Program-made: the position numbers and the translations under genes
Notes under the pieces: generated by a model
The model's input: the letters and a program-made list of their open reading frames with translations, nothing else
What the model was told of the DNA's origin: nothing
Database searches by the model: none
DNA from: Candidatus Kaiserbacteria bacterium
Lineage (GTDB): Bacteria > Patescibacteriota > Minisyncoccia > Phycocordibacterales > Phycocordibacteraceae
Reading direction: 5' to 3'
Length of the DNA stretch: 64,000 nt
Assembly: GCA_023269035.1 (NCBI GenBank)
Contig: JAHFMJ010000002.1
Location: 12,671-76,670, forward strand
In this document: piece by piece, positions 1-64,000 of the stretch
Position numbering within the stretch: the stretch's first letter is position 1
Layout: each line of letters starts with the position of its first letter

Positions 1-57
1 GAAGTCAACGAATCTTGAAACCAAAGAATCAGGTGCTGAATTTTTGGTACGAAAGCA

Positions 58-639
58 ATGAGTCGGGAGATCACCACGCGAGGGCTCGTCATAGGTCGTC
101 GTTCAGCCGGCGAGGGAAGCCTCCGGATCTTGCTGTATACGGACGCATTGGGCCTCGTAGAGGCGCTCGCCAAGAGTGCACGCGAGGAACGTTCAAAATT
201 GCGTGCACACCTGCAAGAAGGGACACTCGGAACCTATACCCTTGTCCGCGGCCGGGACGTGTGGCGAGTCACTGGCGCATATAAGACGCAGAACGCATAC
301 CTCGTGCTGAGGGAGCGCCCGGAGAACCTCGAAGTTGCGGCGCGCGTCATTGGCACCGTCCGGCAGTTCGTGCGCGGAGAGGATACCGACCCCTATCTTT
401 TTCAGTGCGTTGCCGGTTTCCTTGAAGCGCTGCCGCTTTTGCAGCAAGAAACGGTCGCGCAGGCGGAATGCGTGGTGGTCTTGCGCGTGCTCTCCGCGCT
501 CGGCTACGTTCGTTCGGATATTACTTTCGCCGGGCTTCTCGACACTCGCTATGATGCCGAGACGCTCGAGGAGGTCTCTCGCATGCGGCCCGCGCTCGTA
601 CGCGCTATCAACGAGGGTATTGCAGCGAGCGGCCTCTAA
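58..639 (+). CDS. recO: DNA repair protein RecO-like
   Basis: 193-aa ORF. The N-terminal OB-fold-like segment (RGLVIGRRSAGEGSLRILLYTDALGLVEALAKSAR) and overall length and composition resemble RecO. No search was run. Confidence 0.5.
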   Translation: MSREITTRGLVIGRRSAGEGSLRILLYTDALGLVEALAKSAREERSKLRAHLQEGTLGTYTLVRGRDVWRVTGAYKTQNAYLVLRERPENLEVAARVIGTVRQFVRGEDTDPYLFQCVAGFLEALPLLQQETVAQAECVVVLRVLSALGYVRSDITFAGLLDTRYDAETLEEVSRMRPALVRAINEGIAASGL

Positions 640-660
640 GCGCCGCGCTATAATGCGCGC

Positions 661-2529
661 ATGTCTGAAAATGACGCCTTGGAACGTCTTTCGAAGAAAC
701 TAGACGGCGGTAAGACAGCAGACCCTCTTCGCCGCTCAGAACTCCGTCGGCAGAGCGCTCCAGTGTCGCGAGAGTGGGAGATGGCGCCGCAGCGGACTAT
801 CGTTGCTCGCGTACGGAGCATGAACCCGCTCGAACTTGTCTTTGGCGGGTCGATCGCCTTTTTTGTCATCGCGCTCGTCGTCTCCGGACTTCTCTTTTTT
901 GGAGGGAATAACACGATCTCGACGAAAAATGTTGATGTTGCCGTGAACGGTCCAACCGAGATAGGTGCTGGCGCGACGCTCCCGCTCAATATCGTGATCA
1001 CCAACAGGAACGCGGTCCCGATGGAGCTTGCCGACCTCGTTGTCGAATTTCCTCCAGGGACACGCTCGGACACCGATGTCTCCGTCAATCTTCCGCGGAC
1101 CCGCCAATCTATTGGGACCATACAGCCCGGCGAGAGCATCAATCGCACGATACGCGCGGTCATGTTCGCTGCAGCCGGCTCTGACGTCGTGGTCAAAGTA
1201 TCCGTTGAGTATCGCATCGCGTCGTCGAATGCCGTATTCGTCAGCGATGCAACATACACCGCGAAGATCAATCAGGCTCCCGCGTCCATCACCGTCGATG
1301 CGCTCAAAGAGGCCGTATCCGGGCAGGACGTCACGTTCAAGGTGTCTGTCACGTCCAACTCGCCGCTTCCGCTGAAGGATATGCTGCTCCTTGCGACGTA
1401 TCCGCCCGGGTTCACCTTTACTTCCGCGAGCCCGGTTCCCGTTGCTGGCAGCGCCGCGTGGGGGTTAGGTGACATCGAGCCGGGCGGCACGCGCTCCATT
1501 TCGGTCACCGGTCACTTTGTCGGCGAGGATGGCGACCAGAAAGTGATGCAATTCAGTGCCGGGAATAAGCAGTCGGGCACGGACGCAGCCATCGCTGCTC
1601 CGCTTGCCGCTACCGACATGACGCTCACGGTGACGAAGCCGTTCGTCTCAGTCGCGCTCGCGCTCGGAGGCGAGGTTACCGCAGAGCACACCGTGCAGCG
1701 GGGAGACGACATACGCGGCGATATCCGCTGGACAAACAACCTCCCGGTCGCCGTCCAGAATCTTGAGATCGAGCTCTCCTTTAAAGGACAGATACTTGAT
1801 CGCACCACCGTCTCGCCGCAGCGCGGGTTCTTCCGCTCTGTCGACCAGACGGCCCTCTGGAATACGGAGACCGACCCGCGGCTCTCGACCATCGGACCCG
1901 GAGAGTCCGGCGTCGCGTCCTTCTCGTTCAAGACGCTTCCGCAGAGCCAAGGCACCTTCAGGAATCCGGCACTTGATCTCACCGTCACTGTCCGAGCCCG
2001 TCGCCTCAGCGAGTCGAACGTTCCGGACACCGTCTCTTCCTCCGCAACCGCCCAAGTACTCGTCTCGACTGACCTCTCCCTTCTCTCCTCGCTTTCCAGG
2101 AGCGGCCCCTTCACTAATACCGGCCCAGTTCCACCCAAAGCAGACACTGAGACTACCTATACCGTGAGCTGGACGGCCGCGAACACGGCGAATGCAGTAG
2201 CAGACGCCTCCGCGAGTGCCGTGCTCCCGACCTATGTCCGGTGGAAGAACGCTGTTTCTCCCGACGGCTCTGGTATCACGTTCAATCCGGTCGGCGGGAT
2301 CGTCACCTGGGATATCGGCGATATCGCCGCAGGAGCATCGAAGACGGTCATGTTCCAGGTTGCGATCACGCCGTCGGTCTCGCAGGTAGGGTCGGCGCCG
2401 ACGGTCGTGGGCGATGAGCGCGTGTACGGCTTTGACCGCTTCACGCGCGGCAAGATCGAGAACACGACACCGTCCTTGACCACCGCGTCCGCGTCGGTTT
2501 CGCAGGGCAGTGGCACCGTGGTACCGTGA
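661..2529 (+). CDS. membrane-anchored surface protein with repeated Ig-like/DUF11-type beta domains
   Basis: 622 aa. An N-terminal hydrophobic anchor (LVFGGSIAFFVIALVVSGLLFF) is followed by about five repeats of roughly 100 aa with a recurring pattern (…VTFKVSVTSNSPLPLKD…, …NLEIELSFKG…, …YTVSWTAANTANAVAD…). This is typical of CARDB/DUF11-like cell-surface repeats. Confidence 0.5.
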   Translation: MSENDALERLSKKLDGGKTADPLRRSELRRQSAPVSREWEMAPQRTIVARVRSMNPLELVFGGSIAFFVIALVVSGLLFFGGNNTISTKNVDVAVNGPTEIGAGATLPLNIVITNRNAVPMELADLVVEFPPGTRSDTDVSVNLPRTRQSIGTIQPGESINRTIRAVMFAAAGSDVVVKVSVEYRIASSNAVFVSDATYTAKINQAPASITVDALKEAVSGQDVTFKVSVTSNSPLPLKDMLLLATYPPGFTFTSASPVPVAGSAAWGLGDIEPGGTRSISVTGHFVGEDGDQKVMQFSAGNKQSGTDAAIAAPLAATDMTLTVTKPFVSVALALGGEVTAEHTVQRGDDIRGDIRWTNNLPVAVQNLEIELSFKGQILDRTTVSPQRGFFRSVDQTALWNTETDPRLSTIGPGESGVASFSFKTLPQSQGTFRNPALDLTVTVRARRLSESNVPDTVSSSATAQVLVSTDLSLLSSLSRSGPFTNTGPVPPKADTETTYTVSWTAANTANAVADASASAVLPTYVRWKNAVSPDGSGITFNPVGGIVTWDIGDIAAGASKTVMFQVAITPSVSQVGSAPTVVGDERVYGFDRFTRGKIENTTPSLTTASASVSQGSGTVVP

Positions 2530-2536
2530 GGCATCT

Positions 2537-3859
2537 ATGGCTCAAGAAGCATTGATGGAAAAGATCGTCTCGCTGTGCAAGCGGCGCGGCTTTATCTATC
2601 CCGGCAGTGAGATCTACGGCGGCCTCGCTGGCACCTATGACTACGGACCTCTCGGCGTCGCTCTCAAAAACAACATTAAAAATCTTTGGTGGAAGATGTT
2701 CGTTACTGACAGGGAAGACATGTTTGGTATTGATGCTGCTATTTTGATGAATCCCAAAGCGTGGGAGGCCTCAGGGCATGTGGCAGGATTCTCTGATCCG
2801 CTTGTCGAGTGCAGTAATTGTAAAAACCGCTTTCGTGCGGATCATCTCGAAGACCCGGATGTTTGCCCTTCCTGCGGCAAGAAAGGAAGCCTTGGAGAGG
2901 CTCGTCAGTTCAACATGATGTTCGCCACTAAGGTCGGTGCGCTTGATGATGCATCTGCGACTATATACCTACGACCGGAAACTGCCGGCGGCATGTTCGT
3001 GAACTTCAAGAACATCGTTGACTCTTTCCACCCGAAACTCCCGTTTGGTCTCGGGCAAATAGGAAAGGCGTTTCGGAATGAAATCGCGCCGCGTGATTTC
3101 ATTTTCCGCTTGCGCGAACTCGAAGCCATGGAAGTGGAATATTTTATAAAACCAGAAGATTGGGAGCGCGCATTCGAGGAATGGCAGGAAATTATGCATG
3201 CATACGCGGACGAACTCGGTTTGCCAAAAGAATCAATACATGAACTAGAGGTTGCAGACGGTGACCGTGCGCACTACAGTAAACGCACGGTGGATTTCGA
3301 ATTTGACTATCCATTCGGTCGCAAAGAGCTATGGGGCCTAGCGTATCGGACTGATTTTGATCTTTTGGCGCATGAAAATTCCTCGAAGGTCACTCTTAAA
3401 TATCTCGATGAAGAGACGGGTGAAAAAATCACGCCTCATGTCATTGAGCCCGCACTTGGGGTCGACCGCACCATACTCGCGGTTCTCCTGTCTGCGTACA
3501 GGGAAGACGACCTTGGTGGAGAAACGCGTACGTACCTAAAGCTTCCTGCTATGCTTGCGCCGTACCAAGCCGCCATATTCCCCCTTCTTAAAAACAAGCC
3601 GGAATTAGTCGTTAGAGCACGCGAAGTATTCATGACTCTCAAGAAGGCAGGTGTTGCTGTGATTTTTGATGATAACGGCAACATCGGCAAGCGTTATCGC
3701 AGGCAAGATGAGATCGGCACGCCGTGGTGCGTCACCGTCGACTTCGACACATTGGGAGAAAAGCCTGAACTGAAAGACACAGTGACCGTACGTGACAGGG
3801 ATACTGGCGAACAAAAGCGGATCGGCATCGCTGAGCTGCCAAAAATGATGAAAATTTGA
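2537..3859 (+). CDS. glyQS: glycine--tRNA ligase (dimeric class II form)
   Basis: The N-terminus MAQEALMEKIVSLCKRRGFIYPGSEIYGGLAGTYDYGPLG matches the GlyRS alpha2-type signature. The ORF track starts at 2510, but the ATG at 2537 is the likelier start. Confidence 0.9.
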   Translation: MAQEALMEKIVSLCKRRGFIYPGSEIYGGLAGTYDYGPLGVALKNNIKNLWWKMFVTDREDMFGIDAAILMNPKAWEASGHVAGFSDPLVECSNCKNRFRADHLEDPDVCPSCGKKGSLGEARQFNMMFATKVGALDDASATIYLRPETAGGMFVNFKNIVDSFHPKLPFGLGQIGKAFRNEIAPRDFIFRLRELEAMEVEYFIKPEDWERAFEEWQEIMHAYADELGLPKESIHELEVADGDRAHYSKRTVDFEFDYPFGRKELWGLAYRTDFDLLAHENSSKVTLKYLDEETGEKITPHVIEPALGVDRTILAVLLSAYREDDLGGETRTYLKLPAMLAPYQAAIFPLLKNKPELVVRAREVFMTLKKAGVAVIFDDNGNIGKRYRRQDEIGTPWCVTVDFDTLGEKPELKDTVTVRDRDTGEQKRIGIAELPKMMKI

Positions 3860-3891
3860 CGGTCAGTTAGCTGGTAGGGTAGGGTACGTGG

Positions 3892-4152
3892 ATGGTGCGC
3901 TCAGAATTGGTATTCGTTGCCCTTTCGGCGCAAGATAGGATCGCGAAAAACAAAAGACTTCATGAACTAATGCGCCAAAGGACTTGGGCCATATGGGTGC
4001 TCCAGCTAGAGAGAAATGGATTGAAGGCGGCAGCGGGTTGGGCCCCCGAGAGAGTTGCCAAGATCGATGAGTGGTACGCTGACAATCTTGCTTCGATTGA
4101 AGTGAATTTTTCCAGAGCATGTGAGGAGCTGGATAGTCAATTCCCAGATTAA
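3892..4152 (+). CDS. hypothetical small protein (86 aa)
   Basis: An ORF fills the 335-nt gap between glyQS and the transporter gene. No recognisable motif. Confidence 0.2.
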   Translation: MVRSELVFVALSAQDRIAKNKRLHELMRQRTWAIWVLQLERNGLKAAAGWAPERVAKIDEWYADNLASIEVNFSRACEELDSQFPD

Positions 4153-4194
4153 TTTGGCCCTGTAGTGCTACAATAACAAGAAGACGGATTTTCC

Positions 4195-5265
4195 ATGAAC
4201 GACCAGCACCTCACTATTTCCATAAGCCCGCGCACCATCATTACTGCGATTTTGCTCGCGCTTTTGACGTGGGGGCTTTTTTACCTTAAGAACATCGTCC
4301 TCATCGTACTGACCGCAGTCGTGCTCTCTTCTTCCATAGAGCCCGCAGTCGCGTGGTTCATCAAGCGCGGGTTCCCGCGCTCCATGGGCGTGCTCGCTAC
4401 CTATCTCCTTATCTTTGGGACGGTCTTTGGCGTCTTTTATACCGTCATCCCACCGCTCTTGGATGAGGCCGGCGGCTTTCTTGCGCAGGTGCCGCAGTAC
4501 CTCAGTTCGCTACCTATCGAGCAGCTAGTGAATACTTCTTCGACGGTCGTCTCTACCGGTCAGGTGGTCGCGCATGAGAGCTCCCTCGCGCAAACCATAC
4601 TCGATTTCCGCAGTCTCTTCAGTTCGGCGAGCACAGGGACCTTCCGCGCGGTCTCCGGCATCTTCGGCGGGGTCATATCCTTCGTACTCGTTATCGTGCT
4701 GTCGTTCTATCTTGCCGTACAGGAAACAGGAATTGATGACTTCTTGCGGCTTGTCACCCCAGTCAAGCATCAGGACTATGTCGTCGGCCTTTGGAAACGC
4801 TCGCACAAGAAGATAGGCCTCTGGATGCAGGGGCAGGTGATGCTCTCGCTCCTCATCGGCGTGATGGTGTACCTCTGGCTCACTATCATCGGCGTCCCGT
4901 ACAGCCTCCTCCTCGCCATACTCGCGGCAATAACCGAACTCGTTCCGATCTTCGGCTCCTACATCGCCGCGGTTCCTGCCGTTGCCATCGCCGCGACCGC
5001 CGGGGGCGTGCCGCTCATGCTCTTCACCGCCGGGGGTTTCCTCGTCATCAATCAGCTCGAGGGGCATCTCATCTATCCGCTCGTGGTCAAGAAAGTGGTC
5101 GGCGTTCCGCCCTTGCTCGTCATTCTCGCCCTCATTACGGGCGCCCAGCTCGCAGGCTTCTTGGGAGTACTCCTTTCTGTTCCGTTCGCTGCCACTCTTC
5201 AGGAATTTGTCTCTGACATACAAAAGCGCAAAGAGCGCGAGCGCGCACATCTGGCCAAGGAATAA
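4195..5265 (+). CDS. AI-2E family transporter (PerM/UPF0118)
   Basis: 356 aa with multiple TM segments. The C-terminal conserved block (IYPLVVKKVVGVPPLLVILALITGAQLAGFLGVLLSVPFAA) is typical of the AI-2E family. Confidence 0.8.
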   Translation: MNDQHLTISISPRTIITAILLALLTWGLFYLKNIVLIVLTAVVLSSSIEPAVAWFIKRGFPRSMGVLATYLLIFGTVFGVFYTVIPPLLDEAGGFLAQVPQYLSSLPIEQLVNTSSTVVSTGQVVAHESSLAQTILDFRSLFSSASTGTFRAVSGIFGGVISFVLVIVLSFYLAVQETGIDDFLRLVTPVKHQDYVVGLWKRSHKKIGLWMQGQVMLSLLIGVMVYLWLTIIGVPYSLLLAILAAITELVPIFGSYIAAVPAVAIAATAGGVPLMLFTAGGFLVINQLEGHLIYPLVVKKVVGVPPLLVILALITGAQLAGFLGVLLSVPFAATLQEFVSDIQKRKERERAHLAKE

Positions 5266-6695
5266 TGTCTAAGTTCTATCTCACGACGCCGATTTTTTAT
5301 CCAAACGCGCGGCCTCATCTGGGCAACGTGTATCCAACCGTCATTGCTGATGCTCTCGCTCGTTATCATCGCTTGATGGGAGAGAGCACCTACTTTCTCA
5401 CCGGCACTGACGAGAATACTCAAAAAATGGTCGATGCCGCTACAAAGATTGGCACAGACCCGATCCGATTTCTTGACGGCACTGTCGCCGAGTTCAAGAA
5501 GACCTTTACTGACCTTTCTATTTCTTTCGACCAGTATATCCGCACGACCGATCAAGAAATCCATTGGCCGGGGGCGACCGCGCTCTGGCAGAAGTTCGTC
5601 GCCTCCGGGGATATTTATAAAAAAGAGTATGAAGGCCTCTACTGCGTCGGCCATGAAGCCTTTATCACCGAGAAGGATCTCGTTGATGGCAGGTGCCCTG
5701 AGCATGACACGGTACCGGAGCGTCTCAAGGAAGAGAATTATTTCTTTCGTCTCTCCAAGTATGCCGATGCGGTACGTGCGGTCATTCAAAGTGGCGAGTT
5801 GCGCATCCTCCCGCAAGAAAGGAAGAACGAAATACTCGCCTTTATCGGGCGCGGGCTCGAGGATGTCAGCTTTTCCCGCCCCCGCCGTACTCAGTGGCCT
5901 CAGGGCCTCGGGGTTCCCGTTCCCGGTGACGAGACGCAGGTGATGTATGTGTGGTGCGACGCTCTCGCAAATTACATAACAGCGATCGGATACGGACGCG
6001 ACGAAGCTCTGTTTACAACCTGGTGGCCAGCGGACCTTCACGTTATCGGCAAAGACCTCTTGCGCTTCCATGCCGCTATTTGGCCGGCGATGCTCCTATC
6101 GGCAGGACTCCCGTTACCCAAGGCCATCCTCGCACACGGGCTGATACTCTCTGGGGGTAAAAAGATGTCAAAGACGCTCGGCAATGTGATAGACCCGGTC
6201 GAGCTTATCGAGACCTATGGCTCTGATGCCGTACGGTACTATCTCTTACGGCACATCCCGCCGTTCTCGGACGGGGATATGACCGTCGAGGGCTTCAAGG
6301 AAGCCTACAACGGCAACCTGGCAAACGGCCTCGGAAATCTCGTCGCACGCATCATGAAGCTCGCCGAAGATAATCTTGAAGCGCCGATATCTCCGCCACC
6401 TGCCGCCATCCCGCCCGAGTGGAAAGCCTCCTTCGATTCTTTCGAACTCAACCGCGCGATGGATATCACCTGGGAGAAGATCCAAAAACTCGACCAACGA
6501 ATCACTGCGGAGGAGCCATTCAAGCTCATCAAGAGCGATCCGAAAAAAGGGAAAGCACTCATCGCGGAATTAGTCGCCGACCTCTACCACATCGTGCGCC
6601 TCCTTCACCCAGTGATGCCCGGGACGCATGAAAAGATAAAAGCTGCCATCCTTGCGAACAAAAAACCCGAAAACCTCTTTAACCGCTTCGACTGA
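5265..6695 (+). CDS. metG: methionine--tRNA ligase
   Basis: A HIGH-region variant (PNARPHLGNVY) and the KMSKS motif (KMSKTLGNVIDP) are present. Its start overlaps the previous gene's stop (TAATG). Confidence 0.9.
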   Translation: MSKFYLTTPIFYPNARPHLGNVYPTVIADALARYHRLMGESTYFLTGTDENTQKMVDAATKIGTDPIRFLDGTVAEFKKTFTDLSISFDQYIRTTDQEIHWPGATALWQKFVASGDIYKKEYEGLYCVGHEAFITEKDLVDGRCPEHDTVPERLKEENYFFRLSKYADAVRAVIQSGELRILPQERKNEILAFIGRGLEDVSFSRPRRTQWPQGLGVPVPGDETQVMYVWCDALANYITAIGYGRDEALFTTWWPADLHVIGKDLLRFHAAIWPAMLLSAGLPLPKAILAHGLILSGGKKMSKTLGNVIDPVELIETYGSDAVRYYLLRHIPPFSDGDMTVEGFKEAYNGNLANGLGNLVARIMKLAEDNLEAPISPPPAAIPPEWKASFDSFELNRAMDITWEKIQKLDQRITAEEPFKLIKSDPKKGKALIAELVADLYHIVRLLHPVMPGTHEKIKAAILANKKPENLFNRFD

Positions 6696-7516
6696 TGAAA
6701 CCGAAATACGTCGACATACACTGTCACCCCTATATGGGCGCGCTCCTTGAGCAGCAGGACGCGGTTATTGCGCGGATGAAAGAGGACGGGGTGATAGGGA
6801 TGGTGGTCGGCGTTGATGAGGCAACCTCGCAGCAGGCGGTCGCACTTGCGGAGAAATACGACCACCTCTACGCGACTATCGGCTTGCACCCGACCGATGT
6901 GCCAGCGGAAAATTTTGATATATCAAAATTTTCCGCTCTGGTAACGAGTCCGAAGGTGGTCGCCATAGGCGAGTGTGGCATTGATTTTTTTCGCATCACT
7001 GGTGATGTTGAGGCCGAGAAAAAACGGCAATGGCAGACATTTGAAGTACAAGTGGCATTTGCACTCAAGCACGACAAGCCGCTGATGATCCATTGCCGTC
7101 CATCGAAAGGAAGTATGGATGCGTATCTTGAGATGCTCGACTATCTTGAACCGCGCGTAAAAGAAAACCATTCACTCCGTGGCAACCTGCACTTTTTTGT
7201 CGGGAATCTTGATGTCGCGAAGCGCTTCTGGGCTATAGGCTTCACGACATCATTCACCGGTGTTTTGACCTTCACTCACGATTACGACGAAGTGGTAAAA
7301 GCTGCACCGCTCGATATGATACTTACCGAGACCGACGCCCCCTTTGCCGCTCCCTCTCCGTACCGCGGACAGACCAATTATCCTTCCTATGTACGGTACG
7401 TAGTAGAGGCGATTGCCCGCATCCGCGAAGAGTCTGAAGACAAAATTGCCGAAGCTGTCATGGCAAATGCGCGCCACCTTTTCGGTATTAGAGTAGGAAT
7501 TGCTTCAGAAAACTAA
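6695..7516 (+). CDS. tatD: TatD family metal-dependent hydrolase
   Basis: The opening VDIHCHPYM... and overall length are typical of TatD. It follows metG, a common arrangement. Confidence 0.85.
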   Translation: MKPKYVDIHCHPYMGALLEQQDAVIARMKEDGVIGMVVGVDEATSQQAVALAEKYDHLYATIGLHPTDVPAENFDISKFSALVTSPKVVAIGECGIDFFRITGDVEAEKKRQWQTFEVQVAFALKHDKPLMIHCRPSKGSMDAYLEMLDYLEPRVKENHSLRGNLHFFVGNLDVAKRFWAIGFTTSFTGVLTFTHDYDEVVKAAPLDMILTETDAPFAAPSPYRGQTNYPSYVRYVVEAIARIREESEDKIAEAVMANARHLFGIRVGIASEN

Positions 7517-7518
7517 CT

Positions 7519-8082
7519 ATGGTACGCTCCTCAGACATGGAAACAGACGTCATTGAGACTGAAATCGGCGACACGATTGGCATGGTTGATGATCCATCTG
7601 ACGGTGCCAAGCCGACCATCTACGAAGTGGGTTACAACCTGTTAGGGAGCCTCTCTGAAGACCAGGCGGTCTCAGGAGCAGGCGCGGTTCAGGCTATCCT
7701 TAAGTCCGAGGCCATAAGCTTTGTTGGCGAGCACGCTCCGGTCAAGATTTCCCTCGCATACACCATCACCAAGAAGGTAAATGGTAGGAACGAGCGTTTT
7801 GACAGCGCGTACTTTGGTTGGGTCGCCTTTGAGGCTCTTCCTGAAGCTGTTGTCCGTATCCAGGCAGCTCTTGAAGCAGAACAGAACATCCTCCGATTCA
7901 TACTGGTCCGGACAAGCCGAGACGCTGTTGCCGCAGCACAAAGCGGCGCAGTCGAGGCTCCCGTCTTGGGCAATATAGAAAAACCAAAACGCGAGGCTGA
8001 AGCTGGCGGCGAGGTCTCCGAGGCCGCACTCGAGCAAGCGCTCCAAAGCATGGCGACGGAGGACGCCAAGACCGCCGAATAA
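7519..8082 (+). CDS. rpsF: 30S ribosomal protein S6 with acidic C-terminal extension
   Basis: The core (YEVGYNLL…FGWVAFEALPEAVVRIQAALEAEQNILRFILVRT) is S6-like. It sits in an rpsF-ssb-rpsR operon context. The true start may be the internal Met at about 7582. Confidence 0.75.
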   Translation: MVRSSDMETDVIETEIGDTIGMVDDPSDGAKPTIYEVGYNLLGSLSEDQAVSGAGAVQAILKSEAISFVGEHAPVKISLAYTITKKVNGRNERFDSAYFGWVAFEALPEAVVRIQAALEAEQNILRFILVRTSRDAVAAAQSGAVEAPVLGNIEKPKREAEAGGEVSEAALEQALQSMATEDAKTAE

Positions 8083-8083
8083 T

Positions 8084-8527
8084 ATGTACCTCAACAAAGT
8101 TTTCCTTTACGGAAACCTGACACGCGATCCGGAGCTACGCGCGCTTCCGAGCGGCCAGCAGGTTGCCTCCTTCGCGCTTGCGACCAATCGCACGTACAAG
8201 AACAAAGAAGGGGAGAAGCAGGAGCAAGTCGAATTTCACAACGTTGTCGCCTTCGGCCGCCTTGCCGACCTCATCGGCCAGTACATGAAGAAGGGCCGGC
8301 CCATTTTCATCGAAGGCCGCATCCAGACCCGTTCATGGGAGAAAGACGGCGAGAAGAAGTACCGTACCGAGATAGTTATCGAGAACTTCCAATTCGGCCC
8401 ATCCGCTCCTGGCGCTATGGGAGGGGGTCGCGATGATGCTGCCGGCCCTTCACGAGCGGGAAGTGACAAATCAGCCGATATAGAGTATCCTTCCGAAGAA
8501 ATAAGCCCAGAGGATATACCTTTCTAA
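8084..8527 (+). CDS. ssb: single-stranded DNA-binding protein
   Basis: OB-fold SSB sequence (NKVFLYGNLTRDPELRALPSGQQVASFALATNR…) with an acidic C-terminal tail ending in DIPF. Confidence 0.9.
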   Translation: MYLNKVFLYGNLTRDPELRALPSGQQVASFALATNRTYKNKEGEKQEQVEFHNVVAFGRLADLIGQYMKKGRPIFIEGRIQTRSWEKDGEKKYRTEIVIENFQFGPSAPGAMGGGRDDAAGPSRAGSDKSADIEYPSEEISPEDIPF

Positions 8528-8531
8528 CACC

Positions 8532-8714
8532 ATGCCAGCACTTCCAAAATACGTAGACTACAAGAACGTCCAGTACCTGAAGACCTTCATGACACCGCAC
8601 GCGCGCATCATGGGTGCCCGTAAGACCGATATCCCTGCAGGCCACCAGCGCAAGGTGGAAGAAGCTATCAAGCGCGCACGCTTCATGGGGCTCCTCCCCT
8701 ACATCGCTCGATAA
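8532..8714 (+). CDS. rpsR: 30S ribosomal protein S18
   Basis: 60-aa S18 core (YVDYKNVQYLKTFMTPHARIMGARKTDIPAGHQRKV…). Confidence 0.9.
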   Translation: MPALPKYVDYKNVQYLKTFMTPHARIMGARKTDIPAGHQRKVEEAIKRARFMGLLPYIAR

Positions 8715-8749
8715 ATAAAAAAACCGCCGTGAAGGCGGTTTTTTTATTT
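8711..8749. terminator. bidirectional rho-independent terminator between rpsR (+) and efp (-)
   Basis: A GC hairpin (accgcc-gtgaa-ggcggt) is flanked by an A-run upstream and a T-run downstream. It lies between convergent genes. Confidence 0.6.
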
Positions 8750-9334
8750 CTTCTCCACGCGCTCCGTATACTCGCCAGTATCAGTGTTGATGCGGAGGAT
8801 GTCGCCTTCGTTGATGAAAAGGGGAGCGTTGACCGTCGCGCCGCCCTCAAGGGTGACGAGCTTGTTGCCGCCCTGGGCTGTGTTGCCTTTGACGGAGGGT
8901 GGCGCCTCAATGACCTTGAAATCCATCTTGATAGGTAGATCGACGCCGATGATCTCCTCGTTCCAAACCATGAGTTCGACGATGAGATCGGGCTTCAGGT
9001 ACTTCACTTTTTCACCAACCACCTCCTCTTGTATCGAAAAGCGGTCTTTCGGATTCTTCGGGTCGGCGAACCACGCTTCGCCGCGGTTGCGGTAGATGAA
9101 CTTTACCTCGCGCTCCTCGACGTCCGCCTCCTGCACCGTTTCGTTCTGGTGGAAGGAGACTTCGACGACCTTGCCGGTCTTGAGGTTGCGCATCTTGGTC
9201 TGATTGACCGGCTTCCTCTGTTGCATGCGGAAGACGTGCGAGGAGAGGACCTCGAACGGCTGGTCGTCGTAGACGATGAGTTTCTTAGGGACTATCTCGC
9301 TGTATGAGAGGACTGGCACAAGTGTAACCCCCAT
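8744..9334 (-). CDS. efp: elongation factor P
   Basis: Aligns along its length with EF-P (…KTGKVVEVSF…, …GEKVKYLKPDLIVELMVWNEEIIGVDLP…, …GNKLVTLEGGATVNAPLFINEGDILRINTDTGEYTERV). The loop region that carries the modified Lys is divergent. Confidence 0.8.
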   Translation of the reverse strand: MGVTLVPVLSYSEIVPKKLIVYDDQPFEVLSSHVFRMQQRKPVNQTKMRNLKTGKVVEVSFHQNETVQEADVEEREVKFIYRNRGEAWFADPKNPKDRFSIQEEVVGEKVKYLKPDLIVELMVWNEEIIGVDLPIKMDFKVIEAPPSVKGNTAQGGNKLVTLEGGATVNAPLFINEGDILRINTDTGEYTERVEKK

Positions 9335-9362
9335 AGGAGGATTGGAGTACTATACACGCTCT

Positions 9363-9986
9363 ATGCCGTATTCTCAAACGCTCTCTAGGGTTGCCCCGAT
9401 TGGGATATGGTCTAGTATAGGAGGGGTGGATGACCTCCTTTCATTGTCAGATGAGGCGCTTCTTGAGCTTTCTTTGCAGAGGCCAGGTGCATTCGAGATA
9501 CTCGTTGCGCGGTATCAGTCGCAGTTCTTGAGCCGCGCGCAGAGCGTGACGAGGAGCAGGGACACGGCCGAGGACGTGGTGCAGGACACCTTTGTCCGCA
9601 TCTACCGCTTCGCCCCGCGCTTCCGTGGGGAGGAGGGATCGTTCCGCGCATGGTCGCTGACCATCCTCATGAACGTCGCCCGCACTCACTACGCCAAGCA
9701 GGCGAGGCAACGCGGGCAGGTGGCGTCGCTCGACCCGGAGCACTACGAGTCGCTCGCCGACCTCTCGGTGCCCGACAAGGAAGGTCATGAAGGGTACGCG
9801 AAAGAGGTGATAGAGAAGGCGTTGGCGCTCGTCTCTCCCGAGGTGGCGCAGATACTGACCCTTGCGTACATCGATGACCTTCCGTACGCAGAGATCGCCG
9901 TGCGGCTCAGCATCTCCGTCCCTGCGGTCAAGACCAGGGTCCATCGGGCCAAGGCCGAGCTTCGCAAGGTAGTAGTACAAGAGTGA
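9363..9986 (+). CDS. RNA polymerase ECF-type sigma factor
   Basis: Sigma-70 region 2 (AEDVVQDTFVRIYRF…) and region 4 HTH (ILTLAYIDDLPYAEIAVRLSISVPAVKTRVHRAKAELR) are present. The start was trimmed to the first ATG after the efp overlap. Confidence 0.8.
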   Translation: MPYSQTLSRVAPIGIWSSIGGVDDLLSLSDEALLELSLQRPGAFEILVARYQSQFLSRAQSVTRSRDTAEDVVQDTFVRIYRFAPRFRGEEGSFRAWSLTILMNVARTHYAKQARQRGQVASLDPEHYESLADLSVPDKEGHEGYAKEVIEKALALVSPEVAQILTLAYIDDLPYAEIAVRLSISVPAVKTRVHRAKAELRKVVVQE

Positions 9987-10013
9987 TACACTTTAGCAAT
10001 TAGAAATTTATAT

Positions 10014-10346
10014 ATGAAATCAGAACAAGAACTTCGCAGTCAGATTATGCGCCGCGTGTACGGCGTCTATGTGACGCGCCTCATTGCGCGCCCTGCCATG
10101 CGCATCGCGGCGCTCGGAGCCCTCTATTTTGCGGTGGCGAGCACTGTCTCCGTCCCGCACGTCATCGCGAACGTAACCCACGTCAGCGGGGTCTCCGGCC
10201 TCCTTACCTTTACGCTCTCGGCGCTCCTTAATACGCAATCATTCGTACAGCTCGCGGTCCTGGTCGCGAGCCTTATCATTGTCTGGACCCTCGCTGATAT
10301 TGCCAAGAACGTCTCCCGCCCTCGCGGCAGCCTCTCGTTTAACTAG
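10014..10346 (+). CDS. hypothetical small membrane protein (possible anti-sigma partner)
   Basis: 110 aa with a short cytoplasmic N-terminus followed by two or three TM helices. It lies immediately downstream of the ECF sigma factor gene. Confidence 0.35.
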   Translation: MKSEQELRSQIMRRVYGVYVTRLIARPAMRIAALGALYFAVASTVSVPHVIANVTHVSGVSGLLTFTLSALLNTQSFVQLAVLVASLIIVWTLADIAKNVSRPRGSLSFN

Positions 10347-10613
10347 AATATAGAATTTTTCGAGTTTGACAGGCTCGCCACCTTCCTTTACCTTGAGGTT
10401 TACTATGGCGGGAGAATCATACAAGTCTTGGCACGGGGTGGAAATACTACAAGTACGGGCAAAGAAAGAACACAAACATAATCACAAACACGTCGCTACC
10501 TTCGTTGGTGAAGGTCCTTTACTAATAGTTACCTCTAAGCTCTACCGATGTAAATGCGGAGATGAAATTTTGAAAATAACTAATATAAAGAAAAAGAATA
10601 GATAGCTTTTTGT

Positions 10614-11642
10614 TTAAGCCTCAACCAATTTCCCTTTGATCTCCTTGAGGAGGTCATTTGCTATTTTGGGATTTTCTTTGAGGAAGGTGCGTGTCGCGTC
10701 GTAGCCGCGGCCCAGCGGGGTTTCGCCGTATTTATATGAGGCGCCTGATTTGCTGATGATCGTGTACTTCTCGCCGAGCGCGATGAGCTCGCCTTCACGG
10801 GAGATACCCTCGTTGTACATGAGGTCGAACTCGGTCGCCTTGAACGGCGCGGCCACCTTGTTCTTGACCACTTTCACCCGCACGCGACCGCCGACGATTT
10901 CCTCACCCTTCTTTATCTGCGCTATGCGGCGGATGTCGAGGCGCACGCTGGTGTAGAACTTGAGCGCCTTGCCGCCAGTCGTCGTCTCGGGGTTGCCGAA
11001 CATCACGCCTATCTGCATGCGTATCTGGTTGATGAAGATGATGACCGTTTTGCTCTTTGAGGTTATTGCGGTGAGCTTGCGCAAAGCCTGGCTCATGAGC
11101 CGCGCCTGTTTACCCATCTGTGCTGAGCCCATCTCGCCCTCGATCTCATCTTTCGGCGTTAGCGCTGCTACAGAGTCAACGACGACGACATCTATCTTCC
11201 CGGAACGCACCAGGCTCTCGGTTATCTCGAGCGCCTGCTCGCCGGTGTCGGGTTGCGAGACAAGGAGCTCGTCGGTCTTCACGCCGAGTCGCTTGGCGTA
11301 GTCAGGGTCGAGCGCGTGCTCTGCGTCGACGAACGCGCATACACCTCCCTTCTTCTGCGCCTCGGCGATGATGTGGAGCGAGAGCGTTGTCTTGCCAGAG
11401 GACTCTGGCCCGAATATTTCAATAATGCGTCCGCGGGGAACGCCGCCGATGCCGAGCGCCCAGTCGAGGCCGATAGAGCCCGTCGGGATAGCGTCGACGC
11501 CTGATTTCGGGCGCTCACCGAGCATCATGATGGCCTCATCGCCGAATTTTGTCTTGATGCTCGCTATCGCCTGGTTGATAGCAGCTTTCTTTTCTGAAAC
11601 AGGTGCCTCAGGTGCTTTTTCAGTTTTCTTTTTTTGTGCCAT
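10614..11642 (-). CDS. recA: recombinase RecA
   Basis: Walker A (GPESSGKTT), the L1/L2 regions and the conserved [12 protein letters not shown] block are present. Typical RecA length with a short N-terminal extension. Confidence 0.95.
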
Positions 11643-12015
11643 AGGGTGTTGTGGTGGATAGGGTCTGCTCTGTTACAAAAGCAATTTCTTTGGTAATGGC
11701 GCGGCCGAACCGGTCACGGGCGACCACCTGGAGAGCAGTATACCCTCTTGGGTAGGCACGTCGAACCGAGAACGTCCCGTCTTCAGAGAGCGGTACCGGC
11801 GCACCGTCTATGCTCAGAAATGAGACCCGTTCCGTCGTCCCGCTTATTGCTGTCAGACCTTCGGTTGTTTGGGTCTCTTGCAGGGTCATGGATGGGCCCT
11901 CGATGTACGGAAGCGCGGCATAAAAACTGTAACCGACGACGATACATAAGGCCACGAGGCTAAGGACAAGAGCCGCACGCGCGGGGGAGAACCTGATTTC
12001 CTTATGCGGGCTCAT
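11620..12015 (-). CDS. hypothetical membrane-anchored protein
   Basis: 131 aa with an N-terminal TM helix. It is sandwiched with short overlaps between ftsK and recA on the same strand. Confidence 0.4.
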
Positions 12016-14170
12016 CGCTCGTCTCTTCTCCAGAGTTGCCTGCGCCAGCGCTCGTCAGTACGTCACGCGGTCGCGCGCCGTCAGCCGCTCCGATGATGCC
12101 TTTCTCCTCGAGGATGTCCATGAGCCGTGCGGCACGTGCGTACCCAATGCGGAGCTTGCGTTGGAGGTAGGAGGTCGACGCTTTCCCGGCCTCTTCCACT
12201 ATCTGCTTTGCCTCCGCGAACAGGTCGTCGTCCACGTCGTCGTCTTCGAGCGAAGCTGAGAAGATGGCGTTCGGCGATTCGCCCGTCGTTGCCGTCAGCG
12301 TGATCGCATCGAGCGAGACCTCGTTATTTTTCTTGATATAGCTAACGATCGACTTCACTTCATTTTCGGAGATGAACGCGGTCTGGATGCGGTGCGGCTT
12401 GCTCATGTCCGCGCTCTGGTAGAGCATATCGCCGGCACCGAGCAATTTTTCCGCTCCGGCGGCGTCGAGGATGGTGCGCGAGTCTATCTGCGAGGCCACC
12501 TGGAGCGCGAGCCGTGCAGGTATATTCGCTTTGATAGTGCCGGTGATGATGTTGACGCTCGGCCGCTGCGTGGAGAGGACAAGATGGATGCCCACGGCCC
12601 GGCTCATCTGGGCGAGCCGCACGATGCCTGCCTCGAGCTCGCGCGGGTATATCTGCATGATGTCCGCGAGCTCATCGAGTACGATGACGATGAAGGGCAT
12701 CTGATCGGGGGCGTCACCCGTACCATCCCATTTCCCGACGACGTTCTCGTGATACGACTGGATGTCCCGTACTGCCTGCGTCTCGAGGATGTTGTAGCGG
12801 CGCTCCATCTCTTTCGCTGCCCACTTCAGTGAGAGGATTGCTTTCTTCGGGTCGGTAATCACCGGGGTCAGCAGATGGGGGATAGAGTTGTACAGCGTCA
12901 GCTCAACTCGCTTCGGGTCGATCATGATGAAGCGCAATGTTGCCGGGCCGTTGCGATAGAGGAGTGAGGCTATGAGAGCATGTATGGCGACGGACTTGCC
13001 GCTGCCGGTTGCTCCAGCCACAAGAAGGTGCGGCATCTTGGCGATGTTGGCAAAGTGAGACGTTCCCGCGATGTCTTTGCCTAAGCCAACGAGGAGTGGT
13101 CGCTGGTCACCCTGGAACTTATCGTCAGCAAGGAGGGAACCTAAGCCCACAGTCGCCTTCTTGCTGTTGGGCACTTCGATGCCGACAAGCGATTTTCCCG
13201 GTATCGGCGCTTCGATGCGGACAGGTGAGGCAGCAAGCGCGAGCTCGAGGTTGTTCTGGAGCGCGAGGATCTTCTGTAGGCGAACGCCTTCAGCGGGCTT
13301 CAGCGAGTATCGCGTAACCGTCGGGCCGATGGCGACCTCATCCATCTCAACGACGATGCCGAAGTTCGCGAGCGTCCGCTTGATGAGGTTCGCGTTCGCT
13401 TTGATATCGCCGTTATCCGGCTTCCCTTTGTCGCGGTCGAGGAGCGAGAGTGGGGGAGGGTTGTAGGTACTGTCGACTGGAGCAAATGAAATCCCGGCAG
13501 TCTCTTCTTCCCGGATTGGCTCCGATTTTTTTGCCCGTACTTTTTCAGGTATTTGAGGTTTTTCTTCTTCCTCTGCGTTTTCTTCGGATGCGTCTTCCCC
13601 TTCTCCCCCACGAATGGTTAGTGGGGGAGGAACGTCAGTAGCATCTTTTTTCCCAAAAGGGAATGCCGGCAGGGTCAATTTCGGGAGCCCTAGAGGCGTG
13701 TCAAGCGCAAGAAGCGCGCCGACGATAGCGATGCCTATAAGGACGATAGAGCCGAACGTCGTCTCAAAAAGGGATACGAACGGGGTGGCGATCAACCGCC
13801 CCACCATGCCGCCCCAAGCGGCATTGGCGACAGAAAGAAGCGCGATGCCTGAGAGGAAGAGAAGAGTCGCCCCCAGGACGCGCGTACCTCCGAGGCCTGC
13901 TTGTTCGCGCTGACGGACTAACCCGATAGCAAGGAGTATAAGCGAAAGGGGGATAAGAAAATAGCCTATGCCGAATAAGCCTTCTTTGAGGAAAAGATAC
14001 AAGAATTGCCCGGCTTTTCCGCCTCCTCCGAATGAGGCAAAAAGGAACAGTGCTGCAGCAATGCCGGCGAGGATGGAATAGATGCTTCGGGCTGTTTCCT
14101 GCTTTAGATTGAGTGAAGGGTGAGGGAGGTGCAGTTTGTTCTTTTCTCGCTCCTTTTTCTTTGCCATCAA
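12002..14170 (-). CDS. ftsK: DNA translocase FtsK/SpoIIIE
   Basis: N-terminal TM domain, an acidic linker, a motor domain with Walker A (VAGATGSGKSVAIHALI), and a C-terminal gamma winged-helix (YLQRKLRIGYARAARLMDILEE). Confidence 0.9.
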   Translation of the reverse strand: MMAKKKEREKNKLHLPHPSLNLKQETARSIYSILAGIAAALFLFASFGGGGKAGQFLYLFLKEGLFGIGYFLIPLSLILLAIGLVRQREQAGLGGTRVLGATLLFLSGIALLSVANAAWGGMVGRLIATPFVSLFETTFGSIVLIGIAIVGALLALDTPLGLPKLTLPAFPFGKKDATDVPPPLTIRGGEGEDASEENAEEEEKPQIPEKVRAKKSEPIREEETAGISFAPVDSTYNPPPLSLLDRDKGKPDNGDIKANANLIKRTLANFGIVVEMDEVAIGPTVTRYSLKPAEGVRLQKILALQNNLELALAASPVRIEAPIPGKSLVGIEVPNSKKATVGLGSLLADDKFQGDQRPLLVGLGKDIAGTSHFANIAKMPHLLVAGATGSGKSVAIHALIASLLYRNGPATLRFIMIDPKRVELTLYNSIPHLLTPVITDPKKAILSLKWAAKEMERRYNILETQAVRDIQSYHENVVGKWDGTGDAPDQMPFIVIVLDELADIMQIYPRELEAGIVRLAQMSRAVGIHLVLSTQRPSVNIITGTIKANIPARLALQVASQIDSRTILDAAGAEKLLGAGDMLYQSADMSKPHRIQTAFISENEVKSIVSYIKKNNEVSLDAITLTATTGESPNAIFSASLEDDDVDDDLFAEAKQIVEEAGKASTSYLQRKLRIGYARAARLMDILEEKGIIGAADGARPRDVLTSAGAGNSGEETSDEPA

Positions 14171-14316
14171 TGGATTTTAGCACGGTGGCCAACACACCAG
14201 CATGTATAACTAGCGCAGAAGTTTGATTTGTGTCGTAGCCATTTTTTACTCTTGCTAAAGACATTCAAAGGACGTAAGCTTTGTTGTATGTCTAAAAGAC
14301 ACTATTAGTCTCTAAT

Positions 14317-15063
14317 ATGTCTTATATTGTAAAAACATCCCCAAAGGACGACTTTGATAAAAATAACAATAGTTTAGGTGCTATTCAGCAATTTCAAAGT
14401 TTCTTCTCAAACCAATACCATACATTTCTTGTCCGAAAGACTGAAAGATTGGCGTCTGCCCTTTATGTTATTACAGGTTTTATGCCAGCCGACGAACCTC
14501 TTCGGACCCGTCTAAGAACATGTGCCCTTGCACTCATTTCTCAGTCATCAAATCCCGATGAGTTGAGCCATTCAGGGCCAGGAAAATTTATTAATCATTG
14601 TGCTGAAATTGGCACCATCCTTGAAACAGCTCAATCAGGAGGTTTAGTGTCGCACATGAATGCAAAGCTCATTTGCAACGAATATGCGGCTCTGGCGAAC
14701 TTTGCACGCGATCACCACACAGAGATCGTAGAGAGGGGAAATCATATAGAGACCGCCGCTATTCCCGAGCCCCAAGGCCTTCCTGTTTCTCAAAGACATT
14801 TAAAGAAAAGTCTTTTAGAATTACAAAAAATTAAAAAGACGTCCAATTCTCAAAGTAAAGGACAACAATCTGATAGAAAAACAGCAATACTTAAATTGTT
14901 TGATAATAAGGACAGTATTTCTATAAAGGACGCAGTTGTTGAAATAGAAGGATGTAGCGAAAAAACAATCCAAAGGGACCTGCTCTCGCTAGTTCGAGAC
15001 GGTGTCCTTACGAAGAAAGGTGAAAGGAGGTGGAGTACTTACCAGAGGGCCAAGAATCTCTAG
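14317..15063 (+). CDS. hypothetical protein with C-terminal winged-helix DNA-binding domain (low-GC gene)
   Basis: 248 aa. The C-terminus (SIKDAVVEIEGCSEKTIQRDLLSLVRDGVLTKKGERRWSTY) matches the DeoR/HTH_11-type wHTH pattern. Codon usage is markedly AT-richer than the flanking genes. Confidence 0.5.
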   Translation: MSYIVKTSPKDDFDKNNNSLGAIQQFQSFFSNQYHTFLVRKTERLASALYVITGFMPADEPLRTRLRTCALALISQSSNPDELSHSGPGKFINHCAEIGTILETAQSGGLVSHMNAKLICNEYAALANFARDHHTEIVERGNHIETAAIPEPQGLPVSQRHLKKSLLELQKIKKTSNSQSKGQQSDRKTAILKLFDNKDSISIKDAVVEIEGCSEKTIQRDLLSLVRDGVLTKKGERRWSTYQRAKNL

Positions 15064-15585
15064 GCTCAGGCCTCATAAGGGTTTCCTTGCTCTTAGGCCT
15101 TATTTCAGTTATTATGCCTCTTGTGGGTAGATTGAGCCACGTATAAAGAAAGGCTCCTGAAAAGGGCCTTTTGGCATATGTTTGTCCACATGTACGGGCT
15201 TCCTTTGCTCAAGTATAGGCTGAGGAGGAACGTATAATAGGTTAACTCCCGCATTCAGGTTTCGGTTGCGCGTTGTTGTGGCGCGTCAACTCTCCCGTAC
15301 GAAAAGAACTTTGTCAGTTTCATATCCGGTTTCTTGTTCTGTATTTCTCCCGCGCTGAAGCACTTTCCCTATATATGGATGGACGTCCGCTCGAACACTC
15401 TTCTCTCTACCATCTACTCTCTTATGCGGAAACGCATAAGAGATGATGGAACTAAGTTGTGCTTCTTATCAGGTTTGCGATCCCAGCCCCGTTAAGGGCG
15501 TTGGGATACCCGTGCTTTATCCGCGGCACATTTATAAGTAAACGCGGAGAAAGCATGTCATCAATTAGTCAGTAATTATTACGCT

Positions 15586-18500
15586 ATGACATCTATTGCA
15601 CACAATTCAGTCGCGAAGCTCGCGGCGGTTGTTGTCGGATTGGCCATTGCGTTCTCGTTTGCGGTTCCTGCCCACGCGGCATTGACGGCAAGCCAGGTGC
15701 AATCAATCCTCTCCCTCTTGCAGTCGTTCGGTGCTGATCAATCAACGATCAACAACGTCAACGCCTCGCTGACGGGACAACCAACAACTCCAACGACTCC
15801 GACAACCCCGTCAGCCTGTTCGTTCACCAAGGACCTTACTCTTGGCTCGAAAGGTACTGACGTAACCTGCCTCCAGAACGCACTTATCGCGAATGGGTTC
15901 TCGATACCAGCCGGCGCAACCGGTTTCTTCGGAGCTCAGACGCAAGCTGCGGTTGCGGCATGGCAGAAATCTGCTGGCGTCAGTCCTGCAGCTGGTTACT
16001 TCGGTCCTAAGTCTCGCGCAGCGTTCGGCTCTGTCTCGACAGGCCCGACAACGCCGACGACTCCAGTCCCGACAGGAACCGGCCTCGCGGTCTCCGCTGG
16101 TGTACAGCCAGCTAACTCGCTTGCACCAGCTGGTGCAACGCGCGTTCCGTTCACTCGCTTCGTAGTTACTGCCGGTAATGACGGCGATGTCGTCCTCAAC
16201 TCGGTAGTGGTACAGCGCACCGGCCTCGGCAGCAATGCCTCGTTCGCCGGCGTCATCTTGATCGATGAAGCAAGCGGCACTCAGCTCGGCACTGCCAAGA
16301 CGTTCAACAGCAACGACCAGGCAACTATCGGCCAAAAGGTGACGATCCCTCGCGGAACGTCAAAGACCTTCTTGGTCGGCGGTAACATGGCATCGTCACT
16401 CGCAAGCTATGCGGGTGAGGCTCCGTCCATCTCGGTCGTCTCTCTCAACACCTCGGCAACGGTGACCGGTTCTCTGCCGATCTCTGGCGCCACGCACACT
16501 ACGAACAACACCCTGACCGTCGGCAGCCTCTCGATCGCTTCGTCAAATGCCTTTGCGGCAAACGCGACAACGACGAAGGAAATCGGCACCACAGGATACC
16601 GTGCAACGGGTCTCCGCCTTACCTCAAGTTCGGCTGAGGACGTCCGCATCCGCTCGATCCGCTGGAACCAGATCGGTTCTGTCACCGGATCGGACATCGC
16701 GAACGTAACGACCTACGTCAACGGTGTCGCCTACCCGGCGATCATGTCTGCTGACGGCAAGTACTACGAGTCCTCACTCGGTAGTGGCGTCGTTCTCGCT
16801 TCAGGCAACAATGCAGAGGTCTACGTTACCTACGACATCGTTGGTGGCTCTGGCCGCACCATCATCTTCCACGTAGAGAAGTCAACTGACATCTACGCGA
16901 CGGGTGAGACGTACGGTTATGGCGCTACGGTCACCGGTGGCAGCGCTGGTACGCCGTTCTTCTTCGGCTACCAGATCACTGTCTCTGGCGCAACGATAAC
17001 GACCATCCAGAAAGCAAACTCTGTTGCTGCGCAGAACATCGCGGCTAACGTCTCGAACCAGGTGCTTGGTGGTTTTGAAACCAACATCAAAGGCGAGGCT
17101 CTGACCGTTCAGTCGATGGTCTTTACTGTCGCTACCACAGGTGTTTGGACTGGGTCTCCTGAAATCACCAACATCACTCTTGTTGATGAGAATGGCACCG
17201 TGAAAGCTGGCCCCGTTGATGCCACGACTGTGGCCGGGGGAGGCCAGACGCTGACCTTCTCTGATTCAATCACCATCCCGACCGGTCTCCACACCTGGAG
17301 ACTGTTGGGCAAACTGCCTTCTGGGGCAGCCAACGGCGGCACCGTTATTGTGACAACTGTTCCGTCTACAGGCTGGGGAACACCGAAGGGTGAAACCACT
17401 GGTGACACCATCTCGCTCTCGGCAAACGGCTCGTTCGCCATGAACACGATGACCATCAAGAGTGGAGCAATGGCAGTGACCCGTGCAACCTCTCCTGCAT
17501 CACAGATTGTGGTTGCAGGAAGCACCAACCTGTTGATGGCGAACCTTCAGTTCGACGCATCGCAGTCTGGTGAGGATGTACGCTTCTCATCTGTCCCGCT
17601 CTCCCTTACCGCAGCGTCTACAACACTTGGTTCGTTAGGTCAGATAAACAACTGTCTCGTCTACGACGGTGCAACTGCCATTTCTGACTCAGCAGTCAAC
17701 CCGTCCGGTGCCTCTACGGCGACATACACCGTGACGGCAACTCTTACGAATCCGATTACCGTTACGAAAGGCACAGTAAAAACACTTGGTATCCGCTGTA
17801 ACATCTCAACCAGCGCTACCACCAACGCCGGCTTCATATGGGACCACGGAGACATTACGACCTTCTCGTTCTCAGGTCTCTCTTCTGGAACATCGCTCCA
17901 ATCTTCGCAAGTTACTGCTCCGACTGACACTGCAGTCGTTGTGACTGTTGGCGCAGGTGCGGTAACGGTAGCAACAGGCGCAGGAAGCCCGAGCTACAAG
18001 CTTGCGGCAGCCGGCTCGACTGATGTCACCTCTGGTGTCATTAAGTTAACCGCAACGAACGAGGATGTGAACTTGACCGAACTCGGTCTCCAGCTCACGA
18101 CCTACGCTTCGTCATCGATCGCTGACCTTGTCAAAGCATCGATCTACAACGGTGCTACGAAAGTCGGTGAAGCATACTTCACCACTGACAGTGGCTCCGC
18201 AGCAGCTTCTACTGCAACGTCGACACTCACGGGAGTTACCCTCACGACGGGCGCTGATGTGAACCTCACCGTCAAGCTTGACTTCTCGTCAATCGCGACA
18301 GGCGGTTCTGCAACGAGCTCCGGTCACTTCGTTGCTGTTGACTTCGTCAGCGGCAAGGGTACTGGTGTTGGCTCAGGCGGGACCTACAACCTCGGTGCGG
18401 CAAACGGCTCAACGGCTGTTGCTGGTATCCGCGTGTTCAAGTCCTTCCCGACCGTCGCTACAGGCTCTGGACTCTCGACAACCGGCCTTGCCGATGGTCG

Positions 18501-19095
18501 CCTTGGCCGCTTCACGGTCACGGCTGACTCACACGGTCCGGTCAACCTCGCGGAGTTCAACCTCCAGTTCGCAACGTCGTCGATTACACAGCTCTCTGCG
18601 GTGAACATCTACGGCTTTACGAACTCTGACTACACTGGTCCTATCAGCAACCTGACAGGCACCGGCGCAGTCAACTACCGTGGTCAGACGCTGACCGGCC
18701 CAACAAGCACGAACGCTGCTTTGTGGACCAGCTCAGCAACGAACTTCGAGTTCTCGGTTACCGACTCAACTGGCGCGTCAACGACGATCCAGGTCCCAGC
18801 CGGAACGACCTACTACTTCGAAATTCGCGGTACGGTGACTGGTGTTACGACTGGCTCAAGCGTCGTCACGACCTTGAGGGGTGATACGTATGCGCCGTTC
18901 ACTGCGAGCGGCCGCTACGCGAACCCGTTGGTCTCTTACACCAACAGCACTGCAATAGACACGGTGGGTGAAGCAGCCTTTATCTGGTCTCCGAACTCGA
19001 CCACCACAGCGGTGCTCGGTTCACAAGACTGGACAAACGCCTACAACATCCCTGGTCTCCCATCCAACGGCTTGATCTTCAACCGTGGAATCTAA
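15586..19095 (+). CDS. giant secreted cell-surface protein with N-terminal peptidoglycan-binding domain
   Basis: 1169 aa. Signal peptide (…FSFAVPAHA/ALT), PT-rich linkers (TTPTTPTTP) and a PG_binding_1-like segment (LGSKGTDVTCLQNALIANGF…AQTQAAVAAWQKSAGV), followed by about 1000 aa of T/S/G/A-rich beta-type repeats. Confidence 0.6.
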   Translation: MTSIAHNSVAKLAAVVVGLAIAFSFAVPAHAALTASQVQSILSLLQSFGADQSTINNVNASLTGQPTTPTTPTTPSACSFTKDLTLGSKGTDVTCLQNALIANGFSIPAGATGFFGAQTQAAVAAWQKSAGVSPAAGYFGPKSRAAFGSVSTGPTTPTTPVPTGTGLAVSAGVQPANSLAPAGATRVPFTRFVVTAGNDGDVVLNSVVVQRTGLGSNASFAGVILIDEASGTQLGTAKTFNSNDQATIGQKVTIPRGTSKTFLVGGNMASSLASYAGEAPSISVVSLNTSATVTGSLPISGATHTTNNTLTVGSLSIASSNAFAANATTTKEIGTTGYRATGLRLTSSSAEDVRIRSIRWNQIGSVTGSDIANVTTYVNGVAYPAIMSADGKYYESSLGSGVVLASGNNAEVYVTYDIVGGSGRTIIFHVEKSTDIYATGETYGYGATVTGGSAGTPFFFGYQITVSGATITTIQKANSVAAQNIAANVSNQVLGGFETNIKGEALTVQSMVFTVATTGVWTGSPEITNITLVDENGTVKAGPVDATTVAGGGQTLTFSDSITIPTGLHTWRLLGKLPSGAANGGTVIVTTVPSTGWGTPKGETTGDTISLSANGSFAMNTMTIKSGAMAVTRATSPASQIVVAGSTNLLMANLQFDASQSGEDVRFSSVPLSLTAASTTLGSLGQINNCLVYDGATAISDSAVNPSGASTATYTVTATLTNPITVTKGTVKTLGIRCNISTSATTNAGFIWDHGDITTFSFSGLSSGTSLQSSQVTAPTDTAVVVTVGAGAVTVATGAGSPSYKLAAAGSTDVTSGVIKLTATNEDVNLTELGLQLTTYASSSIADLVKASIYNGATKVGEAYFTTDSGSAAASTATSTLTGVTLTTGADVNLTVKLDFSSIATGGSATSSGHFVAVDFVSGKGTGVGSGGTYNLGAANGSTAVAGIRVFKSFPTVATGSGLSTTGLADGRLGRFTVTADSHGPVNLAEFNLQFATSSITQLSAVNIYGFTNSDYTGPISNLTGTGAVNYRGQTLTGPTSTNAALWTSSATNFEFSVTDSTGASTTIQVPAGTTYYFEIRGTVTGVTTGSSVVTTLRGDTYAPFTASGRYANPLVSYTNSTAIDTVGEAAFIWSPNSTTTAVLGSQDWTNAYNIPGLPSNGLIFNRGI

Positions 19096-19115
19096 GGGAC
19101 GTTAGTTCTTTAGCG

Positions 19116-19170
19116 AGCTGGGACTTCGCCCAGCAAAACAAAAAGCCCCCTCAGGGGGCTTTTTGTTTTG
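19116..19170 (+). terminator. rho-independent terminator after the giant surface protein gene
   Basis: Two hairpins (gctgggacttcgcccagc and agccccc-tca-gggggct) are followed by TTTTTGTTTTG. Confidence 0.6.
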
Positions 19171-19233
19171 CGTGGTTTCCACTCACACGGTACAATAGTG
19201 CCTTATGACCCCGTTAGAGGCACAGAAATAAGT

Positions 19234-20076
19234 ATGAATGAAGATAAAACTACAACTATAGGTGTATCTAACGGAGCCTCTAACGGGGTGAAATCACTTT
19301 GGATATTCCTTGGCGGGGCAGCACTCATCGTCCTTGCTCTCTCGGGCGTTGCATACTTCGTTGCGAAAGGGGGAAGCGGTAGCGTCGCAACCAGTACTCC
19401 ATCTACGACAAACAATGCCTCTCCCACTCAACAAGCTCCGCATTACACCATCACTCAACTCCCGACGACCAGTATCCGCGACATCATGCCAGACCTCAAA
19501 CACGAGGTTATCTTTTCTGCTTCTGTACCCGAAGCGGCCCGCAAGGTTATCCTTGATAAGGTCCTACCGGCACAAAAGCGCCTTGATGCTGACCCGATGC
19601 GCGCCGATGACTGGTATGATCTTGCGTCGTGGTACCACAGCGCGAACGACTTTGCCGCCGCGGCAGATGTGTGGGTATTCCTCACCAAGGTCATCCCGAC
19701 TGACACGACCGCGTACGACAACCTTGGGAAACTCTACTATCTTTCCCTCAAGGATTTCCCGAAATCAGAATCGTATTTCAAACAGTCGATTAAGATCAAT
19801 CCCGACTCATTCGTCCCCTACTACGAGCTCTCGCAACTCTACACCTATTCCTACAAGATCGACACGACCGCTGCCGTGGATATACTTGAGACAGCTGCGG
19901 TGCGTTTTCCGCAAAATCCGGACCCCTATACCCTTATCGGCATCTACTGGCGCGATCACGCTAACCCAACAAAAGCACGCGACGCGTTCCTGAAGGCGAT
20001 GGACCGTGCCCGCACAGCAGGAGACGTCGGCCAGATCAACGCTATCGGTGATGAACTCGCCAAGCTTCCCCAATAG
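19234..20076 (+). CDS. membrane-anchored TPR-repeat protein
   Basis: N-terminal TM helix (LWIFLGGAALIVLALSGVAYFVA). The C-terminal half contains TPR-like repeats (…AYDNLGKLYYLSLKDFPKSESYFKQSIKINPDSFVPYYELSQLY…). Confidence 0.55.
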   Translation: MNEDKTTTIGVSNGASNGVKSLWIFLGGAALIVLALSGVAYFVAKGGSGSVATSTPSTTNNASPTQQAPHYTITQLPTTSIRDIMPDLKHEVIFSASVPEAARKVILDKVLPAQKRLDADPMRADDWYDLASWYHSANDFAAAADVWVFLTKVIPTDTTAYDNLGKLYYLSLKDFPKSESYFKQSIKINPDSFVPYYELSQLYTYSYKIDTTAAVDILETAAVRFPQNPDPYTLIGIYWRDHANPTKARDAFLKAMDRARTAGDVGQINAIGDELAKLPQ

Positions 20077-20259
20077 TATGAAGAAATTATTTACCTCCCA
20101 GCGAAGCGAGGGAAAAGGAAACAGGTTTCCTTTTCCGAGTGAGCGCAGAGGGCAAAGCCCCTTTACCCAGGATTTTTTTAAGTTCCTGCTCGGCTTCTCG
20201 CTCATCATCATTGCGAGCTTCGCGATAATCTATTTTTTCGGGGGAGGGAACTCGTAGAC

Positions 20260-20438
20260 AAATATATTCGGTTGTGCTAACATTGCTGACAGCACGACTG
20301 GAGACAGTAGGTCCCGAAAGGGGTAATGCCAAGGTAGAGAACCGGGCGCCTGCCGAAGTCAAAAAAGGTTAAGGTCGAACCCTTTACCCAGCCCGTGTCA
20401 TACGGGTTTTCTTTTTATAAGGAAAACCCTACACTCTT
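20260..20438 (+). promoter_or_regulatory. structured leader upstream of rplJ (candidate L10 leader or SRP-RNA-like element)
   Basis: A 180-nt non-coding stretch. It contains AGGUCC-CGAAAGG-GGUAAUGCC-AAGG-UAG, reminiscent of SRP RNA domain IV (AGGUCC-GGAA-GGAAGCAGCC-AAGG-CAG). Its position is also that of the rplJ leader autoregulatory site. Confidence 0.25.
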
Positions 20439-20936
20439 ATGGCAATTACAAAAGCAAAGAAAGAATCGCTTCTCAAAGGCACCGCTGATGCGCTTGCGCA
20501 GGCGGTGTCGATCGTATTCGTTTCCTTCACGGCTGTGACGGTCGCCGAGGTCAACGAATTGAGGAACGCGCTGAAGAGCGAAGGTGTCAAATACACGGTG
20601 GTGAAGAAGACCCTGCTCAAGAAGGCGCTTACCGAGAAGAACTATGAAGGAGAGATGCCCGAGCTTCCCGGCGAGGTCGCCTTTGCGTACCTCACTGTAG
20701 GGGATGACGTCACGGCTCCTGCGCGCACGCTCCAGACGTTCGTCAAGAAATTCAAGGAAAAATTGATGTTCCTTGGTGCAGTGATGGAAGGGAAGTACCT
20801 TTCCCGCGAGCAGACACTAGCGGTCGCGACTATCCCTCCGGTTCTGGTATTGCGCGGGATGTTCGCCAATATTATTAATTCTCCGATACAGCGTTTCGCA
20901 ATAGCGCTCGGAGAAGTAGCTAAGACAAAGATATGA
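20439..20936 (+). CDS. rplJ: 50S ribosomal protein L10
   Basis: [45 protein letters not shown]… is typical of L10. Confidence 0.9.
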
Positions 20937-21295
20937 CTCAGGATGAAATAATCAATGCAGTAGAGAAGATGAACGTCATGGAACTCAATACGTTGGTAAA
21001 AGCGATTGAGGAGAAATGGGGCGTTTCCGCAACCGCCGTCGCCGCTGCAGGCCCGGCCGCAGGCGGCGAGGCAGCAGAAGAGAAGTCGACCTTCACGGTC
21101 AAGCTTACCGATGCCGGCGCGCAAAAGATCGCCGTCATCAAAGTGGTGAAAGAGGCACTTACGCTTGGCCTCAAGGAAGCGAAGGATCTCGTTGACGCCG
21201 CTCCGTCCGTCCTCAAGGAAGGAGTGAAAAAGGAAGACGCACAGGAGTTGAAGAAGAAGGTAGAAGAGGCTGGCGGTAAAGTTGAATTGTCGTAA
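20933..21295 (+). CDS. rplL: 50S ribosomal protein L7/L12
   Basis: N-terminal dimerisation helix, an Ala/Gly-rich hinge ([15 protein letters not shown]) and the C-terminal domain ([28 protein letters not shown]…). Confidence 0.9.
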
Positions 21296-21314
21296 GAAAC
21301 CTTCCGTAGAGCCA

Positions 21315-21348
21315 TCGCAAAAACGCCCGAAAGGGCGTTTTTGCTTTT
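21315..21348 (+). terminator. rho-independent terminator after rplL
   Basis: Hairpin aacgccc-gaaa-gggcgtt followed by a T-run. Confidence 0.6.
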
Positions 21349-21375
21349 CATCACCGCACAGGTACAATAGCCTGC

Positions 21376-21942
21376 ATGTTCAGAGATGTCGTCCGGCTGT
21401 TAACCTCCACTACCCGCGCCAAGCTTCTCAAGTTCTTTCTTTTCCAGACCGATGGTCGAGCGAACCTCGCTACTACGGTGGCCACACTTGGGCTGAAAAA
21501 GAGTCCCGTAGAGAAGGAACTTTTGCAATTGGCCCGCATGGGCATTCTTATCAAAAAGCAGACAAAAGATAAGATTTTTTTGGTTAACTATGCGCACCCG
21601 CTCGTTGAGCCTCTTCGCATATTTCTTGAGGCGACAACACTGCCCACTGATCGCGAGATCAAAGACGCATTCCGCGGCGTCCGCGGCCTCTCGCTCCTCA
21701 TCGCTAGCGGCGCTCTTGCCCGCGAAAGCCGCAGTTCCATAGACCTGCTCATCGTGGTGGCAAAGAATCCCCACGATCCGCATATCATCCAGGCGGTTAA
21801 GCGTGCGGAACGGCTCAGTGCGTTGCCGCTGCGCTACGCGGTATTTGCCGCGAAAGACTACGAAGAGCGCATCCAGGCCTATGACCGGCTCCTCCGGGAC
21901 GTCTTTGAATTTAGCCACCGGATCATCATCCGAGAGACCTAA
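21376..21942 (+). CDS. hypothetical protein: N-terminal winged helix plus C-terminal minimal nucleotidyltransferase-like domain
   Basis: 188 aa. The N-terminus is ArsR-like wHTH (TRAKLLKFFLFQ…ATTVATLGLKKSPVEKELLQLARMGILIK). The C-terminus has a GS…D.D-like pattern (SGALARESRSSIDLLIVV). Confidence 0.4.
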   Translation: MFRDVVRLLTSTTRAKLLKFFLFQTDGRANLATTVATLGLKKSPVEKELLQLARMGILIKKQTKDKIFLVNYAHPLVEPLRIFLEATTLPTDREIKDAFRGVRGLSLLIASGALARESRSSIDLLIVVAKNPHDPHIIQAVKRAERLSALPLRYAVFAAKDYEERIQAYDRLLRDVFEFSHRIIIRET

Positions 21943-22029
21943 AGCGATATTCACACGAGGGGGTTAGAGTGCCCTCCTTCGTGGTACCCTTTTGTAAGGG
22001 GACACTCCCTTTACAAACCATTTAATTAA

Positions 22030-22737
22030 TTGATTAATACCTCCATGCTTATTCAAACGTGGGCCGATGTATTGACGCACTCGTTCCAGAACCTCACGAA
22101 CGGTATCGTCAGCTTCGTCCCGAACATTATCGTCGCAGTCATTATCTTTGTCATCGGCTGGCTCGTCGGAGCCGCGCTCGGTCGCATCATCGAACAGGTG
22201 GTGAAGTCCATCAAGCTTGATAGCGCGCTCAAGTCGACCGGTCTCAATGAGGCAGTCGAGCGCGCGGGATTCTCGCTTGATTCAGGGGCCTTCCTCGGCG
22301 GACTGGTGAAGTGGTTCTTTATCATCGTCTTCCTGATGGCTTCTTTGGAGGTCTTGGGACTGACGCAGGTCAACGCATTCTTGCAAGATGTCGTACTCTC
22401 GTACCTCCCGCACGTCATCGTTGCCGCACTCATGGTACTTGTTGGTGCTGTTCTTGCAGAAGTTGCGAAGGAAGTCGTTTCCGGTGGAGCAAAAGCCGCT
22501 GGCGTACGCTCGGCAGGGCTCGCCGCGAATTTCACCAAGTGGGCGATCTGGATATTCACTATCCTTGCTGCACTTGATCAGTTGCAGGTTGCGACTGCGT
22601 TCGTACAGACGCTCTTCACTGGCATCGTCGTTGCGGTAGCGCTCGGCCTCGGCCTCTCCTTTGGCCTCGGTGGCCAGGAGGCTGCTTCTCGCACTATCGA
22701 AAAGGTCCGTGGAGAGATCGGCAATCACAAGATGTAG
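22030..22737 (+). CDS. integral membrane protein with repeated 'conserved TM helix' (MscS-associated type) segments
   Basis: 235 aa with four to five TM helices. Repeats of the type (VVKSIKLDSALKS…, AKEVVSGGAKAAGVRS…) resemble the PF05552-like architecture. Confidence 0.45.
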   Translation: MINTSMLIQTWADVLTHSFQNLTNGIVSFVPNIIVAVIIFVIGWLVGAALGRIIEQVVKSIKLDSALKSTGLNEAVERAGFSLDSGAFLGGLVKWFFIIVFLMASLEVLGLTQVNAFLQDVVLSYLPHVIVAALMVLVGAVLAEVAKEVVSGGAKAAGVRSAGLAANFTKWAIWIFTILAALDQLQVATAFVQTLFTGIVVAVALGLGLSFGLGGQEAASRTIEKVRGEIGNHKM

Positions 22738-22755
22738 GAATATAGGTTTTTTCCT

Positions 22756-22784
22756 CAAAAAAGCCCCTTTAGGGGCTTTTTTGT
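22756..22784 (+). terminator. rho-independent terminator
   Basis: aaaaagcccc-ttta-ggggcttttttg. Confidence 0.6.
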
Positions 22785-22920
22785 TGTCCACAGGATGTCC
22801 CCATATGGCCTAAAATAGGCCAGTTTGACAAGGGGGTGCCTGCGGTATACACTCTCTTTTAGGTTTATGAGTACTAACACCAAAGGCACCTAGCGGCTCC
22901 ACGGTAGTCTAGTGACTTTC

Positions 22921-22971
22921 GCGGCCGCATGAAGCGGCCTTTTTTGTTCCTCGCAAACCAGTTCGTTGACA
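22921..22971 (+). promoter_or_regulatory. terminator hairpin plus CGTTGACAAC promoter-like module upstream of 23S
   Basis: gcggccgc-atgaa-gcggcc followed by TTTTTT, then cgTTGACAac. The same hairpin-plus-CGTTGACAAC arrangement recurs upstream of the 16S at 35841-35887. Confidence 0.4.
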
Positions 22972-23024
22972 ACACATCACAAAGAGAACACCGAGCATAA
23001 TTAAGTAAACGTGAAATAACGTTT

Positions 23025-26390
<3,366 letters not shown>

Positions 26391-26443
26391 TATAATTATG
26401 CTCGGTGTTCTCGGTGTGATGTGTTGATACGTTGAGTGTTCAG

Positions 26444-26553
26444 TTCTGGTGGCTTGTCAGTGGGGTCATACCTGTTCCCATTCCGAACACAGAAGTCAAG
26501 CCCACGAGAGCCGATGGTACTCCGCAAGGGGGAGAGTAGGTAGTCGCCAGAAC
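26444..26553 (+). rRNA. rrf: 5S ribosomal RNA
   Basis: UCUGGUGGC…CCGAACACAGAAGUCAAGCCCACGAGAGCCGAUGGUACU…GAGAGUAGGUAGUCGCCAGAA, with helix I pairing at both ends. Confidence 0.85.
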
Positions 26554-26572
26554 CGAGTACTCAACATAATAA

Positions 26573-26610
26573 AACCCCATCCTGAGCATAGTCGAAGGGT
26601 GGGGTTTTGC
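26573..26610 (+). terminator. rho-independent terminator after 5S
   Basis: aaaaccccatcc…gggtggggttttgc hairpin plus a U-tract. Confidence 0.5.
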
Positions 26611-26625
26611 TATGATGTAGGGGAT

Positions 26626-27366
26626 ATGCGTTGGGCCACGAAAAGAAAATTACTCTATGCGTTCGGTGTTGCGCTCGTTCTTCTCGTACTTGCCGGCGTT
26701 GCTTGGTTCGCCTTCTTCTATCACTCGCCCACCTGCAGTGATGGCGTGATGAATCAGAACGAAGAGGGGGTCGACTGCGGCGGCCTGTGCGACAAGCTTT
26801 GCCAAGCACCGAAGGTCTCTGCACTCTGGGCGCGCGCGGTTAACGTGGCGCCGGGCGTCTACCATGCGGTTGCGCTCGTACGGAACCCGGAGGCGAATGC
26901 CGGCACGGAGAGCCTCCCGTACACATTTTATCTTTATGATGCAAATAATATTCTCGTCGCACAGCGCGAAGGCACGATGTTTCTCAATCCCGGAGAGGAC
27001 GTGCCGCTCTTCGAAGCGAATATCCTTACTGGCTCGCGCATCCCAGTCAGAGCATTTGCCGACTTCGGTCAGGCAACCTGGAAGCGGATGGAGCGGCCAC
27101 AGAACCCTCTTGCGATCGTCTCCCAAACGCTTGATGAAAAAACACTCAAGCTTATCGGGACCGTTGAGAATACAAGTCCGCTTGCGGTCAAAGCGGCCCT
27201 GGTGACCGCGCTGCTGTATGACGCTGACGGCGTCCTGGTTACCGCGTCGCAGACCTCGCTCGCGACGCTTGCCGCGCATGATCGGCGCGCGGTCACCTTT
27301 ACCTGGCAAGTACCCTTTGTAAAACCCATAGTCAGGGCCGATATAGTCGCACGCGTGCAGCACTAG
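26626..27366 (+). CDS. hypothetical membrane-anchored Cys-rich protein
   Basis: The tracked ORF 26449-27366 overlaps the 5S gene. It was trimmed to the ATG at 26626 (MRWATKRKLLYAFGVALVLLVLAGVAWFAFFY…). A TM anchor is followed by CSDGVMNQNEEGVDCGGLCDKLC. Confidence 0.45.
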   Translation: MRWATKRKLLYAFGVALVLLVLAGVAWFAFFYHSPTCSDGVMNQNEEGVDCGGLCDKLCQAPKVSALWARAVNVAPGVYHAVALVRNPEANAGTESLPYTFYLYDANNILVAQREGTMFLNPGEDVPLFEANILTGSRIPVRAFADFGQATWKRMERPQNPLAIVSQTLDEKTLKLIGTVENTSPLAVKAALVTALLYDADGVLVTASQTSLATLAAHDRRAVTFTWQVPFVKPIVRADIVARVQH

Positions 27367-27372
27367 AGACGT

Positions 27373-28488
27373 ATGCAGATCCTACGTCGTACCGATTGGC
27401 TGATGCTCGGGAGTGCTGTGCTCATATCCCTTGCGGGCCTCGTAACGATGTACGGCTTTGGGACCGGAGGAGTTTTTGCTCCGCACCAGCTTATTTGGAT
27501 AGCCGTCGGACTCTCCGTTTTTTTTTCCTTGAGCGCTCTTGATCTGCATTTTCTACGCCGTACGGGCGTAGTCGTTGCTCTCTACTGTTTTGCGGTCTTT
27601 CTTCTCATACTTCTCTTTGCTCTCGGTTCCGTATTCCACGGAGCGCAGAGCTGGTTTAATCTCGGCGGCTTTGCGATACAGCCGGCCGACCCGGCGAAAC
27701 TCGCGCTCATCCTGGTCTTGGCAAAGTATTTCTCCCGGCGGCATATAGAGATCGCGCACGTCAGGCATTTGCTCGTCTCGGGCGCCTACATGTTCATTAT
27801 TTTCGCGCTCCTCTTTTTTCAGCCTGATTTCGGTTCGGCCGTCATTGTGGCGGGCTTATGGATGGCAATGGTCCTTGTCGCCGGTATCCCGGTCCGCCGG
27901 CTCCTAGTGCTTGTCGGCGGCGGTCTCGCTCTCGTTGCGCTCTTGTGGGTTTTTGCATTCGCACCCTATCAAAAGGCCCGCATCATCACCTTTCTCCACC
28001 CGCTCGCCGATATCTCAGGCGCCGGGTACAACGCTTTTCAATCAACGGTCGCGGTCGGATCGGGAGGACTCTTAGGGAAGGGGATCGGCTACGGCACGCA
28101 ATCACGGCTGCAGTTCCTCCCCGAGCATGAGACCGATTTTATCTTTGCTGCCTTTTCTGAAGAGTGGGGGCTTATCGGTACGCTCATCTTGCTATCGATT
28201 TTCGGGCTCTTGCTCTATCGGTTAGTAGATAATGCACGGCAAGGCGCGAGCAACTTCGAATCGCTCTTCGCGCTCGGTGTGGCCTCGCTTTTTCTCATTC
28301 ACGCCATCATCCATATCGGGATGAACATCGGTTTGCTCCCGGTCACTGGTGTGCCGCTCCCGTTCATGAGCTACGGCGGCTCGCACATAGTCACCGGCTA
28401 TGCGATGCTCGGTATTGTCAACGCCATGCGCCGCTACAGCCGCTCGGTGCATGATGATGAGCGGCATGAGTTGGTGGGGGTCAGTTAA
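27373..28488 (+). CDS. SEDS-family peptidoglycan polymerase (FtsW/RodA)
   Basis: 371 aa with about ten TM helices. Conserved blocks GYNAFQSTVAVGSGGLLGKGIGYGTQ, ETDFIFAAFSEEWGLIG and PFMSYGGSH are present. Confidence 0.85.
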   Translation: MQILRRTDWLMLGSAVLISLAGLVTMYGFGTGGVFAPHQLIWIAVGLSVFFSLSALDLHFLRRTGVVVALYCFAVFLLILLFALGSVFHGAQSWFNLGGFAIQPADPAKLALILVLAKYFSRRHIEIAHVRHLLVSGAYMFIIFALLFFQPDFGSAVIVAGLWMAMVLVAGIPVRRLLVLVGGGLALVALLWVFAFAPYQKARIITFLHPLADISGAGYNAFQSTVAVGSGGLLGKGIGYGTQSRLQFLPEHETDFIFAAFSEEWGLIGTLILLSIFGLLLYRLVDNARQGASNFESLFALGVASLFLIHAIIHIGMNIGLLPVTGVPLPFMSYGGSHIVTGYAMLGIVNAMRRYSRSVHDDERHELVGVS

Positions 28489-29615
28489 AATTTGTACAGG
28501 GCTTCTGTTTCTCGTAACATCTTTTCGAACGTAAAGTTTTCGGAGACGTGTTTATTTAGTTTTCCTGCGTATTTTTGACGCAATTCGGGATTATCTTTTA
28601 GCCTTTGCAGTGCAGTAGCGACTTGCTCTACACTACCTCTTTTAACTAGGAGTCCCGAGACTTCGTTCTGCACGATGTCGGGGATACCGCCGACGCCGCT
28701 AGCAATAACAGGGAGCCCCGCGAGGCCAGCCTCCAAAAGCGCATAGGGTAAGCCCTCTTTTTGGGAAGTAAGGGTGTAGATATCAAAGGCCTTTAGGAGC
28801 CGGCGCGCGTCAGGAATGAATCCGGCAAAATAAACCCGTTCGTGGATCTTCAGATCTGCCGCAAGTAGTTCTAATTGCCCGCGCTCTTCTCCCGCACCGA
28901 CGATGATAAAGGAGAGATCGGGCACTTTTGCTATCGCGCGTATGGCGGTATCTAATCCTTTGTTCCTCGTTAGCTCTGAAATAGTTCCGACCCACAGAGC
29001 GTCGCTCGGAACTAGTTTCCCTACAGCTTTCGAGATGTTGTCTCGGGCATCATCACGGGACGTGAGGGTGAACGGTCTGACGCCGTTATGAATGAGGCGA
29101 ACTGATTTTTTCTTAAAGAGTGCGGGTGCGGTTTTCAAATCCTTTTGCGATACGACGATGGTCTCGTGAGCGAGTAGGACCGTTACCCATGAGCTGATAT
29201 AAATGAGAAACTTTTGCAGGAATGGCCTCTTTTCCTGATGTGGCCAACCATGTGCGGTGAAAATTATTTTTTTTACGCCCGCTATGCGCGCCGAGAGAGC
29301 GCCAAGCCCGCCCGCTTTCGAGCTGTTGAGGTGGACGATATCGGGATGCTCAGTACGGAAAAGCTGAATAAGGAAAAAGAATGCACGAACCTCTTTCATA
29401 AACGAAACATCGCGTTCAAGGTGGGGGATACTCATCGTCGGTATTCCGGCATTGCGGAGCATATCGGCCAGTACGCCTTTCCCACCAAAAGCGACGGTCG
29501 CGTTGAAATTGTCTTTCGGCAAAGCTGTCGCCAGCTCGTACACATAACGCTGCGCCCCGCCGAACGGAGTGCTCTTGGTGACGAGGTAGAGGATCTTTTT
29601 TGTTCCCATAGCCAT
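28485..29615 (-). CDS. glycosyltransferase family 1 (GT4-type)
   Basis: 376 aa with the GT-B fold C-terminal signature (…EGLPYALLEAGLAGLPVIASGVGGIPDIV…). Confidence 0.8.
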   Translation of the reverse strand: MAMGTKKILYLVTKSTPFGGAQRYVYELATALPKDNFNATVAFGGKGVLADMLRNAGIPTMSIPHLERDVSFMKEVRAFFFLIQLFRTEHPDIVHLNSSKAGGLGALSARIAGVKKIIFTAHGWPHQEKRPFLQKFLIYISSWVTVLLAHETIVVSQKDLKTAPALFKKKSVRLIHNGVRPFTLTSRDDARDNISKAVGKLVPSDALWVGTISELTRNKGLDTAIRAIAKVPDLSFIIVGAGEERGQLELLAADLKIHERVYFAGFIPDARRLLKAFDIYTLTSQKEGLPYALLEAGLAGLPVIASGVGGIPDIVQNEVSGLLVKRGSVEQVATALQRLKDNPELRQKYAGKLNKHVSENFTFEKMLRETEALYKF

Positions 29616-29697
29616 GAAACTTCTTCCGTGCCCTCATGGTAGCAGAGACATGCGTGCTTTTCCGCTCTCATTTTCTCGTGTACCATATGCGGAAACG

Positions 29698-31023
29698 ATG
29701 CCCATAACCCTCCGTCGCGAATCCCTCACGCTCTTCGTGGGGGATATGGTCTTCCTTATCTTGTCGCTCTGGGCGACCTTATTTCTTCGATACGCAGACA
29801 TACCGACGAGCGAGATTTTCTTCGTCCACCTCCTCCCGTTCTCGTTCCTTTTCCTGCTCTCAGCGCTGGTCTTTTTCATCGCGGGTCTCTATGAAAAGCA
29901 CACCCTTCTCTTTAAATCCCAATTACCTGAGACCATCCTTTATGCCCAAGTCGCGAATATTGCCGTCGGCGCCATATTCTTTTTCTTCGTGCCGTACTTC
30001 GGCATCCAGCCGAAGACCAACCTCTTCATCTATCTTCTCCTCTCAACGCTTTTTGTCTCTCTTTGGCGGCTCTACCTCGTGCCTTTTCTCTCGCTCGGTA
30101 CGCGTGCAGAGGCGCTCCTCATTGGCGAGGGAAGCGAGTGCGAGGAAATAATGGGTGAAGTCAACGGCAACAACCGCTACGCCATACGCTTTGTTGGCGG
30201 ATGCGTTCGCCCTGACGATGTGCGTACGCATGAGGCGCTCGCTCGCCGTACCCCGGCAGTCTCCGTCGTCGTGATGCCCTTCTCGTACGGGGCATTTCTG
30301 CCGGAGTGGGATGCGCTCATGTTCTCTGGAGTGCGGTTTGTCGACTCGGCACGTTTGTATGAAGACCTCTTCGATCGTGTCTCGCTTCCCCTCGTCGATC
30401 AGCGTTGGTTCTTGGAAGAGCAGACGCGCACGCGCACCATCATCTACGCGTTCGCAAAGCGTTTAATGGATATAGTAATTTCCGCTTTAGCGCTGGTTGT
30501 GCTCTCGCCGCTTTTCATTCTGGTCCTCTGTATATTTTCGTTCAGTTATGGCCACCCGTTCATTTTTCAAAAACGTGTCGGACAAGGCAATAAGGAGATT
30601 AGAATAATAAAATTCCGCACGATGCTCTTTGACGACTCCGGCGACCCGGAGAAGCAGAAGCAGAATCGCATCACACGCTTCGGTGCCTTCCTTCGCAAGA
30701 CGCAGATAGATGAGATGCCGCAGTTCTGGAACGTGCTTCGCGGCGACCTCTCGCTTATCGGGCCGCGCCCTGAGATCCCTGCGCTCGTCGAGGAGTACAA
30801 GAAGCAGATACCTTTTTATGACATGCGTCACCTGCTTCAGCCGGGCATCTCAGGCTGGGCGCAGATCAAGCACGCAAGCCCGCCGAAGTTCAGCGTCAAC
30901 GTCGAGGCCACGAAGAAGAAACTCTCATATGACCTCTACTATCTGAAGCACCGCTCGTTCCTCCTTGATCTCATGGTCGTCCTTCGCACAATCAAAATAA
31001 TCCTTTCGCGTGCGGGAAGGTAG
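29698..31023 (+). CDS. polyprenyl-phosphate sugar phosphotransferase (WbaP/CpsE-type 'bacterial sugar transferase')
   Basis: N-terminal TM helices plus the C-terminal PF02397-type block (RFGAFLRKTQIDEMPQFWNVLRGDLSLIGPRPEIP…QPGISGWAQI). The start was trimmed to the ATG at 29698. Confidence 0.8.
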   Translation: MPITLRRESLTLFVGDMVFLILSLWATLFLRYADIPTSEIFFVHLLPFSFLFLLSALVFFIAGLYEKHTLLFKSQLPETILYAQVANIAVGAIFFFFVPYFGIQPKTNLFIYLLLSTLFVSLWRLYLVPFLSLGTRAEALLIGEGSECEEIMGEVNGNNRYAIRFVGGCVRPDDVRTHEALARRTPAVSVVVMPFSYGAFLPEWDALMFSGVRFVDSARLYEDLFDRVSLPLVDQRWFLEEQTRTRTIIYAFAKRLMDIVISALALVVLSPLFILVLCIFSFSYGHPFIFQKRVGQGNKEIRIIKFRTMLFDDSGDPEKQKQNRITRFGAFLRKTQIDEMPQFWNVLRGDLSLIGPRPEIPALVEEYKKQIPFYDMRHLLQPGISGWAQIKHASPPKFSVNVEATKKKLSYDLYYLKHRSFLLDLMVVLRTIKIILSRAGR

Positions 31024-31033
31024 AATAGTTGCT

Positions 31034-31945
31034 ATGAAAACATCTCGGAAAGCGATAGTGACGGGCGGTGCAGGGTTTATTGGCAGCAACCTCTCTCACG
31101 CGCTCTGTGAGGCCGGCTGGGAGACGCACATCATCGACCGGGATCCTTCGTTCCGGCGGGCTACACTTCCGAAGGAGGCACAACTCCATGAGGTAGACAT
31201 CCGTTCATGCGAGACGATAGAAGCTATCATGGCGGGCGCTGATGTAGTTTTTCACACTGCCGCCGTGCCTCGCGTCCCGTATTCGATAGAGCATCCTGTC
31301 GAGACGACCGATGAGAATATCACCGGGACGGTCTCGGTGCTCACTGCCGCAGCGCGTGCAAAGGTCCGTCGCGTCGTCTACTCCGCTTCTGGGTCTGCCT
31401 ACGGCAACCAGGAAACATTACCGCTTGGAGAAACATTGCCAGCAAACCCCGTCAATCCTTATGGATTACAGAAGTATGTCGGTGAGCTTTTTGCCAAGAT
31501 GTGGTCAGAGATCTATGGCATTGAGACGGTTTCCCTGCGCTACTTCAACGTCTACGGACCGGGCCTCGACCCCAACGGCCCGTATGCCCTTGCTATCGGA
31601 CGTTTCCTTAGTGCGCGGAAAAACAACGAGCCGATAACCATTTACGGCGATGGCACGGTGACGCGCGACTTCACCCACGTCAGCGATGTGGTCCGCGCCA
31701 ACCTCCTTGCGGCAGAGAGCGGACGGGTGGGGAAAGGCGAGGTGATAAATGTCGGCGCTGGGCGCAACGTCTCTATCAAAGCGCTTGCGGATATGTTTGG
31801 CGGAGAGGTTGTGTATGCTGCGCCACGCATCGAGGCGCATGACTCGCTCGCCGATACCAAAAAGGCAAAGGAGCTCCTCGGCTGGGAGCCGCGCGTACGC
31901 CTTGAAGATGGTATCCTGGAACTGAAGAAGTTATTCGGCATATGA
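31034..31945 (+). CDS. NAD-dependent epimerase/dehydratase (UDP-sugar 4-epimerase-like)
   Basis: Rossmann GxxGxxG motif (VTGGAGFIGSNLSHAL) and a YxxxK-type SDR signature region. Confidence 0.8.
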   Translation: MKTSRKAIVTGGAGFIGSNLSHALCEAGWETHIIDRDPSFRRATLPKEAQLHEVDIRSCETIEAIMAGADVVFHTAAVPRVPYSIEHPVETTDENITGTVSVLTAAARAKVRRVVYSASGSAYGNQETLPLGETLPANPVNPYGLQKYVGELFAKMWSEIYGIETVSLRYFNVYGPGLDPNGPYALAIGRFLSARKNNEPITIYGDGTVTRDFTHVSDVVRANLLAAESGRVGKGEVINVGAGRNVSIKALADMFGGEVVYAAPRIEAHDSLADTKKAKELLGWEPRVRLEDGILELKKLFGI

Positions 31946-32748
31946 TCATTGACGGCAGAGCTCTCGCAACACAGAGAACAGAAGAGGTACGAAAAGAGCG
32001 CGGACACTTCGGCGCTCTTTCTCTTGGTGTCATCATCGCGACGACCGATACGGTCACGAGCTCCTATGTCGGCATAAAGAAGCGCGCCGCAGAGGCTCTT
32101 GGCATAACAGTGCAAGAGTATCGCCTCCCGGGTACGTGTTCTGAGGTTGACATAGTCAATGCGGTAAAAAGCGCCTCGGTGCACGACGGCATCATCGTAC
32201 AGCTCCCGATACCGAAAGAGATCGATATCGACCGCATCAAAGATGAGATACCTATCCGCCTCGACGTCGATGTCTTGAGTAGCGCTGCGTTTGCTGAATT
32301 CTCTGCCTGTACATTCTCCGCGACACCGCCTGTTCCCGCAGCCATGCGCTATGTGCTTGAGCAGAACAAGGTGCAAATTTCTGGTGCCAATGTGGTCATT
32401 GTCGGTGGCGGGAGGCTCGTGGGCAAGCCGGCAGAGGTGCTGTTCCGTTGCCTCGGTGCACACACGAAAATACTCATTAAAGGCGATGATGTCGCGTCCT
32501 TCACAAAAGATGCGGACATCATCGTTCTCGGTACGGGAGTTTCTCACTTGCTCAAACCAGACATGGTCAAGCAGGGCGTGGTCATTCTTGATGCCGGCGC
32601 TTCCGAACTTGGAGGAAAGCTGACCGGCGACGCCGACCCGGCCTGCGCCGAGAAGGCCGCACTCTTCACTCCCGTCCCCGGGGGCTTAGGCCCCATCGCT
32701 GTCGTCGAAATCTTCGCCAACCTCGTCGCGCTAAAGAAAGGGGTTTGA
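31942..32748 (+). CDS. folD: bifunctional methylenetetrahydrofolate dehydrogenase/cyclohydrolase
   Basis: MIIDGRALA… and conserved blocks (IIVQLPIP, VVIVGGGRLVGKP, PVPGGLGPIAVV) are present. Confidence 0.9.
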   Translation: MIIDGRALATQRTEEVRKERGHFGALSLGVIIATTDTVTSSYVGIKKRAAEALGITVQEYRLPGTCSEVDIVNAVKSASVHDGIIVQLPIPKEIDIDRIKDEIPIRLDVDVLSSAAFAEFSACTFSATPPVPAAMRYVLEQNKVQISGANVVIVGGGRLVGKPAEVLFRCLGAHTKILIKGDDVASFTKDADIIVLGTGVSHLLKPDMVKQGVVILDAGASELGGKLTGDADPACAEKAALFTPVPGGLGPIAVVEIFANLVALKKGV

Positions 32749-32773
32749 TTTTAGGCACTCGAGAAGGCATACT

Positions 32774-34078
32774 ATGCCGATGCTTCAGACACGCCTTGTT
32801 GCCGCCGCTCTCCTTATAGTGGGCGCTACCATCGGCTGGTTTGTCACCGGCCTCTATGGAGCACCGCAGGTGCCGTTCCGCTTCGGCCTCGATCTCGCCG
32901 GCGGTTCGCACCTCCTCTATAGCGCTGATACGTCAAAAGTCGTCTCGGGCGATATCACCTCAGCTATGGACGCTCTGCGGCAGGTCGTCGAGCGTCGCGT
33001 CAATCTCTTCGGCGTCTCCGAGCCGTTAGTCCAGGTGGAGCAGGGAGGTGTGACCGGGAACGGCGAGTATCGCCTCATTGTCGAGCTTCCGGGTGTTACT
33101 AATCTGACTGATGCTGTGAAAGCGATAGGTCAGACGCCACTTCTTGAGTTCCGTCTGGCGCAAACGGTGGGCACTACGACCGTTTTCGTACCGACGGGAC
33201 TCACCGGCCAGTACATCGACCACGCGCAGCTTGAGTTTGCTTCAGGGAGGACGAGTACGCTCGCCAATACGCCCATCATCACGCTCTCTTTCACCACGGA
33301 CGGCGCAGAGCGCTTCAAGAAAATCACGACCGAGAACGTTGGCAAAGTGCTTGGTATCTTCCTCGATGGCGCTCCTATTTCGACACCGGTCATTCAGGAA
33401 GCGATACCGAACGGCCAGGCAACCATTACCGGCAACTTCACGCCGACATCGGCAAAGGCGCTCGTGCAGAATCTGAATTTCGGCGCGCTTCCCGTCCCTA
33501 TCACGCTCGTCTCTTCGCAGACGGTCGGCGCATCACTCGGCGAGACGGCTCTTAACCAAAGCGTCATGGCGGGCCTGTGGGGTTTTGCCCTGGTCGCCCT
33601 TTTCCTCATCCTCTGGTACCGCTTGCCGGGCCTCATCGCGGTTATCGCCCTCATGCTCTACGTAGCGGTGAACCTCGCCATCTTCAAGCTCATTCCGGTG
33701 ACGTTGACTACCGCCGGACTTGCAGCGTTCATCCTCTCCATCGGCATGGCGGTCGACGCCAACATCCTCATCTTCGAGCGTACCAAGGAGGAGCTCAAGA
33801 GCGGTAAGGCACTTGGGGACGCTATCCGCGAGGGATTTCACCGCGCATGGACCTCTATCCGTGACAGCAACCTCTCGTCCATCATTACCGGCGTCATCCT
33901 CTTCTGGATGGGCGGTACCGCAGTCATCAAGGGATTCGCGCTCGTCTTCATCATCGGCGTACTTGTTTCCATGTTCACCGCCATCACTGTTACGCGCACA
34001 TTCCTCATCGCGCTCGGTTTCGGCTCTGCCGCTTCGAAGGCATCGCACTTCTTGTTCGGTAATGGCCTTTCAAAATAA
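32774..34078 (+). CDS. secD: protein translocase subunit SecD
   Basis: N-terminal TM helix, a periplasmic domain (GLDLAGGSHLLY…) and a C-terminal six-TM bundle with (GMAVDANILIFERTKEEL). Confidence 0.9.
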   Translation: MPMLQTRLVAAALLIVGATIGWFVTGLYGAPQVPFRFGLDLAGGSHLLYSADTSKVVSGDITSAMDALRQVVERRVNLFGVSEPLVQVEQGGVTGNGEYRLIVELPGVTNLTDAVKAIGQTPLLEFRLAQTVGTTTVFVPTGLTGQYIDHAQLEFASGRTSTLANTPIITLSFTTDGAERFKKITTENVGKVLGIFLDGAPISTPVIQEAIPNGQATITGNFTPTSAKALVQNLNFGALPVPITLVSSQTVGASLGETALNQSVMAGLWGFALVALFLILWYRLPGLIAVIALMLYVAVNLAIFKLIPVTLTTAGLAAFILSIGMAVDANILIFERTKEELKSGKALGDAIREGFHRAWTSIRDSNLSSIITGVILFWMGGTAVIKGFALVFIIGVLVSMFTAITVTRTFLIALGFGSAASKASHFLFGNGLSK

Positions 34079-34081
34079 CGT

Positions 34082-35014
34082 ATGTGGATAGTTAAACACA
34101 GGAAAATCTTTTACTCCTTATCGGCGATACTCATCGTTGTCTCGATCGTGGCGCTCTTCGTGTGGGGATTGAAGTTCGGCATCGATTTCAAAGGCGGCTC
34201 GCTTCTTGAGATCGCCTACACGAGCAATCATCCTTTGGTGGGGGATGTCACGAAAGCGCTTGAAGACGCGGGTATCACCGGCTCTTCTATTCGACCGACC
34301 GGTGACACCGGCTACATAATCCGTACGCCCTTCCTCTCACCTGTCGAGTACTCCCTGGCACAGACGGCTCTGACGATGGGGAACACAAGCACGTTCGACC
34401 AGAAACGCTTCGACTCAATCGGCCCGACCATCGGCTCGGAGCTGCAGAGCAAATCTATATATGCGATCATCCTCGTCATCCTCGCGATAGCGCTCTTCAT
34501 TATGTTCGCGTTCCGTAAGGTCTCGCGCCCCGTCTCCTCATGGAAGTATGGCCTCATCGCGCTCCTCGCGCTCGCGCACGACGTCATCATTCCGATCGGC
34601 GCTTTCATCTTTCTTGGGCACTTCTTTGGCGCGGAAGTTGATACGCTCTTCGTCACGGCAATACTCGTCGTACTCGGCTTCTCGGTGCACGACACCATCG
34701 TCGTCTTCGACCGCGTACGCGAGAACCTCCGCCATCTACAGGAGCAGAATACCAAAGAGCCTTTCGAGGAGACGGTAGGGAAGTCCATCGGCCAAACCTT
34801 GAACCGCTCCATCAACACCTCGCTCACCGTCGTGCTTGTGCTCCTTGCACTCTTTATCCTCGGCCCGTCAGTCACGCACTTCTTCGTCCTCGCGCTTATC
34901 ATCGGCGTCATAGCCGGCACCTACTCGTCCATCTTCATCGGCTCGCCGCTCCTCGTCACGCTCCAAAAGATGCAAAAACCGGAAGTTGTTGCTCCTCCTA
35001 AGAAGAAACGCTAG
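34082..35014 (+). CDS. secF: protein translocase subunit SecF
   Basis: …GIDFKGGSLLEIAY… and conserved blocks (HDVIIPIGAF, GFSVHDTIVVFDRVREN) are present. Confidence 0.9.
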   Translation: MWIVKHRKIFYSLSAILIVVSIVALFVWGLKFGIDFKGGSLLEIAYTSNHPLVGDVTKALEDAGITGSSIRPTGDTGYIIRTPFLSPVEYSLAQTALTMGNTSTFDQKRFDSIGPTIGSELQSKSIYAIILVILAIALFIMFAFRKVSRPVSSWKYGLIALLALAHDVIIPIGAFIFLGHFFGAEVDTLFVTAILVVLGFSVHDTIVVFDRVRENLRHLQEQNTKEPFEETVGKSIGQTLNRSINTSLTVVLVLLALFILGPSVTHFFVLALIIGVIAGTYSSIFIGSPLLVTLQKMQKPEVVAPPKKKR

Positions 35015-35698
35015 TTATTCAATTTTCGTCCCGACGAAAGATTTTCCTTCGAGGTAGTTGGTTACTTCGTCCAGCTTCGAGCCATTGATAATGGCTACTT
35101 CAAGGCCAAGCGCTTCCGCTTCTTTTGCGGCTATTGGGTCGAAGGGGGAGGAGAGGCCCGGGTCCCATTTCTCCGGCAAGAGTTTGCGGAACTCTGGCCA
35201 AGTGATTTTTTCTATTGCTGTGGCGGTTGGGTCCTTCTTAGGGTCGGCAGTGTAAGCGTAGTCGATGTTGGAAAGGTTGATGACTTTTTTCGCCCCCACG
35301 TTCTTTGCAAGGAGCACGGCATCGTAGTCGGTGCTCCAGCCCGGCTTCCACCCTGCGGCGATGACTATTTTGTGTGTCGTTGGTACCGCCTCGGTTGGGT
35401 CGGTGTTGATGATCGGGTGTGCCTGTTCGAAAAATATTGAACGGAGGAGATGCGCGTTGAGCCGCGTGGCGTGGATGCCCAGCCAGTCGAGGTCGTCACG
35501 CGTAAGTGGCGTTACTTCATTTGCCGCGTCCTGATAGCGGCGGGCGGTTTTGCCCCCGCCCGTGATGATGATAAACGAGGCTCCTTTCTCGATGTGCGAG
35601 AGGACAAAAACTTTCAGTGCTTTAAGAAAGTTCGTATCGATGGCGTCTGGGACGATGAGGGAACCCCCCACGGAAATGACCAGTGTTTGCTTGTCCAT
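35015..35698 (-). CDS. pyrH: UMP kinase-like amino-acid-kinase family protein (archaeal-type length)
   Basis: 227 aa. N-terminal LVISVGGSLIV…, then IITGGGKTAR… and VINLSNIDYAYTADP. These are aspartate/glutamate/uridylate kinase fold signatures. Confidence 0.65.
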   Translation of the reverse strand: MDKQTLVISVGGSLIVPDAIDTNFLKALKVFVLSHIEKGASFIIITGGGKTARRYQDAANEVTPLTRDDLDWLGIHATRLNAHLLRSIFFEQAHPIINTDPTEAVPTTHKIVIAAGWKPGWSTDYDAVLLAKNVGAKKVINLSNIDYAYTADPKKDPTATAIEKITWPEFRKLLPEKWDPGLSSPFDPIAAKEAEALGLEVAIINGSKLDEVTNYLEGKSFVGTKIE

Positions 35699-35717
35699 AG
35701 GGCCTATAATACCCTAC

Positions 35718-35746
35718 TTGACTCCCCTATGGGGAGGGGGTAGTAT
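35718..35746 (+). promoter_or_regulatory. near-consensus sigma70-type promoter (TTGACT-17 nt-TAGTAT), possibly rRNA P1 or a small-RNA promoter
   Basis: TTGACT at 35718-35723, a 17-nt spacer, then TAGTAT at 35741-35746. About 100 nt downstream lies a hairpin plus T-run (35841-35866), then the CGTTGACAAC module at 35880-35889. Confidence 0.35.
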
Positions 35747-36043
35747 GCCCTTTACGCTTGTCTCACGGTAAGCGTCGCTTTAACATCACTATGACTCACT
35801 TCATTCAGTAACCTACCGATCGAAGAGACGTCTGTGTGATGCCGAGGCAAAAGCTTCGGCTTTTTCAATCCCGTGCGCTCGTTGACAACTGAATAACGAA
35901 AGATGCAATCACAAACAAACCAGTCTAAGAAACTAATCCCGACGTAAAAAGTCGGGACCCCGACCTAGGCGTCGGGGGAGCTATTCAATTTCTTCTGTTC
36001 CGACTATCGATCTCGTGCCGCCCAATTGGAGGCATGAGATCTT

Positions 36044-37498
36044 AACTGAGAGTTTGATCCTAGCTCAGGGTGAATGCTGGCGGCGTGGATAAGGCATGCA
36101 AGTCGAACGGGTTTAGACCCGTGGCAGACGAGGTAGTAACACGTAGGAACGTACCCCAAAGTCGGGCATATTCCGTCGAAAGACGGTGCAATTCCCGATA
36201 GTCTCTAAGGAGTAAAGATTTATCGCTTTGGGAGCGGCCTGCGTAATATCAGCTAGTTGGTAGGGTAATGGCCTACCAAGGCTATGACGTTTAGGGGAGC
36301 TGAGAGGCTGACCCCCACCGATGGAACTGAGATACGGTCCTTACTCCTACGGGAGGCCGCAGTCGAGAATCTTCCGCAATGGACGAAAGTCTGACGGAGC
36401 GACGCCGCGTGATGGATGAAGTCCTTCGGGACGTAAACATCTTTTATGAGGGATGAAGTTTTGACAGTACCTCATGAATAAGGGGCTCCTAACTCTGTGC
36501 CAGCAGGAGCGGTAATACAGAGGCCCCAAGCATTACCCGGAATCATTGGGCGTAAAGGGTGCGTAGGTGGCGTTGTTAGTCCTTTCTTAAATTCTCCGTG
36601 CTCAACACGGAGGCTCGAAGGGAAACGGCAATGCTCGAGGATGTACGAGGTACGTGGAACTCATGGTGTAGGGGTGAAATCCGTTGATATCATGGGGAAC
36701 ACCACAGGCGAAGGCAGCGTACTGGGACATTCCTGACACTGAGGCACGAAAGCGTGGGTAGCGAATGGGATTAGATACCCCAGTAGTCCACGCCCTAAAC
36801 CATGTTCTCTAGCTATAAGGAGTATCGACCCTCTTTGTGGCGAAGCTAACGCGTTAAGAGAACCGCCTGGGTAGTACGAGCGCAAGCTTAAAACTCAAAG
36901 GAATAGACGGGAATTCGCACAAGCGGTGGATCATGTGGCTCAATTCGTAGGTAAGCGAAGAACCTTACCAGGGCTAGAAACCTAGCTGCACGCCTCGGGA
37001 AACCGAGGAAGCCTTCGAGGGTGCTAGGCAGGTGATGCATGGTCGTCGTCAGTTCGTGGCTTGAGCTGTTCCCTTAAGTGGGGAAACGAACGCAACCCCC
37101 GTTGTCTGTTTTATATGTCAGGCAAGACAGCTCCCTCACGGGAGAGGAAGGAGGGGATGACGCCAGATCAGCATGTCCCTCTGATGCCCTGGGCTGCACA
37201 CGTGATACAATGGGCGCGACAAAAGGATGCAATACGGTAACGTGGAGCAAATCCCAAAACGCGTCCTCAGTACGGATAGAGGTCTGCAACTCGACCTCTT
37301 GAAGCTGGAATCGCTAGTAATCGTAGGTCAGCCATACTACGGTGAATACGTTCTCGAATTTTGTACTCACCGCCCGTCAACTCAAGGGAGCCGGGAATAC
37401 CCGACGCCCGCGTTTATCGCGGTCCACGGTAAGTTCGGTAACAGGGAGTAAGTCGTAACAAGGCACGGGTAGCGGAAGCTGCTCGTGGAACAATTCCA
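36044..37498 (+). rRNA. rrs: 16S ribosomal RNA (divergent, CPR-like; 3' end approximate)
   Basis: It opens with AGAGUUUGAUCCUAGCUCAG…CAUGCAAGUCGAACGG. The internal conserved regions are recognisable but carry mismatches to universal sites: GTGCCAGCAGGAGCGGTAA versus the 515F consensus, GGATTAGATACCCCAGTAGTCC versus the 806R consensus, and TGTACTCACCGCCCGTCA. Helix 45 is intact (CACGGGUAGC-GGAA-GCUGCUCGUG). About 1455 nt. Confidence 0.85.
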
Positions 37499-37676
37499 TG
37501 CGGAAAACATCTCTCCGAGATTCGTCTCGAAGGATTTATCCGGTCGATTGCCGAAAGGCAGAGTGATGATGTATGACTCTAAACAACATCCGGCACGCAG
37601 ATTGCCGAAACTGCGATAGGCGGAACAGAAGAAAGGGAAGAGCTCTTGGTCACTCTGGTTTGGAAATTCCAGGGAT

Positions 37677-37997
37677 TTACTCGTCTATTTCAGTGTATTT
37701 GATGCGAGGACAATCGGAATGGTAGTGCTTACCATGGTCATCCTCGACGGGGATATTTTTAGTATCGTAAAGCTTGAGTTCGTACTCGTCTATGACGTAG
37801 CTGTTTATCCATTTCTTTAATCCAAAGATCGTATGGCGGCATGACGGACTATCGCAATAGACAGCTGTCTTGTCCCTGCCCTGTTCATCTTTCCCGTGCT
37901 TCCTTTCGGAAACGCGGACTATGTCAGGGCGCTCGTGGCCTGATGCGAATCTCGCATTCATTTTCAGCATAATAACTTCAAAATCATCTTTTGTCAA
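37677..37997 (-). CDS. hypothetical small Cys/His-rich protein in the AT-rich 16S-tRNA spacer
   Basis: 106 aa (…CDSPSCRHT…HGKHYHSDCP…) in a low-GC context between the 16S 3' end and tRNA-Ile. No recognised family. Confidence 0.35.
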   Translation of the reverse strand: MTKDDFEVIMLKMNARFASGHERPDIVRVSERKHGKDEQGRDKTAVYCDSPSCRHTIFGLKKWINSYVIDEYELKLYDTKNIPVEDDHGKHYHSDCPRIKYTEIDE

Positions 37998-38147
37998 AGA
38001 GCTTTTTCTTTGTTTTTAAGGCCTTATTTTGCTAATATCACAGCACGCAGGAAAGAGTATGGCGAGTGTAAACATCGGGCTGCGCCCTCGTTTTCGCTCG
38101 CTGCGCTCCGGAAGAATGAAAGCCAGCTTTCATTCTCTCCCTCGCTT

Positions 38148-38222
38148 GCGAGCGTAGTTCAGTGGTAGAACGCTGTCCTGATAAGACAGAGGTCGAAGGT
38201 TCGATTCCTTCCGCTCGCACCA
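38148..38222 (+). tRNA. tRNA-Ile (anticodon GAU), CCA encoded
   Basis: Cloverleaf: acceptor GCGAGCG/CGCUCGC, D-arm GUUC-AGUGGUA-GAAC, anticodon stem CUGUC/GACAG with loop CUGAUAA, T-arm GAAGG-UUCGAUU-CCUUC, discriminator A, then CCA. Confidence 0.9.
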
Positions 38223-38224
38223 AT

Positions 38225-38250
38225 AGCCGGCCTACGCCGGCTTTTTGTAT
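38225..38250 (+). terminator. rho-independent terminator after tRNA-Ile
   Basis: agccggc-ctac-gccggct followed by TTTTTG. Confidence 0.5.
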
Positions 38251-38365
38251 GCGAGCGAGTACGCCAACTGCTTGGCGTACGTGAAGGAATCGAAGACCTT
38301 TGCGATGTTTACGAGGAACATTGTTTCGAGAAAACCGCAAAGGTATACTGCTCCTGTAAGGAGAG

Positions 38366-38381
38366 TTTCCTTCCGCTCGCA
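38366..38381 (+). repeat. exact 16-nt direct repeat of the tRNA-Ile 3' end (TTCCTTCCGCTCGCAC), att-like scar
   Basis: Identical to 38205-38220 (T-arm 3' half plus acceptor 3' strand of tRNA-Ile). It lies 145 nt downstream and abuts the ATG of the next gene. Confidence 0.7.
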
Positions 38382-38383
38382 CA

Positions 38384-39018
38384 TGAAAATCACGAAGTTT
38401 GGGCACAGTTGCCTCCTTGTCGAAGAAAACGGAGTTCGTATTTTAGTTGATCCCGGCGTTTACTCGACGGCTCAAAATGAGCTGAAAAATATCGATGCCG
38501 TGCTCATCACCCATGAGCATCAGGATCATGTCGACATCGCTTCACTGAAGACCGTTTTGGGGAATAACGCTGGAGCGAGGGTGATTACGAATGGAAGCGT
38601 CGCGGATATTTTTGTCAAAGAGGGAATCAAGGTCGACCTTGTCGAGGATGGTGCAAGTACGGACGTAAAAGGAGTAACGATAGAAGGGGTGGGGAAAGAG
38701 CACGCGCTCATCCACTCATCAGTGCCACGTATAAAAAACGTCGGCTACTTCATCGCCGGACGTTTTTTCTACCCTGGCGATGCGTTGACCATTCCCGGCA
38801 GACCGGTGGAAATCCTTGCGATGCCGACCGCCGCACCGTGGGGGAAGGTTTCCGAATTTCTCGACTATGCTATTGCCGTAAAACCGAAAGTCTGTTTCCC
38901 TGTTCACGACGCTATCCTCAAAGACCCCGCCTTCGGCAATCGCTGGCCGTCCCTCGTCCTCCCGCCCGCTGGCATCTCGTTCCAGATCCTTGAGTTAGGG
39001 AAGGAATACGAGTTTTGA
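38384..39018 (+). CDS. MBL-fold metallo-hydrolase (UPF0173-like)
   Basis: MKITKFGHSCLLVEENGVRILVDPG… and the HxHxDH motif (ITHEHQDHVD). The start was trimmed to the ATG at 38384. Confidence 0.75.
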
Positions 39019-39527
39019 ACCAGAATTTTTTTCAACGTTCTGCACAAATCATCGCACGAGACTTGCTCGGAAAATATTTGGTTTGTCGGGTACGCGGTAA
39101 GACGACCGCATACAAAATCGTCGAGACCGAGGCGTACGTGGGGCCGCATGATAAGGCGAGTCATGCGCATAGAGGGAAGACCAAGCGCAACGAGGTGATG
39201 TTTGGCGAGGCGGGGCACTGGTACGTGTACTTTGTCTACGGCATGCACAATATGCTCAACATCGTCACGGGGCCGAAAGGCTATCCCGCCGCTGTTTTGA
39301 TACGAGGAGTGGAAGGGGCTATCGGCCCCGGCCGCCTCACCAAAAAGCTCGGCATAACGCGCGCACTCAACGGCAAAGCCGCATCAAAAAAGTCCGGCCT
39401 GTGGATTGAGGACAGGGGAAAGAAAGTAAACCCGCGCCACATCAAGCGCACGCCACGCATCGGTGTACCGTATGCAAAAGATTGGGCGAAGAAGCCGCTT
39501 CGTTTTGTACTTGCAGAGCCTTCGTGA
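39015..39527 (+). CDS. mpg: DNA-3-methyladenine glycosylase (Mpg/AAG family)
   Basis: …LLGKYLVCRVRGKTTAYKIVETEAYVGPHDKASHAHRGKTKRNEVMFGEAGHWYVYFVYGMHNMLNIV… is a typical MPG family signature. Confidence 0.8.
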   Translation: MNQNFFQRSAQIIARDLLGKYLVCRVRGKTTAYKIVETEAYVGPHDKASHAHRGKTKRNEVMFGEAGHWYVYFVYGMHNMLNIVTGPKGYPAAVLIRGVEGAIGPGRLTKKLGITRALNGKAASKKSGLWIEDRGKKVNPRHIKRTPRIGVPYAKDWAKKPLRFVLAEPS

Positions 39528-39542
39528 TAGCGTTGGCTGTCT

Positions 39543-40490
39543 ATGGCAGCAGGAGATATACGGAGAGTAGAGGCGGGTCCTGCAGAGGGTGAGCCTCTGC
39601 GCGCCTCGAGGAGTATCCGCGGCAAGCGCGTACTCGTCTTCGGCTACGGGAAGATAGGACAGGCGCTCGTCAAGAAGCTCATCGCGGAAGGCGCCATCAT
39701 ACACGGCATAGTTCGTGCGAGTGGCATCTTTAGCGGCGCTGGCGCGAAAATGGCCGAGCACAAGGATTGGAAACGCTACATGCCTGCGGCCCACGCTGTG
39801 TTCATAGCCATACCCACCGTCGGCGACGGCGCCGAGGCCCTCGACTACATGCAGGAGGCGCTCAAGCGCGGCAAGCCGGTCATCACCGCCGAGAAGGCGG
39901 CCATCGCGAGCAACCCGCAACTCATGCGTCGGCAGGACGCTCTCTTACGCTATACGGCGACCGTCGGTGGCGGTACCAAGATGCTTAAACGTATAGGCGA
40001 GCATCCGCCCGGCTCCATCCGCGAGATAAAAGCCGTGGTTAACGGCACGCTCAATTACATCTCCTCGCGCGTGCGGGCCGGTCTGGCACAGAAGGATGCA
40101 GTGCGCGAGGCGGTCAAGCAAGGCTACGCTGAGACGGATACTGATGACTTTGCTGTCATCCTGGCAGATGAAAAGGATGACGTGATAAGAAAGGCAGTTA
40201 TCATGGCCAACCACTCGGGCATGTTCAACCAGCCGGTGACGAAAGAGAATATCACCTTCATCCCTCCACCACCCGGCAACCTTACGGCGAAGCGGTGCAT
40301 CGTGCGCATCACACCTGCGGGTGTTGAAGTGGGATTCATAGAAGACGGCGGTAGCGAATGGCTCTCGGAGGGAGCGAACAACGTTCTCTATGTCAACGGG
40401 CACAAGGAGGTCGAAGGACCAGGAGCCGGCCCGGAGCCAACCGTCTCTGCCATGCTCGACGACTACCGCGATGTTCTCGGTAGTATATAG
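39543..40490 (+). CDS. homoserine dehydrogenase-family protein (NAD-binding plus catalytic domain, no ACT domain)
   Basis: GxGxxG (VFGYGKIGQALVKKL), a mid-region (ATVGGGTKML…VNGTLNYISS) and the C-terminal motif (GPGAGPEPTVSAMLDD) match the HSD pattern. Confidence 0.6.
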   Translation: MAAGDIRRVEAGPAEGEPLRASRSIRGKRVLVFGYGKIGQALVKKLIAEGAIIHGIVRASGIFSGAGAKMAEHKDWKRYMPAAHAVFIAIPTVGDGAEALDYMQEALKRGKPVITAEKAAIASNPQLMRRQDALLRYTATVGGGTKMLKRIGEHPPGSIREIKAVVNGTLNYISSRVRAGLAQKDAVREAVKQGYAETDTDDFAVILADEKDDVIRKAVIMANHSGMFNQPVTKENITFIPPPPGNLTAKRCIVRITPAGVEVGFIEDGGSEWLSEGANNVLYVNGHKEVEGPGAGPEPTVSAMLDDYRDVLGSI

Positions 40491-40496
40491 TGGCTG

Positions 40497-40932
40497 CATG
40501 ACGGTCGAGATCCCAGGCAGTCATTGGATAGGCGAGATAGATCAGAAGGCTTTTATAGTCCAAGACGGCAAAGTATTGATGTGCCTCGATGCTTTCGTCC
40601 GTAAGTGGGACTTTCCCGGCGGGCGGCTGCACAAGAGTGAAGGATACGAAGAAGGATTTGCCCGCGAGATACGTGAAGAACTCGGGATAGAAATCGTCTT
40701 GGGCGGCCCCCGGTACGTCTATCTTGGAGAAGGGGAACGCTTTTATAGCGGCATCCCCCGCTACTACATTATCTTTGATGCAACGCTTAAAGACCCGAGC
40801 GCGAAGTTTACTGTCGCTGAAGATGAGATACTGGAATTGAAGTGGATAGGCGCAGGGGATGTCTCCGACCTTGCAACCTGGGAAGAGTGGCGGGAGATCC
40901 TGAAAGGTTATTTCAAAAATCATGCTTCCTAA
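40497..40932 (+). CDS. NUDIX hydrolase
   Basis: NUDIX box GGRLHKSEGYEEGFAREIREELGIE. The start was trimmed to the ATG after the preceding stop. Confidence 0.75.
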
Positions 40933-41566
40933 GATACTCGTGTTCGCGTCGGGCTCTTCGACTGGTGGCGGGTCGGGGTTTGAGAACCTGGTGCGCCACT
41001 CGCGCGAAGCGGGCGGCGACCTGAAAGCCGAGATCGTCGGCGTCGTCAGCAACAACGAGCACGGCGGCGTGCGCCTGCGTGCTGATGCACTCAAGATTCC
41101 TTTTATCTATTTTTCAGGGCCCTATGACGCCGAGCATTATCGCGCGCTTGCTGAGAAGAGCGGCGCGGAGTGGTTTGTGCTCTCCGGCTGGCTTAAGAAA
41201 GTGCAAGGGTTGGACCCAAAACGGACATTCAACATCCACCCCGCGCTCCTCTCTATACTCGGTGGCCACTTTGGCGGCAAAGACATGTACGGCCACCATG
41301 TGCTTGATGCCGTGTACGGAGCCCTAAAGAGAAGGGAAGTGAATGAGTTTGGCATTAGCATGCATTTCGTGACGGACGAGTACGACCGCGGTCCCGTCTT
41401 TTTTGAACACGCAATGACGGTGAAGGAAGGTATGACGAAAGAGGAAATGGGTGAGAAGGTGCACAAAGCCGAGCACGAGTGGCAGCCAAAGATAACCAAC
41501 ATGGTCGTGCACGGCGAGATTGAGTGGGACGGCAGCGACCCGCAGTCGCTCAAGGTCCCTAGTTGA
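40922..41566 (+). CDS. purN: formyltransferase, PurN-like (phosphoribosylglycinamide formyltransferase family)
   Basis: N-terminal ILVFASGSSTGG…, and NIHPALL matches the catalytic NIHPSLLP motif region of the formyl_trans_N domain. 214 aa. Confidence 0.65.
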   Translation: MLPKILVFASGSSTGGGSGFENLVRHSREAGGDLKAEIVGVVSNNEHGGVRLRADALKIPFIYFSGPYDAEHYRALAEKSGAEWFVLSGWLKKVQGLDPKRTFNIHPALLSILGGHFGGKDMYGHHVLDAVYGALKRREVNEFGISMHFVTDEYDRGPVFFEHAMTVKEGMTKEEMGEKVHKAEHEWQPKITNMVVHGEIEWDGSDPQSLKVPS

Positions 41567-41582
41567 TATATAGTAGCGGGAC

Positions 41583-41664
41583 GGGCACGTGGCGGAATTG
41601 GTATACGCGTACGTCTCAGAAGCGTATGTCGCAAGACTTGGGAGTTCGAGTCTCCCCGTGCCCA
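41583..41664 (+). tRNA. tRNA-Leu (anticodon CAG), class II with long variable arm, no encoded CCA
   Basis: Acceptor GGGCACG/CGUGCCC. The D-arm UGGCGGAAUUGGUAUACGCG is nearly identical to the E. coli tRNA-Leu D-arm. Anticodon stem UACGU/GCGUA with loop CUCAGAA. Variable arm UGUCGCAAGACUU. T-arm GGGAG-UUCGAGU-CUCCC. Confidence 0.8.
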
Positions 41665-41668
41665 CTGG

Positions 41669-42091
41669 CTAGAGTTTGAAGTGCGCGGTTGAGTTGAACG
41701 TACGGTAGTCGACCGTCAGCTCTTCTCCTTTTTTTATATCACGCGAAGCGACGAACGTGTCGCCTTCGTCATGTGTCACGAGGTTTGGCTTACGGGAATG
41801 GTTGAGGAAATACGACTTATCCATGGCTTCCAGCCCGAAATCAGGCACGTAATACGCACCATCCTGGAGGGCGCAGAAATCACGCACCATGTCCTTTGCC
41901 TCCTTCGGTGCGTCTATCGCGTCGAGTTCTTTGACCGAAATGCGGAAGGTCCGCTTGCCGCTCTTGCAGTGTTTGAAAGGGGCGGTGCCTTTCGGCATCC
42001 GGCGTACAGCGACGACCCCGACCCCGTGCTTCGTTATGCCGATCCGGCAGTACACGTCGGAGAGCGAGCGGAGGAACTCTTGCTTGTTCAT
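41669..42091 (-). CDS. SET-domain protein (putative lysine methyltransferase), 140 aa
   Basis: It is the C-terminal part of the long antisense ORF 41669-43423, starting from MNKQEFL…. SET signatures are present: GVGVVAVRRMPKGT, YFLNHSRKPNLV (an NHSCxPN-like motif with Cys replaced by Arg) and GEELTVDYRTF. Its stop lies 4 nt from the tRNA-Leu 3' end. Confidence 0.6.
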   Translation of the reverse strand: MNKQEFLRSLSDVYCRIGITKHGVGVVAVRRMPKGTAPFKHCKSGKRTFRISVKELDAIDAPKEAKDMVRDFCALQDGAYYVPDFGLEAMDKSYFLNHSRKPNLVTHDEGDTFVASRDIKKGEELTVDYRTFNSTAHFKL

Positions 42092-42133
42092 GAGGTGATA
42101 TTCTACTATGATTCTTTCTATACCAGAAAACCA

Positions 42134-43450
42134 ATGAACGGAGATACCACTACCGACCACAAAAGACGTTTCCTCTTCGTGTCCTACGAGAACTGCGCGA
42201 GCGATATCGCCTGGCAGGTGGCTAAGGAGGGGAACGAGGTGAAGTTCTATATCGCGAGCAAGGACGACCAGGATGTCGGCGAAGGTTTTTTCGAAAAGGT
42301 CCAGGATTGGAAGGCCGAGGTCGCGTGGGCCGATGTCATCGTGTTCGACGACGTGTTCGGCTTCGGCAACTCCGCAAGCCAGCTGCGCAAGCAGGGGAAG
42401 CTGGTCGTTGGCGGTACCGCCTATACCGACCAGCTCGAGATAGACCGTTCCTTCGGCCAGAGCGAGCTCAAGCGGCTCGGCGTCCCCATACTTAACTATC
42501 AGGAGTTCACCGATTTCGATGCCGGCATTCAGTACGTCAAAGAGCATCCGGATGCCTACGTGATCAAGCCCTCCGGCGCGGCACAGAACCACAAACAGCT
42601 CCTTTTCGTGGGCCAGGAAGATGACGGCGCCGACGTCGTACGTACCCTTGAGGCATATAAGAAGGTCTGGGCGAAACAGATAAAGGTGTTCCAGCTCCAG
42701 AAAAAGGTCTTGGGCGTCGAGATAGCTGTCGGCGCGTTCTTCAACGGTAACCGCTTCATAACCCCGATCAACGTCAACTTCGAGCACAAGAACCTCTTTC
42801 CCGGAAACGTCGGCCCGCCGACCGGGGAGATGGGCACGAGCATGTTCTGGAGCTCGCCGAACAAACTCTTCAACGCAACCCTTAAGAAATTCGAGGAGAA
42901 GCTCGCTGAAGAGAAGTACGTCGGCTACATCGACCTCAATTGCATCGTCAACGGATACGGCATCTACCCGCTCGAGTTTACCGCACGCTTCGGCTACCCG
43001 ACCATCCAGATACAGCAGGAAGGCATGATGATGCCGACTGGCGAGCTGCTCTACATGCTTGCCTCGGGCGCCGACTTCGAGCTCAAGACTAAGAAAGGCT
43101 TTCAGGTCGGTGTCGCGCTTGTCGTTGCACCGTACCCGTACGAGGATAAGCGCATCTTCGACGCCTATTCGAAAGATACGACCATCGTGTTCAAGAAGCC
43201 TAACCAGCTTGAGGGTGTGCACATATCCGAAGTGCGCATGGTGAACGGCGAGTGGGTTGCCGCAGGATTTACCGGCTATCTCATCGTCGTCGTCGGCACC
43301 GGGCAGACGATGAAGCAGGCACAACAGCAGGCCTACAGCAGGGTGCAGAACATACTGATACCGAACATGTACTACCGGACCGACATTGGTGATAGGTGGT
43401 TCGAGGACTCCGACAAACTCCACAACTGGGGGTATCTCCGCGAGTCCTAA
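42134..43450 (+). CDS. purD: phosphoribosylamine--glycine ligase-like ATP-grasp enzyme
   Basis: The tracked ORF 41771-43450 has a non-protein-like N-terminus that is antisense to the SET gene. It was trimmed to the ATG at 42134. The ATP-grasp core and the block YPLEFTARFGYPTIQI match the PurD motif LEFNxRFGDPETQ. About 438 aa. Confidence 0.7.
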   Translation: MNGDTTTDHKRRFLFVSYENCASDIAWQVAKEGNEVKFYIASKDDQDVGEGFFEKVQDWKAEVAWADVIVFDDVFGFGNSASQLRKQGKLVVGGTAYTDQLEIDRSFGQSELKRLGVPILNYQEFTDFDAGIQYVKEHPDAYVIKPSGAAQNHKQLLFVGQEDDGADVVRTLEAYKKVWAKQIKVFQLQKKVLGVEIAVGAFFNGNRFITPINVNFEHKNLFPGNVGPPTGEMGTSMFWSSPNKLFNATLKKFEEKLAEEKYVGYIDLNCIVNGYGIYPLEFTARFGYPTIQIQQEGMMMPTGELLYMLASGADFELKTKKGFQVGVALVVAPYPYEDKRIFDAYSKDTTIVFKKPNQLEGVHISEVRMVNGEWVAAGFTGYLIVVVGTGQTMKQAQQQAYSRVQNILIPNMYYRTDIGDRWFEDSDKLHNWGYLRES

Positions 43451-43458
43451 CTGCCTTC

Positions 43459-44148
43459 ATGAACATCAAGCCTGTCAAAACCCGTACCTTTAAGGAAGGA
43501 GAAAACCTATCGTCTTTCATCGCGCGCTACATCAAAAAGGTTCCTGAACGCTCCGTGCTCGTTATCAGCTCCAAGGTGGTTGCGCTCGCGGAGGGCCGCA
43601 CTGCGCCGCTCTCGCAGAGAGCGGCGCTTATAAAGAGCGAGAGCGACCCGCGCTTCAAGGTTAACGACCCATGGTTCACGGTCAAAGACGGCATGGTGAT
43701 GGCCGCCGCCGGTATCGACGAGTCAAACGCAGACGGCAAGCTCATACTCCTTCCGAAGGATAGTTATAGTTCGGCCGTGGTGCTTCGGAAAGCTTTGCAA
43801 AAAAATTATAAAGTTAAATATCTTGGCGTTGTCATCGCGGACTCCTCCTTTATGCCGATGCGCTCAGGGGCTCTTGCTGCTGCGGTTGGCTACGCGGGTT
43901 TTAAAGGCCTGCGCGATTATCGCGGAAAGAAGGACATCTTCGGAAGAAAGCTCAAAGTCTCGTGGACGAATGTCGCAGATTCTCTCGCAACCGCCGCAAC
44001 CTTAGTGATGGGCGAAGGGGACGAGCGACAGCCACTTGCGCTTATCACCGACGCCCCGGTTCAATTTGTTGAGAAGGTGAATAAAAAGGAGCTTCGCATG
44101 CCGCCAAAAGGCGACATGTACGCGAAGCTCATAAGAAGCAGAAAATAG
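43459..44148 (+). CDS. CofE-family (F420-0:gamma-glutamyl ligase-like) protein
   Basis: Aligns block-by-block with archaeal CofE: VLVISSKVVALAEGR versus VLVVCSTVISKAEGR, AAAGIDESNADGKLILLPKD versus NAGIDASNVEEGSLLLPPLD, and …LGVVIADSSFMPMRSG…GRKLKVSWTNVADSLATAATLVMGEGDERQPLALI. The start was trimmed to the ATG at 43459. Confidence 0.7.
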   Translation: MNIKPVKTRTFKEGENLSSFIARYIKKVPERSVLVISSKVVALAEGRTAPLSQRAALIKSESDPRFKVNDPWFTVKDGMVMAAAGIDESNADGKLILLPKDSYSSAVVLRKALQKNYKVKYLGVVIADSSFMPMRSGALAAAVGYAGFKGLRDYRGKKDIFGRKLKVSWTNVADSLATAATLVMGEGDERQPLALITDAPVQFVEKVNKKELRMPPKGDMYAKLIRSRK

Positions 44149-45479
44149 TGCTCCGAGGTACAATACCGAATATGAAGGAATGGAAACCGCTTGCCAAGCG
44201 TTTTATCTTCGAGCGTTTTGACATTGAACCCGAGAACGGCCGTATTGCTTTTGTGTATACGACGGATGCAGGACATTCTTTCACCCATGAACTCAGCTAT
44301 GACTTTCCCAAAAATGTGAACGTACAAGAGCTCATCCCAGCGGCTTTTGCGCTCGGCATGGCAGAGCTCGCGCATTTTTGGAAAGCGACCCTTGCTCCGG
44401 AGATTCTCGTGAAAGCGGGCGCACTTTCCAAAGACCAAATCGCGTTCTGGGAAAATCTTTACACCAAAGGGCTCGGTGAGTTTTTTTATGTCAATCAGAT
44501 AGATTTTCGCGGTCTGATACAGATAGCTAGCGCTCCGAAGGTGCCGGAAATTCGACCCGCGGGAGGCACTCGGGCGCCAAATCGTGCGCTGGTCCCCTTT
44601 GGCGGCGGTAAAGACTCCTTGGTCACGGGGGAGATGCTTAAGAAGCAAGAAAAAGGGTTTTCGTGGTTCGAGCTTGAACCACTGCCTTTCGGAAAAAAAC
44701 TACGAGAAATATCAGGCGTTACCACATGCGTGAGCATGGGCCGTAACGTGGCGAGGAACTTTGCTTCCATTATGGATCTTGTTCGACAAGGAGCCCCGAA
44801 CGGCCACGTACCCATTACAGCGACCTATATGTTTAGTGCCGCCTTTGTTGCGCAGGCGGAGGGTTTCTCCGATATCGTGATGTCGCTCGAGAGGAGTGCA
44901 GACGTCGGGAATGTTGAGTACCTCGGTCAGATGGTGAATCATCAGTATTCGAAAAGTCTTGAGTTTGAAATCATGGCGGCAGAGTATATCCGCACCTATA
45001 TCAACCCCGATCTGCGGCTCTTCTCGCTCCTGCGACCGCTCTATGAGATACAGATAGCGCAGGAGTTCGCAAAGCACTCCGAATATTTCTCCTCCTTCAT
45101 CTCTTGCAACCGCGGCCTTAAGACAGGTACTTGGTGCGGAGAATGTGCAAAATGCGCTTTCATGTTCGCGGCGCTCTCGGCATTTCTCCCACCTCAGACG
45201 GTTGTTGGTATCTTTAAAAAGAACCTCTTTGAGGACACGCTGCTTCTACCACTGTATACCGATATGATAGGCCTTGGCAGTATGAAGCCGTTCGACTGTG
45301 TCGGCACGTTTGAAGAAAATCTCCTCGCGCTCTTTCTCTCGGGAGAACAGTATAAGAAAGTAGGCATGTCACTACCGGCCATCCTCATGCAATTGCCAAT
45401 TGCAAAGGGCGGAGAGCACACAGGATTGCTTACCGAACGCGGCGACCACCGCATCCCGAAAGAGTATAGGTATGAATAG
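44148..45479 (+). CDS. PP-loop ATP pyrophosphatase-family protein with QueC-like core and extra N- and C-terminal domains; candidate MurL-type (UDP-MurNAc-L-Ala-L-Glu) epimerase
   Basis: 443 aa. A PP-loop SGGxDS-type motif (LVPFGGGKDSLV) sits at about residue 155. A QueC-like zinc motif C-x9-C-x2-C-x2-C (SCNRGLKTGTWCGECAKCA) sits at about residue 330. The start codon (GTG at 44148 or ATG at 44172) abuts or overlaps the CofE-like stop, and the 3' end overlaps the murD start by 8 nt. The gene itself is confident. The functional call is a hypothesis. Confidence 0.45.
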   Translation: MLRGTIPNMKEWKPLAKRFIFERFDIEPENGRIAFVYTTDAGHSFTHELSYDFPKNVNVQELIPAAFALGMAELAHFWKATLAPEILVKAGALSKDQIAFWENLYTKGLGEFFYVNQIDFRGLIQIASAPKVPEIRPAGGTRAPNRALVPFGGGKDSLVTGEMLKKQEKGFSWFELEPLPFGKKLREISGVTTCVSMGRNVARNFASIMDLVRQGAPNGHVPITATYMFSAAFVAQAEGFSDIVMSLERSADVGNVEYLGQMVNHQYSKSLEFEIMAAEYIRTYINPDLRLFSLLRPLYEIQIAQEFAKHSEYFSSFISCNRGLKTGTWCGECAKCAFMFAALSAFLPPQTVVGIFKKNLFEDTLLLPLYTDMIGLGSMKPFDCVGTFEENLLALFLSGEQYKKVGMSLPAILMQLPIAKGGEHTGLLTERGDHRIPKEYRYE

Positions 45480-46656
45480 TTTAAAGAAAATTGCGATTGC
45501 CGGGTTCGGTATGGAGGGGAGAGCACTCTATGAGTATCTCAAGGGGAGCGCCGAACTGCATATCTTTGACGAGCGTCAGGTGTCTGTAGAAGGAATTAAT
45601 GCAACCCTTCACCAGGACCTCTCTATTCCATCGGACTTTGATGTCGTCTATAAAAGCCCCGGCATCCCGACACATAAGCTCCTGCTCGAGTCACCCCATA
45701 CCCACATCTCAACCCTCATGGACATCGTCTTGGAGAAAGTGGGCGAGAGGGCAATAGGCGTTACGGGCACTAAAGGCAAGAGCACCGTTGCTTCCCTGAT
45801 CTACCACATTCTTCATGAGGCGGGGAAAAATGTTGAACTCTTCGGCAACATAGGTGTTGCCGACATGAATATTTTAAAGACTGACTCATCATCGCGTATC
45901 TACGTCATTGAACTCTCAAGCTATCAGTGCGAACACATCACTCATTCCCCGCATATCGCGGTTCTTACGAATCTGTATGAAGAACACCTTTCTCATCACG
46001 GTTCTTTCGAGGCATATCGCGATGCGAAGATGAACATCACGAAATTCCAAAAACAAGACGATGTTTTTATACAAGGAGATGAACTCCCCGTGGCACAGCC
46101 TTTCGAGACGAAACTCCTCGGTGCTCATAATCAAAAGAACTGCGCTATCGCACTTGCTGCGGCAGAGATTTTTGGTGTCTCTGAAGTAGAGGCGCGCAAG
46201 CACATTGCAACCTTTAACCCCCTTCCGTATCGTCTGGAGAAGGTCGGCGAATACGGGGGAATTACTTTCTACGACGACTCGCTCGCAACTATTCCCCAGG
46301 CGACACTCGCGTCGATAGCGGCGCTCCCACGGGTCGATACTATTATTCTTGGCGGCGAAGACCGGGGAATCTCATTCGACGCGTTTGCAGAAGCGCTGGC
46401 CAAAACCGCGATTGCCACGTTTATTATTTTTCCTGATACAGGAGGAAAAATGCTCTCAGAACTCAAAGATCGCAGAACCGTGCCCGTTTCTTCAATGGAA
46501 GAAGCGGTTAAAGCCGCATATGCTCACACGCCTGTGGGCGGCACTGTACTCCTCTCGAATGCATCTCCGAGTTTTAACCTCTTTAAGGATTATAAAGACA
46601 AGAGTGCACAATACCGAAAATGGATTCAATCCTTCGGATCAACTGCTAAGCTTTAA
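45472..46656 (+). CDS. murD: UDP-N-acetylmuramoyl-L-alanine--glutamate ligase (MurD or MurD2-type)
   Basis: Mur ligase architecture. N-terminus IAIAGFGMEGRALYEYL, P-loop GVTGTKGKSTVASLIYHIL, and a C-terminal domain. The start was trimmed to the ATG at 45472. Confidence 0.8.
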   Translation: MNSLKKIAIAGFGMEGRALYEYLKGSAELHIFDERQVSVEGINATLHQDLSIPSDFDVVYKSPGIPTHKLLLESPHTHISTLMDIVLEKVGERAIGVTGTKGKSTVASLIYHILHEAGKNVELFGNIGVADMNILKTDSSSRIYVIELSSYQCEHITHSPHIAVLTNLYEEHLSHHGSFEAYRDAKMNITKFQKQDDVFIQGDELPVAQPFETKLLGAHNQKNCAIALAAAEIFGVSEVEARKHIATFNPLPYRLEKVGEYGGITFYDDSLATIPQATLASIAALPRVDTIILGGEDRGISFDAFAEALAKTAIATFIIFPDTGGKMLSELKDRRTVPVSSMEEAVKAAYAHTPVGGTVLLSNASPSFNLFKDYKDKSAQYRKWIQSFGSTAKL

Positions 46657-46660
46657 CTAT

Positions 46661-47581
46661 ATGTCTCGCGTCTACGACAAGGCGTTCTTCGGCTCAGCTA
46701 TCGTGCCAATAGACCAGGCAACGTTGAATGTCACCACCTCTGCAGTGCTTTATGGTCTGAGCATCTACACCGTCTTTCCGGTCTGCGTTACTGGAAAAGG
46801 CCTCAGGGCGTTCCGGCTCAAAGAGCACTTCAAGCGACTCCTGGATTCTGCGCGCATCATCGGCATCGATACGTTCGAGAAAGAATGGACTGAAGCAAAA
46901 TTTATCGACGCAGTGCAACAGACGGTTTCCGCGAACGCTCCGCACGAAGATGTGTTTGTCCGGGCGACAGTGCACGTTAACGAGCGCGTGCCCGGCACGC
47001 GCTCGCGCGGACTCGCAACGGTGTTGAGCATCTTTCTCTATGAGGCGGCGCCTATAATCCCGCAGGATGGCGCGCGCCTCAAGACCAGCGTATGGCGGCG
47101 CGTCCCCGACTACGCCATCCCCTCGCGTGCGAAAGTGAATGGCGCGTACGTCAACTCGGTCTTGGCGAAGCAGGACGCGCTCGACAGCGGCTATGACGAT
47201 TGTATCTTTCTCGACACGGAAGGGCATGTGTGCGAACTCTCCGCAGCAAACATCTTTCTCGTTCGCGGTGGCACTCTCATCACTCCCGGGACCGGAAGCG
47301 ACATACTCGAGGGCATCAATCGCCGCACAGTCATTGAGATCGCCCGGTCGACCGGTATCGCGCTCGAGGAGCGCACGGTCGACCTTACCGAGCTCTACGT
47401 CGCGGACGAGGTCTTTGCCTGCGGCACCTCGTCCTTCATCGCACCGATCAAAGAGATAGATGCTCGTACTATAGGCACAGGTCTGATGGGCCCTCTCACG
47501 GCGCGATTGAGGGAAAAACATACGCGCATCCTTCACGGTGAGGATCCAGAATATGCTAACCTTCTGACCCCACTACCATGA
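46661..47581 (+). CDS. class IV aminotransferase (D-amino-acid or branched-chain aminotransferase)
   Basis: Fold-type IV signatures (…FRLKEHFKRLLDSARIIGI…, …GAYVNSVLAKQDALDSGYDDCIFLDTEGHVCELSAANIFLVRGGTLITP…). The start was trimmed to the ATG at 46661. Confidence 0.75.
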   Translation: MSRVYDKAFFGSAIVPIDQATLNVTTSAVLYGLSIYTVFPVCVTGKGLRAFRLKEHFKRLLDSARIIGIDTFEKEWTEAKFIDAVQQTVSANAPHEDVFVRATVHVNERVPGTRSRGLATVLSIFLYEAAPIIPQDGARLKTSVWRRVPDYAIPSRAKVNGAYVNSVLAKQDALDSGYDDCIFLDTEGHVCELSAANIFLVRGGTLITPGTGSDILEGINRRTVIEIARSTGIALEERTVDLTELYVADEVFACGTSSFIAPIKEIDARTIGTGLMGPLTARLREKHTRILHGEDPEYANLLTPLP

Positions 47582-48432
47582 TAAGCAAAGGGTTTTCATA
47601 CGCCTTTCTTGGCGCGCTCGCCTGGTCGGGCGCGATACTCTGCACCAGGCTTGTTCTTCAGAGCGGCGAGAACCTGTACAACGTCATTTTTTGGGCGGTG
47701 CTTTTCAGTTTTCCCTTTTGGCTGTTGCGTTTTACTCGGCACACCAGCGAACTTAAAGCCCTGACAAAAAAGGATTATCTGATTTTACTCGCCATGACGC
47801 TCGTCAGCACGCTCGGCGCGTCATTGGTCGAATTCTTTGCGCTTAAATACACCCCGGCCGTTAACTACTCCTTTTTGATCAGGACCGTCATCCCTTTCAC
47901 GTTCATATTTGCCTTTTTCGTTCTCGGGGAAAAATTTACTTTCAAGAAGATATTCATCGCGTCCGTATTGCTTATCGGTGCCTATCTTCTTGCCACCAAT
48001 GGCAAGGCCCTCTCGCTTTCTCTCGGCGATTTTCTGACGATTTTTGAAGCCATGCTTATTGCTCTCGGCAATAACACGCTCGGCAAGCTCGCGAGCAGCC
48101 GCATGAGCACGGGATTGAACACCTCCGCGATATTTCTCATAGGTTTTTTACCAGCCATCGTTATCATGTCTATATTCGGTACGATCCACTGGCCGCAGAG
48201 CATTCTTTTTATAGTTCTCATCGCGCTTTGCAATATTCTCCTCGCTCAATTTCGATTTACCGCTTACAAAAATACTTCGGCCGCCGTTGTCACGATGGTC
48301 TTTTCCTTTACCCCGGTATTTGTATCTTTGCTGGCCATTCCTTTTCTTGGAGAATCTCTCTCGGTAATCCAGATAGTTGGTGGGGTGTTGATAGTTGCCG
48401 GAGGTGTTTTAGTTGAAGCATTAAAAGTGTAA
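47578..48432 (+). CDS. DMT/EamA-family membrane transporter
   Basis: 284 aa with about ten TM helices in two EamA-like halves. Confidence 0.65.
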   Translation: MISKGFSYAFLGALAWSGAILCTRLVLQSGENLYNVIFWAVLFSFPFWLLRFTRHTSELKALTKKDYLILLAMTLVSTLGASLVEFFALKYTPAVNYSFLIRTVIPFTFIFAFFVLGEKFTFKKIFIASVLLIGAYLLATNGKALSLSLGDFLTIFEAMLIALGNNTLGKLASSRMSTGLNTSAIFLIGFLPAIVIMSIFGTIHWPQSILFIVLIALCNILLAQFRFTAYKNTSAAVVTMVFSFTPVFVSLLAIPFLGESLSVIQIVGGVLIVAGGVLVEALKV

Positions 48433-48442
48433 GCTGGGTTTT

Positions 48443-49654
48443 ATGCGCATCCACATGATCGGCATCGGGGGAATAGGCATGAGCGCGCTCGCGCAGCTTT
48501 ACGTGCATGAAGGTACGCACGTGAGCGGGTCGGATAAGGAGGCGTCGCCGACCACCCAGCTTTTAGAGAAGAAAGGAGTGCACGTTTCCATAGGCCAGAA
48601 GGCCGAGAACGTACCGACGGATGTTGATCTGGTCGTCTACTCAGACGCGGTGTGGAATGATAATCCTGAGCGGATGCGCGCCAAAGAGCTCGGATTGAAG
48701 GAGATTTCTTATTTCGAAGCGCTCGGCGGGGTGGCAAAGGGGAAGAGGACGATTGCGGTCACCGGGACGCATGGCAAGACGACAACGAGCGCGCTCATCG
48801 CAAAAATACTAAAAGACGCCGGCAAGGAGCCGACAGCTATCATCGGGAGTATCGTGCCCGAATTCGGAAGCAATTTTCTTGCCGGGAAGAGCGACATCTT
48901 TGTCGTCGAGGCGTGCGAGTACCGGAACCACTTTCTCCGCTTCCACCCCGACATCCTCGTCGTCACGAACATGGAGTGGGACCATACTGATTTCTTTAAA
49001 AGTTTTGATGAGATGAAAAAAGCTTTCGAGGAGGCACGCGGTCAGGCAAAGACAGTCATTGATGCAGGCGTTTACAAAAGTGAGACAGTACCTGTGCTCC
49101 AGCTCATCGGGGATTTCAATATGATGAACGCGCGCGCCGCGAAGGCCGCCGTACGAGCGGCATTCCCTGATATCCCCGACCCAGCGATCGATTCTTCCCT
49201 TGCGGCGTTTACCGGAACCTGGAGAAGGTTTGAAATAAAAGGCGCGACCGAAGAAGGCGCTCTTGTCGTCGACGATTACGCTCACCATCCGGGCGCGATC
49301 TCGGCGACTCTGAAAGCCGCACGTGAAAAGTTTCCTGACAAAACGCTTGTCGTCGCGTTCCATCCCCACCTCTATAGCCGGACGCGCGACCTCATGGAGG
49401 ATTTTGCGAAAGCGTTTACGGACGCGGATGAAGTTTTGTTGGCACCGATCTACCCGGCCCGCGAAGAGCCGATAGAGGGGGTTACGAGCGAGGCGTTGGC
49501 AAAAAGAATCGTGGCAAACGGAAAACATGCCGAAGCGCTCCCGTCGCTCGATGCGGTCGAGGCGGAACTGAAAGCACGCAGCGCGCCTGAGACCGTACTT
49601 ATCACGATGGGCGCAGGAGACATTTATAAAGTTGCCGATGCTCTCATAAAATAA
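48443..49654 (+). CDS. murC: UDP-N-acetylmuramate--L-alanine ligase
   Basis: IHMIGIGGIGMSALAQLYVHEGTHVSGSD and the P-loop IAVTGTHGKTTTSALIAKIL match the MurC pattern. At 403 aa it is rather short. Confidence 0.75.
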   Translation: MRIHMIGIGGIGMSALAQLYVHEGTHVSGSDKEASPTTQLLEKKGVHVSIGQKAENVPTDVDLVVYSDAVWNDNPERMRAKELGLKEISYFEALGGVAKGKRTIAVTGTHGKTTTSALIAKILKDAGKEPTAIIGSIVPEFGSNFLAGKSDIFVVEACEYRNHFLRFHPDILVVTNMEWDHTDFFKSFDEMKKAFEEARGQAKTVIDAGVYKSETVPVLQLIGDFNMMNARAAKAAVRAAFPDIPDPAIDSSLAAFTGTWRRFEIKGATEEGALVVDDYAHHPGAISATLKAAREKFPDKTLVVAFHPHLYSRTRDLMEDFAKAFTDADEVLLAPIYPAREEPIEGVTSEALAKRIVANGKHAEALPSLDAVEAELKARSAPETVLITMGAGDIYKVADALIK

Positions 49655-49655
49655 T

Positions 49656-50330
49656 ATGGGAACACTATTTGTCGTAGCGACGCCGATAGGGAATTTGGGA
49701 GACATCACCCTCCGGGCTCTTGAGACATTGAAAGATGTTGACCGCATCGCCGCAGAGGATACACGCGTAACGGCAAAGCTGCTCGCCCACTATGGGATAC
49801 GAAAGCCGCTTATCTCGCTCCGCGCCCGCTCAACCCGCGCGGCATTCGAAAAAGTCGTTGCGCTTATAGAGGATGGCGAAAAAATCGCCTATGTCACCGA
49901 CGCAGGCACCCCGGGTATTTCTGATCCTGGCGCTCTCCTGGTGTCCCTCGTCCGCGAGAAGCTCGGTGAGAAGGCGGTCATTGTTATTCCGGGAGTGTCC
50001 GCGGTGACAGCGGCGCTCTCCGTCGCCGGCATACCTGCCGACGATTTCATATTCTTAGGCTTTTTGCCGCATAAGAAGGGCCGGCAAAAGCTCTTGGACG
50101 AGATTTCGCTCATGAAGCGCAGTGTCGTCCTTTACGAGTCGCCGCATCGCATCGAAAAGCTCCTCGCAGAGCTTTTCGATAGGGTTCCTCAACGACAGAT
50201 CGTCATTGCCCGTGAGATCACCAAACTGTATGAGCAGATAGCGTCAGGAACCGTGGCCGAAATCAGCGAACGGATGAAGAAAGGAGATATCCCCGTAAGG
50301 GGCGAGTTTGTGGTCATCTTGGGGCGCTGA
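49656..50330 (+). CDS. rsmI: 16S rRNA (cytidine1402-2'-O)-methyltransferase
   Basis: MGTLFVVATPIGNLGDITLRALETLKDVDRIAAEDTR… is the tetrapyrrole-methylase-fold RsmI signature. Confidence 0.85.
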   Translation: MGTLFVVATPIGNLGDITLRALETLKDVDRIAAEDTRVTAKLLAHYGIRKPLISLRARSTRAAFEKVVALIEDGEKIAYVTDAGTPGISDPGALLVSLVREKLGEKAVIVIPGVSAVTAALSVAGIPADDFIFLGFLPHKKGRQKLLDEISLMKRSVVLYESPHRIEKLLAELFDRVPQRQIVIAREITKLYEQIASGTVAEISERMKKGDIPVRGEFVVILGR

Positions 50331-50342
50331 TACAATAGCAAG

Positions 50343-50582
50343 ATGTCAAAAGGGTCGGCGATCATCGTCCTTGGTCTTCTTTCGGCTTTTATACCGTTCA
50401 CTGGTTTTGGAGCGCTCGTCAAGGTCCTCGCGGTGCTCTTTGGATTCCTTATCATGGGTCTCGGGTTCTTGGTGCGGCAAGAGAGGCTTTGGCTCCTGCG
50501 CTCTCTCTCGGGAGAACATAAAACTGATGCATACACAGAAAACACTGCACCACAAAGCGGCACATCACATCAAGAAGCTTAA
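50343..50582 (+). CDS. hypothetical small two-TM membrane protein (79 aa)
   Basis: MSKGSAIIVLGLLSAFIPFTGFGALVKVLAVLFGFLIMGLGFLV… Its 3' end overlaps the start region of the next ORF in another frame. Confidence 0.35.
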   Translation: MSKGSAIIVLGLLSAFIPFTGFGALVKVLAVLFGFLIMGLGFLVRQERLWLLRSLSGEHKTDAYTENTAPQSGTSHQEA

Positions 50583-51612
50583 GGTGCCGCTTACCATAGG
50601 GGCCGCGATGCTGCTCGCAGCCGTAGCTTTTGCGTTCGTTCCGCACGAGTGGGACACGAGCGGCGCATTAGCCGATGCGTCCCCGCCCAAGCCAAAACCA
50701 GTACTCGACAAGGCCGCGTACGACCGACGTGTACTCGCGCTCGCTAATTACCCGGCTTTGGTCGGTACCTCGACTGCGTCAACTACGCCACACCTTTGGC
50801 CGGCAAAAGCCGTCTACCCGAATGCCGGCGCTCTTTTGCCTTTCCGCCGCATCGTCGCGTACTACGGTAATTTTTATTCCAAAGGTATGGGAGTGCTTGG
50901 TCAGTATCCGGAGGACGAGATGCTTATCAAGCTGAAGGGCGAGGCTGCGCTCTGGCAAGCCGCAGACCCAACGACCCCGGTCACGCCAGCCATCGACTAC
51001 ATTGCCGTAACGGCTCAGGCGAGCCCGTCTGCGACCGGAAAGTACATACTCCGCATGCCGGACACTCAGATCGACCGCGCGCTCGAGCTCGCGGCGAAGG
51101 TGGATGGCATCGTCATCCTCGATGTCCAGGTCGGACAAAGCACCTTGCAAACCGAGTTACCGCTCCTGGAAAAATACCTTTCGATGTCGAACGTGCACCT
51201 CGCCATCGACCCGGAATTCTCGATGAAGCACGGCGAGAAGCCCGGCAGGGTCATCGGCACTTTCTCTTCCGCAGACGTCAACTATGCGGCAACCTACCTG
51301 GCAGGGCTGGTGCAGGCGAATGACTTGCCGCCGAAGATCCTCGTCGTCCATCGCTTTACCGAGGACATGGTTACTGGGTATAAGAACATCACGCCTTTGC
51401 CCGAGGTGCAGATCGTGATGGATATGGACGGCTGGGGTTTCGCGGCAAAGAAGATCAACACCTATAACACGGTCATTTATCCAGAGCCGGTGCAGTTCGC
51501 TGGATTCAAATTGTTTTACAAGAACGATCTGCTCGCGCCCTCGACGCGTATGCTCACGAAGGAAGAGATACTGGAGCTCAGGCCGCGGCCGATATTCATC
51601 CAGTATCAGTAG
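50527..51612 (+). CDS. hypothetical membrane-anchored/secreted protein
   Basis: About 361 aa from the ATG at 50527 (or 50608). TM anchor LTIGAAMLLAAVAFAFV followed by an extracytoplasmic domain. Blocks (VDGIVILDVQVGQS, LAIDPEF, KILVVHRF) vaguely suggest a TIM-barrel hydrolase-like fold. Confidence 0.45.
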   Translation: MHTQKTLHHKAAHHIKKLKVPLTIGAAMLLAAVAFAFVPHEWDTSGALADASPPKPKPVLDKAAYDRRVLALANYPALVGTSTASTTPHLWPAKAVYPNAGALLPFRRIVAYYGNFYSKGMGVLGQYPEDEMLIKLKGEAALWQAADPTTPVTPAIDYIAVTAQASPSATGKYILRMPDTQIDRALELAAKVDGIVILDVQVGQSTLQTELPLLEKYLSMSNVHLAIDPEFSMKHGEKPGRVIGTFSSADVNYAATYLAGLVQANDLPPKILVVHRFTEDMVTGYKNITPLPEVQIVMDMDGWGFAAKKINTYNTVIYPEPVQFAGFKLFYKNDLLAPSTRMLTKEEILELRPRPIFIQYQ

Positions 51613-51659
51613 AAAATCTGCTACTGGAAACCAGAGTTGGGAAGCGTTACACTGCAAGG

Positions 51660-53123
51660 ATGGATTGGGGTGGCACGGTTACCTACCTCGCAGAAACTTC
51701 GCTCAAAGGGCGCTCGGTACCCTTTGGCATAAAGGACCAAGACCGTTTTGCGCATGTCTGCGTGATGGGACGGGCAGGGAGCGGACGCGCAGCACTCCTC
51801 GCTCGCATGGCCCTGCAGGATATCGAGCGCGGCGTCGGGACCGTCATCTTGGATGCCTCAGGCAACCTCGCACCCCTTCTCGTCGAAAGGCTCTCCAAGG
51901 ATGTTCGCGAACGGCTCATATTCCTCGACCCTGCTGACGCGGAGTATCCGTTTTCATGGAATCCGCTTGATGAATTCCGGGCGCTCCCTTCCGAGCGGGC
52001 ACTGCCTGTGCTCTCGAGTGCGATCGCGAGCCTCTACCGCATCCCCTCGAGCGCATTGACCGACACGCTCGCGAGCCACCTTCTCTCGAACAACGAGTCG
52101 ACGATGCTCACCGCGTACGACCTCCTGACCGATCCGGTGGTGAGGGAGAAGGCGTTCGGCACGGACTCTGACGAGCGTAAAAACTTTGAGACCATCATGA
52201 GCGATGCCGCGGAGAGCGTCGCGATTGTCACCGAGCAAGGCCGCTACCTCGCCAAGGATTCATTGGTGCGTAACCTCATCGGACAGAGCACATCCAAATT
52301 CTCTCTCGCGGCGCTTGAGAAAGGCGGCATCATCGTTGTCGACCTCTCTCGTATCCGGATGTTCCCGACGCGCATCACCCCCCTGGTACGGCTCTTCACC
52401 CATGCAGCGCGTTCCCGCGGGCTCAGCAATTCCCCGGTGACTGCATTCCTTCATGATTGCCTGCGCTACCTTGCCGAAGAGGATATCGACCGCATCCTTC
52501 CTGAGCGTTCCGTCGCGCTTGTCATCGCAGAGAGCATCCATACCGAGGAAGACAAGCCACTTCGTGATAAGGCCCTCGCACGGAGCGGTTCCGTCATCGC
52601 CTTTTCGTCACGCGAGGAAGACCTCGCCTCCGTTGAACACCTCTTCTATCCGTACGTTTCTCCTGAAGAGCTTGCGCTCTTGGAGGAAGGGGAATGCTGC
52701 ATCGCGCTCACCATCGACTCGGTCCGCTCGCGGCCTTTTTATGCGCGCGCGCTTTCCCTCCCGGAGCGGACGGGATGGTCGGCGCACGACGCTCTTGCTA
52801 TCTCACGGGAACGCTCCACGACGCCGCGCATCAAGGTCGACCAGCTTTTCAAAGAGAAGGGCTCTTCTGACGAGAAGAGTGAAAAAGGGAAGGGTAAAGA
52901 CGATGACCCTGGTTCGTTCTCAAGCGCGTTCCGTTCGATCTTCGCCAAGCAAGCTGGCACGACCGGGGCGCCATCCGCGCCTGCAAAGCCGGGGACTACG
53001 ACAGAGACCGAAAAAGTGAAAGAAACCAAAGAAGCGAAGAAGGCGCCTGCGGCGGTGAAGCCTTCGGAGATCCCGGAAGAGGAGCTCCGTCGCATGCTGT
53101 ATGTGGAACCGATGCCAGCATAG
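51660..53123 (+). CDS. P-loop NTPase of VirD4/TraG/HerA-like (DUF87-type) family with degenerate Walker A and a Lys/Glu-rich low-complexity tail
   Basis: VCVMGRAGSGRAALLARMA has an Arg where the Walker A Lys is expected. It also carries …ILDASGNLAP…IFLDPADAEYPFSWNPLD…. The C-terminal 90 aa are K/E/T/P-rich. Confidence 0.45.
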   Translation: MDWGGTVTYLAETSLKGRSVPFGIKDQDRFAHVCVMGRAGSGRAALLARMALQDIERGVGTVILDASGNLAPLLVERLSKDVRERLIFLDPADAEYPFSWNPLDEFRALPSERALPVLSSAIASLYRIPSSALTDTLASHLLSNNESTMLTAYDLLTDPVVREKAFGTDSDERKNFETIMSDAAESVAIVTEQGRYLAKDSLVRNLIGQSTSKFSLAALEKGGIIVVDLSRIRMFPTRITPLVRLFTHAARSRGLSNSPVTAFLHDCLRYLAEEDIDRILPERSVALVIAESIHTEEDKPLRDKALARSGSVIAFSSREEDLASVEHLFYPYVSPEELALLEEGECCIALTIDSVRSRPFYARALSLPERTGWSAHDALAISRERSTTPRIKVDQLFKEKGSSDEKSEKGKGKDDDPGSFSSAFRSIFAKQAGTTGAPSAPAKPGTTTETEKVKETKEAKKAPAAVKPSEIPEEELRRMLYVEPMPA

Positions 53124-53901
53124 TTTCGTAGCACTTTTTGTTCTGGCGCTTGCTCCGGCAAGCGCCTTTGCAAATGTTGCAATAACCGAGGTCATGTACG
53201 ACGTGCCGGGCGCGGACACCGGGCGCGAATGGATAGAAATACAAAATACGGGCTCAACTGCGGTCACTGTAAGCGGCTGGAAACTTTTTGAAGGAGGGGT
53301 CAATCATAAAATACTTGCGGTAAAAAATTCCACGCTCGCTCCGGGTGCCTATGGTGTCATCGCCGACACTCCAGAAAAATTTTCTGCAGACTGGCCTGGA
53401 TTCTCCGGCACTCTTTTTGAAAGCTCTTTTTCTCTTAAGAACACGGGCGAATCGCTTGTCGTAAGAGACGCGTCGTCGACAGACATCGCTTCAATCACCT
53501 ATGACCCCGGCCTTGGTGCCGGCGGCGATGGCAACACATTGAACTTGATCGCGGGCGCGTGGGTGTTGCGGCAAGCCTCTCCTGGGGCAAGCCCATCAGA
53601 GGCTGCCATCGCCTCTCAAGAAAAGCCGGCAAAGTCACCTGCAACCAAGACCGGTGTTTCTGGAGTAAGCAAGGTAGATGGCGCTAACGATCCTGCTTTG
53701 GGCTCGCGAGGCGCCGTCACCATTTCTGGCGGTGCAGCCGGAAGAAGCGCGGAGGCCGCTACCGTATCATTTTTCAGTAACCACAGCATCTTTCCGTATG
53801 CGCTCGGACTGTGCGCCGTTATTGGTATCGGTATCGCGGCAGCCATACGTCCTCGCAAACAAGCAAAAGGCGAGTACACTATCATAGAAGAAAAATCATG
53901 A
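53101..53901 (+). CDS. secreted lamin-tail-domain (LTD) protein with C-terminal TM anchor
   Basis: Signal peptide (FVALFVLALAPASAFA). LTD signature (VAITEVMYDVPGADTGREWIEIQNTGSTAVTVSGWKL…). C-terminal hydrophobic segment (YALGLCAVIGIGIAAAI). It overlaps the preceding gene by 23 nt. Confidence 0.6.
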   Translation: MWNRCQHSFVALFVLALAPASAFANVAITEVMYDVPGADTGREWIEIQNTGSTAVTVSGWKLFEGGVNHKILAVKNSTLAPGAYGVIADTPEKFSADWPGFSGTLFESSFSLKNTGESLVVRDASSTDIASITYDPGLGAGGDGNTLNLIAGAWVLRQASPGASPSEAAIASQEKPAKSPATKTGVSGVSKVDGANDPALGSRGAVTISGGAAGRSAEAATVSFFSNHSIFPYALGLCAVIGIGIAAAIRPRKQAKGEYTIIEEKS

Positions 53902-54758
53902 GCGATTCAAAATTGATACTCGTCACTGGCGGTGCCGGCTTTGTCGGCTCGCGCCTTTGCGCGCGACTGCAGAAGGAGGGCCACCACGTCATCTCTCTTG
54001 ATAACTATTTCACCGGCAGCCGCGATGCACGGGTCCCCGGCGTTGAGTACCGCGAAGGACACACGAAGGACATTGAGAAGCATGTCAGTGAGACGCCGGA
54101 TATCATCTATCACCTTGGCGAATACTCGCGCGTCGAACAAAGCTTCGACGACGTTGCGCTCGTATGGGACCTCAACAAAGCCGGCACCTTTGGCGTCCTC
54201 GAGTTCTGGAGGAAGCGTGCGTGCAAGCTCGTTTATGCCGGCTCTTCTACCAAGTTCGCCGACGGCGGCTTAGGCCGCGACCAGAGCCCGTACGCCTGGA
54301 CGAAGGCCAGCAATACGGAGCTGGTACGCAACTACAGCGCCTGGTTTAAACTTCCGCACGCGATAACCTATTTCTACAACGTGTATGGCCCTGGTGAGCG
54401 CTCGGGGAAGTACGGCACCGTTATTGAGATTTTCCGCCAAAAGCACTTGAAGGGAGAACCGCTTACAGTCAATGCGCCGGGCACGCAAAAACGCAATTTT
54501 ACCTATATTGAAGATATTGTCGAAGGTCTTCTTCTGGTTGGAGAGAAAGGAGAGGGCGACGACTATGGCCTCGGGGATGAGCGCGAATATTCCATACTCG
54601 AGATCGCGAAACTCTTTGGCGGAAAGATGGTCATGGGACCTGCGACTGCCGGCAACCGCATGGCCTCCGCGATAGATACCGCAAAGGCAAAAGGGCTCGG
54701 ATGGAAGGTCACCACAAGCGTCGAGGAGTATGTGAAGAAGATCGTCGCCGGTTCATGA
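53898..54758 (+). CDS. NAD-dependent epimerase/dehydratase (UDP-glucuronate decarboxylase/UXS-like)
   Basis: MSDSKLILVTGGAGFVGSRLCARL… (GxxGxxG) and SDR fold blocks are present. The start was trimmed to the ATG at 53898. Confidence 0.8.
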   Translation: MSDSKLILVTGGAGFVGSRLCARLQKEGHHVISLDNYFTGSRDARVPGVEYREGHTKDIEKHVSETPDIIYHLGEYSRVEQSFDDVALVWDLNKAGTFGVLEFWRKRACKLVYAGSSTKFADGGLGRDQSPYAWTKASNTELVRNYSAWFKLPHAITYFYNVYGPGERSGKYGTVIEIFRQKHLKGEPLTVNAPGTQKRNFTYIEDIVEGLLLVGEKGEGDDYGLGDEREYSILEIAKLFGGKMVMGPATAGNRMASAIDTAKAKGLGWKVTTSVEEYVKKIVAGS

Positions 54759-55963
54759 AAAAGATACTGATCTTTTCCCTCGCGTACTACCCGCGCGTCG
54801 GCGGCGCGGAAGTTGCCATAAAAGAGATTACCGATCGCATCAGGGATATCGAGTTCCATATGGTCACGCATCGGTTCGATGCATCGGCACCTGCGCAAGA
54901 GAAAATAGGCAACGTGCTCGTCCATCGTATCGGCTCCGGCTCGTCGTATGTTTCAAAGATACTGTTCATCCTGCGCGCTGCGCGCTTTGCGCGCGCGCTT
55001 GACCGGGAGCACCACTATGACGCGCTCTGGGCGATGATGGTCTACATGACTCTCCCCATCACGCTGATGCGCCTCTTCGACACGCGCATCCCGTACCTGC
55101 TCACGCTCCAAGAGGGTGATCCGTATGAGCACGTCTTCAGTCGCTGGTATATCAGGATTTTCTTACCGCTCCTCTCCGCCGGCTTTCGCCATGCTCGCGT
55201 CGCACAAGCGATCTCGACCTATCTTGCGGAGTGGGCGAAGCAGTACGGTTTCAAAGGCACTCCTCGCGTCATCCCGAACGGTGTCGACACCAAGCATTTT
55301 TCACAAACATATCCGCCCGCGGTTCTCAACGAGCTCAAAGATACGCTCGGAAAGAAGATGGGTGATGTCTTTCTCGTTACCACCTCGCGCCTGGTGAAGA
55401 AGAATGCCGTCGACGACGTCATTCGCGCGCTCCGGCAACTGCCCACACACGTCCGTTTCCTGATTATCGGTTCCGGACCCGACGAGGCGATGTTGAAAAA
55501 ACTTGCACAGACATGTGGCGTCACCGAACGTGTCACCTTTCTTGGCCATGTTGACCATGCGGAGCTCCCGAAATATCTCAGCGTCTCCGACATCTTTATC
55601 CGCCCGTCCCGCTCAGAGGGGATGGGAAATTCATTTATCGAAGCATTTGCCGCAGGGCTTCCGGTCATTGCGACCCAAGAGGGCGGCATCGCTGATTTTC
55701 TTTTTGACGAGAAACGTAATTCTGATAAGCCGATTACCGGATGGGCGGTCGACAAGGACTCTCCCAAGCAGATCGCGCAGGCGGTGGAGGAGATCATGGC
55801 GCGCTCCGAGAAGGTGCGTGCAGTGACGGCAACCGCTCGACAGATAGCCGTTGCGCAGTATGACTGGAATCTCATCGCGAAACGCATGAACGACGAAGCA
55901 TTCAGGGCTCTTTTTGAAACGATGCCAGTTTCTGCTACCATTTCCCCTAGGAAGCCACAATGA
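54755..55963 (+). CDS. glycosyltransferase family 1
   Basis: GT-B/GT4 C-terminal signature (…SRSEGMGNSFIEAFAAGLPVIATQEGGIADF…). The start overlaps the previous stop (ATGA). Confidence 0.8.
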   Translation: MKKILIFSLAYYPRVGGAEVAIKEITDRIRDIEFHMVTHRFDASAPAQEKIGNVLVHRIGSGSSYVSKILFILRAARFARALDREHHYDALWAMMVYMTLPITLMRLFDTRIPYLLTLQEGDPYEHVFSRWYIRIFLPLLSAGFRHARVAQAISTYLAEWAKQYGFKGTPRVIPNGVDTKHFSQTYPPAVLNELKDTLGKKMGDVFLVTTSRLVKKNAVDDVIRALRQLPTHVRFLIIGSGPDEAMLKKLAQTCGVTERVTFLGHVDHAELPKYLSVSDIFIRPSRSEGMGNSFIEAFAAGLPVIATQEGGIADFLFDEKRNSDKPITGWAVDKDSPKQIAQAVEEIMARSEKVRAVTATARQIAVAQYDWNLIAKRMNDEAFRALFETMPVSATISPRKPQ

Positions 55964-56427
55964 AGAAAAAACCGATTATTGTTGCCGCCTCCGGAGGTTT
56001 TGACCCGATCCATATCGGGCATATCCGTTATTTGCGGGGAGCCAGGAAGCTCGGCGACAAGCTCATCGTCATCCTCAATAATGACAACTGGTTGCAGAAG
56101 AAAAAAGGCTTCGTCTTCATGCCGCAGAAAGAGCGCGCCGAGATCATACGCTCCTTCCCGTTCGTCGATCAGGTGGTCATCACCGATCACAGCAAAGGCG
56201 ACCGCGATGTCAGCGTGGTGAGCGCCTTGCGGAAGATCCGTCCGGCGATATTCGCTAACGGTGGCGACCGCTTCAAGGACGATATTCCCGAGGCGATCCT
56301 TTGCAACACCCTCGGCATACGCATGGTGTTTAATGTTGGCAAGGGCGGCAAGGTGCAATCATCCTCGCAGCTGACGGCGCGTGCCATGAAGAGCGCCATG
56401 AGAAATGTTCTGCGCCACATAAAATAA
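55960..56427 (+). CDS. cytidylyltransferase-like nucleotidyltransferase (RfaE domain II/TagD-like)
   Basis: HxGH motif region (IIVAASGGFDPIHIGHIRYL). 155 aa, CTP_transf_like fold. Confidence 0.7.
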   Translation: MKKKPIIVAASGGFDPIHIGHIRYLRGARKLGDKLIVILNNDNWLQKKKGFVFMPQKERAEIIRSFPFVDQVVITDHSKGDRDVSVVSALRKIRPAIFANGGDRFKDDIPEAILCNTLGIRMVFNVGKGGKVQSSSQLTARAMKSAMRNVLRHIK

Positions 56428-56428
56428 G

Positions 56429-57541
56429 ATGAAGGTCCTCATCACGACCGGGCTCTATCCGCCGGAGATCGGCGGGCCTGCCACGTACTCGAAATTCCTC
56501 GTCGATCAATTGCCCCGCTACGGCTACGAGGTCGAAGTCCTCGCGTTCCGTGACGTACGGGAGTACCCGAAATTATTTCGTCACTTCATGTTTTTTTTCA
56601 AAGTCCTTGCACGCGGTCGGCACGCCGACATCCTCTATGCGCAAGATACGATAAGCGTCGGCGTGCCGACCGCGTTTGCGAACGTCTTCCTACGGAAAAA
56701 ATTCGTGCTCCGTATACCGGGCGACCACGTGTGGGAACAGGGGACGCAGCGCTTTGGCGTGAAAGAGATGCTTGAAGACTTCCCGCTTTTCTCCTCACAC
56801 TGGCACCCCTATCTCATGGTGCTCCGGCTCTTACAAAGGTTCGTGGTGAAAAGCGCCGATCTCGTCATCGTCCCCAGCAAGTATCTTGAGCGAATCGTCT
56901 CCGCCTGGCAGGTAGAACCGCAACGCTTGAAATTGGTATACAACGGTATTGAAGAGTTCAAGGATACCGGCAACAAGCCGGTCCTGCGGGGGCTCCTCAA
57001 GTTCCAAGGCAAGCTCCTCGTATCTATCGGCCGGCTCGTCTCGTGGAAAGGGTTTGCCGGCCTTATCGACCTCATGCCGAGCCTCAAGAATGATTTTCCC
57101 GACCTAAAACTCCTTATCGTCGGCAATGGGCCTGACCTCGCATCATTGGAGGAGCGTGCGAGGAAGAAGGGGCTCGCTGATGACGTCATCTTTGCCGGAG
57201 GGCTTGAGCGGGACGTGCTTATCCGCTACATCCGTGTTTCGGACGTCTTCGTCCTTAACTCGCGCTATGAGGGGCTCTCGCACCAGCTCCTCGAAGTGAT
57301 GGCGGTTGGTGTGCCTATCGTCGCAACCAAAGTGGGCGGGAACAAGGAGGTCATCGACCATGAGAAGAACGGATACCTGGTCGCACCGGATGATGCGCCG
57401 CGCATGAGGAAGTACATCGGCGAGCTTTTGAGGAATACCGAATTGCGCGCCCGCATCACTGCGGCAGGGAAGCGGAAGGTAAAGCAGTTCTCGAACGAGA
57501 AGATGGCTCAGCAGACGGCGCAGCTGTTCAAAGCTCTATGA
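56429..57541 (+). CDS. glycosyltransferase family 1
   Basis: …YEGLSHQLLEVMAVGVPIVATKVGGNKEVI… is the GT4 signature. Confidence 0.8.
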   Translation: MKVLITTGLYPPEIGGPATYSKFLVDQLPRYGYEVEVLAFRDVREYPKLFRHFMFFFKVLARGRHADILYAQDTISVGVPTAFANVFLRKKFVLRIPGDHVWEQGTQRFGVKEMLEDFPLFSSHWHPYLMVLRLLQRFVVKSADLVIVPSKYLERIVSAWQVEPQRLKLVYNGIEEFKDTGNKPVLRGLLKFQGKLLVSIGRLVSWKGFAGLIDLMPSLKNDFPDLKLLIVGNGPDLASLEERARKKGLADDVIFAGGLERDVLIRYIRVSDVFVLNSRYEGLSHQLLEVMAVGVPIVATKVGGNKEVIDHEKNGYLVAPDDAPRMRKYIGELLRNTELRARITAAGKRKVKQFSNEKMAQQTAQLFKAL

Positions 57542-58596
57542 AGGTGCTGATGCTCTCGACCGATCGGAAACTCTTTGAAGCGGATAGCGCTGTAGGGAAA
57601 CGCGTTGCTCTCTATGCGGCGCTGATGGATGAGCTGCACATCATTGTTTTTTCATGCGCTCCGCATCGTCCGCCGATCCGATTAGGGAAGAACGTTTTCA
57701 TCTACTCAACGAACTCATTCTCACGTTTTGCCTATGTGTATGACGCCGTTCGGATCGGAGCGGCCCTGAAGGGGATAGATGTCGTCACGACGCAAGACCC
57801 GTTCGAGGTCGGGCTCGCGGGCATGCTCATCGCGCGCCGCCTCGGCGCGCCGCTCCATGTGCAGGTGCACACCCATTTTCTTGGCGCTGGCTTTGCGCAG
57901 GCACATTGGCCGCTGAATGGGATTCGCATGGTCATTGCACGTTTTGTCCTCTCTCGTGCAAAGCGCATACGCACCGTCTCAGAGCGTATAAAAGAAAAGC
58001 TCATCGCGACATACGCGCTCACGGTGCCTATTTCTGTCCTTCCTATTTTTGTTGATGCAGGAAAGTTTCACATGCTAGGGCACACCACGCATCCTCGTTT
58101 CAAGACGACACTCCTCGTGGTGTCGCGGCTCGAAAAGGAAAAGCACGTCGATACAGCGATTGATGCCCTGAAGAAAGCACGCGATGCCGGTTTCCCGGCC
58201 GGTATCGTTGTCGTTGGGACAGGGAACGAAGAATCGGCCTTGAAAAAGAAGGTAAAAGACCTCGGGCTTTCAAACGAGGTCGAATTTCCGGGCTTTCAGG
58301 CTGACCTGCTTCCGTATTACAGTATGGCCGACCTGGTGCTCTCTCCCGGCGCTCCGTACGAAGGCTTCGGCATGGTCGTTATAGAAGCGCTTGCCGCTGG
58401 CGTTCCTGTCCTCTCGAGAGATGTGGGCGTCGCGCGGGAGGCGGGGGCGATGATCGCGGAAGGGAACTTTGGCGACGCGCTCCTTGCCTGGCTATCGGGC
58501 GCGAGGGAAAAAGGAGTGTTACGCTATAGCCCATATGCGAGTACTGATGAATACGCGCGTCGCTTCGTAGAAGATATCGCGTTGTGCAAACCATGA
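57538..58596 (+). CDS. glycosyltransferase family 1
   Basis: …PYEGFGMVVIEALAAGVPVLSRDVGVARE… is the GT4 signature. Confidence 0.75.
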   Translation: MKVLMLSTDRKLFEADSAVGKRVALYAALMDELHIIVFSCAPHRPPIRLGKNVFIYSTNSFSRFAYVYDAVRIGAALKGIDVVTTQDPFEVGLAGMLIARRLGAPLHVQVHTHFLGAGFAQAHWPLNGIRMVIARFVLSRAKRIRTVSERIKEKLIATYALTVPISVLPIFVDAGKFHMLGHTTHPRFKTTLLVVSRLEKEKHVDTAIDALKKARDAGFPAGIVVVGTGNEESALKKKVKDLGLSNEVEFPGFQADLLPYYSMADLVLSPGAPYEGFGMVVIEALAAGVPVLSRDVGVAREAGAMIAEGNFGDALLAWLSGAREKGVLRYSPYASTDEYARRFVEDIALCKP

Positions 58597-59939
58597 GTAC
58601 GAACTCACACGACAGGAAATATTTTGGTACCGACGGGGTGCGGGGAGCGGTCGGGCAGAAGCTAATGACCGCCGACTTTGCCCTGCGGCTCGCAAACGCA
58701 GCCGCGCGGGTGCTCGCGCCGAATGGCGGGACCGTGCTCATCGGCAAAGACACGCGGCTCTCCGGATACATGTTCGAGTCGGCGCTCGAAGCAGGCTTCG
58801 TCTCCGCTGGGGTCAACGTCATGCTCATGGGCCCGCTGCCCACTCCCGGCATCGCGTATATGACGAAGCATTTCGCCTGCGACTTTGGCGTGGTCATCAG
58901 CGCATCCCATAATCTCTATAATGATAACGGCATCAAGTTCTTCGATGGCAACGGCGAGAAGCTCTCGGATGCCCTCGAGCATGAGATAGAGAAACGCTTG
59001 GAAGAGCCGTCGGTGACGCGCGAATCAAAAGCGCTCGGACGCGCGACACGCGTCGACAGGTCGCGCGCTGAGTACCAGAAGTTTTGCACCTCGACGTTCC
59101 CCGCGGGCCTCTCTCTTGAAGGCGTGAAGCTCGTGGTCGACTGTGCGAACGGCGCAGGATACAAAGTGGGACCACGAGTCTTTGCTGATCTCGGCGCGGA
59201 GGTCATCCCGATCGGCACCGCGCCGAACGGAACGAACATCAATGACGGCTGCGGCGCTACCGCGCCGCAGCTCCTGCAGCTGATGGTCACGGGAGCCCAC
59301 GCGGACGCCGGTATCGCGCTTGATGGCGACGGCGACCGCCTCATCATGGTCGATGCGGAAGGAAACATCGTCAATGGCGATCAGCTGCTCTACATCCTTG
59401 CCAAAGACCGCAAAGAGCGTGGCACCTTGAAAACCCCGGTCGTCGGGACCGTCATGAGCAACGTCGGTCTCGAGCTCGCACTGAAGGAGCTCGGCATCGA
59501 ATTTAAGCGTGCCCAGGTGGGCGATCGCTACGTGCTCGAGATGCTCCGCGAGACCGGTGGGACGCTTGGTGCCGAGTCCTCAGGGCACGTGCTCTGTCTT
59601 GATATCGCGACCACGGGCGACGGCATCGTCAGCGCGCTCCAGATCCTTGCCATCATGAAGCGCTCAGGTACGACCCTTCAGGCTCTGACGCAGGGGATGC
59701 ACACATTCCCCCAGGTGCTCCTCAATGTGGCCGTTTCAAAGAAAGTCGATCCGTATTCGGTCCCGGCGATAGAAAAAGCCGCGAAAGAAATAGAAAAAGC
59801 CTTAGGGAACGAAGGACGTGTCGTACTCCGCGCCTCGGGGACGGAGCCGGTCGTCAGGGTCATGATAGAGGCGCGTGAGAAAGAGACAGCAGAGCGATAC
59901 GCGAAGAGCCTTGCCGATACGGTACGCGCAGCTGTCTGA
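58593..59939 (+). CDS. glmM: phosphoglucosamine mutase
   Basis: KYFGTDGVRG…, the active-site Ser loop (ISASHNLYNDNGIKFF) and the C-terminal phosphate-binding region are present. The start overlaps the previous stop (ATGA). Confidence 0.9.
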   Translation: MSTNSHDRKYFGTDGVRGAVGQKLMTADFALRLANAAARVLAPNGGTVLIGKDTRLSGYMFESALEAGFVSAGVNVMLMGPLPTPGIAYMTKHFACDFGVVISASHNLYNDNGIKFFDGNGEKLSDALEHEIEKRLEEPSVTRESKALGRATRVDRSRAEYQKFCTSTFPAGLSLEGVKLVVDCANGAGYKVGPRVFADLGAEVIPIGTAPNGTNINDGCGATAPQLLQLMVTGAHADAGIALDGDGDRLIMVDAEGNIVNGDQLLYILAKDRKERGTLKTPVVGTVMSNVGLELALKELGIEFKRAQVGDRYVLEMLRETGGTLGAESSGHVLCLDIATTGDGIVSALQILAIMKRSGTTLQALTQGMHTFPQVLLNVAVSKKVDPYSVPAIEKAAKEIEKALGNEGRVVLRASGTEPVVRVMIEAREKETAERYAKSLADTVRAAV

Positions 59940-59942
59940 TGC

Positions 59943-61616
59943 ATGCTTTTCTTAAGGGAACATAGCGTGATGCTCAAGCTCGGAGCGCTCATGGCGCTCG
60001 GCTTCCTGCTCCGGCTCGGCGCAGTGACCTACGGGCTTCCTTTTGATGTTTTTGGCGACGAGTTCGTTCATGTTGCGACGGCGCTCTCGTTCTTGAACGG
60101 CATGACGCTCGTCGCGTCGCAATCGTTTTCATACGTACCATCCTTCATGGCTCTTATGCTCGCGCCGTTCTTCGTTCTTTACGGCGGTATTGGTATCATC
60201 CTCCATACCTTCGCAAACGTCGCCGCATTCAAAGAGTTTGCCATCCTCAATACGGAATGGTTCATGATCGGAGGGCGCATCCTCTCGGCGCTCTTCGGAA
60301 CTGCATTCCTCGGCCTCATCTTCCTTTTTGCAAAACAATTCATGTCGAGCCGGTTCGCGCTCCTTGCCGCCGCGTTCGCCGCGTTCGACTTCTGGCTCGT
60401 GCATGAGTCACAGATTGGGCACTTCTGGATGCCGATGACGTTCTTCATACTCGCTGCCTGCTATGCGCTCCTCCGCGTTGCACAAGGAGGAGGGAAGCGG
60501 TGGTCCCTCGCTTCTGCAGCCATGATCGCGTTCGGGTACTGGTGTGGCTACGTCTCCGTGTTGCTCATCCCCTGGTTCGTTCTTGCACATGCCGCTGCAA
60601 AACCGCGTTCATATAAGGAATTCTTTTTCTCGAACGGCGTACTGGCATTTTTGTTCGCTGGTATCTCGTGGCTCAATCCCGTCAGTTTCCTGCGCCAGTT
60701 CGGCCGTGCGCTGAAGAACCTCCTTCTTGTCGCCGGCATAGCGATACTGCCCGACCTCCCGGTGACGACCGGCGTCGGCGCGGTGCACCCGCTTCAAAAC
60801 GCGCTCCTCGTAGGACGCGTGATCTTCGATGCGAATCCTTTTCTTCTCTGCGTAGCCCTTATAGGTTTTGTGCTCATCGCTCGGCGATTCAAGCTCTTTT
60901 CCTTCGAGTCGAGCGTGCTCATAGGATTTCCGATCGCCTACTACGTCGTCACGATCTTCATCTGGACCGATCCTGATCCGCGCTACATCCTGCCCATCAT
61001 CCCGTTCCTTGTCGTCTCCTGCGCTTTTGCACTCTCTGAATTGAGCGTCTTTCTAATAAAGCGGATGAGCCCGCTTTTCGTTCGCATTTCTGTCAGTGTT
61101 GTCGCTATCGGCATCATCCTCTACACCTTTGCCCCGACAGTGCAGTACACGCTTCTTCTCCAACAGCCTGACACGCGCGTTGCTGCGGCTCTGTGGATAA
61201 CAGAGCACATTCCCTCGGGGGCTCATGTCGTTCTTGATGCTAAGAAGCTCACGCTCCCACGCGACAGCGAAGTGCTGACCTATTTGGAAAAGAACGCCCC
61301 GGGCGAACTACGCACGAAAGACCGCTTCTTGATCGAGAAAGGGGAAGTCCCGTCACCGGCATATTTCGTACTCTCTCGCGCGGTTGCCGATTCGCTCACC
61401 CTGCCGCTCAAGCAATTCGATTGGTACGTCAACGAGTATTATCCCGATACGGATACGCATGACCCGGGTAATGGGTTCATACGCGTTGCCACGTTTTCGC
61501 CCGCGCAGAAGAGCAATCTGGCCGATACGCTCTCAGGAGCGCTTGACCCGTTCGCAGCGCTCACTGGGCTCACCAACCTCGGGCCCTACGTTGTTATCTA
61601 TAAGCGTGCAGAGTAG
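59943..61616 (+). CDS. polytopic membrane glycosyltransferase of the GT39/GT83 (PMT/ArnT-like) superfamily
   Basis: 557 aa with more than ten TM helices. The N-terminal loop with acidic DE motif (LPFDVFGDEFVHV) is typical of GT-C enzymes that use polyprenyl-phosphate sugar donors. Confidence 0.55.
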   Translation: MLFLREHSVMLKLGALMALGFLLRLGAVTYGLPFDVFGDEFVHVATALSFLNGMTLVASQSFSYVPSFMALMLAPFFVLYGGIGIILHTFANVAAFKEFAILNTEWFMIGGRILSALFGTAFLGLIFLFAKQFMSSRFALLAAAFAAFDFWLVHESQIGHFWMPMTFFILAACYALLRVAQGGGKRWSLASAAMIAFGYWCGYVSVLLIPWFVLAHAAAKPRSYKEFFFSNGVLAFLFAGISWLNPVSFLRQFGRALKNLLLVAGIAILPDLPVTTGVGAVHPLQNALLVGRVIFDANPFLLCVALIGFVLIARRFKLFSFESSVLIGFPIAYYVVTIFIWTDPDPRYILPIIPFLVVSCAFALSELSVFLIKRMSPLFVRISVSVVAIGIILYTFAPTVQYTLLLQQPDTRVAAALWITEHIPSGAHVVLDAKKLTLPRDSEVLTYLEKNAPGELRTKDRFLIEKGEVPSPAYFVLSRAVADSLTLPLKQFDWYVNEYYPDTDTHDPGNGFIRVATFSPAQKSNLADTLSGALDPFAALTGLTNLGPYVVIYKRAE

Positions 61617-61628
61617 TATTGTCCGTAT

Positions 61629-62243
61629 ATGAGTCTCATCGCTTTGCTCAAACGCATACCTGTTGATTTTGGGATGGAGAATCTCAAATACACAACCAAA
61701 GGCAAGGAAATCGCTTTGGCGTTCGTGGGCCAGGGCAGCGCCGGAGCGACATTGCTCGATGTCGGTTGCCGCGACGGTTATTTCAGCCGCTTATTTGAAA
61801 AGCGCGGGTTTACCGTGACGTCCATCGATATCGAGTGCAAGTGGGACAAATGCAGCGTGGTCGATGCCAATAAGCCGCTCCCGTACCCCGATAACTCGTT
61901 CGACCGCATCTGGTGCTCCGAGGTCATCGAGCACCTTATCGATCCGGCAAAAACCATTGCCGAATTTCGACGCGTCCTGAAGCCGGGCGGTATCGCGGCC
62001 ATCACGACCCCGAACTCGACGTTCTGGCTCTATAGCGTCCTACGCTTGTTCGGCAAGACGCCGAAGGACGTTCAAAATAAGACGCACATTCACTTTTTCG
62101 GAAAAAGCGATTTACAGCCACTTTCTCCCGCAGACAGCATGATCTACGGCTTCTTCCCGTACCTCGGTCCACGGTTCCGCATCAGCCGCGGCGTCGGCCT
62201 GCTCTCGCCGACGTTCGTCTTTGCTATACGGAAACAAGCATGA
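61629..62243 (+). CDS. class I SAM-dependent methyltransferase
   Basis: Motif I (LLDVGCRDGYF) and the post-I/II regions (IWCSEVIEHLIDP…VLKPGGIAAITTPN) are present. Confidence 0.8.
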   Translation: MSLIALLKRIPVDFGMENLKYTTKGKEIALAFVGQGSAGATLLDVGCRDGYFSRLFEKRGFTVTSIDIECKWDKCSVVDANKPLPYPDNSFDRIWCSEVIEHLIDPAKTIAEFRRVLKPGGIAAITTPNSTFWLYSVLRLFGKTPKDVQNKTHIHFFGKSDLQPLSPADSMIYGFFPYLGPRFRISRGVGLLSPTFVFAIRKQA

Positions 62244-63181
62244 AGGCGCTCATAAAGATAGCCATTACCGGCGTTGTCCTCGCGCTCCTTTTTTCAGCCG
62301 TCGATGTGCATGCGCTCCTCGCGCATATCTCTGACGTGCCGTGGTATGCGATCGCCTACGCCGCTCTTTGTTATTTCATCGCGACGTATCTCGGTACGCT
62401 TCGTTGGACGATGCTCCTCAAAGCGGAGGGCGTCATCCTTCCGTTCCGACACCTCCTTTTTTATAATCTCTCTTACAACTTCTATTCAGTCGTGCTTCCC
62501 GGAGGGAAAGTCGCCGCTGAAGCCATTCGCGTCTATCAAATCGTCCGCGACACGGGAGATGCGAATGTGCGCGGTAAAGTTATTTTTCCGACGCTGCTCG
62601 ACCGGTCGATGGTCGTCGCTGTTTCTGCACTCGTTGCTGTACTCTTTTTCATCACTGCGCCTGTTGCCGTAGCGTTTCCCTGGTGGCTGCCGTATGCCGG
62701 GGTGCTCGCCGTCGGTGCGATCATGCTCACCGTGTTCCTCCCGGTTGAGCGGCTCTTCTCGTTTGGCAACGGGCTTGCCATCCCGAAGCGCTCTACGCTC
62801 CAGTCATTGCGTGATGCCCTTACAAAGTACCGTTCGCGCCCGGCGCTCCTCCTCTCCACGTCTGTCATCACGCTCCTTATGAATGTGGTTATCGCAAGCG
62901 GCATCTACGGCATCACACTCTCGCTGCACCTGCCGGCTTCGTACCTCCTGGTGTTCGAGGTCTTCTCCGTCGGCATGGTCACCGCGTTCCTTCCGCTCAC
63001 CATAGCCGGCATCGGCGTGCGCGAAGGCGTGTTCGCATATGTGCTCACTGCCGCCTCCGGCGCCCCGATCGAGGCGACGCTCTCGGTCTCGCTTCTCGCG
63101 CTTCTCGCGCTCCTCTCTGTTGTCGTTGTGGGCGGTGTTGTCGAGTTCTATCGGCATTTCATACGGCACGAAAAGATATGA
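62240..63181 (+). CDS. flippase-like membrane protein (lysylphosphatidylglycerol-synthase TM-region/UPF0104 family)
   Basis: 313 aa with about eight TM helices. The N-terminal block (…LLAHISDVPWYAIAYAALCYFIATYLGTLRWTMLLKAEGVILPFRHLLFYNLSYNFYSVVLPGGKVAAEAIRVY) resembles the PF03706 pattern. Confidence 0.5.
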   Translation: MKALIKIAITGVVLALLFSAVDVHALLAHISDVPWYAIAYAALCYFIATYLGTLRWTMLLKAEGVILPFRHLLFYNLSYNFYSVVLPGGKVAAEAIRVYQIVRDTGDANVRGKVIFPTLLDRSMVVAVSALVAVLFFITAPVAVAFPWWLPYAGVLAVGAIMLTVFLPVERLFSFGNGLAIPKRSTLQSLRDALTKYRSRPALLLSTSVITLLMNVVIASGIYGITLSLHLPASYLLVFEVFSVGMVTAFLPLTIAGIGVREGVFAYVLTAASGAPIEATLSVSLLALLALLSVVVVGGVVEFYRHFIRHEKI

Positions 63182-64000
63182 AAAAACTCTTGTATATCCT
63201 TCCCGAGTACCGCAGTGACGCGCACACGCATTTTTCCTACATTCCCGATTTTCTCGCTCGCCTCGCGCCATCCCTCTCCATAACGCTGCTTGTCGAGAGG
63301 GGAGAGTTGCCCGCTATTAACGGGGTACGAAGCGATTACTCCTCGCTTCTCTCCGTCATTTCCGCGCGGCTCTCCGGATGCAGAACGGCTTATGTCCACT
63401 ATTCGTTCAAAGGCGCCTTCCTCTCGGCGCTTATCTTCCGTCTGACCGGAGGAAAGGTCTTCTACTGGAATTGCGGCGAGTCGTGGAAGTATGGCCGCTC
63501 GTTCTTCCGCGGAGCCTTCGAACGCCTCGTCTATATGCTCGTCTCGCATGTCGTCACCGGGAGCGCCGGGCTTGCACAGCAGTATGCGACTCACTACGGC
63601 ATCCCGCGAAGCAAAGTCCTCGTCATGCCGAACTGGATAGATGTGCGCGGTACGCGCGGAAAAGCGAATCGAGAAGAGAAGCGGAGAGCACTCGGCGTCG
63701 GTGCGGATACGAAGATAGTAGTGTTCGCGCATCGCCTTTCGGAGCGGAAAGGAGCGCAGTATCTGCCTGACATAGCGGCTCACCTGCCGGAGGATGCCGT
63801 ACTTCTTGTCATCGGAGACGGGCCCCTCCGAAAGAGCGTCGAGGAAAAGACTCTCTCCGTAAGGCCTGCAGCGCGATTCCTTGGGTGGCAAGCGCACGAT
63901 GTCGTACTCTCATATATGAGCGCGGCTGACGTGTTCATCATGCCCTCCGACGAAGAGGGATTTCCTCACGTGCTCCTGGAGGCTTTCGTGTTCGGCGTTC
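63178..64000 (+). CDS. glycosyltransferase family 1 (3'-truncated by window end)
   Basis: ATG at 63178 (MKKLLYILPEY…). The GT4 motif begins at the window edge (…PSDEEGFPHVLLEAFVFGV). No stop within the window. Confidence 0.7.
   Translation, partial: MKKLLYILPEYRSDAHTHFSYIPDFLARLAPSLSITLLVERGELPAINGVRSDYSSLLSVISARLSGCRTAYVHYSFKGAFLSALIFRLTGGKVFYWNCGESWKYGRSFFRGAFERLVYMLVSHVVTGSAGLAQQYATHYGIPRSKVLVMPNWIDVRGTRGKANREEKRRALGVGADTKIVVFAHRLSERKGAQYLPDIAAHLPEDAVLLVIGDGPLRKSVEEKTLSVRPAARFLGWQAHDVVLSYMSAADVFIMPSDEEGFPHVLLEAFVFGV

Follow-up and report, generated by a model that had tools for sequence, protein, structure and literature searches.

A tightly packed string of genes on contig JAHFMJ010000002.1 of Candidatus Kaiserbacteria, a member of the Patescibacteria (CPR), raises the question of how this bacterium obtains the D-glutamate of its peptidoglycan stem peptide. 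The window, meaning the whole 64-kb stretch of the genome that was inspected, contains a gene for a MurD-family ligase that overlaps a gene for a QueC-like PP-loop protein, with a CofE-like gamma-glutamyl ligase gene upstream and a class IV aminotransferase gene downstream. The initial annotation of this DNA grouped the first three as glutamate-handling enzymes, serving either a MurD2/MurL-type route to D-glutamate or a new glutamyl modification of the peptidoglycan precursor. Based on homology, domain architecture, fold, MurD2 specificity residues, and conserved linkage and fusion, positions 44172-46656 very probably encode the two-enzyme MurD2/MurL route to stem-peptide D-glutamate. Gene order and junctions, read directly from the sequence and in agreement with their earlier placement, are as follows.

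43448-43450: stop codon of a purD-like gene, upstream of the CofE-like reading frame
43459-44148, plus strand: CofE-like gamma-glutamyl ligase, TAG stop at 44146-44148 (PF01996, E = 1.6e-39)
44172-45479, plus strand: putative murL, 435 aa from ATG 44172 (443 aa from the alternative GTG 44148)
44595-44618, plus strand: PP-loop motif PFGGGKDS, ATP pyrophosphatase (adenylation) site, residues 150-157 of the 443-aa reading
45105-45155, plus strand: Cys4 motif C-x9-C-x2-C-x2-C, a QueC-type putative zinc site, residues 320-336 of the 443-aa reading
45472-46656, plus strand: putative murD2, 394 aa, matching TIGR01087 (murD)
45472-45479, plus strand: ATGAATAG, the 8-nt overlap of the murD2 start and the murL stop, read directly
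45982-45984, plus strand: Glu171 codon of MurD2, equivalent to Asp182 of Escherichia coli MurD and Glu197 of Xanthomonas oryzae MurD2
46363-46365, plus strand: Arg298 codon of MurD2, equivalent to Lys348 of E. coli MurD and Arg358 of X. oryzae MurD2
46661-47581, plus strand: class IV aminotransferase, branched-chain (IlvE)-like, four bases 3' of murD2
47578-48432, plus strand: EamA-family transporter gene (PF00892, E = 5.7e-26), between the aminotransferase gene and murC
48443-49654, plus strand: murC (TIGR01082, 417 bits, above the cutoff of 335), in the same gene string as murD2

The 8-nt overlap first reported between the PP-loop gene and murD is indeed found at 45472-45479, and the two motifs of the middle protein lie where they had been described. 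The contact proposed between the CofE-like stop codon and GTG 44148 holds only in part. This GTG is one option for the murL start and has one base in common with the TAG stop; however, public gene calls begin murL at the in-frame ATG 44172, giving a 435-aa protein (P0001) identical to that of the window, and alignment of homologue N-termini agrees with this start. As the ATG leaves 23 nt after the CofE-like stop, the only certain overlap is that of murL and murD2. A terminator scan across the junctions of the CofE-like gene, murL and murD2 gave nothing resembling a terminator that rose above the background of shuffled sequence. Similarly, the aminotransferase gene and murC both follow on the same strand as annotated, but the EamA gene that lies between them had been left unmentioned.

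The assignment of the middle protein as a homologue of MurL-type epimerases is well supported by sequence comparison. Its sole match in NCBIfam is the MurL model NF041275 (253.6 bits, E = 2.7e-75), with residues 16-396 aligned to positions 7-391 of the 447-position profile, while the equivalog cutoff of 700 bits is not reached. As NF041275 was built from Xanthomonadales sequences, scores below the cutoff are also returned by other homologues from outside that order, ranging from 224 to 400 bits for those of the alphaproteobacterium Vitreimonas, of a metagenome-assembled genome (MAG) labelled Actinomycetota, and of Clostridia and Bacteroidales. The identical database protein P0001 carries the Pfam domains PF26299 (MurL_N) and PF26298 (MurL_epimerase_C). 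Against the local Pfam library, the middle protein has no match at E ≤ 0.01, and hence none to any QueC model therein. The GGGKDS of the PP-loop is invariant across 18 diverse MurL homologues, as are all four cysteines of the Cys4 motif in the homologue alignment. In addition, the AF2 model (pLDDT 94.4, pTM 0.93) finds its best PDB matches in QatC, QueC, Cap9, TtuA and MnmA, all PP-loop adenylating enzymes, and its core superposes on that of QueC (2pg3 and 3bl5; Foldseek probability 1.0, target-normalised TM 0.65-0.67). This fold fits the published ATP-to-AMP stoichiometry of MurL, an enzyme described in a 2021 review as having no known domains (PMC8788868), and the QueC-like PP-loop fold gives its mechanism a concrete frame. 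QueC itself (preQ0 synthase) was considered as an identity and rejected, as there is no match to a QueC model in the local Pfam library or in NCBIfam, no queuosine genes occur among the scanned open reading frames of the window, and the likeness of fold is confined to the core. The proposal that the PP-loop protein is of the MurL type and acts with a MurD2 is therefore upheld by a nearly complete alignment to the MurL model, the Pfam domains, the fold, the MurD2 residues and the linkage or fusion to MurD. Its locus tags for X. oryzae had been interchanged, however: XOO_1319 encodes MurL and XOO_1320 encodes MurD2, a pair with orthologues in Micromonospora and Salinispora whose function has been confirmed in vitro (Feng et al., 2017; PMC8788868).

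The overlapping ligase scores 272.5 bits against TIGR01087, above the cutoff of 211.95, and conserves all the catalytic residues K115, N138, E157, H183 and K198 (E. coli numbering), though about 35 central-domain residues are missing relative to E. coli MurD. The canonical model is passed, and sequence models do not tell MurD from MurD2. At the positions of E. coli D182, K348, A414 and L416, the window enzyme has E, R, P and F, with leucine in place of K319. These residues (E171, R298, P366 and F368) match E197, R358, P433 and F435 of X. oryzae MurD2, the four positions that distinguish it. Positions 197 and 358 of the X. oryzae enzyme control chirality, as the E197D/R358K double mutant acquires D-glutamate specificity, and the K319T substitution allows E. 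coli MurD to admit L-glutamate (PMC8788868). Among PDB structures of canonical D-glutamate-adding MurDs, the first two positions are D/K in E. coli and Thermotoga maritima and T/R in Streptococcus agalactiae, and Lys at 319 and Ala at 414 are common to the three. Arginine at the K348 position is thus also present in the D-glutamate-specific streptococcal MurD. Among 72 MurL-linked MurDs from other genomes, Glu occupies position 182 in 62 and Arg position 348 in 70, while none has Lys at 319; Asp182 is kept in the other ten, of which a single locus (L067) has the canonical D/K pair. In a score comparison whose references were the window MurD and E. coli MurD, all 70 MurL-linked MurDs compared were closer to the window enzyme (median 245 bits, as against 125). 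Together, residue comparisons lend good support to a predicted L-glutamate-specific ligase of the MurD2 type.

The pairing of the two genes recurs well beyond this contig. In 71 of 78 MurL loci from other genomes, MurD either follows MurL on the same strand or is fused to it: MurD comes directly after MurL in 45 (median gap -4 nt), is part of one protein with it in 18, and lies at some distance downstream on that strand in 8. Fusions occur in both orders, MurL-MurD and MurD-MurL. Only seven loci have MurL alone, and in six of these the contig edge is reached. Such loci come from a wide range of CPR lineages, the cultured Minisyncoccus archaeiphilus among them, and from MAGs labelled Bacteroidales and Clostridia, and the two enzymes are often joined in a single, predicted bifunctional protein. 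At least 588 MurL-encoding stretches were confirmed in species-representative genomes, and MurL proteins form about 2,500 clusters at 50% identity. The 2021 review placed the pathway in relatively few genera, namely in the Xanthomonadales, a few Alphaproteobacteria and the Micromonosporaceae (PMC8788868), and it thus appears to be far more widespread than stated there.

By analogy with the work on X. oryzae, Micromonospora and Salinispora, from which both L-glutamate specificity and a unidirectional, ATP-to-AMP epimerisation are inferred, the pathway in this organism would begin with MurC (48443-49654), supplying UDP-MurNAc-L-Ala as the substrate of MurD2. The MurD2-type ligase (45472-46656) would then add L-glutamate instead of D-glutamate. 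Finally, MurL (44172-45479) would adenylate the terminal alpha-carboxylate in an ATP-dependent reaction of its QueC-like PP-loop domain, with release of AMP. The flanking genes would be separate modules, carried in one co-directional string of a compact genome.

A different source of D-glutamate would leave MurD as an ordinary D-glutamate ligase, fed by the neighbouring aminotransferase or by a murI gene elsewhere, with the PP-loop protein as a QueC paralogue. The ligase does exceed the cutoff of TIGR01087, some sources apply the name 7-cyano-7-deazaguanine synthase to proteins homologous to the middle one, and the aminotransferase gene adjoins murD in the relative with a 66%-identical MurL as well. 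This reading is nonetheless very unlikely, given the MurD2 specificity residues, the missing equivalent of K319, the middle protein's NCBIfam match to MurL alone and its ties to MurD across genomes, and a window whose scanned reading frames include no queuosine biosynthesis genes. The aminotransferase, first suggested to be a possible D-amino-acid transaminase, instead resembles branched-chain aminotransferases (BCATs). Although it just misses the two BCAT equivalog cutoffs of 279 and 245.55 (250.6 and 231.4 bits), a point in favour of the canonical route, it scores only 97-111 bits with D-amino-acid transaminase models, and its best PDB matches are all BCATs (130-188 bits, against 52.8 bits for the Bacillus D-amino-acid transaminase 1daa). 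Within the 78 loci, an aminotransferase gene lies near MurL only in the close relatives L001-L003 and the EamA gene only in L001, a contig of the same organism; neither is judged to be a conserved MurL partner. A functional MurD2/MurL pair might also coexist with murI or a D-amino-acid transaminase that meets other needs for D-glutamate, and such a gene, if present, would make the pair redundant. The sequence inspected covers 64 kb of the genome, and no glutamate racemase (Asp/Glu racemase) domain was found among its scanned reading frames. Coexistence is unlikely, as D-glutamate formation genes are absent from the organisms in which the pathway was discovered (PMC8788868), and the strong reduction of CPR genomes makes redundancy improbable.

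The CofE-like ligase could instead have been drawn into the murL-murD2 unit, where the three enzymes would together modify the precursor, for example by adding a gamma-linked glutamate to UDP-MurNAc-L-Ala-Glu and so producing a stem peptide of unusual make-up. All three genes follow one another closely on one strand, with 23 nt between the CofE-like gene and murL or, with the GTG start, an overlap of 1 nt, no terminator-like signal separates them, and glutamate ligation is a known activity of CofE enzymes. Even so, this idea of a glutamate trio is extremely improbable, as none of the 78 other loci has a CofE-like gene within 8 kb of MurL, and the closest relative (MurL 66% identical) has a PrcB_C gene upstream instead. 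The protein matches PF01996, as anticipated, and is 57-66% identical to its best 120 homologues, of which those with source names are from Patescibacteria. In all five other CPR genomes examined, the gene lies beside a Vut_1 transporter gene with DHFR, or beside ThyA. This range of identity and these contexts suggest an ordinary orthologue rather than a recruited paralogue, and the DHFR, Vut_1 and ThyA neighbours point to a folate polyglutamylase like FolC2. In the window, DHFR is not its neighbour; the gene lies between the purD-like gene and murL, with a purN-like gene also nearby. Its best NCBIfam match is the folate-linked TIGR04132 ('putative folate metabolism gamma-glutamate ligase'; 188 bits, below the cutoff of 350). 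CofE proper (F420-0:gamma-glutamyl ligase) was rejected, as the score with TIGR01916 (150.1 bits) is below its equivalog cutoff of 180.65, and no cofC-, cofD-, cofG- or cofH-like F420 genes occur among the window reading frames scanned. The view that a CofE homologue has no obvious role where F420 is not made overlooks CT611 of Chlamydia (FolC2), a CofE homologue that complements E. coli folC (PMC1971073). Most likely, neither this gene nor the aminotransferase gene is part of the MurL/MurD2 pathway, and it is reasonably likely, though less certain than the MurL/MurD2 assignment, that they encode a FolC2-like folate polyglutamylase and an IlvE-like aminotransferase, respectively.

The MurD2/MurL pathway itself is not new, having been known since 2017 and already modelled in NCBIfam and Pfam, and what is gained for the window is the right functional assignment, not a discovery. 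If its wider distribution is confirmed, MurD2/MurL would be a major source of cell-wall D-glutamate for much of bacterial diversity, would account for the ability of small-genome bacteria to do without glutamate racemase, and would qualify the idea of MurD2/MurL inhibitors as narrow-spectrum agents.

Among known systems, the CofE-like protein belongs to the same family as FolC2 (CT611) of Chlamydia and clusters in relatives with the folate genes DHFR and ThyA; it differs from members of TIGR04132 in falling short of that model's cutoff, and its folate role is a candidate one. Like QueC, QatC and Cap9, the window MurL has the PP-loop ATP pyrophosphatase fold and a Cys4 zinc-type motif, and carboxylate adenylation would be a chemistry common to MurL and QueC-type proteins. 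Unlike them, it is extended by a further domain of about 130 aa at the N-terminus and by some 110 aa of helical structure at the C-terminus, identities are only 13-17%, and its genomic partner is MurD, not the queD or queE associated with QueC. The window MurD2 shares the Mur ligase fold and catalytic residues with the canonical MurDs of E. coli, T. maritima and S. agalactiae, and departs from E. coli MurD in its glutamate-site residues (D182 to E, K348 to R, A414 to P, L416 to F and K319 to L). Compared with the X. oryzae pair, the host belongs to the Patescibacteria (CPR), outside the taxa of the 2021 review (PMC8788868), its MurL scores far under the 700-bit cutoff, its proteins are shortened (MurD2 to 394 aa), and its relatives carry the two enzymes fused. 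What the two systems share is a two-gene unit with murL directly beside a MurD-family ligase gene, a middle protein that matches the MurL model over nearly its full length, the same residues at the four positions that set MurD2 apart from E. coli MurD, and a PP-loop core consistent with ATP-to-AMP chemistry.

The middle protein of the cluster, a PP-loop/QueC-like product, is predicted to be MurL, the ATP-dependent epimerase known from Xanthomonas oryzae together with MurD2, the MurD-type ligase that adds L-Glu (XOO_1319 and XOO_1320, respectively; the initial annotation had these locus tags swapped). Its sole strong NCBIfam match is the MurL model NF041275 (253.6 bits, E = 2.7e-75; residues 16-396 against profile positions 7-391 of 447), and the idea of a QueC paralogue was rejected, one ground being that this is the only NCBIfam family matched. 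The score lies under the 700-bit equivalog cutoff of the model, which was built on Xanthomonadales sequences and gives only 224-400 bits for MurL homologues from an alphaproteobacterium, a MAG labelled Actinomycetota, Clostridia, Bacteroidales and the cultured CPR organism Minisyncoccus. The two Pfam MurL families, MurL_N (PF26299) and MurL_epimerase_C (PF26298), are annotated on an identical database protein; the local Pfam library gave no match, which suggests that this copy lacks both families, and a sequence search of the PDB copy returned no matches, hence no MurL relative there. The Xanthomonadales-built model and published specificity residues in E. coli numbering served as stand-ins for alignment to XOO_1319 and XOO_1320.

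An AlphaFold model of the protein, for which 18 diverse homologues were aligned, has high confidence (pLDDT 94.4, pTM 0.93), and its best PDB fold neighbours are QatC, QueC (2pg3, 3bl5; target-normalised TM 0.65-0.67), Cap9, TtuA and MnmA. Because these neighbours are PP-loop enzymes that adenylate their substrate, the PP-loop/QueC core recognized in the initial annotation proves correct. Every sequence in the MurL alignment retains the PP-loop, the four cysteines of the zinc-type motif and a fifth cysteine (KPF-x-CVGT); that the fifth is catalytic is speculation. The mechanism proposed for MurL passes via an alpha-carboxyl adenylate (PMC8788868), and the modelled QueC-like core fits this published biochemistry.

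The ORF list and a direct reading of the junctions agree with the plus-strand layout first described, in which the EamA transporter gene had gone unmentioned.

Genes and motifs of the murL-murD region, in window coordinates
ends at 43450, plus strand: purD-like gene
43459-44148, plus strand: CofE-like ORF
44148 (GTG, 443 aa) or 44172 (ATG, 435 aa) to 45479, plus strand: middle ORF, murL
residues 150-157 of the 443-aa reading: PP-loop, PFGGGKDS
residues 320-336 of the 443-aa reading: C-x9-C-x2-C-x2-C
45472-46656, plus strand: murD, overlapping the preceding stop by 8 nt (ATGAATAG)
46661-47581, plus strand: class IV aminotransferase
47578-48432, plus strand: EamA transporter
48443-49654, plus strand: murC
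49656-50330, plus strand: rsmI

The contact between the CofE-like stop and a GTG (TAG/GTG, 44146-44150), taken earlier as translational coupling, is real, but the GTG is only one of two candidate murL starts. Since public gene calls use ATG 44172 (P0001, a database protein of 435 aa, 100% identical) and the N-termini of aligned homologues are consistent with it, only the murL/murD overlap is certain. A promoter and terminator scan of 41500-50600 gave counts equal to shuffled expectation and did not inform the operon boundaries.

The ligase is likewise predicted from its sequence to be of the MurD2 type. Near the glutamate site, D182, K348, A414 and L416 of E. coli MurD correspond to E197, R358, P433 and F435 of X. 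oryzae MurD2; an E197D/R358K double mutant turns MurD2 into a D-Glu ligase, and K319T lets E. coli MurD accept L-Glu (PMC8788868). In an alignment with E. coli MurD, the ligase of the window keeps all catalytic residues and carries E, R, P and F at positions 182, 348, 414 and 416, with Leu at 319. At 182/348, canonical D-Glu MurDs from the PDB carry D/K (E. coli, Thermotoga maritima) or T/R (Streptococcus agalactiae); Lys 319 and Ala 414 are common to the three enzymes. Among 72 MurL-linked MurDs of other genomes, Glu is found in 62 and Arg in 70, with Lys at 319 in none, and every one of the 70 compared, the alphaproteobacterial one included, resembles the window MurD (median 245 bits) more than the E. 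coli enzyme (median 125 bits). An exception to this signature is a MurL-linked MurD in a Patescibacteria MAG (L067:9193-10557), with the canonical Asp 182 and Lys 348 together with Ala 319 and Ser 321. The window MurD2 is also shortened (394 aa vs. 438 in E. coli) and, within the central domain, lacks about 35 residues in the stretch that matches positions 207-254 of E. coli MurD; MurC is shortened as well (403 aa vs. 491).

A profile search of genome contigs, with one genome per species, found at least 588 MurL-encoding stretches, of which 80 were retained and 78, mostly from CPR, could be scored. In 45 of the 78 loci MurD immediately follows MurL on the same strand (median gap -4 nt), and in eight it comes farther along that strand; in 18 the two form a single ORF of 770-897 aa, and the seven loci with MurL only include six that stop at a contig edge. 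When 1.84 billion representatives were searched exhaustively, 2,522 protein clusters matched at E <= 1e-3, many with members of 800-950 aa. HMM scans confirmed MurL-MurD fusions in a database protein, P0242 (829 aa), and in locus L029, and showed the reverse order, MurD N-terminal and MurL C-terminal, in at least one protein (P0284, 883 aa). Such gene-fusion ("Rosetta stone") evidence strongly argues that MurL and MurD2 would act together. Single-ORF fusions occur naturally in many CPR genomes.

Loci with fused MurL-MurD2 ORFs of 770-897 aa
L014, L019, L021, L024, L029, L032, L035, L040, L042
L045, L050, L055, L056, L058, L066, L069, L073, L083

Among the loci kept, a MAG labelled 'uncultured Gammaproteobacteria' (L004:7926-9329) encodes the MurL nearest to that of the window once the window's own clade is set aside (43% identity), and this protein scores highest on the Xanthomonadales-built model (397 bits). 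It may be a link between the MurL groups of CPR and of proteobacteria; alternatively, the MAG may have been assigned to the wrong taxon.

Two neighbours had been drawn into the proposed pathway. The aminotransferase, suggested as a possible D-amino-acid transaminase, scores 250.6 and 231.4 bits against BCAT models, just below their cutoffs, and 97-111 bits against D-amino-acid transaminase models; its top PDB matches are all BCATs (130-188 bits), with the Bacillus DAAT at 52.8 bits. The most likely reading is an IlvE-like enzyme that does not supply D-Glu, and a role as D-Glu source was rejected on these scores. Among the loci compared, the gene adjoins murD2 in none but the closest relatives; in one of these (L002) it lies on the opposite strand.

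The CofE-like protein is, as anticipated, a clear PF01996 member in a profile search. It falls under the NCBIfam cofE cutoff, and the NCBIfam model it matches best is TIGR04132, "putative folate metabolism gamma-glutamate ligase", at 188 bits where 350 would be required. The functional trio of CofE-like ligase, MurL and MurD had adjacency in its favour here, and was rejected: none of the 78 other loci has a CofE-like gene within 8 kb of MurL, and the closest relative (66% identical MurL) has a PrcB_C protein gene upstream of murL. The best 120 CofE-like homologues share 57-66% identity with the window protein and, where a source is named, come from Patescibacteria; in all five genomes examined (L085-L089, gene at about 5001-5700 in each) the order is Vut_1 - DHFR - CofE-like or Vut_1 - CofE-like - dCMP deaminase ... 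DHFR - ThyA. These clusters look like a module for folate uptake, reduction and polyglutamylation. An E. coli folC mutant is complemented by CT611, a CofE homologue from Chlamydia (PMC1971073). FolD is encoded elsewhere in the window (31942-32748), and genes for a PurN-like formyltransferase and a PurD-like ligase lie directly upstream. The CofE-like gene probably belongs to a module separate from murL/murD2, and its product is best read, with fair probability, as a FolC2-like folate polyglutamylase.

The PurN-like gene (40922-41566) scores 70.8 bits against an equivalog cutoff of 150, and the PurD-like gene (42134-43450) 114.8 against 288, its protein having no GARS_N match; any substrate assigned to them in a CPR host is tentative. 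A long shadow ORF hides a small SET-domain gene (41669-42091, minus strand; 140 aa, PF00856, E = 5e-11) that diverges from the purD-like gene, and the true start of the long plus-strand ORF opening at 41771 is probably not before 42134.

The earlier suggestion of an organism with reduced metabolism is supported by the nearest source-named homologues, all from Patescibacteria/CPR (Minisyncoccia, Paceibacterota, Parcubacteria), by unlinked rRNA genes (23S-5S at 23043-26552, 16S at 36042-37500) and by many shortened proteins. The rRNA order is unusual, with 23S-5S first and 16S about 9.5 kb downstream beyond protein-coding genes, and the 23S carries about 400 nt of insertions, as it takes up 3333 nt where the model has 2925 positions. 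Downstream of rsmI, two large ORFs (50308-51612 and 51660-53123; 434 and 487 aa) have no Pfam match, and the corresponding position in L002 holds a TraG/TrwB-like protein. A 1169-aa protein (15586-19095) has an N-terminal PG_binding_1 (peptidoglycan-binding) domain as its only recognizable domain.

Taken together, the MurL model match, the fold, the MurD2 residues and the linkage and fusion give good support to the MurD2/MurL-type route proposed at the outset, and the window pair very probably functions as in Xanthomonas. Of the ORFs scanned in the 64-kb window, none showed a glutamate racemase domain. The literature searched contained no report of MurL or MurD2 in CPR/Patescibacteria, one apparent match being a false match to 'Mur_ligase'. 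JGI annotations name some CPR homologues as the epimerase, and the Pfam MurL families cover CPR proteins in precomputed annotations. The pair adds a member to an already known pathway, for which the cultured Minisyncoccus archaeiphilus (L041) also encodes a MurL homologue. Judged from the sequences compared, the MurD2/MurL pathway appears to be common among CPR bacteria and to occur in several further phyla, in many cases with the two enzymes fused; this broad spread, the wider point of the finding, contrasts with the picture in a 2021 review, which placed MurD2/MurL in "few genera" (PMC8788868).

Follow-up and report, generated by a model that had tools for sequence, protein, structure and literature searches.

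A catalytically degenerate relative of type IV coupling proteins and its membrane-anchored partner at the head of a glycan gene array in Parcubacteria

In type IV coupling proteins (T4CPs; VirD4, TrwB, TraD, TraG, and DotL), the membrane helices form an N-terminal domain of the motor protein. In the EccC/EssC proteins of type VII secretion systems, which belong to the FtsK/HerA superfamily, a single polypeptide carries both degenerate domains and an active one, the degenerate domains binding secreted substrates. Polysaccharide operons contain CapA/CapB and Wzc, i.e., a membrane modulator and a P-loop BY-kinase that form one protein in some species and two in others. In Gram-positive ComEA, an HhH domain directly follows the signal/transmembrane (TM) segment. 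As for Patescibacteria, a published study (PMC12102498) reports thousands of "orphan" VirD4-like genes outside any type IV secretion system (T4SS), most of the T4CP homologues lying away from virB4 and being possibly exapted.

The locus described here comprises a gene for a P-loop NTPase and the overlapping gene of a surface protein (hereinafter the partner). Its features are listed in Table 1 with positions in the window, i.e., the whole stretch of 64,000 nucleotides that was analysed.

Table 1. Features of the locus and their positions in the window.
Feature	Position	Strand	Description
Upstream small TM protein	50343-50582	+	From synteny; part of the conserved upstream context 50343..51612
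Upstream membrane-anchored ectoprotein	50527-51612	+	From synteny; in the slot held by DUF4015 elsewhere
NTPase gene	51660..53123	+	487 aa; degenerate T4CP (VirD4/TrwB)-like P-loop protein without TM segment
Degenerate Walker A	51768..51791	+	GRAGSGRA, residues 37-44; aligns with TrwB GATGTGKS and GKTGTGK[ST] of active relatives
All-alpha insertion	51966..52322	+	Residues ~103-221; counterpart of the T4CP all-alpha domain
Family-specific motif	52347..52373	+	SRIRMFPTR, residues 230-238; replaces NLSKGxIGE of active relatives (alignment)
Degenerate Walker B	52443..52457	+	AFLHD, residues 262-266; RK/Arg-finger segment of active relatives deleted after it
Disordered tail	52851..53120	+	90 aa; from composition and pLDDT; two conserved short motifs
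First tail motif	52917-52943	+	F-S-x-A-F-R-S-I-F, residues 420-428; F420 and F424 invariant
Second tail motif	53067-53105	+	E-I-P-E-x-x-L-R-x-M-L-Y-V, residues 470-482; E470 invariant
Gene overlap	53101..53123	+	23 nt; partner ATG lies within TATGTG, which encodes Y-V in the second tail motif
Partner gene	53101..53901	+	266 aa; signal peptide or TM1 (1-24, ending AFA), LTD (20-134), low-complexity S/T/P/A linker, C-terminal anchor
Partner constant core	53788..53898	+	TM helix (~230-249), basic RPRKQAK, predicted cytoplasmic tail GEYTIIEEKS
Glycan gene array	53898..61616	+	Epimerase, GT4, cytidylyltransferase, GT4, GT4, phosphohexomutase-like gene, PMT_2-type transferase (Pfam)

The analysis of the AlphaFold model revealed that the NTPase helices of residues 103-221 sit between the strands of the core; the fold is thus a RecA-like nucleotide-binding domain with an inserted all-alpha domain, as in the T4CPs, and in the active relatives the Pfam match to TrwB_AAD_bind spans this same all-alpha region. 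The P-loop starts at residue 37 and is preceded by a beta-hairpin in the model, with no hydrophobic segment, i.e., no N-terminal TM domain. The Pfam match of the window NTPase to PF10412 (15.7 bits) is below the cutoff of 20.5, and PF02534 gave no match; the nearest active relatives (10 of 93 scanned) and the orthologues occupying the same genomic slot pass the Pfam T4CP threshold. When either the window NTPase or the profile of its family was compared with the PDB, the matches were marginal (TrwB, E = 0.4), and a TetR-like match (0.007) was judged spurious. Since these direct searches were only marginal, the classification had to be based on the profile of the active relatives, which matched TrwB at 4.6e-9 and HerA at 9e-4. 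Neither DUF87/HerA_C nor FtsK_SpoIIIE was matched by the NTPase in Pfam. Hence, a protein that the initial annotation had called VirD4/HerA-like can be assigned by structure and profile to the T4CP (TrwB) side and not to HerA/FtsK, with its Walker B and Arg-finger segment lost. A genuine FtsK, comprising the alpha, motor, and gamma domains, is encoded elsewhere in the window (12002-14170, minus strand). A role in a defence system was also considered and rejected, the PADLOC matches being weak and generic (HerA/mad8) and the genomic context a housekeeping one.

The phylogenetic tree showed that the NTPase belongs to a monophyletic family of Parcubacteria, comprising about 105 clusters and joined by a long stem branch. 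A gap in score delimits it, its members reaching at least 300 bits and all other sequences at most 120 bits. In an alignment of 40 sequences (42-55% identical), 32 positions are invariant and 46 near-invariant, and the full length is kept in about 100 clusters. As judged from sequence and model comparisons, the family is a descendant of soluble VirD4/TrwB-like coupling proteins. For this degenerate family, the database name [quoted passage not shown] is misleading.

The replacement of the Walker A Lys by Arg, pointed out in the initial annotation, is real and is not a one-off, being shared by almost the entire family: among the 98 full-length members, this position is occupied by R in 93, by K in 2, and by A in 2. 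The adjacent Ser/Thr position harbors A (52), G (14), S (11), or T (5), so that Ser/Thr is kept in 16/98. Other P-loop residues are retained to a different extent (G37 in 98/98, G40 in 82, G42 in 79), and in several members the P-loop is disrupted, either by deletions or by a divergent sequence (e.g., GRPSNATG and GKTGQRMP). The Walker B Asp is never conserved, not even as Glu (0/98), and is replaced by H (64), Y (15), N (8), Q (7), S (3), or F (1); the next position is D in 83 and E in 14 of the sequences. A gap, 3-7 residues long according to the alignment used, has removed the RK (ARKY) segment. In the profile alignment, the hhhVDEF, SEARKYxL, and AHQ segments of the active relatives correspond to IDEL, GRKAG, and GLQ of TrwB, and the window NTPase lacks the GxxxxGK[ST] Walker A, the hhhhDE Walker B, and the RK and Q motifs of the T4CPs. 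The NTPases of the degenerate clade probably no longer hydrolyse NTP; nevertheless, some ligand, possibly a nucleotide, may still bind, since the P-loop glycines and Arg43 are conserved. In the family-specific motif, S230, P236, T237, and R238 are invariant in the 40 sequences.

The NTPase ends in a tail where K, E, T, and P account for 47% of the last 90 residues versus 21% in the core. The AlphaFold pLDDT of the tail is about 45-58 (below 60), except for a helix (residues 473-480) reaching 84; the disordered K/E/T/P-rich tail proposed on the letters alone is thus borne out by composition and model. The second of its two motifs is common to the active orthologues, too. A derivation of the first one from a Zn-ribbon received no support, CxxC...CxxC being present in only 5/123 of the nearest active relatives and in none of the active orthologues of the same slot.

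The partner was initially described as a signal peptide, an LTD, and a C-terminal anchor, and this architecture is confirmed by the hydrophobic segments and by the Pfam match to LTD (PF00932; 57.8 bits, cutoff 34.3, E = 1.7e-15). The LTD also shows a weak N-terminal match to the extracellular nuclease ExeM. NCBI calls the gene from M32 (235 aa), whereas the ENA call has 266 aa; the start at 53101 is supported, because the same nested ATG gives the same 23-nt overlap in five other genomes (L006, L009, L012, L013, and L024), where it is embedded in [TC]ATGT[GCT], i.e., in [Y/H]V codons. The homologues of the partner share its N-terminal hydrophobic segment and its C-terminus, while the ectodomain varies (LTD, LTD+PKD, ComEA-like HhH+PKD+LTD, or none). 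In six loci, mini-partners of 39-66 aa have no ectodomain and retain the TM helix with a Y-x-I-x-E tail. In 37 non-redundant tails, the motif has Y (32) or F (4), I (33) or V (3), and E (30), and it is placed 7-9 residues from the C-terminus in 33/37. A six-frame scan of the window and of the loci L001-L027 (352 kb) found the TM+tail pattern solely at the position of the partner. The constant element of the partner is the C-terminal TM helix with its basic stretch and Y-x-I-x-E tail, and not the LTD.

The two genes are consistently found together. The partner is present in 27/28 readable loci, locus L025 being the one without it, and the 23-nt overlap reported initially exists and recurs as described above. 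In L020, L036, and L037, the reading frame runs through the junction without a break, i.e., as a natural fusion, with those of L036 and L037 coming from two independent runs; moreover, six 50%-cluster representatives are NTPase-partner fusions, and the fusion cluster P0120 is present in both NCBI and Logan assemblies. Because of the conserved neighbourhood, the conserved overlap, and the natural fusions, the NTPase and the partner can be considered to form one unit, and the conservation of the pair across genomes, which had been suggested as a check, is verified. A programmed frameshift fusing the two genes of the window is unlikely, no slippery sequence being evident in 53095-53123. In an AlphaFold2 monomer model of a chimera of the NTPase and the last 48 residues of the partner (alignment A3), the tail, which was represented by a single sequence, remained undocked and devoid of secondary structure, its pLDDT being about 35.

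The genes surrounding the pair occupy a fixed slot in Parcubacteria, with the order rsmI, small TM protein, DUF4015-type ectoprotein, T4CP-like gene, surface protein, and epimerase/GT4 glycan genes. The ectoprotein of the window has only the N-terminal anchor in common with the DUF4015 proteins. The downstream glycan genes lie on the same strand, as had been noted, and are separated by 1-12 nt gaps or overlap by 4 nt; an epimerase and a GT4 come after the pair in nearly all loci. Both in the window and in some 35 loci, the neighbours are murC, rsmI, DUF4015, epimerase, and GT4, and neither VirB4, nor a relaxase, nor other T4SS genes were found in the annotated part of the window or in the flanks (about 8 kb or less) of these loci. 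The block from murC to GT4, with 10 or more genes, is syntenic in every locus examined, so that the linkage with glycan genes could be the outcome of an inherited gene order rather than of a shared function. The idea that the pair feeds the glycan operon finds no support.

In sister lineages, the same slot is held by catalytically intact orthologues accompanied by the same LTD partner (L038-L040, L043, and L044, the last one without partner). On the basis of this synteny, the NTPase is an orthologue of the intact T4CP-like proteins of the slot; the initial suggestion of a regulatory paralogue finds no support. When an active paralogue in the genomes with the degenerate gene was sought with the Zn-ribbon-type protein P0106 as a query, none of the best 120 of 8000 matches was located on large contigs carrying the degenerate gene (e.g., one of 831,433 bp).

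The active orthologues of the slot, together with the Zn-ribbon type (P0106, P0108, and P0112), belong to the orphan VirD4-like population of PMC12102498, whose available sections mention neither a degenerate clade, nor an LTD/TM-tail partner, nor fusions, nor a slot fixed by DUF4015 and glycan genes. Unlike the T4CPs, the NTPase lacks a TM domain at its N-terminus, and its membrane helices come from the partner, be it separate or fused to the C-terminus; the family has also lost the Lys/Ser of Walker A, the Asp of Walker B, and the RK segment, no VirB4, relaxase, or T4SS genes are nearby, and the window protein falls below the Pfam threshold. In contrast with EccC/EssC, the whole NTPase is degenerate, and the peptide that it may bind belongs to a membrane-anchored partner. 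The locus thus gives to one subgroup of orphan VirD4-like proteins a testable anatomy, i.e., a fixed slot, a membrane partner with a short tail, split and fused forms, and a series from intact to dead. This lets experiments ask what job an exapted coupling protein performs at the envelope of bacteria that are ultra-small and host-dependent, and for which of its steps ATP is needed.

The explanation that we consider somewhat favoured is that the NTPase is a lineage-specific, catalytically degenerate descendant of coupling proteins, acting with its TM-tail partner as a membrane-tethered, non-hydrolysing scaffold or adaptor. The two genes would be co-translated through their conserved overlap, and in some genomes they encode a single polypeptide; the TM-tail of the partner would hold the NTPase, probably ring-shaped by likeness to its relatives, on the cytoplasmic side of the membrane, by a covalent link where the two are fused. 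The NTPase, rather than being a DNA motor, might then arrange a surface protein with an exchangeable ectodomain (an LTD in the window) beside the envelope-glycan machinery. Overall, the data suggest that the pair forms a membrane complex not described so far, instead of a working DNA pump.

A bolder version of this proposal, tentative and rather doubtful, is that the pair represents an undescribed envelope machine of Parcubacteria, i.e., a "split, permuted coupling protein" having its membrane and surface portion on a polypeptide of its own, which can be exchanged and is recognised via its Y-x-I-x-E tail, and moving or anchoring something across the membrane at the head of the glycan cluster. 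This machine would have been ancestrally ATP-driven, because intact orthologues occupy the same slot, and the clade of the window would be its catalytically dead, structural version. If so, lineages with a ComEA-type HhH ectodomain might, for instance, use it to receive or gate DNA.

It is unlikely that the pair is a nucleotide-dependent switch, in which the Arg-containing P-loop would bind ATP, GTP, or another phosphate ligand, without hydrolysing it fast, and regulate the partner or the neighbouring glycan enzymes. Such a switch would account for the purifying selection on GxxGSGR, and the arrangement may be likened to that of CapA/CapB and Wzc: in both cases, an ectoprotein (bitopic or with two TM segments) with a cytoplasmic C-terminal tail and a cytoplasmic P-loop protein, split or fused, are encoded at the head of a polysaccharide gene cluster. 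However, no MinD/SIMIBI-type P-loop kinase domain was found in the NTPase, whose RecA/ASCE T4CP-like fold is unrelated to the MinD-like one of the BY-kinases, the domain order is opposite to that of Wzc, and there is no tyrosine cluster; besides, the family has lost both the Ser/Thr that coordinates Mg and the Asp of Walker B, and the P-loop is broken in several members.

We attribute a similarly small probability to the DNA-capture module proposed in the initial annotation, where the surface protein would bind extracellular DNA and the T4CP-derived protein would handle or gate it on the cytoplasmic side. The part of this proposal that finds some support is the presence, in three partner orthologues (L026, L027, and P0116), of a ComEA-type HHH_3 directly after the signal/TM segment and before PKD+LTD; the ancestry of the NTPase among DNA-binding coupling proteins, the ExeM match of the LTD, and the ancestral use of ATP indicated by the intact orthologues are also in line with it. 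On the other hand, according to Pfam, the partner of the window has no HhH, which is restricted to these three among the forms examined; unlike ComEA, the partners add LTD/PKD and a C-terminal TM-tail; six loci lack any ectodomain; the motor residues have been lost in the degenerate clade; and the flanks contain wall and glycan genes instead of comEC, pilus, or dprA genes. The association of LTD proteins with competence in small-genome bacteria, put forward in support of the module, was not recovered: the literature search on LTD in Patescibacteria and on degenerate T4CPs in CPR gave nothing relevant, and no paper was found tying Patescibacteria LTD proteins to competence.

There is little chance that the partner is rather a substrate of the NTPase, with the Y-x-I-x-E tail as a sorting signal read by a targeting receptor for tail-bearing proteins, in analogy to the C-terminal signals that are recognised by EccC and by coupling proteins. 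The tail is on the cytoplasmic side of the TM helix and is therefore not exported, each locus contains one tail-bearing ORF (one in the 64-kb window), and the fusions and the translational coupling imply a 1:1 stoichiometry, unlike that of a receptor with many clients.

Finally, the absence of any functional coupling, where a compact genome would have kept the two genes side by side by inheritance and the NTPase would be a decaying remnant, would agree with the synteny of the whole block and with the loss of catalytic motifs, but it is close to refuted by the independent in-frame fusions, the exactly conserved overlap, the survival of the partner tail after loss of the ectodomain, and the invariant positions and full length kept throughout the family.

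The NTPase encoded in the window derives from the orphan T4CP-like proteins of Patescibacteria, of which it represents an offshoot that is degenerate and depends on a partner; all the evidence on it and on its partner is computational and comes from metagenome-assembled sequences. The two ORFs (see the table), the 23-nt overlap disclosed between them by ORF analysis, the GRAGSGRA loop (alignment), the LTD of the partner (Pfam, 57.8 bits versus a cutoff of 34.3) and the 90-aa C-terminal tail of the NTPase are as described in the initial annotation. This tail has a K/E/T/P content of 47%, versus 21% in the core, and is predicted to be disordered by AlphaFold.

Coordinates of the features discussed in the text (window, unless a related locus is named)
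Feature	Coordinates	Strand	Length	Remarks
Large putative surface protein	661-2529	+	622 aa	DUF11 repeat
RecA-like gene, putative	10614-11642	-		read off its own sequence
FtsK, complete	12002-14170	-		alpha, motor and gamma domains
Large putative surface protein	15586-19095	+	1,169 aa	PG_binding_1 domain
23S rRNA	23043-26375	+	3,333 nt	model, 2,925 nt
5S rRNA	26445-26552	+
16S rRNA	36042-37500	+
Small membrane protein	50343-50582	+	79 aa	directly after rsmI
Membrane-anchored protein	50527-51612	+	361 aa	in the slot of DUF4015 proteins
NTPase	51660-53123	+	487 aa
Partner	53101-53901	+	266 aa
L001, PaaX-central/Cas2-like	7090-7671		193 aa	upstream of the NTPase
L009, epimerase-GT4 fusion	10173-12839
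L013, epimerase-GT4 fusion	6724-9399
L033, epimerase-GT4 fusion	8684-11320
L035, epimerase-GT4 fusion	8600-10699
L020, NTPase-partner fusion	8001-10520		839 aa
L038 (Kaiserbacteria), intact T4CP-like			729 aa
L039, intact T4CP-like			604 aa
L040, intact T4CP-like			609 aa
L043 (P0158), intact T4CP-like			502 aa	LTD partner overlap, 26 nt
L041, region of zinc-ribbon T4CP-like	3658-6806
L042, region of zinc-ribbon T4CP-like	2191-5228

With the NTPase as query, phmmer run exhaustively against 1.8 billion representatives retrieved 27 of them at E <1e-30. The homologues fall into about 105 clusters (39-55% identity), none with an informative name and all from Patescibacteria/Parcubacteria metagenome-assembled genomes. 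The scores of the full-length members are 300 bits or higher and are separated by a gap from those of 4,567 remoter relatives, each reaching 120 bits at most; a canonical GK[ST] Walker A is present in 120 of the 123 next-best proteins after the family. By neighbour joining, the degenerate proteins are grouped in a single clade with a long stem. The NTPase has a T4CP-like fold, in agreement with the VirD4/HerA-like assignment previously proposed: the profile of the relatives with intact catalytic motifs (active relatives) has TrwB (4.6e-9) and DotL (6e-8) as top matches, with HerA at only 9e-4, and the active relatives pass the Pfam thresholds of TrwB_AAD_bind and TraG-D_C.

Four catalytic elements are lost across the family; the residue counts at the catalytic positions refer to 98 full-length members. 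Residues 37-44 of the NTPase align with GATGTGKS of TrwB and, in the nearest active relatives, with GKTGTGK[ST], and the Walker A degeneracy noticed at first in a single protein extends to the whole family, the Lys position being occupied by Arg in 93/98 members (K in two, A in two). The Ser/Thr position carries A (52), G (14), S (11) or T (5). No acidic residue is found at the Walker B Asp position (H64, Y15, N8, Q7, S3, F1), so that this Asp is lost in 98/98 members; the residue that follows is D in 83 and E in 14. In the active relatives, the SEARKYxL segment, whose Arg is the arginine finger, corresponds to GRKAG of TrwB; in the family, its RK part is removed by a gap (3-7 residues, according to the alignment). 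The P-loop is further broken in several members (e.g., GRPSNATG and GKTGQRMP). Many non-catalytic motifs, including FGIKxxDR, QD, IDxxG and IDxVRxxPF, are common to the family and the active relatives, and SRIRMFPTR is invariant in and specific to the former. The GxxGSGR loop, still conserved in the NTPase, may bind an anion or a nucleotide.

The scan of one genome per GTDB species yielded 27 loci of the family, all showing the same gene order (murC, rsmI, a small TM protein, a 1.2-kb ectoprotein gene, NTPase, partner, epimerase, GT4, GT4), and in five further loci, retrieved by exact protein look-up, the order from murC to GT4 is identical. The pairing of the two genes suggested by the initial annotation holds well beyond the window, in terms of adjacency, overlap and fusion: the partner gene lies directly 3' of the NTPase gene in 27 of the 28 loci with readable downstream sequence, the sole exception being L025. 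The exact 23-nt overlap recurs in L006, L009, L012, L013 and L024, where the partner ATG falls within the [Y/H]-V codons of the NTPase C-terminal motif L[RK]xML[YH]V. In other cases, the two genes form a single ORF, i.e., in L020, in L036 and L037 (738 aa, two independent sequencing runs) and in six 50%-identity cluster representatives (737-932 aa), always in the order NTPase, disordered tail, MLYVxP, hydrophobic segment (corresponding to the partner signal peptide), ectodomain, TM and tail. This is the classical split/fused ("Rosetta stone") pattern plus translational coupling. In the fused forms P0116, P0120, P0125 and L020, a small-x-small site of the signal-peptidase type (TYA-Q, GYA-Q, ALA-S) is retained in the internal hydrophobic segment; therefore, the fusion is possibly cleaved after membrane insertion, which might release an NTPase with a C-terminal anchor and an ectodomain-TM-tail part.

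The partner is thus an obligate neighbour of the NTPase, at times fused to it, whose constant part is not the LTD, previously regarded as its key element, but the C-terminal TM helix and the cytoplasmic tail. The LTD ectodomain occurs in the partners of 21/28 loci, with PKD added in some and a ComEA-type HHH_3 domain in L026, L027 and the representative P0116, whereas six loci (L015, L021, L022, L023, L033 and L035) encode mini-partners of 39-66 aa lacking any ectodomain and still retaining the tail. The C-terminus common to all partners consists of a TM helix, followed by a basic stretch and by the tail [S/D][G/E]-Y-x-I-x-E; among 37 non-redundant tails, the counts at the Y, I and E positions are Y32/F4, I33/V3 and E30, respectively, and 33 tails carry the motif at a distance of 7-9 residues from the C-terminal end. 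Six-frame scans for TM helix plus tail gave one match in the window (64 kb) and, across the loci (352 kb), matches at the partner position only; the tail is absent from the two large putative surface proteins of the window. The window partner is hydrophobic near both termini, with an N-terminal segment that ends in AFA and a C-terminal helix. The NCBI gene call starts it at Met32 (235 aa) and the ENA one gives the 266-aa form, which is favoured because homologues conserve the N-terminal segment and the overlapping start codon is exactly conserved.

Remoter LTD proteins, retrieved with the partner as query, are likewise encoded immediately after a T4CP-like gene that occupies the same slot. The T4CP-like proteins of L038, L039, L040 and L043 are catalytically intact (GKTGMGKS, YVDE[FC], SE[AS]RKYKL, A[HN]QY) and end, as the degenerate family does, in E[IV]PExxL[RK]xxL, a motif found in 12/123 of the nearest active representatives. 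Therefore, the window NTPase is their degenerate syntenic orthologue, rather than a paralogue as formerly labelled, and the coupling to an LTD surface protein already existed for its ATP-competent orthologue. In L044 (P0142), the T4CP-like protein is intact but partnerless, GT4 genes following directly. Other Patescibacterial T4CP-like proteins form a separate and very large group of paralogues (at least 8,000 clusters, E <1e-30) with a C-terminal treble-clef zinc ribbon, located after Sigma70_r4/HARE-HTH and then DUF8128 (two loci), or together with MraY, AlaRS and ScpAB. These zinc-ribbon proteins (e.g., P0106, P0112 and those of L041 and L042) are highly conserved, with about 60-67% identity across candidate phyla, and the association with Sigma70_r4/HARE-HTH and DUF8128 may represent another conserved module. 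One survey counted 5,713 VirD4-like genes across 2,918 Patescibacteria genomes, only 148 of these genes being located near virB4, and suggested exaptation (PMC12102498); no description of the degenerate clade, its partner or the fusions was found in the literature searched.

The constant position of the pair, flanked by a DUF4015-type ectoprotein on one side and by the epimerase/GT4 genes on the other, with ATGA-type coupling at the partner-epimerase junction, favours a role in the envelope or at the surface. T4SS genes are absent from the vicinity. The NTPase would not hydrolyse NTP and would probably form rings as its relatives do; the partner, whose tail should face the cytoplasm, like the NTPase, on the basis of the positive-inside rule, would hold it at the inner membrane face (covalently in fused forms), so as to organise a surface protein rather than pump DNA. 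The strand-like Y-T-I-I-E-E tail might add to a sheet or fill the dead nucleotide cleft; an AlphaFold chimera of this contact gave no docking. DNA capture by the pair, as initially proposed, has limited support: the HhH-bearing partners and the ancestry of the family are in line with it, but it is weakened by the mini-partners and by the lack of competence genes near the locus; the idea that the pair feeds the glycan operon is not supported. The degenerate, partner-dependent variant introduces no new principle, but it offers a well-defined, testable way into the role of exapted coupling proteins in Patescibacteria.

From murC (48443) to the window end, all genes lie on the + strand with 4-nt overlaps or 1-12-nt gaps. 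The small membrane protein after rsmI, matching no Pfam family, has counterparts of 76-85 aa in essentially every related locus, in the same conserved block as the NTPase, and its gene is overlapped by the next one by 56 nt. The latter encodes a protein without Pfam or NCBIfam matches, with close homologues in L018 and L025 only, in the slot occupied in most related loci by DUF4015 (putative glycosyl hydrolase) proteins; the sole common part is the N-terminal cytoplasmic region plus TM anchor, suggestive of an anchor that was conserved while the ectodomain was swapped. In one subclade, DUF4015 is replaced by a PaaX-central/Cas2-like protein (L001, with similar ORFs in L003, L004 and L006). Downstream of the pair, the epimerase and the first GT4 are fused in four loci (700-890 aa).

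Elsewhere in the window, the complete FtsK indicates that the degenerate T4CP-like protein coexists in this genome with a DNA translocase of the ordinary type. The genes for rRNA are unlinked: those of 23S and 5S lie about 9.5 kb upstream of that of 16S, with protein-coding genes in between, and the length of the 23S match suggests an insertion of about 400 nt.
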